Assembly (NCBI GenBank): GCA_024641665.1
Contig: JAHECP010000010.1
Span: 3,941 to 67,940 of the forward strand
Direction: 5' to 3'
Length of the DNA: 64,000 nucleotides
From: Acidobacteriota bacterium
Lineage (GTDB): Bacteria; Acidobacteriota; Vicinamibacteria; Vicinamibacterales; JAHECP01
In this document: one piece after another, positions 1-64,000 of the stretch
How the letters are laid out: each line of letters begins with the position of its first letter
How positions within the stretch are numbered: the stretch's first letter is position 1
Program-made: the position numbers and the translations under genes
The notes under the pieces: generated by a model
What the model was told of the DNA's origin: nothing
The model's database searches: none
Seen by the model: the letters and a program-made list of their open reading frames with translations, nothing else

Positions 1-358
1 CGCTCATGATGCTCACGTGCGACGGCAGCGTGAGCGGGACCTGCGCGTGCGCGAAGTTGTAGCGGAGGCCCTCGGCCGCCAGCCGGTCCAGGTTCGGCGT
101 GGCTGCGCGACCGCCGTAGCAGCCGAGCGCGTCGGCGCGCAGCGTGTCGATCGTGATGAGCAGGACGTTCTGATCGGCGGTCCGCGTCACCACGAGGCGC
201 GGCTCGCGGCCGGGCCAGAGCCACACGGCCAGCGCGGCCGCGGCGGCGAGCGCCGCGGCGCCGCCAATCCAGCCGAGCGCCCCGCGGCGGCGGGACGGCG
301 GCGGCGCATTGTCGCGGCGGGGCGCGGGCGTCGAGACTCTCTGGCGGCGTTTGGACAT
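1..358 (-). CDS. sulfatase-like (alkaline-phosphatase superfamily) hydrolase/transferase, N-terminal part; gene continues beyond the left edge
   Basis: Own translation of the minus strand from ATG at 358: MSKRRQRVSTPAPRRDNAPPPSRRRGALGWIGGAAALAAAAALAVWLWPGREPRLVVTRTADQNVLLITIDTLRADALG...LPSHVSIMS. Same plan as the N-terminus of the 449..2674 gene: basic tail, one TM helix, IDTLRAD motif. Absent from the ORF track because it is open at the window edge. Confidence 0.7.
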   Translation of the reverse strand, partial: MSKRRQRVSTPAPRRDNAPPPSRRRGALGWIGGAAALAAAAALAVWLWPGREPRLVVTRTADQNVLLITIDTLRADALGCYGGRAATPNLDRLAAEGLRYNFAHAQVPLTLPSHVSIMS

Positions 359-366
359 GGGCGGTC

Positions 367-460
367 GGGCCGGCTGGAGCCGGCCCCTACGGTCTCTCTC
401 CAACGGGGGCCGGCTTCAGCCGGCCCGGAAACCCTGTGGGGGCCGGCTTCAGCCGGCCCG
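367..460 (-). repeat. three tandem copies of a GC-rich hairpin (GGGCCGGCT-NN-AGCCGGCCC); terminator-like or REP-like
   Basis: Copies at 367-386, 405-428 and 438-460. Each has an 8-9 bp perfect stem. The third overlaps the stop codon (449-451) of the sulfatase-like gene. There is no U-tract. Confidence 0.8.
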
Positions 461-2674
461 CTTCCGTGCCTCCGCGGCGGCGCGCGCCGCCTTCGCCGGC
501 TCGCCGAACATCGTCCACAGCTTCTCGGCGAGGCCGTACGCCTCGGCGGTCGGCGAGCGCTGGAGCATGGTGGCGATGGCCGCGTCCGACTCGGCCGCGC
601 GGCCCGTGGCCCGATAGACCATGGCAAGCCCGGCCCACGCGCGCTGGTTGTACGGGAAGAGGCGCAGCTCCGCCTTGAACTGCGCCTCGGCTTCGCCGGG
701 GCGGTCCAGACGCCCGAGCGTGTCGCCGGCGTAGTAGTGCGCGTCGGGCACCCCGAAGGTGCGGGCGTCGCTCGCCTGTGCCGCCTTCTCGAAGAACGGC
801 AGCGCGGCGGCGTAGCGGCCCGCGTCGTACTCGATGAGCCCGTTCACCAGATCGCGGAGCGGCAGCGTCGGGTCGGCCTGCTGGCCGGCGTCGGCTTCGG
901 CGCGGGCGCGCGCCGGATCGTGCTGCGCGATGGCGACCTTGGCGAGCACCTCGTGCGCGGCGGCGCGCCAGCGGTCCTCCGACTCCGGGAGCAGCTTCAC
1001 CGCGGCGTCCGCCTGGGCGCGGGCCTCGTCGAGTCGGCCCATCCGGTACAGGCCGTCGGCCACGCCGATGAGCGCGGCCGGATCGTGGGGCGCGACGATG
1101 ACGAGCTTCTTGTAGGTCTCCACCGCCTCGGCCAGCCGGCCCTGGCGGACGAGCAGTCCGGCGATCTCGCTCCAGACGTCGCCCATCGCGGGGTTGTCGG
1201 CCACGATGGCGCGGAGGCCGGCGATGGCCTCGTCGAACCGGCCGCGCTTCACCTGTTCGAGGGCGTTCCGGTACTGCTCGAGCACCTGCACCTTGTCTTT
1301 CGGATCAGGCAGCTTGTCCGAATCCGTCTCGGTGACGGTGGCCTCGGTGCCGACGTAGCCGAGGGCCTGCAGGCGCTGGCGGTCCTCGGCGCTCACCTGG
1401 CTGGGCGCGGGCACGGTCGATCCGCCGACGATCCGCGCGAGGGCCTGCCGCATGGCGATCCGAGTCTGCTCGCGCCCGGACGCCAGGTTGGTCCGCTCGT
1501 GCGGGTCGGTCTGCACGTCGTACAGCTCGTCGTGCGGCGCGCGGATGAAGCGGTAGCGGCCGTCGGTGAGGGCGTAGAGCTCGCTCCAGCCGAAATGGTA
1601 GCGCGCGTAGAGCGCTTCGGCGTACAGCCCCTCGTCGCGGATCGTGCCGCCGTCGAAGAGCGGCACGAGCGAGCGCCCGCGCAGGTCCGTGGGGATGGGC
1701 GCGTGCAGCATGGCGAGCACCGTCGGCACGATGTCGATGTGCTGCACCGGCTGGGCGATGCGCCGCTCCTTGTCGCGCTCGCCCGGCAGCTTCAGGATGA
1801 GCGGCACGCGGATGGTCTCGCTGTAGAGGAACAGCCCGTGTTCCTGCTCGCCGTGGTCGCCGAGGCCCTCGCCGTGATCCGCGAGCAGGATGACGAACGC
1901 GCGGTCGTAGAGGCCGCGGCGCCGGAGCGACTGCATCAGCCGGCCGACGAGCTCGTCGGTGTACGCGATCTCGCCGTCGTACGGCGCGTACTGGCGGTAG
2001 CGCGCCGGCGGCGTGTACGGCGAATGGGGCTCGTAGAAGTGCACGAAGAGGAAGAAGCGCGGCGAGCGCTCGCCGTCGAGCCACCGCTCGGCGGCGGCGA
2101 GCGTGTCGGCGCCGTCGCGCTGCACGTCACCGATCGCCACCTCGGGCGACCCCTCGGGCAGGTGGTCGTCGTAGACGTCGAAGCCCTTCGACAGGCCCGT
2201 GGCGGCGCGCAGCACGTAGGCCGAGACGAAGCCGGCCGTGGCGAAGCCGCGCGCCTTGAGCATCTCGGGCAGCATCCGCTCGTCCGGCTTCACCGCGAAG
2301 CCCAGGTTGTCGCGCACGCCGGTCTCGAAGGGCAACCGGCCCGAGAGGATCGAGACGTGCGACGGCAGCGTCTGCGGCGCGTGCGCGTAGGCGCGCTCGA
2401 ACACCAGGCCGTCGGCCGCCAGCGCGTCGATGGCGGGCGTCTGCACGTGCCGGTAGCCGTACACCGGCAGGTGGTCGGCCCTGAGCGTGTCAATTGAGAT
2501 CAGGATGATGGGGCCGCCGAACGGCGCGGGCCGCATCGCACGCCAGGCCAGCCACGCGCCGCCGGCGAGCACGATTGCGATCAGCGCGGCCAGGGCGGCG
2601 AGCCGGGGCCGCCGCGACGACGGAGCGACTTCGGTCGAGGGCTGGCGCCGACGGCGGCGCGAGTGTCGAGCCAC
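449..2674 (-). CDS. sulfatase-like hydrolase/transferase with a C-terminal TPR-repeat domain, membrane anchored
   Basis: 741-aa ORF. The N-terminus has an Arg-rich tail and a TM helix (LAALAALIAIVLAGGAWLAW). It is followed by ILISIDTLRADHL and a sulfatase-signature-like segment TLPSHVSILSGR. The C-terminal ~300 aa are Ala/Leu-rich TPR-like repeats. Confidence 0.85.
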   Translation of the reverse strand: MARHSRRRRRQPSTEVAPSSRRPRLAALAALIAIVLAGGAWLAWRAMRPAPFGGPIILISIDTLRADHLPVYGYRHVQTPAIDALAADGLVFERAYAHAPQTLPSHVSILSGRLPFETGVRDNLGFAVKPDERMLPEMLKARGFATAGFVSAYVLRAATGLSKGFDVYDDHLPEGSPEVAIGDVQRDGADTLAAAERWLDGERSPRFFLFVHFYEPHSPYTPPARYRQYAPYDGEIAYTDELVGRLMQSLRRRGLYDRAFVILLADHGEGLGDHGEQEHGLFLYSETIRVPLILKLPGERDKERRIAQPVQHIDIVPTVLAMLHAPIPTDLRGRSLVPLFDGGTIRDEGLYAEALYARYHFGWSELYALTDGRYRFIRAPHDELYDVQTDPHERTNLASGREQTRIAMRQALARIVGGSTVPAPSQVSAEDRQRLQALGYVGTEATVTETDSDKLPDPKDKVQVLEQYRNALEQVKRGRFDEAIAGLRAIVADNPAMGDVWSEIAGLLVRQGRLAEAVETYKKLVIVAPHDPAALIGVADGLYRMGRLDEARAQADAAVKLLPESEDRWRAAAHEVLAKVAIAQHDPARARAEADAGQQADPTLPLRDLVNGLIEYDAGRYAAALPFFEKAAQASDARTFGVPDAHYYAGDTLGRLDRPGEAEAQFKAELRLFPYNQRAWAGLAMVYRATGRAAESDAAIATMLQRSPTAEAYGLAEKLWTMFGEPAKAARAAAEARKRAG

Positions 2675-2955
2675 GTTGGGTGCGTTCGGATCGCGTGTGG
2701 GCGTCGAAAGTGATCTCGACCCATGTTAGCGTACACGGCGCGTGCGCGGCGTCGCACACCGGTACTCTGATCCTCTACCCGATACTGTCCCCCCCGTTTC
2801 GGCCGAAAGTGTGGCGATCTTGCGCTCGGGGCCTGCATCCAAATCGTCGGAGACCGCGAGCGTGCGCGCGTGATTCTGTTGGATCGCGGCCGGGCGTGCA
2901 CCTGGCGGCACGCCGAAAATCGGAGTGATTTCGGTCGCACCCGCGCGGTGAGATC

Positions 2956-2971
2956 TGTCACGGAACTTGCC
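2956..2971 (+). promoter_or_regulatory. sigma-54-like -24/-12 element TGTCACG-N4-TTGCC upstream of TBDR paralog 1
   Basis: TGTCACGGAACTTGCC versus consensus TGGCACG-N4-TTGC. The same TGTCACG-N4-TTGCC frame recurs ~105-125 nt upstream of all three paralogs. Only the N4 spacer varies. Confidence 0.4.
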
Positions 2972-3094
2972 TGTTAGTGAGGCATCCCCCCCGCTCAAGA
3001 CAGACGTGTCGGGCCATACGGTACCCCAGCGCCCGTATCGCGTCGGTGGAGCGAGGGGCGCCGTCGTGCGGGCTGGAGGGGGAGGAGAGGCGAC

Positions 3095-5968
3095 GTGATG
3101 ACGAGGTTGATGGGTCAGTGCTGGCCGGTGCTGCTGGCGGCGCTGATAATCGCAGTGCCTGCGTCGGCGCAGGTGTCGACGGGGCGTATCGAGGTGACGG
3201 CTGTCGACGCGACCGGTGGCGTCCTGCCGGGCGTGACCGTGGAGCTGACCGGACAGCAGACGGCGACGGCCGTGACCGGCACCAGCGGCGTGGCTCGATT
3301 CCTCAGCCTGGCGCCGGGCACCTACCAGGTGAAGGCGTCGCTGCAGGGATTCTCAGAATACCTGAACCGGAACGTCCAGGTTGTGGCGGGCGGCAACGTG
3401 CAGCTCACCGCGAAGATGGCGGTCGCGGGCGTGCGGGAGCAGGTGCAGGTGACGGCGGAGACGCCGGTCATCGACACGAAGAAGACGGCCGACTCGACCC
3501 ACGTGACGCTGGCCGAGCTGCAGGACGTGCCGTCGGCGCGCGATCCGTGGGTGGTGATGCAGACGGTGCCGAGCATCGTCGTGGACCGCGTGAACGTGGG
3601 CGGCAGCGAGTCCGGGCAGCAGTCCGGCTACCAGGCCAAGGGCGCGTCGGGCGCCGACGCGACGTGGAACCTGGACGGCATCCCGATCACCGACATGGCG
3701 GCAACCGGGGCCACCCCGACCTACTGGGACTTCGACATGTTCCAGGAGATGAACGTGACGACGGGCGGGTCGGACCTGACGAGCTCGACCGGCGGCGTCC
3801 ATCTGAACCTGGTGCTGAAGTCGGGGACGAACACGCCACACGGGTCGACGCGCATGTACTACGAGAGCGAGGGCATGCAGTCGAACAACATGGACCCGGC
3901 GCTGGCGACGGCGCTCGGCAGCCCGAACGGGAAGGGCAACCGGACGAAGGACTACAAGGACTACGGGTTCGAGCTGGGCGGTCCGATCATCAAGGATCGC
4001 CTGTGGGCGTGGGGCTCGGTCGGCCGCACCCGGGTGTCGATCCTGACGATCAAGCAGACGCCGGACAAGACCAACCTGAACAACTACGCGTTCAAGACCC
4101 AGGGCCAGATCACCCAGAACCTGCGCGGCAGCTTCACCTACTACAATGGCGTGAAGGAGAAGTTCGGCCGCAATGCGAGCCCCCAGCGTCCGCCCGAGAC
4201 CACGTGGGATCAGGGGTCGCTCGGCGCGGGCTTCTTCAAGGGTGAGGGCAACCTGGTCATCGGCGACAACCTGTTCCTGACGGTCCGGGGCTCGCACTAC
4301 CCGTGGGGGTTCTACCTCACGCCGGAAGGCGGGATGAGCACGCAGGTCTATCAGGACGACAGCGGCGTGTGGCACGGGTCGTACCTCGACTACCGCAGCA
4401 CTCGGCCGATGAACACCTTCGAGGCCGAGGGAAGCTATTTCAAGGGCCGGCACGAGGTGAAGTACGGCTTCTCGTGGCGCAAGACGCAGGTGCACTCCTC
4501 CACGACGTGGGCCGGGAACAAGATCCTCACGTTCTGGAACGGCTACCCGAACATGATCGCCGAGGCCGACGCGGTCAACTACATCAACGCCCAGGCGAAG
4601 TACATTTCCGGCTGGTTGGCCGACACCATCACCGCCGACCGCTTCACGGCGAACCTCGGTCTGCGCATCGATCGGCAGAGCGACAGCCTGCTGCCGTACT
4701 CGATGCCGGGCATCACAGTCGGCGGGTTTGCCCCCTACCTGCCGGACCTGACGTCGCCCGCGAAGCCGGACGTGTTCGTGTGGAACTCGGTGTCGCCGCG
4801 GATCGCCGTGACGTACGCGCTGGACCAGGCGCACAAGACGCTGCTCCGCTGCAGCTACGCGATGTTCGCGTCGCAGCTCGGTAACGGCTCGTCGGCGTTC
4901 CTGGCCGTCGGGCAGTACCGCTACATCGCCTTCGACGCGGTCGACACCAATGGCAACGGGATTGCCGATCCCAACGAGATCAACTTCAACTCGCTGGAGT
5001 ACTGGAACGGGTTCAACATCAACGACCCCGCCAAGCTGTCGACGGTCAATCAGGTTGGCGCGTACAAGGTGCCGAAGACGCACGAGATCATGGTCGGCAT
5101 CGACCACGAGCTGATGCCGAACTTCGGACTGAGCGCGTCGTTCACCTACCGGCGGCTGGTGGACTTCAACTGGTCGCCGCGCATCGGCGTCCGCGAGGGC
5201 AACTACGTGCAGGCCGGCACGCTGAGCGGCAGCGGCCTGCCGGATGGGTCCAGCTACAGCGTGCCGTACTACGCGCTGCTGGACACCAGCGGCCTGTCGG
5301 CCGACGCCCTGGGCGGCGGCCAGGAGCGGGTCGTGCGCGATGGCTACCACCAGCGGTACATGGGCCTCGAGGTCAGCGCGACCAAGCGGCTCTCCAACCA
5401 CTGGATGGCGCGGTTCGGGTTCTCGTCGAACTCCGACCGTGAGTACTTCGACAACCCGGCCACGGCGATTCAGGACCCGACGCCGAGCCCGACCAACCCG
5501 CTCGTCAACGGCGGCCTCGTCGTGACCGAGTCGAGCGGCAGCGGGAAGAGCAACATCTACCAGCTGCTGCCGAAGTACCAGTTCATCGCGAACGGCATGT
5601 ACCAGGCGCCGTACGGGATCGACCTGGGCTTCAACCTGGTCAACCGCCAGGGCTTCGGCCAGCCGTGGTACCAGAGCCGCGTGGCGACGGGCGACTACTT
5701 CAGCAACAACAAGACGGTGTTGCTCGTCAGCGACGTGGGTGCGAACCGGCTGCCAGCCGTGACGTCGTTCGACTTCCGTCTCGGGAAGGAGTTCAAGATC
5801 AACCGGGCGGACATCAACCTCGATCTGGATATCTTCAACCTGTTCAACGCCGGCACCGTGCTCGGCCGCCAGTACGACATGCGGCTGACCGGCGCGACCG
5901 GGTTCAACCAGGTGCTGGAGATCATGAACCCGCGGATCATGCGCGTCGGCCTGCGCGTGAACTTCTAA
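3095..5968 (+). CDS. TonB-dependent outer-membrane receptor with an N-terminal carboxypeptidase-regulatory-like domain (paralog 1 of 3)
   Basis: 957-aa ORF preceded by GGAGGAGAGG (ATG at 3098 is an alternative start). Signal peptide ends AVPASA/QV. STGRIEVTAVDATGGVLPGVTVEL...GTYQVKA is a CarboxypepD_reg-like sandwich. VDRVNVGGSESGQQS is plug-like. A long beta-barrel ends in ...RVGLRVNF. Confidence 0.9.
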   Translation: MMTRLMGQCWPVLLAALIIAVPASAQVSTGRIEVTAVDATGGVLPGVTVELTGQQTATAVTGTSGVARFLSLAPGTYQVKASLQGFSEYLNRNVQVVAGGNVQLTAKMAVAGVREQVQVTAETPVIDTKKTADSTHVTLAELQDVPSARDPWVVMQTVPSIVVDRVNVGGSESGQQSGYQAKGASGADATWNLDGIPITDMAATGATPTYWDFDMFQEMNVTTGGSDLTSSTGGVHLNLVLKSGTNTPHGSTRMYYESEGMQSNNMDPALATALGSPNGKGNRTKDYKDYGFELGGPIIKDRLWAWGSVGRTRVSILTIKQTPDKTNLNNYAFKTQGQITQNLRGSFTYYNGVKEKFGRNASPQRPPETTWDQGSLGAGFFKGEGNLVIGDNLFLTVRGSHYPWGFYLTPEGGMSTQVYQDDSGVWHGSYLDYRSTRPMNTFEAEGSYFKGRHEVKYGFSWRKTQVHSSTTWAGNKILTFWNGYPNMIAEADAVNYINAQAKYISGWLADTITADRFTANLGLRIDRQSDSLLPYSMPGITVGGFAPYLPDLTSPAKPDVFVWNSVSPRIAVTYALDQAHKTLLRCSYAMFASQLGNGSSAFLAVGQYRYIAFDAVDTNGNGIADPNEINFNSLEYWNGFNINDPAKLSTVNQVGAYKVPKTHEIMVGIDHELMPNFGLSASFTYRRLVDFNWSPRIGVREGNYVQAGTLSGSGLPDGSSYSVPYYALLDTSGLSADALGGGQERVVRDGYHQRYMGLEVSATKRLSNHWMARFGFSSNSDREYFDNPATAIQDPTPSPTNPLVNGGLVVTESSGSGKSNIYQLLPKYQFIANGMYQAPYGIDLGFNLVNRQGFGQPWYQSRVATGDYFSNNKTVLLVSDVGANRLPAVTSFDFRLGKEFKINRADINLDLDIFNLFNAGTVLGRQYDMRLTGATGFNQVLEIMNPRIMRVGLRVNF

Positions 5969-5973
5969 AGAAC

Positions 5974-6019
5974 GGGGGGACGGAAGCTCCACGGAGGAAT
6001 CCGAGGAGCTCCCGTCCCC
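5974..6019 (+). terminator. hairpin GGGGGGACGGAAGCTCC-N14-GGAGCTCCCGTCCCC just after the TBDR1 stop
   Basis: Starts 6 nt after the TAA at 5966-5968. The same stem sequence recurs after paralogs 2 and 3. Confidence 0.6.
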
Positions 6020-6190
6020 TTCCCTCCACCTGTTCGGTCAAACACCCCAGCTTGCGTTAGACGGGTCAAGTCATCCAAACATCTGGATCCAGAACCGTCC
6101 TGGATCCGAATCATTGGTACACGTATACTATGTCCCACTATACGAACGCGTAATTCCTAACAAATCAGCCAGCGCGACAGCCTGGGGAGT

Positions 6191-6206
6191 TGTCACGATA
6201 TTTGCC
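6191..6206 (+). promoter_or_regulatory. sigma-54-like -24/-12 element upstream of TBDR paralog 2
   Basis: TGTCACGATATTTGCC, 120 nt upstream of the ATG at 6326. Confidence 0.4.
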
Positions 6207-6325
6207 TATAAGATGTTACAGCCATAACTAATCCCTGGTACCGGTATGATGGCGACCTGCGGCTGGGTTGTGGTCGAAACCGCCCGTCGTGGGCGGCTGG
6301 AGGAGCAAGGAGGAGGAGGCGTTCT

Positions 6326-9196
6326 ATGGAGAGGCTGACGCGGTGTTTCTGGCCGGCGCTGCTGGTCGCGCTGGTCATGGCGGCCCCGGCCTTCGCGCAG
6401 GTGTCGACGGGCCGCATCGAGGTGGCGGCCGTGGACGCGACGGGCGCGGTGCTGCCGGGCGTAACGGTAGAGCTGGCGGGGCAGCAGGCCGCGACGGCGG
6501 TCACGGGCGCCAACGGCGTGGCGCGGTTCCTGAGCCTGCCGCCCGGCACCTACCAGGTGAGAGCGACGCTGCAGGGGTTCAATGAATACCTGAACCGGGC
6601 CGTCGACGTCGTGGCGGGCGCCAACGTGCAGCTCACGGCGAAGATGAGCGTCGCGGGCGTGCAGGAGCAGGTGCAGGTCACGGCCGAGACGCCGGTCATC
6701 GACACGAAGCGGGCCGGCCAGACCACCGCGGTCACGCTCGAAGAGCTGCAGAACGTGCCCTCGGGCCGCGACCCCTGGGTGGTGATGCAGACGGTGCCCT
6801 CGATCATCGTGGACCGCGTGAACGTCGGCGGGTCCGAATCCGGGCAGCAGTCCGGCTACCAGGCGAAGGGCGCGACCGGCGCGGACGCCACCTGGAACCT
6901 GGACGGCATCCCGATCACCGACATGGCGGCGACCGGCGCGACGCCGACCTACTGGGACTTCGACATGTTCCAGGAGATGAACGTGACGACCGGCGGCTCG
7001 GATCTGACCAGCTCGACCGGCGGCGTCCATCTGAACCTCGTGCTGAAGTCGGGGACGAACACCCCGCACGGGTCCTCGCGCATCTACTACGAGAACGAGG
7101 GGATGCAGTCGAACAACATGGACCCGGCGCTGGCCACGGCGCTCGGCAGCCCGAACGGGAAGGGCAACCGCACGAAAGAGTACAAGGACTACGGCTTCGA
7201 GCTGGGCGGCCCGATCATCAAGGACCGCCTCTGGGCGTGGGGCTCCGTCGGCCGCACACGCGTGAACATCCTCACGATCAAGCAGACGCCCGACAAGACC
7301 AACTTGAACAACTACGCGTTCAAGACCCAGGCGCAGATCACCTCGAACCTTCGCGGCAGCTTCACCTATTACAACGGGATCAAGAACAAGTTCGGCCGCA
7401 ACGCGAGCGCGACACATCCGCCCGAAACCACCTACGACCAGGGGACGCTCGGCAACGGGTTCTTCAAGGGTGAGGGCAACCTGGTCGTCGGCGACAACCT
7501 GTTCCTGTCGGTCCGGGTCTCGCACTACCCGTGGGGGTTCTTCCTCACGCCGGAAGGCGGGATGGACAAGCAGGTGTGGCAGGACGACAGCGGCGTGTGG
7601 CACGGGTCGTTCCTCGACTACCGCAGCACGCGACCCATGAACACCGCCGGGTTCGACGGGAGCTACTTCAGGGGCCGGCACGAGCTGAAGTACGGGTTCT
7701 CGTGGCGCAAGACGCAGGTGCACTCCTCCACGACGTGGGCCGGGAACAAGATCCTCACGTTCTGGAACGGCTACCCGGACATGATCGCCGAGGCGGACGC
7801 GGTCAACTACATCAACGCCGAGGCGAAGTACATCTCCGGCTGGCTGAGCGACAGCATCACGGCCGATCGGCTCACGGCCAATATCGGCCTTCGCATCGAT
7901 CGCCAGAGCGACAGCCTGCTCCCGTACTCGATGCCGGGCATCACGCTCGGCGGCTTTGCCGCGTATCTGCCGGATCTGACGTCGGCCGCGAAGAAGAACG
8001 TGTACGTGTGGAACTCGGTCTCGCCGCGCATCAGCGCGAGCTACGCGCTGGATCAGGCGCACAAGACGCTGCTCCGCGGCAGCTACGCGATGTTCGCGTC
8101 GCAGCTCGGCAACGGCTCGTCGGCGTTCCTGGCCGTCGGGCAGTACCGCTACGTCGCCTTCGACGCGGTCGATACCAACGGCAACGGCATCGCCGACCTG
8201 AGCGAGATCAACTTCAACTCGCTGGAGTGGTGGAACGGCTTCGACATCAACGACCCGTCCAAGCTCGAGACCGTCAATCACGTCGGCGATTACAAGGTGC
8301 CGAAGACCCACGAGTTCGTCCTGGGCGTCGACCACGAGCTGATGAACAACTTCGGGCTCAGCGCGGCGTTCACGTATCGCCGGCTGGTGGACTTCAACTG
8401 GTCGCCGCGCATCGGCGTCCGTAAGGCCAACTACGTCCAGGTCGGCACGTTGTCCGGCAGCGGCCTGCCGGATGGATCCAGCTACAGCGTGCCGTACTAC
8501 GCGCTGCTGAATACCAGCGGCCTGTCGGCCGACGCCCTCGGCGGCGGCCAGGAGCGCGTCGTGCGCGACGGCTACCACCAGCGGTACATGGGTCTCGAGG
8601 TCAGCGCGACCAAGCGGCTGGCGAACCGGTGGATGGCGCGGTTCGGGTTCTCGACCAACTCGCACCGCGAGTACTTCGACAACCCGGCCACGGCGATCGA
8701 GGACCCGACGCCGGGCCCGACCGCCCCGCTCGTCAACGGCGGCCTCGTCGTCCGGCGATCGGGCGGCAGCGGCAAGAGCAACATCTACCAGCTGCTGCCG
8801 AAGTACCAGTTCATCGCGAACGGCATGTATCAGGCGCCGTACGGCATCGACCTCGGGTTCAACTTGACCCTGCGGCAGGGCTTCGGCCAGCCGTGGTACC
8901 GGAGCCGCGTGTCGACGGGCGACTACTTCGGCAGCAGTAAGAACGTGCTGCTCATCACCGATGTCGGCAAGAACCGCCTGCCGGCGGTGACGACGTTCGA
9001 CTTCCGGCTCGGGAAGACGATCAGGGTCAGCCGCGCGACCTTCAACGTCGACCTCGACGTCTTCAACCTGTTCAACTCGGGCACGGTGCTCGGCCGCCAG
9101 TACGACATGCGGTTCACGGGCGCGACCGGGTTCGACCAGGTGCTGGAGATCATGAACCCGCGCATCATGCGCCTCGGCCTGCGCGTGAACTTCTAG
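6326..9196 (+). CDS. TonB-dependent outer-membrane receptor with a carboxypeptidase-regulatory-like domain (paralog 2 of 3)
   Basis: 956-aa ORF. RBS run AAGGAGGAGGAGG. Collinear with paralog 1 over its full length, with most residues identical by eye. Ends ...RLGLRVNF. Confidence 0.9.
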   Translation: MERLTRCFWPALLVALVMAAPAFAQVSTGRIEVAAVDATGAVLPGVTVELAGQQAATAVTGANGVARFLSLPPGTYQVRATLQGFNEYLNRAVDVVAGANVQLTAKMSVAGVQEQVQVTAETPVIDTKRAGQTTAVTLEELQNVPSGRDPWVVMQTVPSIIVDRVNVGGSESGQQSGYQAKGATGADATWNLDGIPITDMAATGATPTYWDFDMFQEMNVTTGGSDLTSSTGGVHLNLVLKSGTNTPHGSSRIYYENEGMQSNNMDPALATALGSPNGKGNRTKEYKDYGFELGGPIIKDRLWAWGSVGRTRVNILTIKQTPDKTNLNNYAFKTQAQITSNLRGSFTYYNGIKNKFGRNASATHPPETTYDQGTLGNGFFKGEGNLVVGDNLFLSVRVSHYPWGFFLTPEGGMDKQVWQDDSGVWHGSFLDYRSTRPMNTAGFDGSYFRGRHELKYGFSWRKTQVHSSTTWAGNKILTFWNGYPDMIAEADAVNYINAEAKYISGWLSDSITADRLTANIGLRIDRQSDSLLPYSMPGITLGGFAAYLPDLTSAAKKNVYVWNSVSPRISASYALDQAHKTLLRGSYAMFASQLGNGSSAFLAVGQYRYVAFDAVDTNGNGIADLSEINFNSLEWWNGFDINDPSKLETVNHVGDYKVPKTHEFVLGVDHELMNNFGLSAAFTYRRLVDFNWSPRIGVRKANYVQVGTLSGSGLPDGSSYSVPYYALLNTSGLSADALGGGQERVVRDGYHQRYMGLEVSATKRLANRWMARFGFSTNSHREYFDNPATAIEDPTPGPTAPLVNGGLVVRRSGGSGKSNIYQLLPKYQFIANGMYQAPYGIDLGFNLTLRQGFGQPWYRSRVSTGDYFGSSKNVLLITDVGKNRLPAVTTFDFRLGKTIRVSRATFNVDLDVFNLFNSGTVLGRQYDMRFTGATGFDQVLEIMNPRIMRLGLRVNF

Positions 9197-9202
9197 ACAC
9201 GA

Positions 9203-9237
9203 GGGGACGGGAGCCCCGCGCAGGGGCTCCCGTCGCC
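9203..9237 (+). terminator. hairpin GGGGACGGGAGCCCC-GCGCA-GGGGCTCCCGTCGCCC after the TBDR2 stop
   Basis: Starts 7 nt after the TAG at 9194-9196. Confidence 0.6.
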
Positions 9238-9515
9238 CTTGGCCCAGCGCGTCCTCCCTCAATACCATCCGATCAGCGACATTTAGCAGTACCCGTGTAC
9301 CGTATACATAGTTACTCTCAGCCAGTGAGGATATTACGTGCCATCATGCTGAACTTTCATCATGGTGCGGTGTGGTGATGCCCAAATTCCGGCATCTTCA
9401 AACTTTTGAACGTTTGGCGCGCCCTGATCCGTTCGTTTGGGCGCTACTGCGTCCACTCCAGAGGGCGTACGGCAAAAATACGCCGGAAACTCGTCACGCG
9501 GACGTTCCTGCGAAT

Positions 9516-9531
9516 TGTCACGGAACTTGCC
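9516..9531 (+). promoter_or_regulatory. sigma-54-like -24/-12 element upstream of TBDR paralog 3
   Basis: TGTCACGGAACTTGCC, identical to the copy at 2956. It lies 108 nt upstream of the ATG at 9639. Confidence 0.4.
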
Positions 9532-9638
9532 TGTCTGTGCGCTAACTAACGTAAGAGTGTGTACGGTACTGGGGTGTCCTTGCTACGATGCCGTCGTGCC
9601 GACCACCCTGGAGGAGCATGGGACGAGGAGGCAACCAC

Positions 9639-12509
9639 ATGATGAGACTTGTCCAGCGGTGTTGGCCAGTGCTGCTCGCAGTGCTAATCGTAGCGGCACC
9701 GGCCTCCGCGCAGGTGTCGACGGGCCGCATCGAGGTGACCGTCGTCGACGCGACCGGTGGTGTGCTGCCGGGGGTCAGCGTGGAGCTGACGGGGCAGCAG
9801 ACCGCGACGGCCGTGACGGGCACCAACGGCATCGCGCGCTTCTTGAACCTGCCGCCCGGCACCTATCAGGTGAGAGCGACACTGCAGGGGTTCAATGAAT
9901 ACCTGAACCAGGCCGTCGAGGTCGTGGCGGGCGCGAACGTGCAGCTCACTGCGAAGATGAGCGTTGCGGGCGTGCAAGAGCAGGTGCAGGTCACGGCCGA
10001 GACGCCGGTCATCGACACGAAGCGGGCCGGCCAGACCACCGCGGTCACGCTCGAAGAGCTGCAGAACGTGCCCTCGGGCCGCGACCCCTGGGTGGTGATG
10101 CAGACGGTGCCCGGGATCATCGTGGACCGCGTCAACGTCGGCGGGTCCGAATCCGGGCAGCAGTCCGGCTACCAGGCCAAGGGCGCGTCGGGTGCCGACG
10201 CGACGTGGAACCTGGACGGCATCCCGATCACCGACATGGCGGCGACCGGGGCCACGCCGACCTACTGGGACTTCGACATGTTCCAGGAGATGAACGTGAC
10301 GACGGGCGGGTCGGACCTGACGAGCTCGACCGGGGGCGTCCATCTGAACCTGGTGCTGAAGTCGGGGACGAACACCCCGCACGGGTCCTCGCGCATCTAC
10401 TACGAGAGCGAGGGGATGCAGTCGAACAACATGGACCCGGCGCTGGCGACGGCGCTCGGCAGCCCGAACGGGAAGGGCAACCGGACGAAGGAGTACAAGG
10501 ACTACGGGTTCGAGCTGGGCGGCCCGATCATCAAGGACCGCCTCTGGGCGTGGGGCTCGATCGGCCAGACGCGCGTGCACATCCTGACGATCAAGCAGAC
10601 GCCCGACAAGACCAACCTGAACGACTACGCGTTCAAGACCCAGGCGCAGATCACCTCGAAGCTTCGCGGCAGCTTCACCTACTACAACGGCGTCAAGGAG
10701 AAGTTCGGCCGCAACGCGAGCGCGACGCGTCCGCCCGAGACCACGTGGGATCAGGGCTCGCTCGGCAAGGGGTTCTTCAAGGGTGAGGGCAACCTGGTCG
10801 TCGGCGACAACCTGTTCCTGACGGTCCGGGCCTCGCACTACCCGTGGGGGTTCTACCTCACGCCGGAAGGCGGGCTGGACAAGCAGATGTGGCAGGACGA
10901 CAGCGGCGTGTGGCACGGGTCGTACTCTGACTACCGCAGCGAGCGGCCCATGAACACCCTGAGCGCCGAGGGAAGCTACTTCACGGGCAAGCACGAGCTG
11001 AAGTACGGGTTCTCGTGGCGCAAGACGCAGGTGCACTCCGCCACGACATATCCCGGGAACAACATCATCACCTACTACAACGGCTACCCGGACATGATCG
11101 CCGAGGCGGACGCCGTCAACTACGTCAACGCCGAGGCGAAGTACATCTCCGGCTGGCTGAGCGACACCATCACGGCCGATCGCCTGACGGCGAACATCGG
11201 TCTGCGCTTCGACCGGCAGAGCGACAGCCTGCTGCCGTACTCGATGCCGGGCGTCACGATCGGCGGGTTCACCCAGTACCTGCCGGATCTGACGTCGCCC
11301 GCGCAGACGAACGTGTACCTCTGGAACTCGGTGTCGCCGCGCATCAGCGCGAGCTACGCCCTGGACCAGGCGCACAAGACGCTGCTCCGCGGCAGCTACG
11401 CGATGTTCGCGTCGCAGCTGGGCAACGGCTCGTCGGCGTTCCTGGCCGTCGGGCAGTACCGCTACATTGCCTTCGACGCGGTCGACACCAACGGCAACCA
11501 CCTCGCCGACCCCAACGAGGTCGACTACAACTCGCTGGAGTGGTGGAACGGCTTCGACATCAACGACCCGGCGAAGCTCTCGACGGTCAATCACGTCGGC
11601 GACTACGCGGTGCCGAAGACGCACGAGATCGTCATCGGCGTCGACCGCGAACTGATGAACAACTTCGGGCTGAGCGCGGCGTTCACGTATCGCAAGATGG
11701 TGGACTTCAACTGGTCGCCCCGCATCGGCGTCCGTGAGGCCAACTACGTCCAGGTCGGCACGTTGTCCGGCAGCGGCCTGCCGGATGGATCCAGCTACAG
11801 CGCGCCGTACTACGCGCTCCTGGATACCAGCGGCCTGTCGGTCGACGCCCTCGGCGGCGGGCAGGAGCGCGTCAAGCGCGACGGCTACCACCAGCGGTAC
11901 ATGGGCCTGGAGGTCAGCGCGACCAAGCGGCTGGCGAATCGGTGGATGGCGCGGTTCGGGTTCTCGAGCAACTCGCACCGCGAGTACTTCGACAATCCGG
12001 CCACGGCAATCCAGGACCCGACACCGAGCCAGACCCAGCCGCTCATCAACGGCGGCCTCGTCGTGACGGCGTCCGGCGGCAGCGGCAAGAGCGGGATCTA
12101 CCAGCTGCTGCCGAAGTACCAGTTCATCGGGAACGGCATGTACCAGGCGCCGTACGGCATCGACGTCGGGTTCAACCTCACCCTGCGGCAGGGCTTCGGC
12201 CAGCCGTGGTACCGGAGCCGCGTGTCGACGGGCGACTACTTCGGCAGCAGCAAGAACGTGCTGCTCGTCACCGACCTCGGCCAGAACCGGCTGCCGACGG
12301 TGACGACGTTCGACGTCCGGCTGGGGAAGGTGTTCAAGATCAATCGGGCGAACCTCAACTTCGACCTGGACGTCTTCAACCTGTTCAACTCGGGCACGGT
12401 GCTCGGCCGCCAGTACGACATGCGGCTGACGGGCGCGACCGGGTTCAACCAGGTGCTGGAGATCATGAACCCGCGCATCATGCGCCTCGGCCTGCGCCTG
12501 AACTTCTAA
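9639..12509 (+). CDS. TonB-dependent outer-membrane receptor with a carboxypeptidase-regulatory-like domain (paralog 3 of 3)
   Basis: The track ORF starts at 9588. I prefer ATG 9639 (MMRLVQRCWPVLLAVLIVAAPASA/QV) because it aligns with the other paralogs and follows GAGGAGG. Ends ...RLGLRLNF. Confidence 0.9.
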   Translation: MMRLVQRCWPVLLAVLIVAAPASAQVSTGRIEVTVVDATGGVLPGVSVELTGQQTATAVTGTNGIARFLNLPPGTYQVRATLQGFNEYLNQAVEVVAGANVQLTAKMSVAGVQEQVQVTAETPVIDTKRAGQTTAVTLEELQNVPSGRDPWVVMQTVPGIIVDRVNVGGSESGQQSGYQAKGASGADATWNLDGIPITDMAATGATPTYWDFDMFQEMNVTTGGSDLTSSTGGVHLNLVLKSGTNTPHGSSRIYYESEGMQSNNMDPALATALGSPNGKGNRTKEYKDYGFELGGPIIKDRLWAWGSIGQTRVHILTIKQTPDKTNLNDYAFKTQAQITSKLRGSFTYYNGVKEKFGRNASATRPPETTWDQGSLGKGFFKGEGNLVVGDNLFLTVRASHYPWGFYLTPEGGLDKQMWQDDSGVWHGSYSDYRSERPMNTLSAEGSYFTGKHELKYGFSWRKTQVHSATTYPGNNIITYYNGYPDMIAEADAVNYVNAEAKYISGWLSDTITADRLTANIGLRFDRQSDSLLPYSMPGVTIGGFTQYLPDLTSPAQTNVYLWNSVSPRISASYALDQAHKTLLRGSYAMFASQLGNGSSAFLAVGQYRYIAFDAVDTNGNHLADPNEVDYNSLEWWNGFDINDPAKLSTVNHVGDYAVPKTHEIVIGVDRELMNNFGLSAAFTYRKMVDFNWSPRIGVREANYVQVGTLSGSGLPDGSSYSAPYYALLDTSGLSVDALGGGQERVKRDGYHQRYMGLEVSATKRLANRWMARFGFSSNSHREYFDNPATAIQDPTPSQTQPLINGGLVVTASGGSGKSGIYQLLPKYQFIGNGMYQAPYGIDVGFNLTLRQGFGQPWYRSRVSTGDYFGSSKNVLLVTDLGQNRLPTVTTFDVRLGKVFKINRANLNFDLDVFNLFNSGTVLGRQYDMRLTGATGFNQVLEIMNPRIMRLGLRLNF

Positions 12510-12515
12510 ACACAA

Positions 12516-12557
12516 GGGGACGGGAGCTCCACAGCGATCGGAGGAGCTCCCGTCCCC
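12516..12557. terminator. hairpin GGGGACGGGAGCTCC-N12-GGAGCTCCCGTCCCC between convergent genes
   Basis: 15-bp perfect stem between the TBDR3 stop (12509) and the stop of the minus-strand gene at 12579. Confidence 0.6.
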
Positions 12558-12578
12558 TTGACTCCGTCCCCGTCTTTC

Positions 12579-13352
12579 TCACCCCACGCGCACGATCATC
12601 AGGTCAAAGCTGCTCCGAGACGTCTTCTGGAAGTAGGCGAGGCGCCGGCCGTTGTCGCTCCACGCCGGCAGGATGACGTGCGTGGTCTTCGCCACGCGGA
12701 GGGTGTGGCCCTCGGCATCCATGATCACGAGGCGGCCCTTCTGGTCGGCGTAGGCGATGAGGCCGAGCGAGGCCGGCGACCAGGAGAAGGTGGAGCCCGG
12801 CCTGAGCGGCGCGTTCACGACCTCGGCGATCACCTGCCCGTGCAGCCACATCGTGCTGGTCACGATCCGCTGGCTCTGCCAGATGGCCGCCACGGCGGCT
12901 GCCTGGGCGTCGTTCGGGTTGGCGGTCGGGTCGCTCGTCGACTGGCCGATGCTGCCCTCGCGGGGGACGTTGGTGGTGCGAGCCCGGGTCTCGACCTGGT
13001 CGAGCCGGATGGCGAACGACGGTCGCCCGGGCGCCGCCGGCGCCGACTTCCAGGTCCAGTAGTCGACCGCCCACGCGGGCTCGGCCTCGGTCGGCGCCGA
13101 GCGGCGCGCGGCGACGTCCACCAGGTAGTTGCGGCCGGTCTCGTTGCCCCAGCGGTCGTACTCGCTCATGCGCACGTAGAGCCGGGTGCCGTCGGGCGAC
13201 CAGGCCATGCGGCTCGGCATGCCTCGCAGGGCCTTCGCGTCGAGCGTGACGATCTTGTCGGGAGACGAGACGGCGAGCCGTGACAGGTCGGTCTGCGGCG
13301 CGGCCGCGCCGGCCGCCGTCATCGCGGCGACGAGCACCAGGGCGTAAATCAT
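12579..13352 (-). CDS. secreted protein with TolB/WD40-like beta-propeller repeats (hypothetical)
   Basis: ATG at 13352 follows GGAGAGG. Signal peptide is MIYALVLVAAMTAAGAAA. Contains propeller-blade-like motifs MAWSPDGTRLYV, FSWSPASLGLIAYAD and PAWSDNGRRLAY. Confidence 0.65.
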   Translation of the reverse strand: MIYALVLVAAMTAAGAAAPQTDLSRLAVSSPDKIVTLDAKALRGMPSRMAWSPDGTRLYVRMSEYDRWGNETGRNYLVDVAARRSAPTEAEPAWAVDYWTWKSAPAAPGRPSFAIRLDQVETRARTTNVPREGSIGQSTSDPTANPNDAQAAAVAAIWQSQRIVTSTMWLHGQVIAEVVNAPLRPGSTFSWSPASLGLIAYADQKGRLVIMDAEGHTLRVAKTTHVILPAWSDNGRRLAYFQKTSRSSFDLMIVRVG

Positions 13353-13418
13353 CGTCGTCACCTCTCCCCGATGATACCGCGCCTTGGAGGGCACGTCACG
13401 GCCTGCGCATCCGGCCCG

Positions 13419-15449
13419 TCACGGGAACGACGGCTTCCCAGTGACCGCGTCCGCCGCGGCGACCGCGTACAACGTGCGCGACTCGTCCTCGGCGATCGGA
13501 CGCAGGGGCAGCACGGCGGCAACGTAGCGCAGGAGCGCGTCGGAGCAGCGGTCGCGCCGCACGACGACGTAGGCGATGTCCAGGGTGCGCAGGGTCTCCG
13601 GCGCGTCGAGACGATCGGCCCCGATCTGCGACGGCGACACCGGCTCGCCCGCGGACAGGCGCAGAAGGGTCGAGATCACGGGGAGCCGTTCGTCGGTCTC
13701 GAAGACCCGGCGCGGCACGCGGGCGGCGAAGCCGCCCACAATCGGCCGGCCGTGCACGGTCTGGAAGTACATGACCTCCGGATCGAACGATCCGTGCTCG
13801 CCGAACCCGTCCCGGAGTCCGAGAGGAATCTCGAGCACGGCGCCCTCGCCCGGCTCGCGCGCGAGCTGCTGGTACACCGGAGACGAGGGCAAGGCGTAGA
13901 GCGCGATGGGCGCGCCCAGGTAGTCCACGAGCACCAGGGCGCCGGCCAGCGCCAGCAGCGCCGGGTGCGCGCGAACGCGGCCAGAGCGCGAGAGCAGCAG
14001 GGCCGCGATGATGCCCGCGGCGAGGTAGACCACCACGAAGGCCCGGCCCGGAATCCTCGCGTTGGCCAGCACCGGCACGAAGCGCAGCAGGATTTCCGGC
14101 AGGAAGAACCCCGTGTTGTGTCCTGCGACGTAGAGATAAGGCCCCAGCGCCCAGACGAAGAAGACGCCGCCCAGCAGCCACCACTCGCCGGCCTCCGGCA
14201 GCGCGCGGCGGCGGCGCCAGGCCACCGCCAGCAGCACGATCGGGAGGACGCCCAGCCACACCGCGTCGATGCGCTCCAGGCCGAGCGCGCCGTAGGCGCG
14301 GTCGACGAACGATCCCCAGAGGGGATGCAGGCGGTTGCCGAGCACCAGCATGGCCGCGTCGACGCCCTTGGGTGCGCTCCGCCACGCGTAGGCCTGGCTC
14401 ACGTAGTCGCCGCGCTGCCACAGCGAGATAGCCCGCCACAGGATCGGCCAGACGGCCGCCGTGAAGGTCGCGACGGCGAGCCCCAGCTGCGGGAGCACCG
14501 CCCGCAGCCGGCGCCGGGCGTCCGGCGCGAGCCGCACCGAGAGCGTCCAGTACGAGGCCGCGAGCAGCCAGGCCAGTGCCCAGAGCGCGGCGCGCAGGTT
14601 GAAGGTGCCCTGCAGGACCACGCGCACCCCTCCGCCCTCGAGCACGGTTCCGCCGGTGACCTCGATGGCGACGAGCGCCGCGAGCGCGACGGCTCCGAGC
14701 GCTGCCAGTCCCAGGCGCGCGCGCCTCGCGAACCCCGTGGTCGGCCTGCGCGCGACCCGGGCCTCGAGGAGGTGCCGGGCGAGGAGCACGGCCGCGGCGG
14801 CGATTGAGAAGACCACGTAGTAGTAGTCGTCGTAGGCCGTCAGCGCGAGCGCCGCGCCGGCGCCGACCGCGAACCTCGCCCGGCCGTCGTGCATCGCCCG
14901 GCGGAACAGGAGGAGGAACAGCGGAATCCCGAAAACCGCGAGCAGGTTGAAATGGCCGAGCAGGCGGGTGACGACGTAGGGCGAGCCGCCGTAGATCAGG
15001 GCCGCGACCGCCGCGGCGGCCCGGCTGCGGGTCACGTCGAACGCGAGGGCGTACGCGCAGGCGGCCCCGAGCCACAGGTTCAGCAGGATCAGGACGTTCT
15101 GCGCCGTCACGATCGGAAGGCCGCCCAGCACCGTGGCGCCCAGCCAGCTCTGGAGGGCCGTGTGCGTGTTCAGCGTCAGGTCCACGCCGGTGGGATGGAA
15201 GAGCGCGCGCGTGAAGAAGAAGTCCACCGAGGGCGAAGCCAGCGCCCGGCGCATCCAGAACAGGTTCCAGAGGAAATCGAGGTTGTCGCCGGCCCCCGCG
15301 CCGGGCAGGTGGGTGCCCAGGTGCCGCACGAGAGGCCAGCTCCAGACGACCGCGCACGCGGCGAAGAGCAGCAGCGGGCCCGCGTGGGCGCTCCACCGCC
15401 GCCCCCTCCGAGGCCCCGCCGGGCGGTCGACGCGGGAGCGGTGATTCAC
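13419..15449 (-). CDS. large polytopic membrane protein (about 12 TM) with a C-terminal soluble domain; GT-C-fold glycosyltransferase-like, function unknown
   Basis: This is the last 676 aa of the 1069-aa track ORF. The GTG at 15449 overlaps the upstream stop as GTGA. Many hydrophobic helices follow GDNLDFLWNLFWMRRAL. The upstream part of the track ORF is the out-of-frame shadow of the permease gene. Confidence 0.75.
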   Translation of the reverse strand: MNHRSRVDRPAGPRRGRRWSAHAGPLLLFAACAVVWSWPLVRHLGTHLPGAGAGDNLDFLWNLFWMRRALASPSVDFFFTRALFHPTGVDLTLNTHTALQSWLGATVLGGLPIVTAQNVLILLNLWLGAACAYALAFDVTRSRAAAAVAALIYGGSPYVVTRLLGHFNLLAVFGIPLFLLLFRRAMHDGRARFAVGAGAALALTAYDDYYYVVFSIAAAAVLLARHLLEARVARRPTTGFARRARLGLAALGAVALAALVAIEVTGGTVLEGGGVRVVLQGTFNLRAALWALAWLLAASYWTLSVRLAPDARRRLRAVLPQLGLAVATFTAAVWPILWRAISLWQRGDYVSQAYAWRSAPKGVDAAMLVLGNRLHPLWGSFVDRAYGALGLERIDAVWLGVLPIVLLAVAWRRRRALPEAGEWWLLGGVFFVWALGPYLYVAGHNTGFFLPEILLRFVPVLANARIPGRAFVVVYLAAGIIAALLLSRSGRVRAHPALLALAGALVLVDYLGAPIALYALPSSPVYQQLAREPGEGAVLEIPLGLRDGFGEHGSFDPEVMYFQTVHGRPIVGGFAARVPRRVFETDERLPVISTLLRLSAGEPVSPSQIGADRLDAPETLRTLDIAYVVVRRDRCSDALLRYVAAVLPLRPIAEDESRTLYAVAAADAVTGKPSFP

Positions 15450-16642
15450 AACTCTCTGAGGGCCGTCACCACGGGAAGCCGCGCGGCGCGAACGGCGGGC
15501 AGCATGCCGCCAAGGAAGCCCATCACGAGCGCGTAGGAGAGGCCTTCGGCGAGCAGGCGCGGCGTGACGGCGAAGGCGAAGGCGACCTGGCTGAAGGTCT
15601 GCCAGTTGATCGTCGCCGTCTGGTAGCCGTTGAAGCCGGCGTAGGCCAGCACGCCGCCGATGACGCCGCCGACGAGCGCGAGCAGCATCGACTCGGCGAG
15701 GACCGACGCCACGACAGGCACGCTGCGGAACCCGAGCGCGCGCAGGGTGGCGATCTCGCGCGTGCGGGAGGCGACGGCCGTGTACATCGTGTTGACGGCG
15801 CCGAACACGGCCCCGATCCCCATGAGGGAGGCGATCAGGAAGCCGATGGTGCGGATCAGGCGATGGAGCAGCACCGACTGCTCGGCGTAGTAGTCGGTCT
15901 CGCGCACGACCTTCACGTTCAGCCGCGGGTCGGCCGCGAGGGCGTCCTTCAGCTGGTCGAAGGACCCGGGCGAGGCCAGCTTCGCGTACACGGCCTGATA
16001 CGAGTTGCCGCGGCGGTAGGCGGGCTGCACCACACCGGCGTCGGCCCAGATCTCGGACTCGGGCACGCCGCCGTTCGCCTCGAAGATCCCGACCACCTTC
16101 CACTCGTTCTCGCCCCAGCGGTGCGTCGAGCCGACGGTGAGGCCGACGTACTGGTTCGCCGCGGCGCGGCCGACGATGATCTCGTTCCGGCCCCACTCGA
16201 ACATCCGGCCCGCGACGATCTTCACGTCGCCGCGGACCGCGAAGGCCGCGGGCTGGACGCCGCGCAGCGGGATGTTGGCGTCGGTGCCGGTCGCGATCCG
16301 CGGATGGCTGAGGATGACGAAGAGCTCGGCCGAGGCGACGGGGCCGTTCGGCCCGCGCGCGATGCCCGGCGCGTCCTCGATGAGGCGGGCCTGCTCGCCG
16401 CTGAGGCCGCTCGTCATCTCGGTGTCGCTGCCGGCCCGGAGGACCAGCACCGTGTCGGGCGAGCCGGTCACGGTCAACGTCCGCTGGAAGCCCTCGGCAA
16501 TCGACAGCACCGCGACGAACACGATCACGACGCCCGAGATGCCGACGACGGCGACCGTGGACGAGCCGAGCCGCTGGGGCAGGCTCCGGAGGTTGACGAG
16601 GACGATCGCGCCGATCTGGATCAGCCACTGTCGCACGATCAC
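15446..16642 (-). CDS. ABC transporter permease, FtsX/MacB type (second permease)
   Basis: The GTG at 16642 overlaps the upstream stop as GTGA and follows GAGGAGG. It has an N-terminal TM, a periplasmic domain, and a C-terminal FtsX-like 3-TM region (REIATLRALGF...). Confidence 0.85.
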   Translation of the reverse strand: MIVRQWLIQIGAIVLVNLRSLPQRLGSSTVAVVGISGVVIVFVAVLSIAEGFQRTLTVTGSPDTVLVLRAGSDTEMTSGLSGEQARLIEDAPGIARGPNGPVASAELFVILSHPRIATGTDANIPLRGVQPAAFAVRGDVKIVAGRMFEWGRNEIIVGRAAANQYVGLTVGSTHRWGENEWKVVGIFEANGGVPESEIWADAGVVQPAYRRGNSYQAVYAKLASPGSFDQLKDALAADPRLNVKVVRETDYYAEQSVLLHRLIRTIGFLIASLMGIGAVFGAVNTMYTAVASRTREIATLRALGFRSVPVVASVLAESMLLALVGGVIGGVLAYAGFNGYQTATINWQTFSQVAFAFAVTPRLLAEGLSYALVMGFLGGMLPAVRAARLPVVTALREL

Positions 16643-17796
16643 GCCCTCCTCAGCGCGTCGACGATCCGGAGCCGCACGGCCTGCACGGCCGGCAGGCAGC
16701 CCGAGGCCAGGCCAAGCGCGAGCACCAGCCCGCCGCCGAGGGCCAGCTGACCCGCGGGCAGGTAGAACGCGGGCAGCAGGCCGCCGGTGGGATCGCCCTG
16801 GTGCACGAATCCCCACGCCAGCAGGAGTCCGAGCGCCCCGCCGGTGGCGGCGAGCACGGTGGACTCGACGAGGACGAGCGTGAGGACGAGGCCGTTCGAG
16901 AAGCCGAGCGTCTTCAGCACCGCCAGTTCGCTCGTGCGCTCGCGGATCGACTGCGCCATGGTGTTGCCGGTCACCAGCAGGATCGTGAAGAACACCGCCA
17001 CGAGCACCGCCGTCATGATCGCCCCGATGTCGCCCACCTGGTTGGCGAACGACTGGACGAACGCCTTCTCGGTCGAGGTCTTCGTCTCGAACGGCGAGTT
17101 GGCGAACATCGTGTCGATGCGCTTGGCGACGACGGCCGACTGTTCCGGGTCATCCACGCGGACCACGTACCAGCCGACGGTGCCCTGACCCCATTGTCGC
17201 GACTCGTCGAGGTACTTGTTGCTGAAGAAGAACTGCGTGGAGTCCACGCCGGGCTTGTCGCCGTCGTAGATGCCGTCGAGGGTGAACGTCCAGGTCTGCC
17301 GGCCGTCCTTTTGCCGGAAGATCGTCCCCTGGATCGGGATGTGGTCGCCGATCTTCCAGCCGAAACGCTCGGCCGTCCTCCGGCCCACGATGGCGCCCGT
17401 GCGGTCGGCGAACCACGCCTGCTTCTGGGCCTCCGGCAGCACGAACTCCGGGTACATCCGCAGCCACGACTCCGGGTCGACGGCCATCTGCGCGAAGAAG
17501 TTGGTCTGATCCTGGTAGAACCCGCCGAACCAGGTGGCGTGCGTGACGTCGGCCACGCCCTTCGCCGACCGGATGCGATCCTCGTAGCTGATCGGCAGCG
17601 GCATGATGATCGAGATCTTGTGCATCAGCATCAGGCGATCGGCGCCGGCGACGTCCACGCCCATGCTGAACGCCGTCCGGATCGTGATGAGGAGGCCGTA
17701 CAGCACGAAGGCCACCGTCACCGACAGCACGGTGAAGAACGCGCGCGTCCGGCGACGCCCGAAGAGGCTCCGCCAGACGAGCGGCAGGTACTTCAT
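16639..17796 (-). CDS. ABC transporter permease, FtsX/MacB type (first permease)
   Basis: 385 aa. MKYLPLVWRSLFGRRRTRAFFTVLSVTVAF... with RTSELAVLKTLGF in the FtsX region. The start ATG overlaps the ATPase stop as ATGA. Confidence 0.9.
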   Translation of the reverse strand: MKYLPLVWRSLFGRRRTRAFFTVLSVTVAFVLYGLLITIRTAFSMGVDVAGADRLMLMHKISIIMPLPISYEDRIRSAKGVADVTHATWFGGFYQDQTNFFAQMAVDPESWLRMYPEFVLPEAQKQAWFADRTGAIVGRRTAERFGWKIGDHIPIQGTIFRQKDGRQTWTFTLDGIYDGDKPGVDSTQFFFSNKYLDESRQWGQGTVGWYVVRVDDPEQSAVVAKRIDTMFANSPFETKTSTEKAFVQSFANQVGDIGAIMTAVLVAVFFTILLVTGNTMAQSIRERTSELAVLKTLGFSNGLVLTLVLVESTVLAATGGALGLLLAWGFVHQGDPTGGLLPAFYLPAGQLALGGGLVLALGLASGCLPAVQAVRLRIVDALRRA

Positions 17797-18485
17797 GCGC
17801 GCGCCTCCTGGAGCGTGCCCTTGTCGAGCAGGACGAGACGGCGCGCCCGCTCCGCGGCGTGCGGGTCGTGGGTCACCATCACGATCGTCTTTCCGTGCTC
17901 CGCGTTGAGCGCCTCGAGCAGGTCCAGGATCTCGTCGCCCGACTTCCGATCGAGGTCGCCCGTCGGCTCGTCGCAGAGCAGCAGCGTCGGGTCCGTGACG
18001 ATGGCGCGCGCGATGCCGACGCGCTGCTCCTGGCCGCCCGAGAGCTGACGCGGGTAGTGTCGGGCGCGGTCGGTCAGGCCCACCACGGCGAGTGCCGTCG
18101 CGACGTGCTTCTTGCGCTCGGCCTGCGACAGCCGCGTGAGCAGCAGCGGCAGCTCCACGTTGCGCTCAGCGGTGAGCACCGGCAGCAGGTTGTAGAGTTG
18201 GAAGACGAAGCCGATGTGCCGCGCGCGCCACCGCGCGAGCCGGCCCCCCGGGAGGTGGTCGATCGCGTCCCCCGCGACCGTGATCGACCCCTGCGTCGGG
18301 CGATCCAGCCCTCCAATCAGGTTGAGCAGCGTCGTCTTGCCCGAGCCCGACGGCCCCATCAGCGCGACGAACTCGCCCGGCGGAATGTCGAGGTTCACGC
18401 CTTGCAGCACGTCGATGCGCTCGGCGCCGCGGCGGAAGACCTTGTGCACGTCGCGGACCTGAACGAGTGGTTCCATAGGCATCAT
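17793..18485 (-). CDS. ABC transporter ATP-binding protein (MacB/LolD-like)
   Basis: Walker A GPSGSGKTT, signature LSGGQEQR, Walker B LLLCDEPTGDLD. Confidence 0.95.
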   Translation of the reverse strand: MMPMEPLVQVRDVHKVFRRGAERIDVLQGVNLDIPPGEFVALMGPSGSGKTTLLNLIGGLDRPTQGSITVAGDAIDHLPGGRLARWRARHIGFVFQLYNLLPVLTAERNVELPLLLTRLSQAERKKHVATALAVVGLTDRARHYPRQLSGGQEQRVGIARAIVTDPTLLLCDEPTGDLDRKSGDEILDLLEALNAEHGKTIVMVTHDPHAAERARRLVLLDKGTLQEARA

Positions 18486-18524
18486 CCCGAACCCCGGTCG
18501 GGCGCTGCGCTACGCCCTGAGCCG

Positions 18525-19802
18525 TCAGCCCTTCACGATCACCCGGTCTCCGTCCGCCAGGTCCGGCGGGGCGTCGACGACCACCCGCTCGCCGGCCGAG
18601 AGGCCGGTCGTCACGTCCACCGTGTCGCCGTCGGCGGGGCCGAGCGTCACAACCCGGCGCTCCACGCGATCGCCCTTGATCACGAACACCACGTCGGTCC
18701 CGTCGGCCGAGCGCACCGCGGCGCGGGGCACCGCGAGCCGGGCGGCCGGCGTGGCGCCGGACGTCTCGGTCACCGGGGCCTGCAGGAATGCCACCTTCAC
18801 GCCCATGTCGGGCAGGATGCGCGGGTCGAACCGCTCGCCCCTCGACGTCGCTCGGGGCGACCCTGAGCTTGTCGAAGGGTCGAAGGCGATGCGCACCAGC
18901 ACCGTGGCCTTCTGCCGGTCGGCCGTCGGCACGACGGTGATCACCCTCGCCGGGATCTTCCAGTCCGGGTACGCGTCGAGCGTGGCCGTCACCGCCTGAC
19001 CCGCCTCGACGCGGTTGATGTAGCTTTCGCTGACGTCCACCTCGATCTCGAGCGACGACATGTCCACGATCGTGCAGATACCCGTGCGGGTGAAGCCGCC
19101 GCCCGCCGAGACGGGCGACACCATCTCGCCCGGCTGCGCGTCCTTCGACACGGCAACGCCGCTGAACGGCGCCCGGATGACGGTCTCGTCGAGCTCGGTC
19201 TCCCGAAGCTCGAGCTGCCGCTCGGCGACCGACACCTGTTCCTTCGCGGCGTCGACGTGCGCCGCGAGCGCGTCCACGTTGGCCTGCGCCGCGTCCAGGT
19301 CGGCCTTGCCGATGACGCCCTCGGCCACGAGGCGGGTCTGCCGGCCGAGCGTGACCTTGGCCTCGGCGAGCCGCACCACGCTCTCGTCCACGGCCTGCTT
19401 CGCGGCGTCGAGCTGCGCCTGCGCCAGGACCAGATTGGCGCGCGCGATCGAGTCGTCGAGCCGCGCGAGCACCTGGCCCTGACGGACCGCCATGCCCTCC
19501 TCGACGCGTACCTCGACCACCTTGCCCGTGATCTTCGACGACACGGTCGCGCGCCGCCGCGCGGTCACGTAGCCCGACGCGTTCAGCACCGTGGCGTTCT
19601 GCGGCCCGGCCGTCGAGCGCTCCGCGACCGACACCGCCCGGACGGCCTTGACCGCCGGTCCCGCCAGGTACCACCAGGCCGCGCCCGCCGCCGCGACGGC
19701 CAGCAGGGCCAGCGAGACCCAGAACCACCACCCGGGGCCGCGCCCCTCGCGCGAGGCGCCGTCGATCCGCAGTGCCGCCAAATCGGGCTTCGGGTCGCTC
19801 AC
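18525..19802 (-). CDS. HlyD-family periplasmic adaptor (membrane fusion protein)
   Basis: 425 aa with an N-terminal TM (WWFWVSLALLAVAAAGAAWW), a lipoyl-like segment (SKITGKVVEVRVEEGMAVRQGQVLARLD), a coiled-coil hairpin and a beta-barrel segment. Confidence 0.9.
   Translation of the reverse strand: MSDPKPDLAALRIDGASREGRGPGWWFWVSLALLAVAAAGAAWWYLAGPAVKAVRAVSVAERSTAGPQNATVLNASGYVTARRRATVSSKITGKVVEVRVEEGMAVRQGQVLARLDDSIARANLVLAQAQLDAAKQAVDESVVRLAEAKVTLGRQTRLVAEGVIGKADLDAAQANVDALAAHVDAAKEQVSVAERQLELRETELDETVIRAPFSGVAVSKDAQPGEMVSPVSAGGGFTRTGICTIVDMSSLEIEVDVSESYINRVEAGQAVTATLDAYPDWKIPARVITVVPTADRQKATVLVRIAFDPSTSSGSPRATSRGERFDPRILPDMGVKVAFLQAPVTETSGATPAARLAVPRAAVRSADGTDVVFVIKGDRVERRVVTLGPADGDTVDVTTGLSAGERVVVDAPPDLADGDRVIVKG
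18823..18884 (-). repeat. REP/MITE-like palindromic insertion (46 nt + 8-nt direct repeat TTCGACCC) in frame inside the adaptor gene
   Basis: Minus strand reads TTCGACCC-TTCGACAAGCTCAGGGTCGCCCCGAGCGACGTCGAGGGGCGAGCGG-TTCGACCC. It encodes 18 extra residues (PSTSSGSPRATSRGERFD). The 17-nt core CCTTCGACAAGCTCAGG is identical to the actD-actE spacer (29716-29732). Confidence 0.6.
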
Positions 19803-20109
19803 CGTGTCCGCTCCCGCCGTCGACGACGGCTCTCGGGGAGAATCCCGCGAACCCGCGAATTATAGCGGTTCCGAGGGCCCTCCACGCGCGCCGCCCTTGT
19901 CCGATCAGGATACGAAGGCCACGGGCCGGCCGGATCGGGATTTCCGCCGAACGGCGCCCAACGGCCGGTGAGTGGAGCGGGACCCGCGTCCAGAGCATAC
20001 TGGAGTCGTCGGCGACCTCGAGGCGAGCCTGCAGCGCGCCGTCGAGCTGGGGGGCCGGCTTCGTGGTCCCGTGGGTCCGGATTCCAGGCTGACGAGAGGT
20101 GCGGTGCTC

Positions 20110-20915
20110 ATGCGCGCAGGCTCGTGGAGGCCGGTCAGGCTGTGCCTGGCCGGCCTGATTGGTACCGGGGTGGCGGTGACCGCGCTCGCGTTCACGCAAG
20201 AGGAGCCGCCGGCGGCGGACGCGCGGGTCGACGGCATCTTCGCGGCGATGACCGCGCCGGGCTCGCCCGGCTGCGCGCTCGCCGTGATGCGCGACGGGAA
20301 CGAGGTCTACCGCCGCGGCTGCGGCACGGCCAATCTCGAGTACGGCGTGCCGATCACGCCGGTGTCGGTCTTCCACGTCGCGTCGATCTCGAAGCAGTTC
20401 ACGGCCGCCGCGGTGGCGCTGCTCGTCGCCGACGACAAGGTCTCGTGGACCGACGACGTGCGCCGGTACGTGCCCGAGGTGCCGGACTTCGGGAAGACGA
20501 TCACGCTGGACCACCTCGCGCACCACACGAGCGGGCTGCGCGACCAGTGGGATCTCCTGTCGATGGCGGGGTGGCGCGGGGAGGCCGACGTGGTGACCAC
20601 GGCCGACGTGCTGGACGTCACCTCGCGGCAGACGGCGCTCAACTTCGATCCGGGCGCGGAGTACCGTGCTCTGCAACTTCCCGTCGAGCAATCCGTCGGC
20701 GCTCGCCGAGCGCGTGGCCGACGTGTACCTGGCCGGACGGCTGCACGACCCGCCGGCGGATCCCCCCGCCGGGGCGCCCGCGGGCCTCACGACCGACGAG
20801 CTGCGGTCGCTGCCCGGTCGCTGACCTTCCACCGGGCGGACGACGGACGCGTCGCCGGGTTCACGATGAGCACCGGCCGCGTCCGCAAGGTGTGGTTCCG
20901 CGGATTGCCGACTGA
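20110..20915 (+). pseudogene. beta-lactamase-family serine hydrolase, internally deleted and frame-shifted
   Basis: The N-terminal 185 aa are intact, with a signal-like start and the SxxK motif (HVASISKQF). After FDPGAEY (about 20664) the sense continues in the +1 frame as VLCNFPSSNPSALAERVADVYLAG...RSLPGR*. It then returns to the first frame as LTFHRADDGRVAGFTMSTGRVRKVWF. The YxN-to-KTG core appears to be missing. Confidence 0.55.
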
Positions 20916-21125
20916 GCGGCGGCACGGGGGTCCAACCACCCAGGCGCTCCGGAGCGCCGATGGAGGTCCGTCGGCATCTCCGTGCAGCTGCTGGCCGTGC
21001 TCGTCGGCGGACTGGACTACGTCCTGTTGATCCGCACCCAGCCGGCGACCAGGCAGGCGTACTACGGGTTCGGAGCCCCCAGCCGGCGCTCGCCCTTGGA
21101 GGGCGCGACCGACTATCCTTGAGAC

Positions 21126-22115
21126 ATGGCCAGATACTTCGTGACCGGCGCCACGGGCTTCCTCGGCGGCGCGCTCGTGCGGCGGCTCCGCGCCGCCGGC
21201 CACGACGTCGTCGCGCTCGTGCGTCATCCTGGCAAGGCCGGTCCGCTGACGGCACTAGGCGTGACGCTCGCCGAGGGCGACATCACTGACCGCACGACGA
21301 TGACCGGGCCGATGGCGGGCGCCGACGGCGTCTTCCATTGCGCGGCGTGGTACCAGCTGGGCGTGCGCGACAAGTCGATGGCGTACGCCGCCAACGTGGA
21401 GGGCACGCGCAACGTGCTCGAGGCGATGCGCCAGACCGGCGTCCCCAAGGGCGTCTACACCAGCACGCTGGCCGTCTTCTCGGACACCCGGGGACGGCTG
21501 GTGGACGAGACGTACCACCAGTCCGGGCCGTTCATCTCCGAGTACGACCGCACGAAGTGGCTGGCCCACTACGAGGTGGCCGTGCCGATGATCCGTCGCG
21601 GGCTGCCGCTCGTGATCACGCAGCCCGGCGTCATCTACGGCCCCGGCGATCACAGCGCCGTGCACGACGCCTGGGCGGGCCTGCTCGCGGGCAGGCTGTC
21701 GATGGTGCCCGAGCAGACGGCCTACTGCTGGGCGCACGCGGACGACGTGGCCGAGGCGCACGTGCTGGCGATGGAGAAGGGGCGTGTGGGGGAGAGTTAC
21801 ATCGTGGCCGGGCCCCGGCACACCTTCGTCGAGGCGGTCGAGATGGCGGCCCGGATTGCGGGCGTGCCGCCGCCGCGCCGCCGCGTCTCGCCGCGCGTCC
21901 TCAGGGCCGTGGCCGCCGTCCTGCGGCCGATCGACCGCGTGGTGCCGCTCGGCGGCCAGCTGTCGCCCGAGTACCTGGGCGCGATTGCCGGCACGACCTA
22001 CATCGGCGACAACGCGAAGGCGCGCCGCGAGCTGGGCTACGCGCCGCGGCCGCTCGAGGAGGGCCTGGTGGACACGTTGGCGTGGGAGAAGGCGGAGCTG
22101 GCGCGGCGCCGGTGA
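21126..22115 (+). CDS. NAD-dependent epimerase/dehydratase (extended SDR family)
   Basis: 329 aa with the Rossmann motif MARYFVTGATGFLGGALVRRL. Confidence 0.9.
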   Translation: MARYFVTGATGFLGGALVRRLRAAGHDVVALVRHPGKAGPLTALGVTLAEGDITDRTTMTGPMAGADGVFHCAAWYQLGVRDKSMAYAANVEGTRNVLEAMRQTGVPKGVYTSTLAVFSDTRGRLVDETYHQSGPFISEYDRTKWLAHYEVAVPMIRRGLPLVITQPGVIYGPGDHSAVHDAWAGLLAGRLSMVPEQTAYCWAHADDVAEAHVLAMEKGRVGESYIVAGPRHTFVEAVEMAARIAGVPPPRRRVSPRVLRAVAAVLRPIDRVVPLGGQLSPEYLGAIAGTTYIGDNAKARRELGYAPRPLEEGLVDTLAWEKAELARRR

Positions 22116-22297
22116 TCGGCCGGCGCGGGCCGCGTACCTGGTCGGTCTCTTGGAGCCGTGCCGTCTCCCGGAGGGGCCGTCGGTCGAGCTCGGCCCGTGT
22201 GCCGGCGGCAGCGACGGCACCACGATGACGCGAAGCGGCACCCGATCCGAAGAGCACGAAAGTCGTGACGCTGCACTCGGGCTCCACGTACGGATCA

Positions 22298-22325
22298 CCA
22301 CGAGGGCCACGAGGGCCACGAAGGG
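22298..22325. repeat. tandem 9-mer (CCACGAGGG)x3 flanked by inverted GTGACGC / GTCACGC
   Basis: CCACGAGGG CCACGAGGG CCACGAAGGG in the 590-nt non-coding gap between the epimerase gene and coxIV. GTGACGC is at 22265 and GTCACGC at 22328. Confidence 0.7.
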
Positions 22326-22707
22326 CCGTCACGCTGTGTCGAGCCTCACGTACTTCACCAGGGAGGAGGCGGCAGCGGAGAGCCGCGATCCCATCGTGGA
22401 CCGCGGACTGGCGCGGCGACCTGCGCGGCCTGGCCGTCGGTGATCGAGCCGGCCGGGCCGCCGGCGGGAGCCGGTGCGAGCGCGCGCAAGAGCGCGCAGG
22501 CGGGGATGGGAGCCCCACGGATCTTCATGGGGCTCTGGTTCGAGCGCGTTCTTGAGCGCGCTCGCATCGGCTCCCGGGGCCCGACGGGCCCGCAGGTTGC
22601 CGCGCGTCTGCGGGACGGCTTCGTGGCCTTTGCGTCTTCGTGGTGACGTACGTGAGCGGGATCGCAGCGCCGCACCGAAGGGGAAGCCGGAGGGGTCCCC
22701 CACGTCG

Positions 22708-23010
22708 TCATTTGCCCGGGAACGGGAGCATGCCGCGGCTCAGGTAGTCGGACAGCGTGAACGAGAAGAGGATCAGCAGCCAGAAGAAGCCCGACACGAC
22801 GACGATCTGCGTCAGGCGCGCGCTGTAGCGGACGTGCATGAAGAACCAGACCACGAGAGAGCCCTTGAACACCGCGATGGCGAGGGCGATCGGCGTGTTG
22901 AGCGCGCCCCAGTCGTGGAACGCGACCCAGGTGGTGAGCGCCGTCATCACGAGCAGCGTGACGAACACCGCGAGGTAGGTCCCGATCGGCGATTCGGCGT
23001 GTTCGGTCAT
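22708..23010 (-). CDS. cytochrome c oxidase subunit IV family protein (small membrane subunit)
   Basis: 100 aa with three hydrophobic helices. It is the last gene of the oxidase cluster. Confidence 0.75.
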   Translation of the reverse strand: MTEHAESPIGTYLAVFVTLLVMTALTTWVAFHDWGALNTPIALAIAVFKGSLVVWFFMHVRYSARLTQIVVVSGFFWLLILFSFTLSDYLSRGMLPFPGK

Positions 23011-23028
23011 AAGTGGCCTTTCCGCGGT

Positions 23029-23075
23029 TCATTCCGTGGCGATTTCCTTGGCTCATTCCGTGGTCATTCCGTGCG
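23029..23075. repeat. three copies of TCATTCCGTG(G/C) in the ctaE-coxIV spacer
   Basis: Copies start at about 23029, 23053 and 23064. Confidence 0.6.
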
Positions 23076-23084
23076 TCCGTTCCC

Positions 23085-23751
23085 CTACACGTGCCGTTCG
23101 ATCAGGTAGAGCAGGGGGAACAGGAAGATCCACACGATGTCCACGAAGTGCCAATAGAGCCCGCCGATCTCGAGCGGCGTGGACCACTGCCTGGTGAACC
23201 GCCCGCGCGCCGCCATGACCAGGAGCGTGATCATGATGCCCGCGCCCACGACCATGTGGAGCGCGTGCAGGCCCGTCATGGCGAAGTACAGCGAGTAGAA
23301 GATCTGCACCGCGTGCGGGTTGCCCGGGCCGTCCCAGACGAAGTTGGGCCCCGGCACGAGGTGGTCCTGGAACTTCTCCCAGTACTCGTAGGCCTTGATG
23401 CCGAGGAAGGCGAACCCGAAGAGCAGCGTGAGCCCCAGGAAGAGCACCTGGCGGAACCGGTTGCCCTGCTGGCCGGCCCAGACCGCCAGCGCCATGGTCA
23501 GAGAGCTGGCGATCAGCACCATGGTGTTCGTCATGCCGAGCGTCACGTCCAGGTGGTGGCTGCCGGCGGCGAACGAGTCGGGGTACCAGGTGCGGTACAC
23601 GATGTACGCCATGAACAGGCCGCCGAAGAACATGATCTCGGTAACCAGGAAGACCCACATTCCCAGCACCGACGCGTCGAACTGCTGCTCGAGGCTGTCG
23701 AACTGGTGCTGGAGCGCGGTGGGCTCCAGGTCCTGCGCGTGTGCCTGCGCG

Positions 23752-23759
<8 letters not shown>
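23085..23759 (-). CDS. ctaE: cytochrome c oxidase subunit III
   Basis: 224 aa, multi-TM, heme-copper oxidase subunit III-like (…[12 protein letters not shown]…HVVGAGIM…[17 protein letters not shown]). Confidence 0.9.
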
Positions 23760-25407
<1,648 letters not shown>

Positions 25408-25606
25408 GGTTCAATTTCTACCGGGGCTCTGCCCCGGACCCCGGCTCGGTCGCTTGCGGGGCCCCGACGCCCCGCGCCGCTCCGTCCCACCCCAACGCGC
25501 ACAGTCCGCGCGTTGGGGGCCCCGGCTCGCGGGCCGCGCCGTGCGCGGCCAGCCCGTCATGCGGCACAAACCGGTACAGGGTTCTCGTTTCATGAGACAT
25601 AACGGG
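25408..25606 (-). repeat. 199-nt highly structured intercistronic spacer between oxidase subunits II and I
   Basis: Perfect hairpins CCCCAACGCGC-N7-GCGCGTTGGGG (25490-25518) and GGCCGCGC-CGT-GCGCGGCC (25532-25550), plus GGGGC-TCT-GCCCC. No credible ORF. Confidence 0.6.
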
Positions 25607-26599
25607 CTACTTCGGCGTCGGGTGCGGCGTATCGGTCGCGGTCGGCGCTCCGGGCGTCGGTGTCGGTTGGCCTGTCGTTCCGAGTGACTTGATGTAGGCG
25701 ACGAGCTGCAACAGGCCCTCCTCGGTCACGAGGCCCTGGTAGGTCGGCATGATCGGCTGGTAGCCGGCCACCGTCCTGGCCTGCGGGTCCACGATCGACT
25801 CGCGGATGTAGCTGTCGTCGGCGATCACCTGGCCGCCGCCCTCGAGCGCCACCGGCCTGCCGTAGATCCCGTCGAGCACCGGGCCGCGCCCCTGCGAATC
25901 GGGGCGATGACAGGAGTTGCAGGACAGCTCCTGGAACAGCTTCTCGCCCGACGAGGCGAGCGACTCGCCCGCGCCGCCCGCCAGCCACGCCTGGAAGTCC
26001 TCCGGCGTCATGGCGTCGACCCAGCCGATCATCCCGGAGTGCTCGGTGCCGCAGTACTGCGCGCAGAAGAAGTGGTAGCGGCCGGGCTTGGTCGCCTCGA
26101 ACCAGAGCGTGGTGAACCGGCCCGGCACGACGTCGGCCTTCACGCGGAAGGCCGGGACGAAGAAGTCGTGAATCACGTCCTCGGAGGCCAGCGTCAGGCG
26201 CACCGGCTGGCCCACGGGCACGTGGAGCTCGTTGATCTCGCGCCGCCCGTCCGGGTGCTGGATCTTCCACATCCACTGCTTGCCGACGACGTAGATGTCC
26301 ATGGCGTCGCGGGGCGGCCGCGAGATCCGGATGAAGATCACGCTGCTCCACACGAAGATCCCCATGACGATGGCGAGCGGCACCGCGGACCACAGGATCT
26401 CGAGCGCCGTGGAGCCGTGGATCTTCGCACCGACCTCCAGAGCGTGCCGGCGCCGGTACTTGACCGCGAAGGCCACGATCGTCAGCGAGATCGTGACGGC
26501 GAAGAAGCCGCTGATCGCGAGCAGCAGGAAGTAGAGCGCGTCGACCTGGCCCGCCACCGACGACGCTTCGCGCGGAAACAGCGGAAAGTTGTTGAACAT
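25607..26599 (-). CDS. ctaC: cytochrome c oxidase subunit II with a fused C-terminal cytochrome c domain (caa3 type)
   Basis: CuA site FFCAQYCGTEHSGM and heme c motif CNSCH. Confidence 0.95.
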   Translation of the reverse strand: MFNNFPLFPREASSVAGQVDALYFLLLAISGFFAVTISLTIVAFAVKYRRRHALEVGAKIHGSTALEILWSAVPLAIVMGIFVWSSVIFIRISRPPRDAMDIYVVGKQWMWKIQHPDGRREINELHVPVGQPVRLTLASEDVIHDFFVPAFRVKADVVPGRFTTLWFEATKPGRYHFFCAQYCGTEHSGMIGWVDAMTPEDFQAWLAGGAGESLASSGEKLFQELSCNSCHRPDSQGRGPVLDGIYGRPVALEGGGQVIADDSYIRESIVDPQARTVAGYQPIMPTYQGLVTEEGLLQLVAYIKSLGTTGQPTPTPGAPTATDTPHPTPK

Positions 26600-27499
26600 C
26601 TACCGACCACTCCCGGAGCGCTGGTGAGCCGGATCGGGCGACCCCTGCGGCCGTCGATCCTTGCGCAGTGCGAGGAAGATGAACCCGCCCAGCGCGGCGA
26701 GCGTCAGCACGCCCCCCAGCCGGATCAGGTTCATGATCGCAAGGCCGTACTTCCCCTGCTCGGGGTCGTAGTGGTAGCAGAGCAGCAGCGCCTGATCGAC
26801 GGCCGTGCCGATCTTGTCCTGCGACGCCTCCACCAGCCCCAGCCGCAGGTCGCGCGGCGCGTACTCGATGCCGTAGAAATAGCGCGACACCTTGCCCCCC
26901 GGCGTCAGCAGCATGATGACCGCCGGGTGCGCGAACTGGTCGATCTTCGGGTCGTACGCGTAGCGGAAACCCACCGCGTCGGTGAGCTTCGTGATTGCCG
27001 CCTGCTGGCCGGTCAGGAAGTGCCACCCGCCCTCGGTGCCGGGGCGGTTGTACCGCTCCAGGTAGCTCGCCTTCTTGTCGCGCGCCAGCCCCGGCGTCTC
27101 GCCCGGGTCGAAGCTCACGACGAGGACCTCGAAATCCTGGCCCGGGTTGAACTTCAGCACCTCGAGCGAGCTCACCAGCCCGTTCAGCACCTGCGTGCAG
27201 AGCATCGGGCACTCGTAGTAGACGAGCGCCAGGATCACGGGCCGCTTCCCGAAGTACTGCCGGAGCGTCACCGGCTTGGCCTGCGAATCCAGGAACGGAA
27301 TGTCGAGCGGCACCTGCTCGTCGAGCTTCTGGTCGATGCGCACCTGTGAGAGCAGGCCCGGTTGCGCGGTGGCCGCGTTGCCGGCCTGCGTCTGCCCCTG
27401 TTGTCCCGTCCAGCCCCCCTGGGCGAAGGTCACGGCGGGCGCGATCACGAGGATCGCGAGCGCCGTCAGCCACGTACCGCCGCCGAACTTGCCTGACAT
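26600..27499 (-). CDS. SCO/SenC-family copper chaperone
   Basis: 299 aa. Thioredoxin-fold CxxxC motif (YYECPMLC), an N-terminal signal/anchor and a C-terminal TM helix. Confidence 0.85.
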   Translation of the reverse strand: MSGKFGGGTWLTALAILVIAPAVTFAQGGWTGQQGQTQAGNAATAQPGLLSQVRIDQKLDEQVPLDIPFLDSQAKPVTLRQYFGKRPVILALVYYECPMLCTQVLNGLVSSLEVLKFNPGQDFEVLVVSFDPGETPGLARDKKASYLERYNRPGTEGGWHFLTGQQAAITKLTDAVGFRYAYDPKIDQFAHPAVIMLLTPGGKVSRYFYGIEYAPRDLRLGLVEASQDKIGTAVDQALLLCYHYDPEQGKYGLAIMNLIRLGGVLTLAALGGFIFLALRKDRRPQGSPDPAHQRSGSGR

Positions 27500-27520
27500 G
27501 TCTCTTCTGCTTCTTTCTGG

Positions 27521-27910
27521 TTAGTGGCGGGTCGGCAGCCCCCGCTCGAGCAGCAGCGCCTTGGCGCGCGCGATCGGGATGTACACGACGCCCGCCTGCT
27601 GATCGATCCAGCCATAGGTCGTGAGCTGCCGCTCTTCGGCCGCCCGGTACTTCGCCAGGTCGCCCGCCTCGTCGATCTGCAGCCGCGGCTGGGGCGGCAG
27701 CTGGCCGGCCGGGACCGCGAGCGGCCCCGCCGGCGGCTCGCTCTCGACGAGCCGGTCGTCGATGTAGCGGAACAGCGCCAGCACGAGGATGCCCGAGAGC
27801 ACGCAGACGGCCGCCAGGCCCAGGATGGACAGGAAGACCGGGCGGGCCCGAATCTCGCCGCCCTCGTGACCCCCGTGTGCGCCGTCGGACTGCTTAGTGG
27901 TGTCCGCCAT
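27521..27910 (-). CDS. small membrane-anchored protein in the ActG position of the ACIII cluster (putative)
   Basis: [19 protein letters not shown]..., one TM helix (VFLSILGLAAVCVLSGILVLALF), then a ~70-aa soluble tail. Start chosen at ATG 27910. Assignment rests on position only. Confidence 0.5.
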   Translation of the reverse strand: MADTTKQSDGAHGGHEGGEIRARPVFLSILGLAAVCVLSGILVLALFRYIDDRLVESEPPAGPLAVPAGQLPPQPRLQIDEAGDLAKYRAAEERQLTTYGWIDQQAGVVYIPIARAKALLLERGLPTRH

Positions 27911-29084
27911 GGGCCAATGCATCCTCGTAATACGGGTCGTTCACCGGCAGCTGGGGGCGCGACTGGAACAGGCGGAAGAAGACCGCCAGCCACAGGCCGC
28001 CCAGGCCGGCCACCGCCGCCAGGTCCATCCAGTGCACGGCGAGGTGCGCCGGCTCGAACGAGGGGGCGACCAGCCAGAAGGCGTCGACGTAGCGCATCAC
28101 GAGGATGCCGATCGCGACCGCCATCAGGGCCTTCCGGTTGCGCTTCAGGTCCTTCGAGAGCAGGAGCAGGAACGGCAGCGCGAAGTGGCCGATGGCGATC
28201 ACCGCCGCCATCCACTGCCAGCCGCCGCTCGCCCGCTCGAGGTACCAGGGAATCTCCTCGGGCAGGTTGCCCGACCAGATGATCAGGAACTGCGAGAAGG
28301 CCAGGTACGCCCAGAGGATCACGAACGCGAACAGGAGCTTGCCGAGGTCGTGGAAGTGCGCGGGCTTCACGCGGCCGGCGAAGGGCGCGTCCTGGCTGCA
28401 GAGCGCGAGCACGGCGATGGCGAACGCGAACACGCTCATGCCCTGCGCGCCGATGAAGAGCATGCCGAAGATCGTCGAGAACCAGTGCGGGTCGAGCGAC
28501 ATGACCCAGTCCACCGACGCGAAGGTGAGCGTCAGGCCGTAGAGCAGGAGGCCCGGGCCGCTCAGCATCCGGAAGCGGCGGTCGTCGGGGCCGGTGCCGG
28601 CGAGCGCGTCCTGCTCGGCCGACCAGCGGCTGAGGAAGTACGCGAACACGCTCCAGAGGACGAAGTAGAGGACGGCGCGGGCCAGGAAGAAGCCGACGTT
28701 CAGGTACGGCGCCTTGGCCTGGAGCACGGCGTCGCCCGCCACTTTCACCGGGTCGGCCCAGGCGTAGAGGTGCGGCAGGCCGAAGGCGAGCGGCACGAAG
28801 AGCAGCGCCACGAGCGGCAGCGTGCGGGCGCCGGCCTCGAGGATCCGGCGGATCATCATGCCCCACGCGCCGCCGGTCATGTGCTGCAGCATCAGGGCGG
28901 CGAGTGAGCCGAGGGCGATGCCGAACACGAAGACGTAGGCCGGCAGGTACGACCGGAAGAACTGCTCGGGACTGCCGAACGCGCCGGCGACGAGCGCGAC
29001 GAGGCCCACGGCGCCCACGATCGCGGCGCGGGTCTGGCCGCGCTGCAGGCGGGCGGTGCCGGACGATTCCACGCTTCCGCTCAT
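27894..29084 (-). CDS. actF: Alternative Complex III subunit ActF (NrfD-like membrane subunit)
   Basis: 396 aa, about 10 TM helices, follows actE. Confidence 0.8.
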
Positions 29085-29659
29085 CGCTGGGACTCCTGAC
29101 CCGAGGACGCCGGCCGGCCGAGCGTCGCGCGCCCGGCCGGCGGCACGTCCGCCATCGTCGCGTGCTGGCTGAGCTGCAGGGCGCGAATGTAGGCCGCGAT
29201 CGCCCAGCGGTCACGGACCGGCACCTGCGCGCGGTAGTCCTGCATGGCGCCGAAGCCGTTGGTCATCACGTCGAAGAAATGGCCCACCGGCGCGTCGCGC
29301 AGCCGGTCGATGTGGTAGGACGGCGGCCGGCGGAAGCCGCGCCGCACGACCATGCCGTCGCCGTCGCCGAGCGGCCCGTGACACGGCGAGCAGAAGATGT
29401 CGAAGCGCTCCTGGCCGCGGTCGAGCACCGCCTGGGTCACCGGGAACGGAAACTGGTCGACCACCACGCCGTCCACCTTGCCCGTGTAGAGGAGCGAGTC
29501 GAGCCGCGCCTGGCCCCGCGCGACCGTGTCGGCCACGAGCGGCCGCGCCGAGGCGCCGTCCTTGAAGAAGTCGCTGGCGGCGAGCGGCTTGTAGCGCGGC
29601 TGGTCCTGCATGTCCTGCCGGCACGCCGTGACCGCCACGAGCGCGAAGGCGACGCACAC
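29081..29659 (-). CDS. actE: Alternative Complex III subunit ActE (monoheme cytochrome c lipoprotein)
   Basis: Single CSPCH heme motif and a lipobox-like ALVAVTAC. The track ORF starts at 29776 inside a repeat element. I place the start at GTG 29659, but this is uncertain. Confidence 0.75.
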
Positions 29660-29674
29660 GAGCGTCGCATGCCG

Positions 29675-29746
29675 CCCAAGCCCCCAGTCCCCATCCCTCG
29701 ACAGGCTCGGGATGGCCTGAGCTTGTCGAAGGCCAGCCCCCAGTCC
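29675..29746 (-). repeat. composite repeat in the actD-actE spacer: heptamers (GGGGACT/GGGGGCT) flanking a palindromic core
   Basis: Minus strand reads GGGACTGGGGGCTGG-CCTTCGACAAGCTCAGGCCATCCCGAGCCTGTCGAGGG-ATGGGGACTGGGGGCTTGGG. Confidence 0.7.
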
Positions 29747-29765
29747 CGTCCTCCCGGCCTCCATC

Positions 29766-30302
29766 TCAGTTCGCAACTTCCACCACCTCGTGAGCCGTCA
29801 ACCCGCGCAGCATCTCGCCCGTCGCGTGCCGGTCGAACTTGGGGTCGCTCGCCTCGATGACCAGGAAGAACCGGTCGCGGCTGGCGAGCGCGAAACCCGG
29901 GGCGTTGAACACGGGGTGGTACAGCAGCGGCAGCCCGTTGAGGCCGATCATCCCGAAGACCGCCGCCAGCGCCGCGAAGAGAATCGTCATCTCGAAGGTG
30001 ACCGGGATGAAGTTCGGCCAGGCGAAGTACGGCTTGCCGCCGGCGATCAGCGGGTAGTTGATGACGTTGATCCAGTACTGCAGCCCGAAGCCCGACAGCC
30101 CGCCGACGATCCCGCCGGCGAGCACGAGGAGCGGCAGGCGGCGGTCGCGGAACCGCAGCGCCTCGGCCAGCTCCTCGATCGGGAACGGCGTGTACGCGTC
30201 GAGCTTGCGGTAGCCGGCGTCGACCGCGCGCCGCGTCGCCTCGACGAGCGCGCTGGGGTCCTGGAACTCCGCCATCAGGCCGTAGATCGCAGTGTCAGCC
30301 AT
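29766..30302 (-). CDS. actD: Alternative Complex III subunit ActD
   Basis: About 178 aa with two TM helices in the C-terminal half. Follows actC. ATG 30302 is preferred because the track GTG at 30323 lies inside a heptamer array. Confidence 0.75.
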
Positions 30303-30316
30303 ATCAGAACTCTGCA

Positions 30317-30341
30317 GGCTCACGGCTCAAAGGCTCAGGGC

Positions 30342-30345
<4 letters not shown>
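30317..30345. repeat. heptamer array (GGCTCAN)x4 at the actC-actD junction
   Basis: GGCTCAC GGCTCAA (A) GGCTCAG GGCTCAT. It overlaps the actC stop at 30342-30344. Confidence 0.7.
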
Positions 30346-31727
<1,382 letters not shown>

Positions 31728-31728
31728 G

Positions 31729-31811
31729 GGCTCAGGGCTCACGGCTCAAGGCTCACCCTTCGACTCGCTGCGCTCGCTCAGGGCAGGCGGCAGGGCTCAG
31801 GGCTCACACAG
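31729..31811. repeat. heptamer array (GGCTCAN)x4 plus a palindromic core and (GGCTCAN)x2 in the actB-actC spacer
   Basis: GGCTCAG GGCTCAC GGCTCAA GGCTCAC, then CCTTCGACTCGCTGCGCTCGCTCAGGGCAGG, then CGGCAGGGCTCAGGGCTCACACAG. Confidence 0.7.
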
Positions 31812-34800
31812 CTACGCGTGTTCCGGCGCCTGCGCGCGCCGGGCCTCCTCCAGCGTCGGGTTCGGGTTCCGCAGCGCGGCCAGATACGTAGTCCGCGGCC
31901 GCGTGTTGAGCTCGGCGAGCATGCCGTAGTTGCGCGCCTCCGCCTTCAGCGTCGCCACGCGGCTGTTCGGGTCGTTCAGATCGCCGAAGACGATCGCCTG
32001 CGACGGACAGACCTGCTCGCAGGCCGTCACCACCTCGCCGTCGCGGATCGTCCGCTTCTCCTCCTCGGCGCGGATGCGCCCGTGCGTGATGCGCTGCACG
32101 CAGTAGGTGCACTTCTCCATCACGCCGCGGCTGCGCACGGTCACGTCGGGGTTGCGCTGCAGCTTGAACGGCTCGGTCGTCCAGTCCTGGTACAGCAGGA
32201 AGTTGAACCGGCGCACCTTGTACGGGCAGTTGTTCGAGCAGTACCGCGTGCCCACGCACCGGTTGTAGACCATGTCGTTGAGGCCCTCGGAGCTGTGCAC
32301 CGTGGCCCCCACCGGGCAGACCGGCTCGCAGGGCGCGTTCTCGCACTGCATGCACGGCACCGGCTGGTTGTAGATCTCCGGGTCGTCGAGCGCGCCCGCG
32401 TAGTAGGTGTCGAGCCGGATCCACTGCATTTCGCGGCCGGCCTTGACCTGCTCCTTGCCGACCACCGCGATGTTGTTCTCGGCCTGGCACGCCGTGACGC
32501 ACGCGTTGCAGCCCGTGCACGAGGTCAGGTCGATCGCCATGCCCCACTTGTAGCCGGTGTACTCGTGCTCGGGATACAGCGTCAGCGTCCTGGGCGGCGT
32601 CTCGCCCATCTCGTGCACGAACTCGGGGTGCTCCAGGTACTCCGCCAGCGTGCCCGCGCGGAACACGTTGCGCCCTTCCATCAGGAAGTGGTGCTGCGTC
32701 GCCGCGATCTCGTGCCGGTCGCCGGTCCGCGCCACCTCGAGGCCCGCGCCGACCCACGGCGCCGCCGAGGTCCGCAGCAGGTAGGCGTTGAAGCCCACGC
32801 CGTTGCCCACGCGGCCGACCAGCGCGCGGCCGTAGCCGAGCGTGATCGACACCGCGCCGTCGGCGTGCCCGGGCACGATCCAGACCGGCGCCCGGAGCGT
32901 CCGCCCGCCGTACTTCAGCTCGACGACGTCCATGTTCGCGACGCCCAGCCGCTCGGCCGCCCGCGGGCTCATCGACGCCACGTTGTCCCACGTGATCTTG
33001 CTGTGCGGCTTCGACAGCTCCTGCAGCCAGCCGTTGTTCGCGAACCGGCCGTCGTACAGGCTCGTGTCGGCCGCGAACACCAGGTCGAGCCCCGCGGCGC
33101 CCGACGGCGGCGCGGCGGCGCCCGCGAGCGACGCGACCGGGCCCGGATCGACCGCGGAGAGCGCCGTCCCGCGGATGAACCCGTCGTTGAGCGCGGTGCG
33201 CCACAGGGTGTCGAGGTCCGGGAACGGCTTGCCGTCCGCCCCGACCATCGCCCACGCGGTCTTCGTCGTGCCCGCCAGCGCGCGCTGCCAGTAGCCCTGG
33301 ACGATGTCGTGCCCCGTGCGATCCGGCTCGGTCGAGAGCATCGCCAGCACTTCGTGGGCCGACTTCCCGTCGTAGAGCGGCGCGATGAGCGGCTGGATGA
33401 TCGTCACCGTGCCGTCGTACACCCGCGCGTCGCCCCAGGCCTCGAGGTAGTGCGTCTCGGGCAGCGTCCAGTGGCAGAACTCCGCCGTCTCGTTCGCGTG
33501 CTGGCCGAGGTACACCACCAAGCTGGCCCGCTGGATCCGCTCGGCGAACCGCAGATCCGCCGGCGCCGCGTAGACGGGGTTCCCGCCGACGACCAGCAGC
33601 AGCTCGACCTTGCCGGCGTCCAGATCCGCCGCGAGGTCCGCCAGCGACGCGGTCTGCTCCACCGGGCTCGCGTCCACCGGCTCGGTGTACTCGACCGTCC
33701 GGCCGACGCCACCGAGCGCCCGGTTCATCGCGTGCGCCAGCGCGTGCACGATCGGCGGCTGCGTCTCGCCCGCCACGACGAGCGCGCGCCCCGGGTGCGC
33801 CTGCAGGTCCTCGACGATCGCGGGGATCCACCGGTCGCGGGCCTCGGCCGGCAGCGGACCGCCGGCGACGCCCGCCACGCCGAGCGCGGTCGCCATGGCG
33901 CGCGCGAAGGCCTCGACCTCGCGCGGCGCGAGCGGCATCCGGTGGTCGGCCTTCGGCCCGGTGATGCTGACCGTCGTCTCGACCATGTAGAGCCGGTTCA
34001 TGGCCTTCTGGTCGCCGGCCACGCGCCGCCGCGCCGCGAATTCGCGCGCGTGCCGCAGGTGGTCGGGGCCCGCGCCGAGGAAGTCCGCGTCGAGCGACAG
34101 GATCACGTCGGCCTGGTCGAGGTGGTAGTGCGCGTCGAGCGGACGGCCGAACGCCAGCCGCGCGCCGGCGCGCGCCTGGTCACGGTTCACCGGCTCGTAC
34201 TGGTGCCACCTGGCCGCGGGCATCTCCTCGAGCAGCTGCTGGATCTCGTCGGCCAGCGACGGCGAGGAGATCGTCTCGGTCAGCAGTCGGAGGCCCGCGC
34301 CCTTCTGCGCCCGCTGGGCCGCCATCGCCGACTGCATCGCGCCGAGGAACGCGCTCCAGGGCCTGACCGCGCCGCGGAAGCGAACCGCCTGCATCCGGTC
34401 CGGGTCGTAGAGGTCCAGGATGGACGCCTGCGTCAGGTGGCTCGTCGCGCCGGCGCTCGCCGGATGATCGGGATTGCCCTCGATCTTGGTGGGCCGCCCC
34501 ATGTGGCTTTCCGCCAGGATGGGGTGGGCGATCCCGCCGAACGGCATGGCCGTGGCGAAGAACAGCGGCGTGCCCGGAACCACCTCTTCGGGCGCCTTCA
34601 CGTACGGCACGATGGTCTCGGTGGGCTGCTTGGTGCAGGCGCCGACGCCGGCCAGCGCCAGCGAGGCCCCCATGAGCTTCAGGAACTGCCGGCGGCCGAC
34701 CGGGTCGGTCCACTGGGCGGCCTGCTCGGAGAACTCCCGGTGCAGGTAGGCCTGGAACTCGGGCGTGTCCGCGACCTCCTCGAGGCTGCGCCAATAGGTG

Positions 34801-34847
34801 CGGCCGTCGAGGTTGGCGAGACGGTGACGAATGACTGAAAGGTCCAT
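31812..34847 (-). CDS. actB: Alternative Complex III subunit ActB (fused molybdopterin-like + 4Fe-4S ferredoxin-like domains, Tat-exported)
   Basis: 1011 aa with a twin-arginine signal (GRRQFLKLMGASLALAGVGAC). The C-terminal half carries Cys clusters CTGCNACVTAC, CMQCENAPC and CVGTRYCSNNCPYK. Confidence 0.9.
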   Translation of the reverse strand: MDLSVIRHRLANLDGRTYWRSLEEVADTPEFQAYLHREFSEQAAQWTDPVGRRQFLKLMGASLALAGVGACTKQPTETIVPYVKAPEEVVPGTPLFFATAMPFGGIAHPILAESHMGRPTKIEGNPDHPASAGATSHLTQASILDLYDPDRMQAVRFRGAVRPWSAFLGAMQSAMAAQRAQKGAGLRLLTETISSPSLADEIQQLLEEMPAARWHQYEPVNRDQARAGARLAFGRPLDAHYHLDQADVILSLDADFLGAGPDHLRHAREFAARRRVAGDQKAMNRLYMVETTVSITGPKADHRMPLAPREVEAFARAMATALGVAGVAGGPLPAEARDRWIPAIVEDLQAHPGRALVVAGETQPPIVHALAHAMNRALGGVGRTVEYTEPVDASPVEQTASLADLAADLDAGKVELLLVVGGNPVYAAPADLRFAERIQRASLVVYLGQHANETAEFCHWTLPETHYLEAWGDARVYDGTVTIIQPLIAPLYDGKSAHEVLAMLSTEPDRTGHDIVQGYWQRALAGTTKTAWAMVGADGKPFPDLDTLWRTALNDGFIRGTALSAVDPGPVASLAGAAAPPSGAAGLDLVFAADTSLYDGRFANNGWLQELSKPHSKITWDNVASMSPRAAERLGVANMDVVELKYGGRTLRAPVWIVPGHADGAVSITLGYGRALVGRVGNGVGFNAYLLRTSAAPWVGAGLEVARTGDRHEIAATQHHFLMEGRNVFRAGTLAEYLEHPEFVHEMGETPPRTLTLYPEHEYTGYKWGMAIDLTSCTGCNACVTACQAENNIAVVGKEQVKAGREMQWIRLDTYYAGALDDPEIYNQPVPCMQCENAPCEPVCPVGATVHSSEGLNDMVYNRCVGTRYCSNNCPYKVRRFNFLLYQDWTTEPFKLQRNPDVTVRSRGVMEKCTYCVQRITHGRIRAEEEKRTIRDGEVVTACEQVCPSQAIVFGDLNDPNSRVATLKAEARNYGMLAELNTRPRTTYLAALRNPNPTLEEARRAQAPEHA

Positions 34848-34895
34848 GGAATCGGTGTCTGTCCGGCCAACCGTGACCTGGTCCGTGGCGTCGCC

Positions 34896-35555
34896 TCAGC
34901 GGTGGCAGGTCGAGCAGCTCGTGATCTGCTGCACGCCTGCGACGTTGTATTCCTTCACCAGACGCCGGCCGAGCTCGATCTGGTTGGCCGGCGGCTGATA
35001 CTGCATGTTGAACACCTGGTCCCGCGGCCGAAGGAACTCCTCCGGGTGGCGGTGGCAGTTGATGCACCACTCCATCTGCAGGGTGTTCTCCTTGTACATG
35101 AGGGGCATCTGGTCGACCCGGCCATGGCAGGTCGCGCAGCCGACGCCCTTGCTCACGTGGATGGAGTGGTCGAAGTAGACGAAGTCGGGCAGGTCGTGCA
35201 CGCGCGTCCACGCGAGCGGCGTGTCGTTGCGGAAGCTCGCCCGCACCGGCTCGAGCAGGGCCGCGTTCGTGAAGAGCTGCGAGTGACAGTTCATGCAGGT
35301 CTTCGTCGGCGGGATGTTCGCGAAGCCCGAGGTCTCCACCGTGGTGTGGCAGTACCGGCAGTCGATGCCCATGCCGCCCGCGTGGTGCTTGTGGCTGAAG
35401 GGGACCGGCTGGGGTCTGGGGACGTCGACGCGCGTGATGTAGTCCGAACGGGGGACCGCGACGATCAACCAGCCGAACACGCCGCCGGCCAGCACGACCG
35501 CCACGAGACTCGCGCGGGCAAGGGTGTTGGCATTCTTGGTGAAGATCTGGCTCAT
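34896..35555 (-). CDS. actA: Alternative Complex III subunit ActA (pentaheme cytochrome c)
   Basis: Five CxxCH motifs: CRYCH, CMNCH, CATCH, CINCH, CSTCH. N-terminal anchor MSQIFTKNANTLARASLVAVVLAGG. Start taken at ATG 35555. Confidence 0.9.
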   Translation of the reverse strand: MSQIFTKNANTLARASLVAVVLAGGVFGWLIVAVPRSDYITRVDVPRPQPVPFSHKHHAGGMGIDCRYCHTTVETSGFANIPPTKTCMNCHSQLFTNAALLEPVRASFRNDTPLAWTRVHDLPDFVYFDHSIHVSKGVGCATCHGRVDQMPLMYKENTLQMEWCINCHRHPEEFLRPRDQVFNMQYQPPANQIELGRRLVKEYNVAGVQQITSCSTCHR

Positions 35556-35715
35556 GCGGTTTCCGCTCGCGATGCGCGCGCTCGCCCCGTCTGCACCGGG
35601 TCCGGACGCCTGCCTGTTGGGAGGAAGACGGCCGCGAGTATAGCCCACGCGCGCGCACATTCGCCACGCGCGGCTGAGCTGGAGTTGAACTGGTCCGAGA
35701 TGCGACCTCTTATGA

Positions 35716-35731
35716 TGTGAAACCTTTCACA
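35716..35731. promoter_or_regulatory. perfect CRP/FNR-family type palindrome TGTGA-N6-TCACA upstream of actA
   Basis: TGTGAAACCTTTCACA, a 7+7 perfect inverted repeat. It sits in a locally AT-richer patch 161 nt upstream of the actA start and 245 nt upstream of the divergent nitroreductase gene. Confidence 0.45.
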
Positions 35732-35857
35732 ATGCTGTCAATGGTCTTTCCCGATCGGGCACGCGGCGCCGGGGGCCGCCGGCCTAAGATGCGACTGGAT
35801 CTCAGAAAGCCGGACCTGGACCGGGACGCGGAATGAGCCACGAAATGAACGACGGGC

Positions 35858-35892
35858 GGGGACTGGGGACTGGGGGCTGCGAACTGGGGGCC
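35858..35892. repeat. heptamer array GGGGACT GGGGACT GGGGGCT GCGAACT GGGGGCC
   Basis: Exact period 7, in the divergent spacer between actA and the nitroreductase gene. Confidence 0.7.
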
Positions 35893-35976
35893 GAGAGCTG
35901 TGAGCGAGGGAGTGGAGGGCGCGACGGAATGGGCTACGCAAGGGGCCCGGAAGCCCCACGTTAGAATGAGAGCCCC

Positions 35977-36663
<687 letters not shown>

Positions 36664-36664
36664 A

Positions 36665-36800
36665 ATGTCGAATGTCGAATGTCGAATGTCGAATGTCGAA
36701 TTCAAGGTCATCTGTCACGCCGGCGTTGCCGATCGCCGCCGGCGCGCCGTGATCGAGCGGTCTTCACTTCGACATTCAGCATTCGACATTCGGCATTCCC
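36665..36800. repeat. inverted heptamer arrays (ATGTCGA)x5 ... (TTCGACA-like)x5 around a GC-hairpin core
   Basis: Left arm 36665-36699, right arm 36761-36800. The core contains TGTCACGC (36713-36720) and the stem CACGCCGGCG/CGCCGGCG. Confidence 0.8.
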
Positions 36801-36812
36801 AGGATTCAGCCC

Positions 36813-37439
36813 ATGGCCGAAGGCACCAACACACTCGTCCGTGACGCCCTCGCCGCGATGCCCGCGCCGGTCGTGCTGCACCTGTTCACCGACCGGCGGA
36901 CCGCGGGCGCGTCGGCTGAGGCGCGCCGACTCCTGGCCGAGCTGGTGCCGCTCGCGGACCGGCTCGCGCTCGAGGAGCACGACGCGGCGGCCGACCCTGC
37001 CGCGGCCGCGCGGTTCGGGATCGCCCGCACGCCGGCCGTCGCGGTGGTCGGCGACCGCGACCGCGGCGTGCGCGTCTACGGCGCGCCGGGCGGCTACGAG
37101 TTCCTCACGCTGGTGGACACGATCCTGCTCGTGTCGGCGGGCGACTCGGGCCTCTCGGCGGCGAGCCGCGCGCGGCTCGCCGGCCTCACCGCGCCGGTGG
37201 ACGTCAAAGTGTTCGTGACCGCGACCTGCGCATCCTGTCCGCGGATGGTGAGCCTCGCGCACCGCGCGGCCATCGAATCCGACCTCGTCACCGCCTCCTC
37301 CATCGTCGCCACCGAGTTTCCCGACCTGGTCAAGGAGTACAAGGTGACCGGCGTGCCGAAGACCGTGGTGGGAGACAGGACGGAGATTTATGGAGTGGTG
37401 GAGGAGGAGGAGCTGATCAAGACCATCGTCGAATGCTGA
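36813..37439 (+). CDS. thioredoxin/glutaredoxin-like protein disulfide oxidoreductase (two thioredoxin-fold halves)
   Basis: 208 aa with a CxxC motif (TATCASCPRM), followed by EFPDLVKEYKVTGVPKTVV. Confidence 0.75.
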   Translation: MAEGTNTLVRDALAAMPAPVVLHLFTDRRTAGASAEARRLLAELVPLADRLALEEHDAAADPAAAARFGIARTPAVAVVGDRDRGVRVYGAPGGYEFLTLVDTILLVSAGDSGLSAASRARLAGLTAPVDVKVFVTATCASCPRMVSLAHRAAIESDLVTASSIVATEFPDLVKEYKVTGVPKTVVGDRTEIYGVVEEEELIKTIVEC

Positions 37440-37560
37440 AGGTCGAATGCTGAATGTCGAATGAAAGGCTCGTGTCACGCTGCAGGTTCGACATTCAGGA
37501 TTCGGCATTCCGTCATTCGGCATTCAATTCGACATTCGACATTCCCAATTCGACATTCGG
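37427..37560. repeat. inverted heptamer arrays (TGTCGAA/TGCTGAA)x5 ... (TTCGACA/TTCGGCA)x10
   Basis: Left arm 37427-37461 overlaps the stop codon at 37437. The core has TGTCACGC at 37473-37480. Right arm 37487-37560. Confidence 0.8.
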
Positions 37561-37568
37561 ACACGATC

Positions 37569-38513
37569 ATGGACCATCCCACTCCCCGCTCTTCCTTCCG
37601 TTCCCCCCGGTTCGCCCAGCCGCCGACCTTCATGCGGTTGCCGCACCGGGAGGATCTCACCGGCGTGGACGTCGCGATCGTGGGCGTGCCGTACGACGGC
37701 GGGACGTCGTACCGGGTCGGGTCGCGGCACGGGCCGCGCGAGATCCGCAGCCAGTCGTCGCTCATCCGCACCTACAGCTACTTCCAGAAGGTGGCGCCGT
37801 TCGACCGGCTGACGGTGGTGGACGCGGGCGATCTCGACGTGCCGCCGGTGGGCAGCATCGAGCAGGCCTACGCCGCGATCGAGGCGGGCATCGCGCGGAT
37901 CCTGGCCGCCGGCGCGACGCCGATGGCCGTGGGAGGCGACCACTCGATCTCGCTGCCGATCCTCCGGGCCGTCACCCGGGCGCACGGGCCGGTCGGCCTC
38001 GTGCAGTTCGACTCGCACATCGACACGTGGCCCGAGTACTTCGGCGGGAAGTACTTCCACGGCTCACCGTTCTACTGGGCGGTGGAGGAGGGGCTGGTAG
38101 ACCCCGCGCGCTTCGTGCAGGTGGGCATCCGCGGGCCGGGCTACGGCGACGACGACTTCGACTTCCACCGCCGGCGCGGCATGACGGTGGTGCTGATCGA
38201 CCAGGTGAAGGCCGAGGGCGTGGACCGGACGATCGAGGCCGTGCGCCGCGTGCTTGACGGTCCGACCTATGTCAGCTTCGACATCGACGCGGTGGACCCC
38301 GCGTTCGCGCCCGGCACCGGCACGCCGGAGGTGGGCGGCCTGACCAGCCACGAGGCGCAGCGCCTGGTGCGCGGTCTGGGCGGTCTGCCCATCGTCGGGT
38401 GCGACCTGGTGGAGGTGTCGCCGCAGTACGACGGCCCGGGGCAGATCACCGCGCTGCTGGCCGCCAACCTGCTGTTCGAGATGCTGTGCGTCATCGCACG
38501 CGGACGCGGGTGA
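37569..38513 (+). CDS. speB: agmatinase (arginase/ureohydrolase family)
   Basis: ATG at 37569, because upstream of it the track ORF reads through the repeat array. Contains [28 protein letters not shown] and DSHIDTW Mn-binding motifs. Confidence 0.9.
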
Positions 38514-38697
38514 CGGATCAGCGGTCAGCGGTCAGGGCGGCCCAGCAGTCAGCCGTCAGGGGGCAGGGGTCAGGAAGAGCACTCTTGGACGGCGTCACGG
38601 CGTGACAGCGTGACACGCTCTTCCTGACCGCTGACTGCTGACCGCTGACTGCTGACCCCTGACCGCTGACGGCTGACCCCTGACGGCTGACCCCTGG
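38511..38697. repeat. inverted heptamer arrays (TCAGCGG-like)x9 ... (GACCGCT/GACTGCT/GACCCCT)x10 around a hairpin core
   Basis: Core stem is AGGAAGAGC (38572-38580) with GCTCTTCCT (38617-38625). It encloses GTCACGGCGTGAC and two copies of GCGTGACA. Confidence 0.85.
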
Positions 38698-38737
38698 CGC
38701 AGCTCGACGGTATAGAATGCCGCCGAGAGGTCTTCCC

Positions 38738-40621
38738 ATGAGACGCGTGGTCCGCTTCCGGGTCGGGTTGGTGCTGGCCCTCGTGCTCGCCGGCGCGGTG
38801 TCGGCGGTGGCGCAGGCGCCGATCGTGTACAAGGTGACGGTGCCCGAGCCGCAGCACCGGTGGCTGCAGGTCGAGGCGACCTTCCCGGACATCGGCCGCG
38901 CGCCGCTGCACCTGCAGATGAGCCGCTCGTCGCCGGGACGCTACGCGCTGCACGAGTTCGCGAAGAACCTGTTCGAGATCAAGGCGTACGACGGCAAGGG
39001 GCTGGAGCTGGCGCTGCTGCGCCTGACGCCGTCGGAGTGGAGCGTCTCGGGCCACGACGGCACGGTGCGCGTGGTCTACAAGCTGTACGGCGACCGGATC
39101 GACGGCACCTACCTCGCCGTGGACACGACGCACGAGCACCTGAACATGCCTGCCACGTTCATGTGGGCGCGCGGGCTCGAGGACCGGCCGATCCGGGTGC
39201 AGTTCGCCCCGTCCAACCCGGCGTGGAAGGTGGCGACGCAGCTGTTCCCGACCTCCGACCCGATGGTGTTCACCGCGCCGAACCTCCAGTACTTCATGGA
39301 CAGCCCGACCGAGGTCGGGCCCGTGTCGATTCGCACCTTCACCCTGGCCAACCCGGACGGCCGGCGGTTCGAGTTCCGCGTGGCGCTGCACCACGACGGC
39401 TCCGACGCCGACGTGGACGACTACGCGGCGAACGTCGAGAAGATCGTGCGCGAGGAGCAGGCGGTCTACGGCGAGTTCCCGGACTACGACACGGGCACCT
39501 ACACGGTGATCGCCGACTACCTGCCCTATTCGGACGGCGACGGCATGGAGCACCGCAACAGCACGATCGTGACCTCGCGGCTCTCGATTGCGGACCCGCA
39601 GCAGCGCATGCGCGCGCTCGGCACGGTGGCGCACGAGTTCTTCCACTGTTGGAACGTCGAGCGCATCCGGCCGGCCGGCCTCGAGCCGTTCGACTTCACC
39701 CGCGCCAACATGTCGGACGGTCTCTGGCTCGCCGAGGGCTTCACGCAGTACTACGGCGGCCTGATCCTGGCGCGCGCCGGCCTCGTCGACGTGAACCGGG
39801 CCGCGTCGGGCTTCGGCCGCTCGGTGAACGCCGTCGTGAACGGCTCGGGGCGCCTGTTCCGCTCGGCGGCCGAGATGAGCCGTCTGGCGCCCTTCGTGGA
39901 CGCCGCACGCGCGGTGGACCGAACGGACCTCCAGACCACGTTCATCTCGTACTACACCTGGGGCGCGGCGATCGCGCTCGGCCTCGACCTCTCGCTCCGC
40001 GAGATGAGCGGCGGCAAGCTCTCCCTCGACGACTACATGCGCGCGCTGTGGCGCGTGCACGGCAAGCCCGGCGGTCCCGCGCCCGGCCTGGTGGCGAAGC
40101 CCTACACGCTGCGCGACGCGCGCGACCGGCTGGCCGAGGTGTCGGGCAGCCGCTCGTTCGCCAACGACTTCTTCGACCACTACGTCGAGGGACGCGACGT
40201 GCCGGACTACGCGACGTTCGTCGAGCCGGCCGGGCTCGTCGTGCGCAAGCGCAACGCCGGCGCGGCGTGGATGGGCCAGTTCGGCGTCGAAGCGGCCGGC
40301 CAGGGCGTGGGCATCACGACGCTCGTCCCGCCCGGCACGCCCGCCTACGCCGCCGGCCTCGAGCAGGACGACATCATCAGGAGCCTGGACGGGGACGCGG
40401 TGAGCTCACCCGCGCGGCTGCAGGAGATCCTCAAGCGTCACAAACCCGGCGACGAGATCAAAGTGGAGTTCGTCCGGCGCAGCGGGCCCGTCAGCGCCAC
40501 GATCGCCCTCGTCGAGGATCCGTTGCTCGAGATCGTCACCCTCGAGTCCACCGGCGGCACGCCCACCGACGCCCAGAAGGCGTTCCGCACGGCGTGGCTC
40601 GGCACGCATCAGCGACAGTAG
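38738..40621 (+). CDS. M61-family glycyl aminopeptidase with a C-terminal PDZ domain
   Basis: HExxH motif (VAHEFFHCWNVERIRP), signal peptide (VLALVLAGAVSAVAQA) and a PDZ-like segment (GLEQDDIIRSLDGDAV). ATG 38738 follows GAGAGG. ATG 38717 is an alternative start. Confidence 0.85.
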   Translation: MRRVVRFRVGLVLALVLAGAVSAVAQAPIVYKVTVPEPQHRWLQVEATFPDIGRAPLHLQMSRSSPGRYALHEFAKNLFEIKAYDGKGLELALLRLTPSEWSVSGHDGTVRVVYKLYGDRIDGTYLAVDTTHEHLNMPATFMWARGLEDRPIRVQFAPSNPAWKVATQLFPTSDPMVFTAPNLQYFMDSPTEVGPVSIRTFTLANPDGRRFEFRVALHHDGSDADVDDYAANVEKIVREEQAVYGEFPDYDTGTYTVIADYLPYSDGDGMEHRNSTIVTSRLSIADPQQRMRALGTVAHEFFHCWNVERIRPAGLEPFDFTRANMSDGLWLAEGFTQYYGGLILARAGLVDVNRAASGFGRSVNAVVNGSGRLFRSAAEMSRLAPFVDAARAVDRTDLQTTFISYYTWGAAIALGLDLSLREMSGGKLSLDDYMRALWRVHGKPGGPAPGLVAKPYTLRDARDRLAEVSGSRSFANDFFDHYVEGRDVPDYATFVEPAGLVVRKRNAGAAWMGQFGVEAAGQGVGITTLVPPGTPAYAAGLEQDDIIRSLDGDAVSSPARLQEILKRHKPGDEIKVEFVRRSGPVSATIALVEDPLLEIVTLESTGGTPTDAQKAFRTAWLGTHQRQ

Positions 40622-40750
40622 CCGAATGTCGAATGGCGAATGTCGAATGCTGAATGTCGAATGGTGAGCCGGAGGCCGGAGGCCAGGTGCCGGAGGCCTG
40701 AGAACCTGAGAACCTGAGAACCTGAGAACCCGAGAACCCGAGAACCCCCG
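40621..40750. repeat. three abutting heptamer families: (TGTCGAA)x6, (CCGGAGG)x4, (CTGAGAA/CCGAGAA)x7
   Basis: Read directly from the sequence between the M61 stop (40619-40621) and fumC. Exact period 7 throughout. Confidence 0.85.
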
Positions 40751-40853
40751 AACCGACAAGAAACACTCCTCTATTCGACTCCGTCCTGTCTTCCGGGTAC
40801 AATCGAAATACAGTCACCATTTCCTCTTCTCCCCCCGGCGTGAAGGAGGGCAG

Positions 40854-42332
40854 ATGACCGCCAAGAAGCCCGTGCTCGACGGCGACGTCGTCGAGGAGAC
40901 GTCGGTCGAGTCGTTCCCGGCGGCCGCCGCGCCGACGCGTCTCGAGCGCGACACGATGGGTCAGGTGGAGGTGCCGGCCGACCGTTACTGGGGTGCGCAG
41001 ACCCAGCGCGCGATCGCCCACTTCCGCATCGGCACCGAGCGCTTTCCCCGGGAGTTCATCCGCGCGCTGGGCCTGGTGAAGCGCGCCTGCGCCACGGTCA
41101 ACCAGGAACTGGGCCTGCTCGACGCAGCCCAAGCGGCCGCCATCGTCCGCGCGGCCGACGAGGTGGCCGGCGGCGTGCTCGACGCCGAGTTCCCGCTGGC
41201 GATCTGGCAATCGGGCAGCGGCACCCAGACCAACATGAACGCCAACGAGGTGATTGCGAACCGCGCGATCGAGATCCTCGGCGGCGCGCGCGGGTCGAAG
41301 ACGCCGGTCCACCCCAATGACGACGTGAACCGGAGCCAGTCGTCGAACGACGTGATCCCGACCGCCATGCACGTGGCGGCCGTGGAGCAGATCGAGACGC
41401 GGCTCGTGCCGGCGGTCCGCCGCCTGCGCGCCACGCTCGCGGCGAAGTCCGAGACCTGGCGTGACGTCGTGAAGATCGGGCGGACGCACCTGCAGGACGC
41501 CGTGCCGATCACACTCGGCCAGGAGATCTCGGGCTGGGTGAGCCAGCTCGATCATGCGATCGCGCACGTCGAGGGCGCGCTGCCGCACCTGCTCGAGCTC
41601 GCGATTGGCGGCACGGCGGTCGGCACCGGGTTGAACGCGCCGCCCGGTTTCGGCGTGCGCGTGACGCGGCGGCTGCGCGAGCTGACCGGCCAGCCGTTCG
41701 TCCCCGCGGAGAACGCGTTCGAGGCGCTGTCGGCGCACGACGCGCTGGTCGCCGCGCACAGCGCCCTGCGGGGGCTCGCCGCGGCGCTCCTGAAGATCGC
41801 CAACGACGTGCGCTGGCTCGCCTCGGGGCCCCGCGCCGGCCTCGGCGAGCTGGTCCTGCCCGGAAACGAGCCGGGCAGCTCCATCATGCCGGGCAAGGTG
41901 AACCCCACCCAGTGCGAGGCGCTGACCATGGTGGCGGCGCAGGTGCTGGGCAACGACACCGCGGTGGGCGTGGCCGGCGCGTCGGGGAGCTTCCAGCTCA
42001 ACACCTACAAGCCGCTCATCATCCACCTCGTGCTGCAGTCGGTGCGGCTGCTGGCCGACGCCGTCGACTCGTTCGACCGCCATGCCGCGCAGGGGCTCCA
42101 GCCCGACCTCGCCCGCATCGGCGAGCACCTGTCGCGCTCGCTGATGCTCGTGACCGCGCTCGTCCCGCGGCTCGGCTACGACCGCGCCGCGGCCATCGCC
42201 ATGAAGGCGCACCGGGAGGGTCTGACCCTCAAGGCGGCCGCGGTCGGTCTCGGCGCGTTGACCGCCGACGAGTTCGACGCGATCGTGCGGCCAGAGGCGA
42301 TGACGGGGAGCGAGACGGGTCCGGACGCATGA
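40854..42332 (+). CDS. fumC: class II fumarate hydratase
   Basis: 492 aa with the signature [28 protein letters not shown]. Confidence 0.95.
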
Positions 42333-43034
42333 GCGAGGCCCGCCCGCGGACGCGACAGGGCGTGCTCGGCGCGATGGCCAGCGCGCTCGGCGCCGACCCC
42401 CGGCGCATCCTCGACGCGATCGCGCTCGGCGTCGTCGGCGCCCTCGGGGCGCGCGTCTTCGTGGTCCTGCTCGACTGGGCGAGCGCGTTCTTCCTCGGCT
42501 GGTGGGCCGGCTACCGCGCGCCGGGACTGCCGAGCGAGGGCGACGCGTCGGCCTGCTGGCGCTCCGGGTGCCGCAGGTGCTCGGCGGCGGCTACGGCTGG
42601 ATCCAGCAGGCGATCGGCGGCGAGATCGCGTTCGGCCTGCTCGTGACGCTGATCTTCGCGAAGATGGCCGCCTTCGCCCTGACCGTGGGATCGGGCGGAT
42701 CGGGCGGCGTGTTCGCGCCGAGCCTCTTCGTCGGGGCGATGCTCGGCGGGAGCGTCGCGCACCTGGTGGGCGGGCCGGCGGCCGGGCTCGTCGTGGTGGT
42801 CGGGTGCTGCGGGACGAAGGCCCGTTCGCAGGCCGGCGGCTCGAGTCGTGTCCCGAGCTGGCGGCGGACGAGCACGTCGAGGTGGTGGCCGTGCTCCGCG
42901 CGGGCGAGACGCGGCTGGCGGGCCGGGGCGTCGTCCTGCGGCGGCGCGACCGGCTCGTCGCGGTGGTGACGCCCGAGGGGCGGGCGCGCCTCGCGCCGCA
43001 CTTCATTGCGCCGAAGCCGGTTCCCGCCCCTTGA
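42329..43034 (+). pseudogene. remnant of a ClC-type chloride channel with a TrkA-C (RCK C-terminal) domain; read in three frames
   Basis: The ATG overlaps the fumC stop as ATGA. Frame a gives an N-terminal helix (ILDAIALGVVGALGARVFVVLLDWASAFFLG). Frame b gives PQVLGGGYGWIQQAIGG...KMAAFALTVGSGGSGGVFAPSLFVGAMLGG, the ClC selectivity-region motif. Frame c gives a TrkA-C-like stretch (FAGRRLESCPELAADEHVEVVAVLRAGETR...RDRLVAVVTPEG). The total is about 235 codons, versus several hundred for an intact channel. Confidence 0.5.
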
Positions 43035-43108
43035 CACGAACGGCTGAGCTTCCTATCTTTGAGTACACACACCGTTACGTCGTGGTTTGGAGCCTCGGAG
43101 GGAATCGC

Positions 43109-43444
43109 ATGTCGCCAGGGACGCTTGTGTCACCCTTGGCCGATCCCACGAGCCGGCAGCCGGACGTCTCGTCGACATCCACGCCCGGGGGTTCGCGCCC
43201 GGGCCGTTCGTCTCGTCTCGCATCGTCTCAAGCCGGGATCGCGCCATCCGACGAATACCTGCTGCGCCGCATCCGCGGCGAGTTCCACGAGATGCCCGGA
43301 TTGCACCTCACGCTGGGGCAGGCGGCCCGTCTGTTCGGTCTGCGGGAGGACGCGTGCCGGGCCGCGCTCGGCGCGCTCACGGGCGAAGGCTTCCTCGCTC
43401 GCACGCCCGCGGGGTCCTTCCACCGGAACGACACGCTGCCGTAA
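43109..43444 (+). CDS. hypothetical small protein, possible winged-helix DNA-binding fold
   Basis: ATG at 43109 follows GGAGGG. Disordered Ser/Pro-rich N-terminus, then EYLLRRIRGEFHEMPGLHLTLGQAARLFGLREDACRAALGALTGEGFLART. Confidence 0.5.
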   Translation: MSPGTLVSPLADPTSRQPDVSSTSTPGGSRPGRSSRLASSQAGIAPSDEYLLRRIRGEFHEMPGLHLTLGQAARLFGLREDACRAALGALTGEGFLARTPAGSFHRNDTLP

Positions 43445-43446
43445 GT

Positions 43447-43516
43447 GAGAGAACGGAAAATGGGGTCAGACCCCCTCCCCTTTTTCGTCGGGGTCTGACC
43501 CCGTTTTCCGTTCTCT
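43447..43516. repeat. 26-bp-stem hairpin (GAGAACGGAAAATGGGGTCAGACCCC / GGGGTCTGACCCCGTTTTCCGTTCTC), possible terminator or REP
   Basis: Starts 3 nt after the stop at 43442-43444. One mismatch in 26 bp, 15-nt loop. The arm tip GGGGTCAGACCCC is itself palindromic. No U-tract. Confidence 0.7.
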
Positions 43517-43540
43517 TTCCGCTCTGGCCTCGTCCGTCCC

Positions 43541-43556
43541 TGTCTGATATCAGACA
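43541..43556. promoter_or_regulatory. 16-bp perfect palindrome TGTCTGATATCAGACA (operator/UAS-like)
   Basis: Read directly. Lies about 100 nt upstream of the sigma-54-like element at 43649 and 124 nt upstream of the first gene of the efflux cluster. Confidence 0.4.
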
Positions 43557-43648
43557 CTCGCCGCACGGAAAGCCACACTTGCCGCGCCCCAGTCCGCCGG
43601 AAGCCGCTGTGTCACCAGCCATTTGGCGGTGCGGCGCGCCGGATCGTC

Positions 43649-43664
43649 TGGCACGAATGGTGCT
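43649..43664 (+). promoter_or_regulatory. sigma-54-like -24/-12 element TGGCACG-N4-GTGCT
   Basis: TGGCACGAATGGTGCT has a perfect -24 half and NTGC at -12. Caveat: it ends only 16 nt before the ATG at 43680, which would give an almost leaderless transcript. Confidence 0.35.
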
Positions 43665-43679
43665 CAACGGAATCGGGTG

Positions 43680-44027
43680 ATGACGCGGTCGCTGGCTCTC
43701 CGGATCGTGGCGCTCCTGGCAGTCCTGGCGGTGGGGGCGTCGGTCGTCACGCCCGCCTTTGCGGAGGTGACGGCCCGCCAACCGTGCGCGCCGGGTCCTG
43801 ACGGCTGCCCGCGCTCATCGGTGCTCGCCTCGTGCTGCTGCGGTCAGGGGAGCCCGGCGGTACCGGGGGCGCAGCTCCAGCCGGCCGGCGCGGTCCCGTC
43901 ATGGGCCCTCTCGCGTGGGCCCCTCGGGGTGGCGGCCACGCCGGGTTTGACGGCGCCCGCCCTCACGCCGCGACACGGACACCTGTCCGCCGATCTCACG
44001 ACCCTCTTATCCACCCTCCTGATCTAG
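43680..44027 (+). CDS. small secreted Cys-containing protein (hypothetical) heading the RND efflux cluster
   Basis: Signal peptide MTRSLALRIVALLAVLAVGASVVTPAFA, then CAPGPDGCPRSSVLASCCCGQG. Confidence 0.55.
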   Translation: MTRSLALRIVALLAVLAVGASVVTPAFAEVTARQPCAPGPDGCPRSSVLASCCCGQGSPAVPGAQLQPAGAVPSWALSRGPLGVAATPGLTAPALTPRHGHLSADLTTLLSTLLI

Positions 44028-44169
44028 GCCAAACGGCTTGCCGGGAGGCGCTCGCGCGGCGGGAACGACCGCGCGCGTCCCGAGTCTCCGTGCCGGCGCG
44101 GGCCCGGTGCACGTCCGCCGTCCCGCCGCCGAGCCGGGGCACGAACCACGCATTAACGAGAGCGAAGAG

Positions 44170-45504
44170 ATGAAGCACGTGAAGGTTCTGCACATCGTGG
44201 GGCTGGTCATGGTCCTGGCCGCGACCTCCGTCGCGCGTGGGCGCGCGCAGGAGGTCCCGCCGCCGGACCAACCCGAGTACTTCGCGGCCGAGCCGGCACT
44301 GCGGGCGCTGGTGGCGCGCGCGCTGGACGCGAACCCCGGTCTCAAGGAGGCGGAGCTGCGCTATCGCGCCACGCTCGAGCAGGTGCCGCAGGTCACGGCG
44401 CTGCCGGACCCGATGGTGACCTTCACGCAGGCGATCCGGAGCGTCGAGACCCGAGTGGGCCCGCAGCAGAACGCCGTGATGCTCAGCCAGGCGTTCCCGT
44501 GGTTCGGCAAGCTCGACCTGAAGGGGCAGATGGCGGTGAAGGCCGCGGCGGCGGCGTCCGAGGCGTACGCCGCGAAGCAGCGTGACGTCATTGCGCAGGT
44601 GAAGGCGGCCTTCTACGGCCTGGCCTACGTGGATGCGGCGGTCGGCATTGCCGAAGAAGAGCAGTCGCTGCTCGCGCACTACGAGCGTCTCGCCGAAGAC
44701 CGCTACGCCAGCGGCCAGGGGCTGCAGCAGGCGGTGATCAAGATTCAGGCGGAGCTCACGAGGATCATGAACCGGCTGCTGATGCTGCGCGAGCAGCGCG
44801 CGTCGCTGGCGGCGCACCTGAACACGCTCGTCGACGCCCCGCCCGACGCGGCGGTGCCTCCGGTCCGTACGGCCGCGCCGCCGATCGACGTGGCGTCCTC
44901 GCTCGACCAGGGCGCGCTGTACGCGCTCGGCGAGGCCAACCGGCACGAGATCAAGGCCGCCGACGCGCAGGTCGACCGCGACGAACGGGCGGTGGCGCTG
45001 GCCAGGAAGAACTACTGGCCCGACATCGTCCTCTCGGCGGGGTTCGTGAACGTGGGCCACCGGCACGATCCGGCCGGTATCGCGTCGCCGCCGCCCGACA
45101 ACGGCAAGAACGCCCTGACGGTCTCGGTGGGCGTGTCGGTGCCGATCTGGCGGGACAAGCTCAAGGCGGCGGTGCGGCAGGCGACCGACCAGGTGGCCGC
45201 CGGGGAGCAGAGCCGCGCGAAGATCCTCAACGACATCCAGCAGGACGTGCGCGATCAGGTGATCGCGCTTCAGACGCTCGCCGATCAGATCGATCTCTTC
45301 CAGCGCGTGCTGATTCCGCAGGCGCACGAAGCGCAGCGATCCACCGAGGCGGCGTACCAGACCGGCCAGGTCGGCGTGCTCGACCTGCTCGACAGCGAGC
45401 GCGTGCTGTTCGACGTCCGGCTGGTGAACACGAAGCAGCAGTCCGACTACTTGATCGCGCTGGCGCGGCTCGAGCGCGCCGTCGGCACGAAGTTTCCACG
45501 ATAG
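44170..45504 (+). CDS. TolC-family outer-membrane efflux protein
   Basis: ATG 44170 (MKHVKVLHIVGLVMVLAATSVARGRAQE). Two-repeat OEP architecture, ending ...ALARLERAVG. Confidence 0.85.
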   Translation: MKHVKVLHIVGLVMVLAATSVARGRAQEVPPPDQPEYFAAEPALRALVARALDANPGLKEAELRYRATLEQVPQVTALPDPMVTFTQAIRSVETRVGPQQNAVMLSQAFPWFGKLDLKGQMAVKAAAAASEAYAAKQRDVIAQVKAAFYGLAYVDAAVGIAEEEQSLLAHYERLAEDRYASGQGLQQAVIKIQAELTRIMNRLLMLREQRASLAAHLNTLVDAPPDAAVPPVRTAAPPIDVASSLDQGALYALGEANRHEIKAADAQVDRDERAVALARKNYWPDIVLSAGFVNVGHRHDPAGIASPPPDNGKNALTVSVGVSVPIWRDKLKAAVRQATDQVAAGEQSRAKILNDIQQDVRDQVIALQTLADQIDLFQRVLIPQAHEAQRSTEAAYQTGQVGVLDLLDSERVLFDVRLVNTKQQSDYLIALARLERAVGTKFPR

Positions 45505-45516
45505 ACGAGGTCGGGG

Positions 45517-46929
45517 ATGAAGAAGATTCTCGCGTTCCTGTTCGTATTCGCGCTCGGCATCGCGTCGGCGGCGTTCGTGCTCGCGAACCCGTTCGGCTGG
45601 AGCTGGGTGGGCACCGTGCGTGCCCGGCTCGTCCCGCCGGGCACGGGTACCGCCGGCGCGGGGCCGGCGGCGCGGAAGATCAAGTACTGGCGGGCGCCGA
45701 TGGACCCCTCCTACATCAGCGACAAGCCGGGCAAGTCGCCGATGGGCATGGATCTCGTACCGGTCTACGAGGACGAAGACACGGAGACACCGCCCGGGTT
45801 CGTCCAGATCGATCCGTCCTTCGTCCAGACGATCGGCGTCCAGTCGCAGGAGGTGAAGCGGACGGACATTCCGTTCACGATCCGCACGGTCGGCACGCTC
45901 GGCTACGACGACCAGCAGGTTGTTTCGGTGACGACGAAGTACGACGGCTGGATCGAGAAGGTCTACGTCAACTACGTCGGCGAGACGGTGAAGAAGGGGC
46001 AGAGCCTCTTCGAGATCTACAGCCCGCAGCTCGTGACCACCGAGAAGGAGTACCTGCAGGCGATCGCCTACGCGCACGAGCTGGCGAGCCAGTCGTATCC
46101 GGACATTGCCGGGCGCGCGCAGTCGCTCGTCGAGTCGGCGCGCCAGCGCCTGAAGTACTGGGACATCAGCGACGAGCAGATCGCCGCGCTGGAGCGCACG
46201 CGCGAGCCGCTCCGTACGCTGGCCGTCGTCTCACCCGTCAGCGGGGTGATCGTGCAGAAGATGGACCAGGCGCTCGAGGGCATGTTCGTGAAGGCGGGCA
46301 TGAACCTCTACAAGATCGCCGACCTCTCGAGCATCTGGGTGTCTGCGGAGGTCTTCGAGAACCAGGCGCCCTGGCTGCGTGTGGGGCAGCGGGCGACGAT
46401 CGAGCTGGCGTACGATCCCGGGCGCGTCTACACGGGGAGGGTCCGCTACATCTACCCGTACCTGAGCGAGAAGACCCGTACGCTGAAGGTCTCGATCGAG
46501 TTGCCGAATCCCGGGCTGAAGCTCCGCGCGGACATGTACGTCAACGTGACGATGGACGTCCCGTCGGTGCGCAACGTCGTGGCGGTGCCGTCCGACGCCA
46601 TCATCAGATCGGGCACTCGTGACGTCGTCGTGCTGGACCTGGGCGGCGGCAAGTTCCAGGCCCGGGACGTGGAGCTGGGCGTGAGCGGGCAGGGCGTGTC
46701 GGAGGTGAAGCGCGGCCTCGCCGCGGGCGATCGCGTGGTCGTGTCGGCGCAGTTCCTGATCGACTCCGAGAGCAACCTGCGTGAGGCCATTCGCAAGTTG
46801 ACGGGTGGCGGCGAGGCTCCGGGATCGGGACCGGGCGCCACGGACACGACGGACATACAGCGCGGGCCGGACACGGGCGGACCCGCGGCGCCCCGACCCG
46901 GCGCGAGCCAGGACCACCCGCACCGCTGA
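45517..46929 (+). CDS. cusB: heavy-metal efflux RND periplasmic adaptor (CusB-like)
   Basis: 470 aa. YWRAPMDPSYISDKPGKSPMGMDLVPVY is the Met-rich N-terminal segment typical of CusB-type adaptors. HlyD-like barrel follows. Confidence 0.85.
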   Translation: MKKILAFLFVFALGIASAAFVLANPFGWSWVGTVRARLVPPGTGTAGAGPAARKIKYWRAPMDPSYISDKPGKSPMGMDLVPVYEDEDTETPPGFVQIDPSFVQTIGVQSQEVKRTDIPFTIRTVGTLGYDDQQVVSVTTKYDGWIEKVYVNYVGETVKKGQSLFEIYSPQLVTTEKEYLQAIAYAHELASQSYPDIAGRAQSLVESARQRLKYWDISDEQIAALERTREPLRTLAVVSPVSGVIVQKMDQALEGMFVKAGMNLYKIADLSSIWVSAEVFENQAPWLRVGQRATIELAYDPGRVYTGRVRYIYPYLSEKTRTLKVSIELPNPGLKLRADMYVNVTMDVPSVRNVVAVPSDAIIRSGTRDVVVLDLGGGKFQARDVELGVSGQGVSEVKRGLAAGDRVVVSAQFLIDSESNLREAIRKLTGGGEAPGSGPGATDTTDIQRGPDTGGPAAPRPGASQDHPHR

Positions 46930-46937
46930 GGGCCGAC

Positions 46938-49900
46938 ATGCTCGAGAAGATCATCGACTGGTCGCTGCGGAACAAGTTCTTCGTGATCCTCGCGACGCTT
47001 CTCGTGTCGCTGTGGGGCCTCTACGCGCTGCACTCGACGCCGCTCGACGCGATCCCGGATCTCTCCGACGTGCAGGTCATCATCTACACCGAGTACCCGG
47101 GGCAGGCCCCGCAGATCGTCGAGGACCAGGTCACGTATCCCATCACGACACAGATGCTGGCGGTGCCGTACGCCAAGGTGGTGCGCGGCTACTCGTTCTT
47201 CGGCTTCTCGTTCGTCTACGTCATCTTCGAGGACGGCACGGATCTCTACTGGGCGCGCAGCCGGGTGCTGGAGTACCTCAACTACGTGAGCAGCCGCCTG
47301 CCGCGCGGCGTGACGCCCTCGCTGGGTCCCGACGCGACCGGGGTGGGCTGGGCGTTCATGTACGCCCTCAAGTCGAACAAGCGGAACTTGGCCGAGCTCC
47401 GCTCTATTCAGGATTGGTACCTCAAGTACGAGCTGACCTCCGTCCAGGGGGTGTCGGAGGTGGCGAGCATCGGCGGCTTCGTGAAGCAGTACCAGATCAC
47501 CGTCGATCCGAACCGCCTCCGTGCCTACAACATTCCCATCTCGAAGATTCGGGCCGCGGTCCAGCGGAGCAACAGTGAGGTGGGCGGCCGCCTGATCGAG
47601 ATGGCCGAGAGCGAGTTCATGATCCGCGGCGAGGGCTACATCAAGAACGTCCACGACATCGAGAGCATCGCGCTCGGGGTGGACAGCCGCGGCACGCCCA
47701 TCCTCCTGAAGGACGTGGGGACCGTGCAGCTCGGTCCCGAGATGCGCCGCGGTCTGGCGGAGCTGGACGGCCAGGGCGAGGTCGTCGGGGGCATCGTCGT
47801 CGTGCGCTTCGGCGCGAACGCCTACGACGTCATCAGACGGGTGAAGGCGAAGCTCGCGGAGCTCAAGCAGGGGTTGCCAGAGGACGTGCAGATCGTGACC
47901 GTGTACGACCGCTCGGGCCTCATCCAGCGGTCGATCGACACGTTGCGCGAGAAGCTGATCGAGGAGAGCCTCGTCGTGGCGCTGGTGTGCCTGCTGTTCG
48001 TCCTGCACGTGCGATCGGCGCTCGTCGCGATCCTCACGCTGCCCGTGGCCATTCTCATGGCGTTCATCGTCATGTACTACCAGGGGATCAACGCCAACAT
48101 TATGTCGCTCGGCGGCATCGCCATCGCCATAGGCGCGATGGTGGACGCGGCGATCGTCATGATCGAGAACGCGCACAAACACCTGGAACACTACGGCGGC
48201 AAGAAGCCGCACTGGGAGATCATCGCCGACGCCGCCAAGGAGGTCGGGCCCACGCTCTTCTACGCGCTGCTCGTGATCACCGTGTCGTTCGTGCCGGTCT
48301 TCACGCTCGAGGCGCAGGAGGGGCGACTCTTCAAGCCCCTGGCCTTCACGAAGACCTACTCGATGGCGGCCGCTGCGATCCTGTCGGTGACCATCGTGCC
48401 GGTGCTCATGGGCTACTGGATTCGCGGGCGCATCCGCCCGGAGGGCCGCAACCCCATCAGCCGCCTGCTCATTGCGCTCTACCGGCCCGTGCTGTACGGC
48501 GTCCTGCGCTGGCGGTGGGCGATCCTGGGCCTCACGATGGTGGCGTTCGCGTTGACCTGGGTGCCGTATTCCCGGATGGGGTCCGAGTTCATGCCGCCGA
48601 TGTGGGAGGGCGACCTGCTCTACATGCCCACGATGTTCCCCGGCGTGTCGATCACCAAGGCGAGGGAGGTCCTGCAGCAGACCGACCGCATCATCCGGTC
48701 GTTCCCCGAGGTCGAGCGCGTGTTCGGCAAGGTCGGCCGCGCCGACACGGCGACCGATCCGGCGCCGCTCAGCATGATCGAGACGACGATCACCTTGAAA
48801 CCGGAGGACCAGTGGCCGCCGGGCATGACCCCCGAGAAGCTGACGCAGGAGATGAACCAGGCGCTCCAATTCCCGGGGCTCACCAACGCCTGGACGATGC
48901 CGATCAAGACGCGCATCGACATGCTGTCGACCGGCATCAAGACGCCGGTGGGCATCAAGATCGCCGGGCCCGACCTGCAGACGCTCCAGGACCTCGGCCA
49001 GCAGGTCGAAGCCGTGATCCACAACGTGCCCGGGACCCTGTCGGTCTACGCCGAGCGCGTCATGGGCGGCAATTACCTGGACTTCAAGATCCGGCGCGAC
49101 GCCATCGCCCGCTACGGCCTCACCGTCGGTGACGTGCAGGACGTCATCCAGTCGGCCATCGGCGGCATGAACATCACGACCACCGTGGAAGGGCTGGAGC
49201 GCTACCCGGTGAACCTGCGCTACAGCCGCGAGCTGCGCGACACCCTGCCGGCGCTCGCCGACATCCTCGTGCCGACGCCGACGGGCCAGCAGATCCCGCT
49301 CGGCCAGCTCGCCGACCTGTCCACCGTCAAGGGACCGCCGGCCATCAAGACGGAAGGCTCGCGACCGAACGCCTGGATCTACGTGGACATCCAGAACATC
49401 GACGTGGGCACCTACGTGAAGATGGCGCAACGGGCGGTCGCCGAGCAGGTCCACCTCCCGGCGGGCTACAATCTGACGTGGAGCGGGCAGTACGAATACA
49501 TGATGCGAGCCCAGCAGCGGCTCATGTACGTGGTGCCGATGACGCTCGTGATCATCTTCATCATCATCTACGTCAACACCAGCTCGGTGTTCAAGACGCT
49601 GGTGGTGCTGCTGGCCGTGCCGCTGTCGCTCATCGGGGCGTTCTGGCTGCTGTACCTGCTCGGCTACAACACGAGCATCGCCGTGTGGGTCGGCATCATC
49701 GCGCTGGCCGGCGTGAGTGCCGAAACCGGCGTCGTCATGCTGCTCTACCTCGACGGCGCCTTCGAGGAGGCGACGCGCGAAGGCCGCCTGCACTCGAGAG
49801 CCGATCTCGTCGAGGCCGTCTACGACGGCGCGGTCAAACGCGTCCGGCCGGTCATCATGCTCGGCACCGTCATCACCGCGGGCCTGCTGCCGATCATGTG

Positions 49901-50105
49901 GAGCCACGGCACCGGCGCCGACGTCATGAAGCGCATCGCCGCGCCCATGGTCGGCGGCGTCATCACGTCGGTCATCGTCGTCCTGCTCGTCTACCCGGCC
50001 ATCTACTTCGTCTGGCGGGGATGGCGCCTGCCGAAGCTCTCGCCGACGTCCGGCGCCGGGTCGCAGGGCTTGACGGACGAGCACGGAAGCGCGACGGTAG
50101 GGTAA
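46938..50105 (+). CDS. cusA: CusA/CzcA-family heavy-metal efflux RND transporter
   Basis: 1055 aa. DAIPDLSDVQVIIYTEYPGQAPQIVEDQVTYPI, FEDGTDLYWARSRVLEYLN and EGDLLYMPT closely track what I recall of E. coli CusA. Confidence 0.95.
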   Translation: MLEKIIDWSLRNKFFVILATLLVSLWGLYALHSTPLDAIPDLSDVQVIIYTEYPGQAPQIVEDQVTYPITTQMLAVPYAKVVRGYSFFGFSFVYVIFEDGTDLYWARSRVLEYLNYVSSRLPRGVTPSLGPDATGVGWAFMYALKSNKRNLAELRSIQDWYLKYELTSVQGVSEVASIGGFVKQYQITVDPNRLRAYNIPISKIRAAVQRSNSEVGGRLIEMAESEFMIRGEGYIKNVHDIESIALGVDSRGTPILLKDVGTVQLGPEMRRGLAELDGQGEVVGGIVVVRFGANAYDVIRRVKAKLAELKQGLPEDVQIVTVYDRSGLIQRSIDTLREKLIEESLVVALVCLLFVLHVRSALVAILTLPVAILMAFIVMYYQGINANIMSLGGIAIAIGAMVDAAIVMIENAHKHLEHYGGKKPHWEIIADAAKEVGPTLFYALLVITVSFVPVFTLEAQEGRLFKPLAFTKTYSMAAAAILSVTIVPVLMGYWIRGRIRPEGRNPISRLLIALYRPVLYGVLRWRWAILGLTMVAFALTWVPYSRMGSEFMPPMWEGDLLYMPTMFPGVSITKAREVLQQTDRIIRSFPEVERVFGKVGRADTATDPAPLSMIETTITLKPEDQWPPGMTPEKLTQEMNQALQFPGLTNAWTMPIKTRIDMLSTGIKTPVGIKIAGPDLQTLQDLGQQVEAVIHNVPGTLSVYAERVMGGNYLDFKIRRDAIARYGLTVGDVQDVIQSAIGGMNITTTVEGLERYPVNLRYSRELRDTLPALADILVPTPTGQQIPLGQLADLSTVKGPPAIKTEGSRPNAWIYVDIQNIDVGTYVKMAQRAVAEQVHLPAGYNLTWSGQYEYMMRAQQRLMYVVPMTLVIIFIIIYVNTSSVFKTLVVLLAVPLSLIGAFWLLYLLGYNTSIAVWVGIIALAGVSAETGVVMLLYLDGAFEEATREGRLHSRADLVEAVYDGAVKRVRPVIMLGTVITAGLLPIMWSHGTGADVMKRIAAPMVGGVITSVIVVLLVYPAIYFVWRGWRLPKLSPTSGAGSQGLTDEHGSATVG

Positions 50106-50116
50106 GGAGCTGAATC

Positions 50117-50341
50117 ATGTGGAACTACGGCATGCACATGGGCGGCATGTGGGTCTGGTGGCTGCTCATTCTGGCGCTGATCGTCGGGGCCGCCTGGGTC
50201 GTGGGCCGCGCGGCGGCGGGCGGCGGCGGGCGGAACGCCCCGCCCGCCGAGTCCCCGGAGACCATCCTGAAGCAGCGGTACGCCCGCGGCGAGATCGACC
50301 GAGAGGAATACGACCGACGGCTGAGCGACCTCAGGAAATAA
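50117..50341 (+). CDS. SHOCT-domain small membrane protein
   Basis: 74 aa with one TM helix (WVWWLLILALIVGAAWVV) and C-terminal LKQRYARGEIDREEYDRRLSDL. Confidence 0.7.
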   Translation: MWNYGMHMGGMWVWWLLILALIVGAAWVVGRAAAGGGGRNAPPAESPETILKQRYARGEIDREEYDRRLSDLRK

Positions 50342-50351
50342 CAGGTGGACG

Positions 50352-50678
50352 ATGACCTACCGGAAGATTGCGGCGATCATCAGACGCGAGCGCCTGGCCG
50401 ACGTCGAGCGACGCCTGATCGAACTCTGCGTCGGCGGGATCACGGTCACGCCCGTCAAGGGCTTCGGCGAGTACGCCAACTACTTCCGCGGCGACCTGCT
50501 GGTGCCCCACGTGCGCCTGGAGATCTTCACGACCGCCGCGCGCGCGGACGAGATCGTGCAGGCCATTCTGGACGAGGCCTGCACCGAGCGCGCCGGCGAC
50601 GGCATCGTGGCCGTGCAGGCGGTCGAGCGGGTCGTGCGCGTGCGCACGAAGGCGCCGGCGACGGCCGACAGCCTGTAG
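50352..50678 (+). CDS. P-II (GlnB-like) family signal-transduction protein
   Basis: 108 aa. [39 protein letters not shown] aligns with the GlnB N-terminal beta-alpha-beta and T-loop start. The T-loop looks shortened. Confidence 0.75.
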
Positions 50679-50746
50679 CCGGCCGGTCACGCAGGACGGC
50701 GGCCGGAGCGCGGTCACCGCCCGAAAGAGGGAGAAAGGAGTCGACG

Positions 50747-53314
<2,568 letters not shown>

Positions 53315-53358
53315 GCAGGTGCCCGGCCGCCTCGATCGCGGGGGCGGTCGGTGGTAGC

Positions 53359-54834
53359 ATGAAAGCGTCTCGCGTTCCGCCGAGAATGCGCTTCAGCTCC
53401 ATGACTTTGGCGAGAGTTGCGCGCCCGTTTCACTGCGCCCTCGCGTCGCTTGCCCTGTTGCTGGCCGGCTGCTCCGGCGCCACCCGCACCGTCGACGGCC
53501 CCGGCTCCGACGTACGCGCCCTGACCGGCGCGCCAACACGCGTCGTCTGGGTACAGAGTGACGGCAGCGATCCGGGAGCGGAGGGGACCCAGCTCATCCT
53601 CATGGGCTTCGATACGCAGGATGGCAAGGGCGAGCGGGTGATCCTGGGCGAACGCCGAAGTTACCACACGCCCATGCTGACGCCGCGCGGCAACCGCATC
53701 GTCTTCTCCAGCCGCATCATTCCCGGACCACCGGAGATCTTCATGGTCAACTGGGACGGCACCGGCAGGCGGAAGCTCGCCGACGGGTTCGCGATGGCCG
53801 TGTGGCAGAACCCCGCCGACGGCGGCGAATGGGTGTACGCCGGGACTGAGAACACGAAGTACGACTTCGCGAAGGTCACGCGGTTTCCGATTGACGCGCC
53901 CGACAGGCGCGAGCTGGTCTGGAACACGTCGATGGTCAGCATGGAAGGCTTCCGGGTGACGGCCGACGGCCGGCGCGCCGGCGGCATGTGGCCCTGGCCG
54001 GATGCGGGCGTCGCCGACCTGGCGAATAAGACGTGGAAGAAGCTGGGCGAGGGGTGCTGGACCTCCCTCACCGACGCGCGCGGGCCGCTCTTCTGGTATT
54101 TCGACGGCGCGCACCGCAACGTGACGATGGTCGACGTCGACACCGGCGCGCGATGGATGGTGAACATCAACAACGCACCAGGATTCAACGGCGCGGAGGT
54201 GTTCCATCCGCGCTGGACGAACCATCCGCGCTTTCTGTCGCTCTCCGGGCCTTACAACCAGGGCGGACCCAACCAGGCCCGCACCGGCGGCCCACAGGTT
54301 GAAGTGTATCTCGGCCGCTTCAGCGCGGACTTCTCGAAGGTCGAGGCGTGGGCCCGCGTGACGAACAACGCAGTGGGCGATTCGCACCCCGACGTCTGGA
54401 TCGACGTCGCCCGCAGCCCGTATCCACAGCGGCCGAGCGGCCGAATCGGGCCCGCCAGTGCGGCGGCCACACGGGCGCCGGGCGGGCCGTCGGTGCCGCC
54501 CGACGCCGGCCAGCTCGTCCTCAACGTGCGCCTGACGCGGCCCAGCTCCATCCCGACGCCGGAGTCGATCCTCCCGTACCGCAACGCGTTGGTGGTGAAC
54601 GAGTACGAGGTCCTGGGCGTTCTCGAAGGGACGTATGCGGAGCGTAGGATCCTCATTGCGCAGTGGGCGATCCGCGACAGCCGCACGCTTGCGGAGGCGC
54701 GGCAGTCCGCCGGTGCGGCGTTCACGCTGACCGTGCATCGCTACGACGCGCACGCGGAGCTGGAAGGCGAGCGGCTCATCCGCGACAGTGAGTCGTCCGG
54801 CCTGCCGCTGTACTACGACGTGACGAAGCCGTAA
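53359..54834 (+). CDS. lipoprotein with a TolB-like beta-propeller region (hypothetical)
   Basis: Lipobox LALLLAGCSG. Contains PMLTPRGNRIVFSS and MVNWDGTGRRKL blade-like motifs. 491 aa. Confidence 0.7.
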   Translation: MKASRVPPRMRFSSMTLARVARPFHCALASLALLLAGCSGATRTVDGPGSDVRALTGAPTRVVWVQSDGSDPGAEGTQLILMGFDTQDGKGERVILGERRSYHTPMLTPRGNRIVFSSRIIPGPPEIFMVNWDGTGRRKLADGFAMAVWQNPADGGEWVYAGTENTKYDFAKVTRFPIDAPDRRELVWNTSMVSMEGFRVTADGRRAGGMWPWPDAGVADLANKTWKKLGEGCWTSLTDARGPLFWYFDGAHRNVTMVDVDTGARWMVNINNAPGFNGAEVFHPRWTNHPRFLSLSGPYNQGGPNQARTGGPQVEVYLGRFSADFSKVEAWARVTNNAVGDSHPDVWIDVARSPYPQRPSGRIGPASAAATRAPGGPSVPPDAGQLVLNVRLTRPSSIPTPESILPYRNALVVNEYEVLGVLEGTYAERRILIAQWAIRDSRTLAEARQSAGAAFTLTVHRYDAHAELEGERLIRDSESSGLPLYYDVTKP

Positions 54835-54859
54835 ACGCGGGTCCCACGCCGGCTGTCCG

Positions 54860-56311
54860 ATGGTCTTCAGCTCGTACCTCTTCCTTTTCTACTTCCTCCC
54901 TGCCGCGCTGCTGCTGTATTACGCCGCGCCACGGCGCGCGCAGCACCTGATCCTGACGACCCTCAGCTACATCTTCTACGGCTGGGCGAACCCGCTCTTC
55001 GTTCCGCTGCTGCTCGGCTCGACCGCCGTCGATTACCTCGCCGGACGGGTGATCGCCCGGCATCCGGCCGTACCCGCGGCGGGCGACGCGGCGGATGCCC
55101 ATCCACGCCGGGCGCGGCCGGCGCGGATCGCGCTCGTGGCGTCGATCTGCAGCAACGTCGGGCTGCTCGGCTTCTTCAAGTACTTCAACTTCGCGGCGGA
55201 GAACCTGGACGCGCTGGCAGCCTGGATCGGCCTGCCGGCGCTGCGGCTCGACTTGGCGTTCAAGGTGACGCTGCCCCTCGGGATCAGCTTCTACACGTTC
55301 CAGTCGATGAGCTACACCATCGACGTCTATCGCGGCCGCGTCGCGGCGGTCCGGAACTTCATCGACTTCGCGTGCTACGTGTCGATGTTCCCGCAACTCG
55401 TGGCAGGCCCCATCATCCGCTTCTCCGAGGTTGCCGACCAGCTCCTGTCGCGGACGCACACGACGACGAAGTTCGCGCGCGGTGTCGCGTTCTTCTGCGT
55501 CGGCCTTGCGAAGAAGGTGCTGCTGGCGAACCCGTGCGGCAAGATCGCCGACCTCGCGTTCGGGGCGGGCTCCCTCGGTCCGCTCGAGGCGTGGTACGGC
55601 GTGACGGCCTATGCGTTCCAGATCTACTTCGATTTCAGCGGCTACTCCGACATGGCCATCGGCCTTGGTCTGATGCTGGGGTTCATGTTCCCGAAGAACT
55701 TCGACTCCCCGTACCGCTCGCAGTCAATCACCGAGTTCTGGCGCCGCTGGCACATCTCGCTCTCCACGTGGTTGCGCGACTACCTGTACGTGCCGCTCGG
55801 CGGGAACCGCATGGGCAGGGCGCGCATGTACGTGAACCTGTTCATCGTGATGCTGCTTGGCGGCCTCTGGCACGGCGCCGCGTGGAATTTTGTGATCTGG
55901 GGGGCGCTGCACGGCGCGCTGCTGGGGTTCGAGCGGCTTCGCGGAAAGACGGCGCTCTACGGCGGCCTTCCCGCACCCGTGCGTGTCGGCGTCACCTTCA
56001 CAATCGTGCTGATCGCATGGGTGTTCTTCCGCGCGCCGGATCTGCCGCAGGCCGTCCGCTACCTGGGCGACATGCTGGCGCTGAGCGACCCGCAGGAGGG
56101 CGTCCGCCTGTTGGCCGGCGTGGTCTACCAGCCGTACTACCTGGGGACATTTCTGCTGGCCGGCGCGATCGTGTGGAGCGCGCCGCAGACGTGGGACTGG
56201 ACGCGGACGCTGACGGGGCCGAGAGCGGCGGCGATCCTGGCCCTGCTGGCGCTGTCAGCCGTGGTCTTGGCCACGCAGGCCTACAACCCGTTCATCTATT
56301 TCATCTTCTGA
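54860..56311 (+). CDS. MBOAT-family membrane O-acyltransferase (AlgI/DltB-like)
   Basis: 483 aa. MVFSSYLFLFYFLPAALLLYY..., FWRRWHISLSTWLRDYLYVPLGGNR and the catalytic-region LWHGAAWNF. Confidence 0.9.
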   Translation: MVFSSYLFLFYFLPAALLLYYAAPRRAQHLILTTLSYIFYGWANPLFVPLLLGSTAVDYLAGRVIARHPAVPAAGDAADAHPRRARPARIALVASICSNVGLLGFFKYFNFAAENLDALAAWIGLPALRLDLAFKVTLPLGISFYTFQSMSYTIDVYRGRVAAVRNFIDFACYVSMFPQLVAGPIIRFSEVADQLLSRTHTTTKFARGVAFFCVGLAKKVLLANPCGKIADLAFGAGSLGPLEAWYGVTAYAFQIYFDFSGYSDMAIGLGLMLGFMFPKNFDSPYRSQSITEFWRRWHISLSTWLRDYLYVPLGGNRMGRARMYVNLFIVMLLGGLWHGAAWNFVIWGALHGALLGFERLRGKTALYGGLPAPVRVGVTFTIVLIAWVFFRAPDLPQAVRYLGDMLALSDPQEGVRLLAGVVYQPYYLGTFLLAGAIVWSAPQTWDWTRTLTGPRAAAILALLALSAVVLATQAYNPFIYFIF

Positions 56312-57705
56312 TGCCGAAGCCCGAGCAGCCAACGCAGACGGCGAGCCTGAGCCGGGAGGAGATCGCCCGGCTCGAGGTGGGCCACACCCGTGTCGCGCCG
56401 GTCACCGCGCGCGTTTTGCTGGCGTTCTTCCTGACGGCCACTGCCGTGGTGCCGATCGTCGAGTGGGCCGGCGTGCGCGCGCTCAGCGCAGAGGGTGTCA
56501 CGACCGCCTGGTCGCACTTGTCCGGTCTGCCGGGCGGGATCCGTGCCCACCTGTCCGGAGCGCCCGCGCCGGCGGCGGACTCCGGTCCGTGGCGCCGCGT
56601 CGTCTCCGCGAACCGGAGCGTGCTCGCGGGCCTGAGTGGGTTCGAGCGCGCGCTGGAGCATGAATCGCTGCTGGGGCGGTCGCTTCGGCCGCCCGCGCAG
56701 CTCGTGCTGACCGGCTGGCTCGGCGTCGGCAACGAGCGCGTCTATCGCGGGCGCGACGGATGGCTGTTCTATCGCCCGGACGTCGAGTACGTCACAGGAC
56801 CAGGATTCCTCGACCCGGCGCAGCTCAGGCGACGCGTCGCCGCAGCATCCGAGTGGACGGCGCCGCCGCAGCCGAATCCTCGCGAGGCGATCGGACAGTT
56901 CCAGCGCGATCTCGAGGCGCGGGGGATCACGCTCGTCGTCATGCCGACGCCGCTCAAGCCGGGCGTCCACCCCGAGATGCTCGCCCGGCGCTATGCCGGC
57001 GCGACGGGCGTGCTGCAGAATCCCTCGTACCGGGCGTTCGTTGAGGACCTCAAGCGCGACGGCGTGCTGGTGTTCGACCCGTCGGAGGCGATGGCCGCCG
57101 CGCGCCGCGCCGGCCCGCAGTACCTCAGGACGGACACGCACTGGCGGCCCGAAACGATGGAAGCGGTGGCGGAACTGCTCGGCGCCTTCATCGCGGCGCA
57201 CGCGCGTCTGCCCGCCACGGCCGATCCCGGCTACCGGCTCGAGCGGCCGGAGGTGCGCAACACTGGAGACATCGCGCGGATGCTGGATCTGCCGGATGAC
57301 GACCCGCTGTTTCCGCCCGAGACGGTCTGGCTGCGGCGCGTCCTCCAGCCGGATGGATCGCCGTGGCGATCGTCGCGCGACGCGGACGTCGTCGTGCTCG
57401 GCGACAGCTTCAGCAACATCTACGCGCTCGAGTCGATGGGCTGGGGGACCTCTGCGGGCTTCGCCGAGCAATTGAGCTACGTGCTGCGGCGGCCGGTCGA
57501 TCGCCTCGTGCAGAACGACGATGGCGCGTTCGCCACGCGTGCCATGCTGCAGCGGGATCCCGGCCGGCTCGACGGGAAGCGGGTGGTCGTCTACCAGTTC
57601 GCCGCGCGCGAGCTGGCGTTCGGCGATTGGAAGGTGATCCCCCTGGCAGCCAGCGTCGAGAGCGTTCCTGCTCTCGCTCGGCCTCCATCAGGCCATCGAC
57701 GGTGA
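56311..57705 (+). CDS. AlgJ/AlgX-like SGNH-fold O-acetyltransferase partner protein
   Basis: This is the last 464 aa of the 777-aa track ORF. The ATG shares one base with the MBOAT stop (TGATG). It has an N-terminal TM, LRTDTHWRPE (the D-x-H-W motif of AlgJ-type proteins) and VVVLGDSFSN. Confidence 0.75.
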   Translation: MPKPEQPTQTASLSREEIARLEVGHTRVAPVTARVLLAFFLTATAVVPIVEWAGVRALSAEGVTTAWSHLSGLPGGIRAHLSGAPAPAADSGPWRRVVSANRSVLAGLSGFERALEHESLLGRSLRPPAQLVLTGWLGVGNERVYRGRDGWLFYRPDVEYVTGPGFLDPAQLRRRVAAASEWTAPPQPNPREAIGQFQRDLEARGITLVVMPTPLKPGVHPEMLARRYAGATGVLQNPSYRAFVEDLKRDGVLVFDPSEAMAAARRAGPQYLRTDTHWRPETMEAVAELLGAFIAAHARLPATADPGYRLERPEVRNTGDIARMLDLPDDDPLFPPETVWLRRVLQPDGSPWRSSRDADVVVLGDSFSNIYALESMGWGTSAGFAEQLSYVLRRPVDRLVQNDDGAFATRAMLQRDPGRLDGKRVVVYQFAARELAFGDWKVIPLAASVESVPALARPPSGHRR

Positions 57706-58001
57706 CCGCAAGGAACGGCTGTTCGGGATTCTGCCGTGACAGGCCCAGAGCCGAGAGCCAGGAGCCAATCGTCACACCAACATTTCGTTCTCTCAGTCTT
57801 ACCCCCATTACCTGGGTACAAGGTCAAGGTCCGGCTCGCCGTACGTTGTTTGAGACAGGCGCTGTTTGAAACCAGACAGGACGAGGATGGGCGGATTACC
57901 GATAGCCCTGATTGGACCACATCGCGCCGGTGTTCGGGTCCAGTTGCCCCTTTTTCCTTGGGTACGTCTTTTGCCTCTCCGTCCGTAATAGGAGATCGAC
58001 G

Positions 58002-58322
58002 ATGGAAGGCCTGATCACGTTTCTGCTGTTCGGGGCGCTCTTCTTCGTGCTGATGCGCTTCGGGTGCGGGGCGCACGTGCACGGTGGTCATGGCGGTCAC
58101 GGCAGTCCGGGGGAAGCCGAGGGCCACGCCGGACACGGTCAGAGTGGCGGGCTCACCTCCGCCGGTTCGATAGATCCCGTGTGTGACATGGACGTCGCGG
58201 AGGGTCAGGGCTATGCCAAGATGCACGAGGGAAAGGCCTTCCGATTCTGCTCTCGGCGCTGCCTGGATCAATTCGAATCGAATCCCGAGCGATACGTCGC
58301 CCAGGAAGGAGGACGGTCATGA
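58002..58322 (+). CDS. membrane-anchored His-rich YHS/TRASH-domain protein
   Basis: ATG follows AGGAG. TM helix (LITFLLFGALFFVLMRF), His/Gly-rich stretch (HVHGGHGGHGSPGEAEGHAGHG), then DPVCDMDV...FRFCSRRCLDQF. Confidence 0.75.
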   Translation: MEGLITFLLFGALFFVLMRFGCGAHVHGGHGGHGSPGEAEGHAGHGQSGGLTSAGSIDPVCDMDVAEGQGYAKMHEGKAFRFCSRRCLDQFESNPERYVAQEGGRS

Positions 58323-58591
58323 AGCAGGGGCTCTCGCTGACCGCGTTCGGGCACGCGACCAGCCTGTTGCTGGCGATCAGCTTCGTGTTGTGCGTCGCGT
58401 TCGATTTGGTGTTTCCGTCGCACGCGATGTTTCGGACCTGGCAGGCGCTGCTCCCGGGCTTCAGGTGGCTCACCTGGGGCAGCTTCTTCCTCGGCCTGGT
58501 CGAGGCGTACGGCTATGGCTGGTACGTCGCCCTCGTGTGGGTCCCGATCTACAACGTCTTCGCCGTGCGGCGCGCGGGTCTCACCTCCTGA
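58319..58591 (+). CDS. small two/three-TM membrane protein (hypothetical)
   Basis: 90 aa. ATGA overlap with the preceding YHS gene. Hydrophobic throughout. Confidence 0.6.
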   Translation: MKQGLSLTAFGHATSLLLAISFVLCVAFDLVFPSHAMFRTWQALLPGFRWLTWGSFFLGLVEAYGYGWYVALVWVPIYNVFAVRRAGLTS

Positions 58592-58739
58592 CCCCGCGCG
58601 GCAGCGGCACGGTCATGACAGGAAGCGTTCGCCCGGGTGTCGATCTGCGTCAAACCTCGGAGCGTGATTCTGAATCCGGATGAGAGGGAATCCCAGCGCG
58701 CGCCGGTTTCGCGCGCCTGTCGGCAGAGAGGGTGGCAGA

Positions 58740-59216
58740 ATGAAGAAGGCACTCGCGGCGGTTCTCTTGACGTCCTTCGTGGCCGCCTGTGGCGGCGCGT
58801 CTCCCGCGTCGCCGTCCTCGCCGGTGGCCGCGATGTCCGTGGCGGGCACGTGGGTCGGCAGCCCGTCGGACTCGAGCAGCGCTCTGGGTCCGGGCAACGT
58901 GATGGGGCAGGCCGGCATGGGCGCGATGACGTGGCAGCTCACCGCGAGCGGTTCCACGATCACGGGCACGATCGGCTTCGCCGACATGCACGGCGGGGCG
59001 CCCGGTTCCTTCTCGGGCACGATGTCCGACGACGAGGACTTCACCTTCACGCTGGACATGGCGATGGCGAGCATGATGTCGTCCGGGTGCGTGGCGCACG
59101 CCACGGGCACCGCGCACGTCGACGGCACCGTGATGACGATCACGGGCGCGTACGCCGGGTCGAACACGTGCTACGGGAGCTTCACCGACGGCCACTTCAC
59201 GATGACGCACCAGTGA
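58740..59216 (+). CDS. Met-rich lipoprotein (hypothetical, possible metal binding)
   Basis: Lipobox LLTSFVAACGG. Met clusters NVMGQAGMGAM and LDMAMASMMSSGC. Confidence 0.65.
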   Translation: MKKALAAVLLTSFVAACGGASPASPSSPVAAMSVAGTWVGSPSDSSSALGPGNVMGQAGMGAMTWQLTASGSTITGTIGFADMHGGAPGSFSGTMSDDEDFTFTLDMAMASMMSSGCVAHATGTAHVDGTVMTITGAYAGSNTCYGSFTDGHFTMTHQ

Positions 59217-59297
59217 CTGGGGGCACGCGCCTCGCGCGCCACACCCGTCCGGCCTCCTGACCTCTCGTGAGTCGCCTGCGGCGGACCTCCGTCGGCC

Positions 59298-59465
59298 TCA
59301 GTGCTGAGGGCCAGGACCGCCAGCGGCCGCGTAGCGGCCGGGATTGGCGTCGAACTTGGTCCTGCAGGATGCACTGCAGAAGTAGTAGGTGGCTCCCTTG
59401 TGGGTGCTCGTCCCAGCAGCCTTCTTTTCGTCCACCGCCATTCCGCACACCGGATCCTTGGCCAT
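59298..59465 (-). CDS. small YHS/TRASH-domain protein (55 aa, below the ORF-track size cut-off)
   Basis: Own translation: MAKDPVCGMAVDEKKAAGTSTHKGATYYFCSASCRTKFDANPGRYAAAGGPGPQH*. RBS GAGAGG lies 7 nt upstream. Confidence 0.75.
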   Translation of the reverse strand: MAKDPVCGMAVDEKKAAGTSTHKGATYYFCSASCRTKFDANPGRYAAAGGPGPQH

Positions 59466-59531
59466 GATTCACCTCTCGCGTGCATCGAAACATGCCGCGC
59501 TCCATCGAACCGGAGACGCGACGTAACGAGA

Positions 59532-59795
59532 TCAAGCCGGGTTGCCCGGCGACTGCCAGACGCCCAACGAGCGTTTCCGCTGCCGCTCACGTGGGAACAA
59601 CAGCGGCACCTCGGCCCGGTAGACCCGGCATCTGTCGCCTGACCGTTCAATCATAACCGCTCCTCTGGGATGGGGCCCGCCGGGCGCCATTCGCGCCGGC
59701 CTTTCGGTGTCGAGGACCGATACAGGGCTCAAGACGCGATCACACTCGTGACGATCGAGCGGTCCCGGCAACCAGACCTGCGCCGCATCGCTCAT
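59532..59795 (-). CDS. hypothetical protein
   Basis: 87-aa ORF preceded by GAGGAGG-N5-ATG, with GC-rich third codon positions. No recognisable motif. Confidence 0.35.
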   Translation of the reverse strand: MSDAAQVWLPGPLDRHECDRVLSPVSVLDTERPARMAPGGPHPRGAVMIERSGDRCRVYRAEVPLLFPRERQRKRSLGVWQSPGNPA

Positions 59796-59828
59796 CGACG
59801 CCTCCTCACGGAAGCCGGGTGGGCCGAC

Positions 59829-60066
59829 TCACGTCGTGCCGAACTTGCCCGGTTCTCTCTCGCGAACGTGGTGGAACTGCTCCACTGGCATCACGGCCAC
59901 CACGCCGGAGCACGCGGAGCGCTTGATGGGCACGTGGATCGCCAGCGTGCCCGATCGCGCGTCGTGACCGTCGAATGCGCCACCGGCGTCGAACCGAGGG
60001 CGCGACCCGCAGGATCAGGCCGATGGACGCCAGCCAGAACCACCAGTCATGCAGGACGTTCGCCAT
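59829..60066 (-). pseudogene. small membrane-anchored hypothetical gene with an apparent +1 frameshift
   Basis: MANVLHDWWFWLASIGLILRVAPS has good GC3 bias. The bias then moves to the next frame (FDAGGAFDGHDARSGTLAIHVPIKRSACSGVVAVMPVEQFHHVREREPGKFGTT*), with the switch near 59990. Confidence 0.3.
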
Positions 60067-60156
60067 CGGATCCTCGCGGCTTGCCGGGTCAGGGCGCAGC
60101 CGCCGACCCCGGTGCCGCGTGCTGGCAGCGGCACCACGTGCAGTCGCACCCCTCCA

Positions 60157-61243
60157 TCACACAGAGGACTCGGTCCGGCGCGAGCGGATGCCGTGGTGCG
60201 CCCAGGGGTAGAGCAGGCGGCCGGCCAGTGAAGTGCCGTAGTAGTCGCGCAGCTGCGCGCGGACGTCGGGCGCGCGGTCGAGAAGATGGAGGAGCGCGGC
60301 GTACCCACGGTCGCCGAACCTCGCGTACAGGTAGCGGTTGACGATGCCCCTGCGAAGCTGCCCGCCGAGCCTCGACTGCCACGAGCGGTCGTACAGAGCC
60401 AGATCCCCGCTCAGCGCCGCGCGCGCGGCCAGGCACCCCGACACCATCGCGTAGCGCATGCCGAAGCCCCACAGCGGATCCTGAAAACCCGCCGCTTCGC
60501 CGGCGAACAGCACGCAGCCGCGCCGGGCGGTCTGCGGCACGGTGAAGTTGCCGGTGCCTCCGAACCGCCGCGGATTCATGATGTCGATGCCGACCCGATC
60601 CTGGAAGAACGCCACCGTCCGCTCGAGGGACGTGCGCTCGTTGTGAAAGTCGTCGAAGAGGCAGACGGCGACGGTGCCCAGGCCCCCCTGCACGAGAAGG
60701 TAGGCGTAGCCCTTCGGAGCCAGGTGGTCCCCGACGGCGCCGTACGTGGCATCCGCGGCGTCGGTGTCGAAGACGTAGCCGACGGCGATGGCGTCGGCGC
60801 CGCGCGGACCGGCGGCGACGATCCCGCCTTCGGGCAGGTGTGGCTTCGGATCCTTGAAGCGGATCTCGACCCCGCAGTCGAGCGCCTGCGCCTTCAGGCT
60901 GGCGTCGAGCGTGCCGGGACCGGACCCTCGCCGCACGAGGTAGTACAGCGGCTTCGGCGAGCGGTAGCGGTGCGGGCGTCCGGCCGGGTCGAAGACCACC
61001 GTCTCGTGGAACGGGGCATGGTCGAAGTCCATCTCGATGCCGAACGACGCCAGCTCGTCGAGCACGTCGCGGGCCGTCGTCCAGTTCTCGAGACCCTGAA
61101 AGTCGTCGTGGAAGCGACCGCCGACCTCGGGCGCGCGCTCGTGCACGATGGCATGCCGGCCCGACCGGGCGATCGACATCGCGGCTGCGAGGCCGGCTGG
61201 ACCGGCGCCAACGATGTGAACCGGTGTGCGATCGGGGGGGCAC
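60157..61243 (-). CDS. FAD-dependent oxidoreductase (geranylgeranyl-reductase-like), start disrupted by a C7 tract
   Basis: Rossmann motif VHIVGAGPAGLAAAMSIARSG, GGRFHDD and LFAGEAAGFQDPLWGFGM. The only well-placed start (AGGGAG-N7-GTG at 61243) is one nucleotide out of frame because of the C7 run at 61234-61240. Confidence 0.8.
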
Positions 61244-61268
61244 GTGTCAGCTCCCTCGCTCGAGCGAC

Positions 61269-61874
61269 TCAGTGCTTCGCGTGGCCGCCGCCGCCGCCGC
61301 CGCCGTGGCCGGCGTGCACCCGTTGGGTGTGCGCGCGGTTCGCTACCTGCGTCTCGCCGTGCGCGCCGACGTCGGCGTGGGCGTGCCACGACACGGGAGC
61401 GTGGCGATACCGCGCGTAGGCCCACGACAGCAACGCGACGACTCCGAGCCAGAGCCACCAGCTGTTCGTCAACCAATCCATCATCGCGCCGCCGACGAGC
61501 GCGCCACCCACCTTGCCGCCACCCATGGCTGCGCCGCCCATCATGCCGTTGCCCATGAGGGCGCTTCCCATGCCACCTCCCATCGCGGCTCCGCCCATCG
61601 CTCCCTCGAAGAGCCCGGAGAATCGCCGCTCCAGCTCGGCGACGAAGGCCGAGAACGTGCCGGTTCGGGCATCGTCCTGCCAACGCAGGTTCTTCAGGGG
61701 CGACCGGCCGTCGACCGACTGGCACGCCGACGAATCCGCCGGCTGTCGCATCTGAGACACCGGCTGCACGCGCCGGCTGGTGTCTGGTGGTTGCAGCTGT
61801 GCGGCCGAGGCCGCACCAACGGCGCCGAACAGCGCGACTGCCGCTGCGATCCCGAGAATCATCTTGCGTTTCAT
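61269..61874 (-). CDS. secreted/membrane Met-Gly-rich and His-rich protein (hypothetical, likely metal binding)
   Basis: Start at ATG 61874 (MKRKMILGIAAAVALFGAVGAASA). Met/Gly-rich stretch GAMGGAAMGGGMGSALMGNGMMGGAAMGGG, one TM helix (WWLWLGVVALLSWAY), and a C-terminal tail HAHADVGAHGE...HAGHGGGGGGGHAKH. Confidence 0.6.
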   Translation of the reverse strand: MKRKMILGIAAAVALFGAVGAASAAQLQPPDTSRRVQPVSQMRQPADSSACQSVDGRSPLKNLRWQDDARTGTFSAFVAELERRFSGLFEGAMGGAAMGGGMGSALMGNGMMGGAAMGGGKVGGALVGGAMMDWLTNSWWLWLGVVALLSWAYARYRHAPVSWHAHADVGAHGETQVANRAHTQRVHAGHGGGGGGGHAKH

Positions 61875-62082
61875 TGCTATCACACTCCGTAACCAACGCG
61901 GTGTCCACCCAGTCACGGTTGCAACGGACGTACCGTTCCCCGGAGATGCGCGCCCCAGAACGCCCGATGCGTGAGTCACAAACGGTCAGATGACGCCCTC
62001 GGGGCGGCCGTCCCGTTTCAGGAATGACGTACGGCGGCGCCTCGGCGCTGGTGGAGGGCCGTCCGGCTCGGACGCCGGGGCA

Positions 62083-63195
62083 TCAGGCAATGGCGGGACG
62101 GGGGCCGGCTCCAGCCGCCGACGACGTCGAGCCGCGAAGAAGCCGGGAGCCTTGACGACGACGTGCGGCCTCACGATCGGCCGACGGCGATAGGAACGCC
62201 GGCCCCGTGCCGAGCGCCTCGTCGGTCAGGCGCATCGATTCGGCTCCATCGCGCACCGTGCCCGTCAGCGCGCGGATCGCGTCGATGTTCTCGCGAACCA
62301 CCGTCCCTTCGTCGAACACCTGGCACGCGAAGAAGGCTTCGTGGCCCTGCACCGCGAGCAGATCTTCCCAGACGACGACGCTGCCGAGCTCGCCGTCGAG
62401 ACAGCCCACGTCGCACATGAGCTCGGCGAGGATCCCGTCGCACATGCGGGCGACCACGACGCGCGGCGCGGCGCACAGGGCGCCGAGCACCGCGTCGGGC
62501 GTGGAGCGGCGCGCCAGCTCCACGCGCCACGAGTGCAGATGGCACCGTGCGTGCGGCGCGTCGGCCTCGGCGAGCGTCACGTTCAGGTCGGGTGCCAGTT
62601 CCTGTGCGTCGCGGGCACGAGCGAGCGTGCGGATCCGTGCGTCCGACACGCGCCGGCCCAACGCGTTCGCGCACCGCCCGCACCGGCCCGCGAGGGTGCC
62701 GGATGCGCGCGCGAGCAGCCCGGCCCGTCTCAGGACGCCGAGCGTCCGCACGACCGCCGCCGTATCGCTCGACACCACCCTCGTGGCCGGCAGGCCCACG
62801 ACCGACTCGTAATTGACCTCGGCCAGAAACGGGGGCGCGGCCGCCGCCTGCGTTCCGCCGGTCTGCAGGACCGCCCTGACGCCCGCCGCGCCGTAGCGCT
62901 TCAGGATCTTCGCTGCGGTACCGGCCGGGGCACAGTCGACGACGACGTCGATCTGCTCCAGGAGATCGTCGAGACGCGCGTGGACGGGGATCGCCGACGC
63001 CGGCAGTCCATGCGACACGGCCGGCGTGGCGTACACCGCGAAGCCGCGCCGGGCCGCGTTCGTCGCCCGGCGGCCACTCGAGACGTCGCGGATGCCGACC
63101 AGCGTCATGTCCGGTTGGGCCTGGACGGCGCGAGCGATGCTCCAGCCCAGAAGTCCGTCTCCGTTTACGCCCACTCGCACTCGGTCTCTCGTCAT
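62083..63195 (-). CDS. type II (archaeal-type) glyceraldehyde-3-phosphate dehydrogenase homolog lacking the catalytic Cys
   Basis: ATG 63195 (MTRDRVRVGVNGDGLLGWSIARAV). Also VVDCAPAGTAAKILKRYGAAGVRAVLQ and VVRENIDAIRAL. TRVVSSDTAAV occupies the place of the RVVSCNTTG active-site motif. Confidence 0.75.
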   Translation of the reverse strand: MTRDRVRVGVNGDGLLGWSIARAVQAQPDMTLVGIRDVSSGRRATNAARRGFAVYATPAVSHGLPASAIPVHARLDDLLEQIDVVVDCAPAGTAAKILKRYGAAGVRAVLQTGGTQAAAAPPFLAEVNYESVVGLPATRVVSSDTAAVVRTLGVLRRAGLLARASGTLAGRCGRCANALGRRVSDARIRTLARARDAQELAPDLNVTLAEADAPHARCHLHSWRVELARRSTPDAVLGALCAAPRVVVARMCDGILAELMCDVGCLDGELGSVVVWEDLLAVQGHEAFFACQVFDEGTVVRENIDAIRALTGTVRDGAESMRLTDEALGTGPAFLSPSADREAARRRQGSRLLRGSTSSAAGAGPRPAIA

Positions 63196-63245
63196 CGTGA
63201 ACCTTCGATCTTCCCGGCGTTCGGCGGAAGTGACGCGCTGAGATC

Positions 63246-63770
63246 TCAGTCGTCGCCTCCCGACACCCAGTTGGACAGCACCTGAACGGTCCGATCCGGG
63301 TTCGCCGGATCGTTGGTAGCGAGATGGACCCGGAAATCGTGCGGGCCGTCCATCCCGCTCTGCATGGTGAACTGCATCGAGATCGTCGTGCGCTCGCCGG
63401 GCCGCAGGACCATCGAACCGATGGTCGGCGCGGGCGGTCAACAGCCCTCGACGACGCTCACCCAGGGACGCGACTGGAACCGAAGCAGGCCGGTGCCCGT
63501 GTTCATCACCTGCAGGGACGCGGTGGCCCAGTCGCCGAGGCGTACGTCGCCGAGGTCGATCGACCCGGGCGTGACGAGCAGCGCAGGCCGGCCTCCTGGG
63601 ACCGGATCGGACACGCCGGCCTGCTGCGTGCGCCAGCCCGCGAACGTGACGACGAGGGCCGCGAGGCCGGCAATCGCGACGATCCAGCGAAGGCGCGTCC
63701 GACGCGGCCGCGCGTCGACGCCGGGCGCGGGGCCGGGGCGCTTCGCGCGCTTCCGTTTCCTCTTACTCAT
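63246..63770 (-). CDS. DUF1573-like membrane-anchored protein interrupted by an in-frame TGA (selenocysteine candidate or nonsense mutation)
   Basis: GGAGGA-N5-ATG at 63770. MSKRKRKRAKRP..., TM helix (WIVAIAGLAALVVTFAGW), then LLVTPGSIDLGDVRLGDWATASLQVMNTGTGLL...VVEGC, then TGA (63438-63440). The same frame continues as PPAPTIGSMVLRPGERTTISMQFTMQSGMDGPHDFRVHLATNDPANPDRTVQVLSNWVSGGDD* with good GC3 bias. Confidence 0.55.
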
Positions 63771-64000
63771 CTCGATCCTCCAGGTCCCGGGACGCGTGAA
63801 CGTCAGGCTGACCTCGCTGACCTGCCCCGGCTTCACGTCCACGACCGGCAGGTCCGTCCGTCCCACGGCAAACCCGTGCATCACGTCGTCGGAGGTCAGC
63901 CGCAGCCGGAGCGGCTGGCCGACGGTCGCCGTGAGGTGGTCGGGCGTCCATCCGCCGTCGCTGGCCATGCGGGCGTGAAGGGTGATGGTCGCGTGAGGTT
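63771..64000 (-). CDS. cupredoxin-like domain protein, C-terminal fragment; open at the window edge and lacking its own stop codon
   Basis: ...HATITLHARMASDGGWTPDHLTATVGQPLRLRLTSDDVMHGFAVGRTDLPVVDVKPGQVSEVSLTFTRPGTWRIE runs in frame straight into the ATG at 63770. The usual C-terminal Cys/His/Met copper ligands after PGTW are absent. Confidence 0.5.

What the first reader, a model, noticed from the sequence alone, without database searches (positions are those of the whole stretch)
63246..63770. In-frame TGA directly after a Cys codon in a DUF1573-like gene, followed by a SECIS-like hairpin: selenocysteine candidate
The ORF stops at TGA (63438-63440) immediately after ...VVEGC. The same frame then continues for 63 more codons with strong GC3 bias. 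That tail reads PPAPTIGSMVLRPGERTTISMQFTMQSGMDGPHDFRVHLATNDPANPDRTVQVLSNWV, which looks like the natural continuation of this domain family. From memory, related proteins have a second Cys at this position (a GCC or CGC motif). A Cys homolog at the TGA position is the classic signature of a Sec/Cys pair.

Eleven nucleotides after the TGA lies a perfect 8-bp hairpin, GACCATCG-GUU-CGAUGGUC (63408-63426). This places the apical loop 19 nt from the UGA and starts the loop with G-U. Both fit the commonly used bacterial SECIS descriptor.

The alternative is a simple TGY-to-TGA nonsense mutation.
Basis: partly seen in the sequence, partly recalled or inferred. Interest (0 to 1): 0.7.

Follow-up and report, generated by a model that had tools for sequence, protein, structure and literature searches.

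The report
New selenocysteine protein in copper operon
The in-frame TGA is almost certainly read as selenocysteine: this gene belongs to a widespread, so far unannotated family of membrane-anchored envelope proteins with a Cys-Sec (or Cys-Cys) pair, encoded next to copper-protein genes, and gene callers wrongly split it in two.

Summary
ATG is at 63770 and Cys110 (TGT) at 63443-63441. TGA is at 63440-63438. After an 11-nt spacer comes a perfect 8-bp hairpin with a GUU loop (63426-63408). Sixty-three more sense codons follow, ending in a real TGA stop at 63248-63246.

- In 65 family loci from genomes and metagenomes, this column is TGA 46 times, TGC/TGT 19 times, and never TAA or TAG.
- All full-length homologous proteins read VVEGC-C-PP.
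- The hairpin is 93.9% paired with compensatory changes at 5 of 8 pairs in TGA forms. It is at shuffle level (38%) in Cys forms.
- Codons after the TGA are under purifying selection (dN/dS 0.07-0.39).
- Two genomes with TGA forms carry known selenoprotein genes within 1 kb.

The protein has a one-pass membrane anchor and an Ig-like (PapD/HYDIN/DUF1573-like) domain. Invariant residues are G-C-[C/U]-P-P, Met136, Met140 and His144.

It is clustered with a PCYCGC protein, two CuA-type cupredoxins and a NapH-like ferredoxin. I infer copper(I) handling; this function is not shown.

The family differs from the one catalogued DUF1573 selenoprotein (UGC motif) and has no NCBIfam model. I could not test for Sec machinery in the window's own genome.

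The parts
63246..63770 (-). Complete recoded gene: 174 codons, with Sec (U) at codon 111. It encodes a membrane-anchored Ig-like protein with a G-C-U-P-P motif.
   Evidence: Full-length Cys homologues of 157-167 aa align end to end.
63776..63781 (-). Shine-Dalgarno-like GGAGGA, 5 nt before the ATG at 63770-63768.
   Evidence: Read directly.
63633..63686 (-). Predicted single transmembrane helix (WIVAIAGLAALVVTFAGW, residues 29-46). It follows a Lys/Arg-rich N-terminus, which implies an N-in, domain-out topology.
   Evidence: Sequence. The same layout is seen in all full-length homologues. The topology is inferred from the positive-inside rule.
63279..63581 (-). Ig-like beta-sandwich domain (residues 64-164) that spans the TGA.
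   Evidence: PF22544 at 28.3 bits and PF07610 (DUF1573) at 16.2 bits. An AF2 model of the 70%-identical Cys homologue P0002 has pLDDT 93.8 and 8 strands. The nearest PDB folds are HYDIN/PapD-like/ASH domains and 2qsv.
63438..63443 (-). Cys110 codon TGT followed by the Sec codon TGA (63440-63438).
   Evidence: Across 65 loci the column is TGA 46, TGC 17, TGT 2. Cys110 is invariant.
63408..63426 (-). SECIS-type hairpin. The 5' arm is 63426-63419, the GUU loop 63418-63416, and the 3' arm 63415-63408. It lies 11 nt after the UGA and encodes P115-V121 (PTIGSMV).
   Evidence: It is 93.9% paired, with compensatory changes at 5 of 8 pairs in 43 TGA sequences. The same columns are 38.2% paired in 19 Cys sequences.
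63330..63371 (-). Invariant F134-x-M136-x3-M140-x-G142-P-H144-D-F146-R147 loop/strand. This is the proposed second half of a metal site.
   Evidence: Invariant columns. Its position in the E-F loop comes from the AF2 secondary structure. That it lies close to the Cys-Sec loop is inferred from Ig topology, not measured.
63246..63248 (-). True stop codon of the gene, also TGA, with no hairpin after it.
   Evidence: It shows that TGA is still a stop in this organism.
63771..64000 (-). Remnant of the upstream COX2-like/cytochrome c gene. Relative to L001 it has a ~666-nt internal deletion that removes the CuA ligands and the haem domain. This leaves an ORF fused in frame to the Sec gene (called as the 218-aa protein P0001). 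It runs off the window.

Best explanation
Window 63770-63246 (minus strand) is one gene for a selenoprotein.

Decoding. When the ribosome reaches UGA (63440-63438), the hairpin 11 nt downstream acts as a bacterial SECIS. It has a 7-8 bp stem and an apical G-U-N loop. SelB carrying Sec-tRNASec is recruited, Sec is inserted at residue 111, and translation continues for 63 more codons.

Product. The protein is anchored by one N-terminal transmembrane helix. It exposes an Ig-like (DUF1573-like/PapD-HYDIN type) domain on the outer side of the membrane. On one end of that sandwich, the vicinal Cys110-Sec111 pair (G-C-U-P-P) probably forms a soft-metal site together with Met136, Met140 and His144.

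Function. The gene travels with a PCYCGC/CYCXC protein, two CuA-type cupredoxins (one fused to cytochrome c) and a NapH-like ferredoxin. In this window it also sits beside CusCBA, a YHS/HMBD CopA-type ATPase and small YHS proteins. I therefore think it binds or relays Cu(I) in the envelope, for CuA-site assembly or copper detoxification. Selenolate would replace thiolate as a ligand or redox partner.

What is shown: the conserved TGA, the Cys/Sec column, SECIS covariation, downstream purifying selection, the fold and the gene linkage.

What is inferred: SelB-dependent insertion in this particular organism, the topology, the metal site and the copper function.

My confidence is about 0.9 for 'Sec-encoding gene' and about 0.45 for 'copper handling'.
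For: - The codon at this column is TGA in 46 of 65 loci and TGC/TGT in 19, never TAA or TAG. The loci come from Chloroflexota, Gemmatimonadota, Actinomycetes and Acidimicrobiia MAGs.
- Close orthologues L001 and L004 have the same TGA and the same tail.
- Hairpin columns are 93.9% paired. There are 44 doubly changed cells at 5 of 8 pairs, no shuffle of 500 reaches this, and slid controls give 16-67%. RNAalifold recovers the same stem.
- In Cys forms the same columns are 38.2% paired, equal to shuffles.
- Third-codon positions inside the stem are invariant across 43 diverged sequences.
- dN/dS downstream of the TGA is 0.07-0.39, as low as or lower than upstream.
- The Pfam Ig domain spans the TGA.
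- The gene's own terminator is TGA, so the code is not reassigned.
- Known selenoprotein genes lie next to TGA forms. One is a CYCXC protein with U in HALG-U-GIC in L054. The other is an Rcas_1661-type DsbA-like protein with U-PYC in L041.
- On the NJ tree, Sec and Cys forms are interspersed. A Cys clade nested among Sec forms keeps the TIGSM peptide but has lost the hairpin.
- For function: PCYCGC lies within a few kb in about 55 loci.
- The full five-gene cluster is on the same strand in 26 loci, in at least three gene orders.
- The cluster proteins carry CuA motifs and NapH-like Fer4_5 domains.
- The window itself carries a copper island.
Against: - No selA, selB, selD or tRNA-Sec was found in the 64-kb window or in about 1 Mb of flanks. 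This is uninformative rather than negative, but Sec decoding is unproven for this genome.
- The single-sequence fold energy is unremarkable (z = -1.45).
- In this lineage the upstream COX2-cytochrome c gene carries a 666-nt deletion, so the operon may be decaying here.
- One homologue cluster (P0004) has Trp at this column.
- Copper binding rests on context and residue chemistry only. There was no hit to any known copper-chaperone family.
- I had no model coordinates to confirm that the Cys-Sec and Met/His loops touch.
Confidence: 0.85

Rival explanations
1. Pseudogene: a TGY-to-TGA nonsense mutation truncates a DUF1573-like gene after Cys110, and the tail is decaying non-coding DNA.
For: TGA is one step from TGC/TGT. 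The neighbouring COX2-cytochrome c gene in this lineage is clearly damaged. Gene callers stop at the TGA.
Against: The same TGA is found in 46 loci from several phyla. The tail is under purifying selection. It remains 93% identical in DNA to L001 without frame disruption. The hairpin covaries.
Confidence: 0.03
2. Two separate small genes, as currently called: a 110-aa anchored N-terminal piece and a 55-aa piece starting at ATG 63413.
For: Public gene calls list exactly these two products (P0005 and the 55-aa cluster). An ATG (Met120) lies 9 codons after the TGA.
Against: One Ig domain spans both pieces. Cys forms are continuous. The VVGSTT subgroup (L054, L058, L061, L064, L068) has no Met at that position to start a second gene. 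Codons between the TGA and Met120 are conserved.
Confidence: 0.02
3. UGA is read through without selenium. This could be near-cognate Trp or Cys insertion, or programmed leaky termination in the weak UGA-C context. The hairpin would act only as a roadblock that stimulates read-through.
For: All 46 genes have UGA followed by C. From my own knowledge, this is the leakiest bacterial context. One homologue cluster has Trp here (P0004). Sec machinery is not demonstrated for this genome.
Against: The alternative residue in homologues is Cys 19 times, which is the classic Sec/Cys signature. From my own knowledge, the hairpin geometry (11-nt spacer, ~17-19 nt stem-loop, G-U in the loop) matches the minimal E. 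coli fdhF SECIS. Known Sec families with TGA at their known Sec positions sit beside TGA forms.
Confidence: 0.05
4. Same selenoprotein, different job. The vicinal Cys-Sec pair is a redox centre (selenenylsulfide/selenol-thiol, as in the GCUG end of thioredoxin reductase). It would reduce disulfides or Cu(II) in the envelope, for example preparing CuA-site cysteines together with the Cys-rich PCYCGC partner. It would not carry metal itself. A variant of this idea is that it handles Hg or another soft metal rather than copper.
For: Most catalogued selenoproteins are redox proteins (PMC13188914). The partner PCYCGC family is Cys-rich and itself has Sec forms. A DsbA-like selenoprotein is adjacent in L041. 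Nine Cys forms occur with PCYCGC alone, without any cupredoxin.
Against: The invariant Met136/Met140/His144 look like Cu(I) ligands rather than redox residues. There is no thioredoxin fold. CU motifs in the 2026 catalogue are mostly in metal-binding proteins (SaoC, MbdU, HgcA, SaoL).
Confidence: 0.3

Closest known systems
DUF1573 domain-containing selenoprotein (PF07610, 'UGC' motif). It was found in Olavius algarvensis deltaproteobacterial symbionts and is listed in the 2022 and 2026 prokaryotic selenoprotein catalogues (PMC9312934, PMC13188914). It is probably the same as the family modelled by NCBIfam NF041425 'OS_HP2 family (seleno)protein'; I inferred that equivalence from list order and have not verified it.
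   Same: It has the same broad Ig-like/DUF1573 superfamily fold. It is a small Cys-motif protein with a Sec/Cys site in the loop after the same strand, and it is decoded through a bacterial SECIS.
   Different: The motif here is G-C-U-P-P (Sec follows the Cys), not U-G-C. The window protein scores 13.2 bits against a cut-off of 100 on NF041425 and 16.2 against 26.1 on PF07610. The taxa differ (Chloroflexota and Gemmatimonadota rather than Deltaproteobacteria). This family also has a conserved M-x3-M-x-G-P-H-D-F-R motif and a fixed gene partnership with PCYCGC and CuA proteins.
E. coli fdhF-type bacterial SECIS (SelB-binding hairpin immediately 3' of UGA)
   Same: The hairpin lies inside the ORF and starts 11 nt after the UGA. 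It is a ~17-19 nt stem-loop with G-U in the apical loop, 19 nt from the UGA. This falls within the 16-37 nt window of the bSECISearch descriptor (geometry; descriptor values from my own knowledge).
   Different: The loop is very short (3 nt, or 5 nt if the top G-C pair opens) and there is no evident bulged U. Rfam holds no model that matched. SelB binding is untested.
CYCXC/PCYCGC family (seleno)protein (PF13798; NF041379 OS_HP4, UxxC)
   Same: It is the constant gene neighbour of this family (about 55 of 70 loci). It is also an anchored, Cys-rich envelope protein with alternative Sec forms, including one right next to the CU gene in L054.
   Different: It has an unrelated sequence and fold. 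In the window's relatives it is all-Cys. No PCYCGC motif turned up in the window; in L001 that gene lies 3.4 kb further along the operon, which in the window would be beyond its end.
Periplasmic Cu(I) chaperones for CuA sites: PCuAC (DUF461), Sco1/SenC, and the membrane-anchored CupA of Streptococcus
   Same: This is a functional analogy only. These are small beta-sandwich domains, often membrane-anchored and facing outward, with Cys/Met/His Cu(I) ligands, encoded beside CuA-containing proteins.
   Different: There is no sequence or profile similarity. The ligand motif differs (CU...MxxxMxGPH rather than H(M)x10Mx21HxM or CxxxC). The use of selenium is new.

Membership tests
Bacterial selenoprotein gene (Sec-UGA plus SECIS) | In-frame UGA with conserved, selected coding sequence on both sides | tested here: met
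   dN/dS downstream is 0.07-0.39. One Pfam domain spans the UGA.
Bacterial selenoprotein gene (Sec-UGA plus SECIS) | Homologues carry Cys (or UGA) at the same column | tested here: met
   TGA 46, TGC 17, TGT 2 in 65 loci. All full-length proteins read GCCPP except P0004, which reads GCWPP.
Bacterial selenoprotein gene (Sec-UGA plus SECIS) | Stem-loop just 3' of the UGA with G(U) in the apical loop, maintained by selection | tested here: met
   11-nt spacer, 8-bp stem, GUU loop. 93.9% paired with covariation at 5 pairs in TGA forms, against 38.2% in Cys forms.
Bacterial selenoprotein gene (Sec-UGA plus SECIS) | selA, selB, selC (tRNA-Sec) and selD present in the same genome | not testable with these tools
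   None in the 64-kb window or in the flanks of 43 TGA loci. Indirect support: known Sec families with TGA occur in L054 and L041.
Bacterial selenoprotein gene (Sec-UGA plus SECIS) | Selenium actually incorporated (75Se labelling or MS) | not testable with these tools
   This needs an experiment.
Pfam DUF1573 (PF07610) | Score at or above the gathering threshold (26.1 bits) | tested here: not met
   16.2 bits, E = 0.011, for the read-through protein. Many Cys homologues do carry a precomputed PF07610 hit and are named DUF1573 by NCBI. The family therefore sits at the edge of DUF1573.
Pfam HYDIN/CFA65/VesB-like Ig domain (PF22544) | Score at or above the gathering threshold (25.5 bits), and an Ig-like sandwich fold | tested here: met
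   28.3 bits over residues 64-164. AF2 model with pLDDT 93.8. The top Foldseek hits are HYDIN/PapD-like domains.
Catalogued DUF1573 selenoprotein subfamily (UGC motif; probably NF041425 OS_HP2) | Sec in a U-G-C motif, and an NF041425 score of at least 100 bits | tested here: not met
   The motif is G-C-U-P-P. NF041425 scores 13.2 bits. The catalogue lists only the UGC form.
Known copper chaperones (PCuAC, Sco1, CopZ/HMA, CusF, CopC) | Profile match to the family and its ligand motif | tested here: not met
   No such Pfam or NCBIfam hit. No PDB sequence relative. The copper role is an analogy from context.

The most novel reading that the evidence does not exclude
This would be the first selenoprotein metallochaperone. 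A Cys-Sec Ig-domain protein would work with the PCYCGC protein to capture Cu(I) outside the membrane and load the CuA centres of a previously undescribed respiratory-type module. That module consists of two CuA cupredoxins, a cytochrome c and a NapH-like quinol-linked ferredoxin, and is conserved across Chloroflexota and Gemmatimonadota. If so, selenium availability would be coupled to copper-enzyme assembly in these abundant soil and groundwater bacteria.
Probability: 0.3. Interest if true: 0.75.

Novelty: new member of a known kind. Interest (0 to 1): 0.58.

Why it matters
- It adds a widely distributed selenoprotein (sub)family. Forty-six of the 65 family loci examined (61 from species-representative genomes, the rest metagenome contigs plus the window) carry the Sec form.
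- The family is absent from the 119-family catalogue of 2026 and from NCBIfam, so it is mis-annotated everywhere as two fragments.
- It extends selenium use in Chloroflexota and Gemmatimonadota.
- It gives a very clean natural example of SECIS covariation, and of SECIS decay after Sec-to-Cys replacement.
- It links a Cys-Sec site to a conserved but uncharacterised copper/CuA gene cluster. That suggests a metal-ligand role for selenium that can be tested directly.

Tried and rejected
- Rfam at gathering thresholds found nothing in the window. From my own knowledge, I do not think Rfam has a general bacterial SECIS model.
- ARAGORN found no tRNA in the window and only one tRNA-Val in 43 loci.
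- A Pfam scan of 30 window ORFs found no SelA, SelB or SelD.
- A scan of the window for other in-frame TGAs with coding signal on both sides gave only this gene.
- The single-sequence fold z-score is weak.
- Foldseek and PDB sequence searches gave only generic Ig-like domains and no functional analogue.
- The search of protein representatives was dominated by giant multi-Ig proteins and added little.
- Literature on PCYCGC and on DUF1573 plus copper was uninformative.
- A literature search for the Sec trait in Chloroflexi gave nothing I used.
- The nonsense-mutation and two-gene readings were rejected (see the rival explanations).
- General reassignment of TGA was rejected because the gene itself ends in TGA.

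Full report
**1. The observation**

The gene lies on the minus strand.
- The start ATG is at 63770-63768, preceded by GGAGGA at 63781-63776.
- Codon 110 is TGT (Cys, 63443-63441) and codon 111 is TGA (63440-63438).
- The frame then stays open for 63 sense codons, ending at a second TGA (63248-63246).
- Eleven nucleotides after the first TGA lies the perfect hairpin GACCAUCG-GUU-CGAUGGUC (63426-63408). Its loop starts 19 nt after the UGA.

Read through, the protein gives a single Ig-like Pfam match across the TGA (PF22544, residues 64-164, 28.3 bits). It also gives a sub-threshold DUF1573 match (16.2 bits). The two halves alone give nothing significant.

On this sequence alone the RNA fold is not remarkable (z = -1.45). 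Still, only 0.66% of window positions have a perfect 8-bp hairpin starting 8-20 nt downstream.

**2. Comparative evidence on the codon**

A protein search with the read-through sequence found about 15 full-length homologues that all read VVEGC-C-PP. It also found three short proteins (P0005, P0020, P0021) that end exactly at VVEGC.

The DNA of P0005 and P0020 (loci L001 and L004) shows TGA at that point, followed by the same conserved tail and the same hairpin.

A scan of one genome per species returned 70 loci.
- Most come from Chloroflexota, mainly Anaerolineae.
- Some come from Gemmatimonadota, Actinomycetes and Acidimicrobiia.

Across 65 loci where the column could be read, the codon is TGA 46 times, TGC 17 times and TGT twice. 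It is never TAA or TAG.

The gene's own terminator is TGA without a hairpin, so TGA has not been reassigned in general.

Downstream of the TGA, dN/dS between TGA-form pairs is 0.07-0.39. This is as low as or lower than upstream.

The second ORF that gene callers predict starts at Met120. That Met is absent in a whole subgroup (VVGSTT), so the tail cannot be an independent gene there.

**3. The hairpin**

I aligned 43 distinct TGA sequences in register.
- The 8 proposed pairs are formed in 93.9% of cells.
- Five pairs show changes on both sides, covering 44 cells. Examples are A-U to G-C at columns 19/35, C-G to U-A at 20/34, and A-U to G-C at 22/32.
- No shuffle of 500 reaches these values, and slid controls give 16-67% pairing.
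- RNAalifold independently returns the 7-bp core.
- Third-codon positions inside the stem (columns 21, 24, 30, 33) are invariant, although synonymous sites elsewhere are saturated.

In the 19 Cys-form sequences the same columns pair in 38.2% of cells, equal to the shuffles.

One Cys clade is nested among Sec forms (L032, L036, L037, L050). It keeps the peptide T-I-G-S/A-M/L but uses codons that break the stem. So the hairpin is not a by-product of the amino-acid sequence.

Several loop and context features hold across the set.
- The loop keeps G-U in 41 of the 43 sequences; L004 and L008 have GGU instead.
- The spacer is a constant 11 nt.
- The base after UGA is always C.

From my own knowledge, this geometry matches the minimal E. 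coli fdhF SECIS and the bSECISearch descriptor.

**4. Is selenocysteine decoded in these organisms?**

Neither the window nor the flanks contain selA/B/D or tRNA-Sec. With 64 kb this says nothing either way, and the rest of the genome is out of reach.

There is indirect support. A blind screen of all loci looked for in-frame TGAs aligned to Cys in homologues. Besides this family, it returned two further candidates, both known selenoprotein types.
- One is a PCYCGC/CYCXC gene in L054, with U in HALG-U-GICVD (49 of 49 homologues have Cys; top NCBIfam hit NF041379 'CYCXC family (seleno)protein').
- The other is a DsbA-like gene in L041, with U-PYC (top hit NF041057 'Rcas_1661 family thioredoxin-like (seleno)lipoprotein').
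- Both lie within about 1 kb of the TGA-form gene.

**5. The protein**

All homologues share three parts.
- A basic N-terminus.
- One hydrophobic helix.
- A domain of about 105 residues.

An AF2 model of the closest Cys homologue (P0002, 70% identical) is confident (pLDDT 93.8). It is an eight-strand sandwich. Its nearest solved folds are HYDIN/PapD-like/ASH domains and a Porphyromonas protein of unknown function, 2qsv. From my own recollection 2qsv is a DUF1573 protein; I did not check this.

The invariant residues are N90, G92, G109-C110-(C/U)111-P112-P113, P124-G125, F134, M136, M140, G142, H144, F146-R147, D154 and L165-S166-x-W168.

By strand order, three loops lie at the same end of the sandwich.
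- The B-C loop carries N90 and G92.
- The C'-D loop carries the Cys-Sec pair.
- The E-F loop carries Met136 and Met140; His144 sits at the start of the following strand.

This placement is a topological inference. I had no model coordinates.

**6. Genomic context**

A PCYCGC gene lies within a few kb in about 55 of 70 loci. In several Cys-form Chloroflexota it is the only constant neighbour.

In 26 loci (21 TGA, 5 Cys) a five-gene, same-strand cluster is complete. It comprises:
- a PCYCGC protein;
- a small cupredoxin with a CxxxCxxxHxxM CuA motif;
- a NapH/MauN-like Fer4_5 membrane ferredoxin;
- a COX2-like CuA domain fused to cytochrome c;
- this gene.

The gene order is permuted between lineages, which argues for functional linkage. 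None of the partners reaches the cut-off of any NCBIfam equivalog.

The window adds further copper and respiratory genes.
- CusC, CusB and an RND pump at 44023-50105.
- A CopA-type ATPase with YHS and HMBD domains at 50342-53311.
- Small YHS and DUF5676 genes.
- SCO1, an aa3-type oxidase and alternative complex III.

This is why I favour copper(I) handling. The evidence is contextual and my confidence is about 0.45. A redox role for the vicinal Cys-Sec pair is the main functional rival.

**7. A local peculiarity**

Relative to L001, the window's lineage has lost about 666 nt of the upstream COX2-cytochrome c gene, removing the CuA ligands and the haem domain. The stump now runs in frame into the Sec gene, producing the 218-aa call P0001.

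The same structure appears in an independent Logan assembly (L005).

The Sec gene keeps its own ribosome-binding site. It shows dN/dS of 0.31 against L001 downstream of the TGA, so I regard it as intact.

**8. Comparison with what is known**

The 2026 catalogue of 119 prokaryotic selenoprotein (sub)families lists one DUF1573 entry. It has a U-G-C motif and comes from the Olavius symbiont study (PMC13188914, PMC9312934, PMC1976440).

The present family differs from that entry in four ways.
- It has G-C-U-P-P.
- It scores 13 bits against a cut-off of 100 on NF041425.
- It has no NCBIfam model of its own.
- In public gene calls it is split into unnamed fragments of ~110 and 55 aa, whereas Cys forms are named 'DUF1573 domain-containing protein'.

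By the catalogue's own rule, a different Sec position or motif makes a separate subfamily. That makes this a new subfamily. The decoding mechanism itself is conventional.

On the family tree, Sec and Cys forms alternate, implying several conversions. The window groups with L001 and L004, next to Gemmatimonadota Sec forms.

**9. Verdict**

This is a genuine but so far unrecognised selenoprotein gene with a canonical, well-supported SECIS. It probably works in envelope copper handling.

Interest is moderate to good. It is a new, widespread member of a known kind, with a testable link between selenium and copper-centre assembly.

Noticed in passing
window 63771-64000 (minus strand); L005:346-660 compared with L001:9010-10008: The COX2-like/cytochrome c gene upstream has a ~666-nt internal deletion compared with the orthologue in L001. 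The deletion removes the CuA ligands and the whole cytochrome c domain. The remnant is fused in frame to the Sec gene, producing the 218-aa gene call P0001.
   Followed up: yes
L054:~9850-10290 (+), TGA at 10159: The PCYCGC/CYCXC gene next to the CU gene in this Anaerolinea MAG itself has an in-frame TGA in HALG-U-GICVD. All 49 aligned homologues have Cys there. This matches the known OS_HP4/CYCXC UxxC selenoprotein family (NF041379, 64.5 bits).
   Followed up: yes
L041, minus strand, TGA at 10960: A DsbA-like lipoprotein gene about 1 kb from the CU gene has TGA in FSDYQ-U-PYCG. Its top hit is NF041057, Rcas_1661 family thioredoxin-like (seleno)lipoprotein (166.6 bits). This would be a second selenoprotein in the same Chloroflexia genome.
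   Followed up: partly
L001:6725-10008 and 25 other loci: An uncharacterised conserved cluster comprises a PCYCGC protein, a small CuA-type cupredoxin, a NapH-like Fer4_5 membrane ferredoxin and a CuA-domain/cytochrome c fusion. It appears in at least three gene orders. None of the proteins reaches any NCBIfam equivalog cut-off. It may be a new electron-transfer or copper-processing module.
   Followed up: partly
window 2981-12509 (+): There are three tandem paralogous ORFs of ~990 aa. I scanned only the first (2981-5965): it has CarboxypepD_reg, Plug and outer-membrane beta-barrel domains, so it is a TonB-dependent-receptor-like protein. The other two I take to be the same from their matching length and codon composition.
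   Followed up: no
window 44023-53311 (+), and ~58000-59500: This region is a copper-resistance island. It holds a CusC-like OEP, a CusB-like protein with HMBD and a large ORF that I take to be an RND pump from its position and size (I did not scan it). It also holds a CopA-type P-type ATPase with YHS and two HMBD domains, plus small YHS and DUF5676 genes. The YHS family is itself a known selenoprotein family, but no in-frame TGA was seen here.
   Followed up: partly
window 23755-35726 (-): This region is a respiratory block. It holds COX1, COX2 fused to cytochrome c, SCO1/SenC, and alternative complex III-like genes (NrfD-type, molybdopterin/Fe-S and multihaem subunits).
   Followed up: no
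protein P0004 (JGI contig, 6 member sequences): One homologue cluster has Trp (GCWPP) at the Sec/Cys column while keeping the TIGSM peptide. TGG is one step from TGA. It may be a recent loss of Sec or an inactive copy.
   Followed up: no
L073 (2927-nt Anaerolineales contig), both strands: This short contig gave three GC-U-PP reading frames, each with its own in-frame TGA. Two were reported on the minus strand and one on the plus strand. I did not check their arrangement or whether all three are real genes.
   Followed up: no
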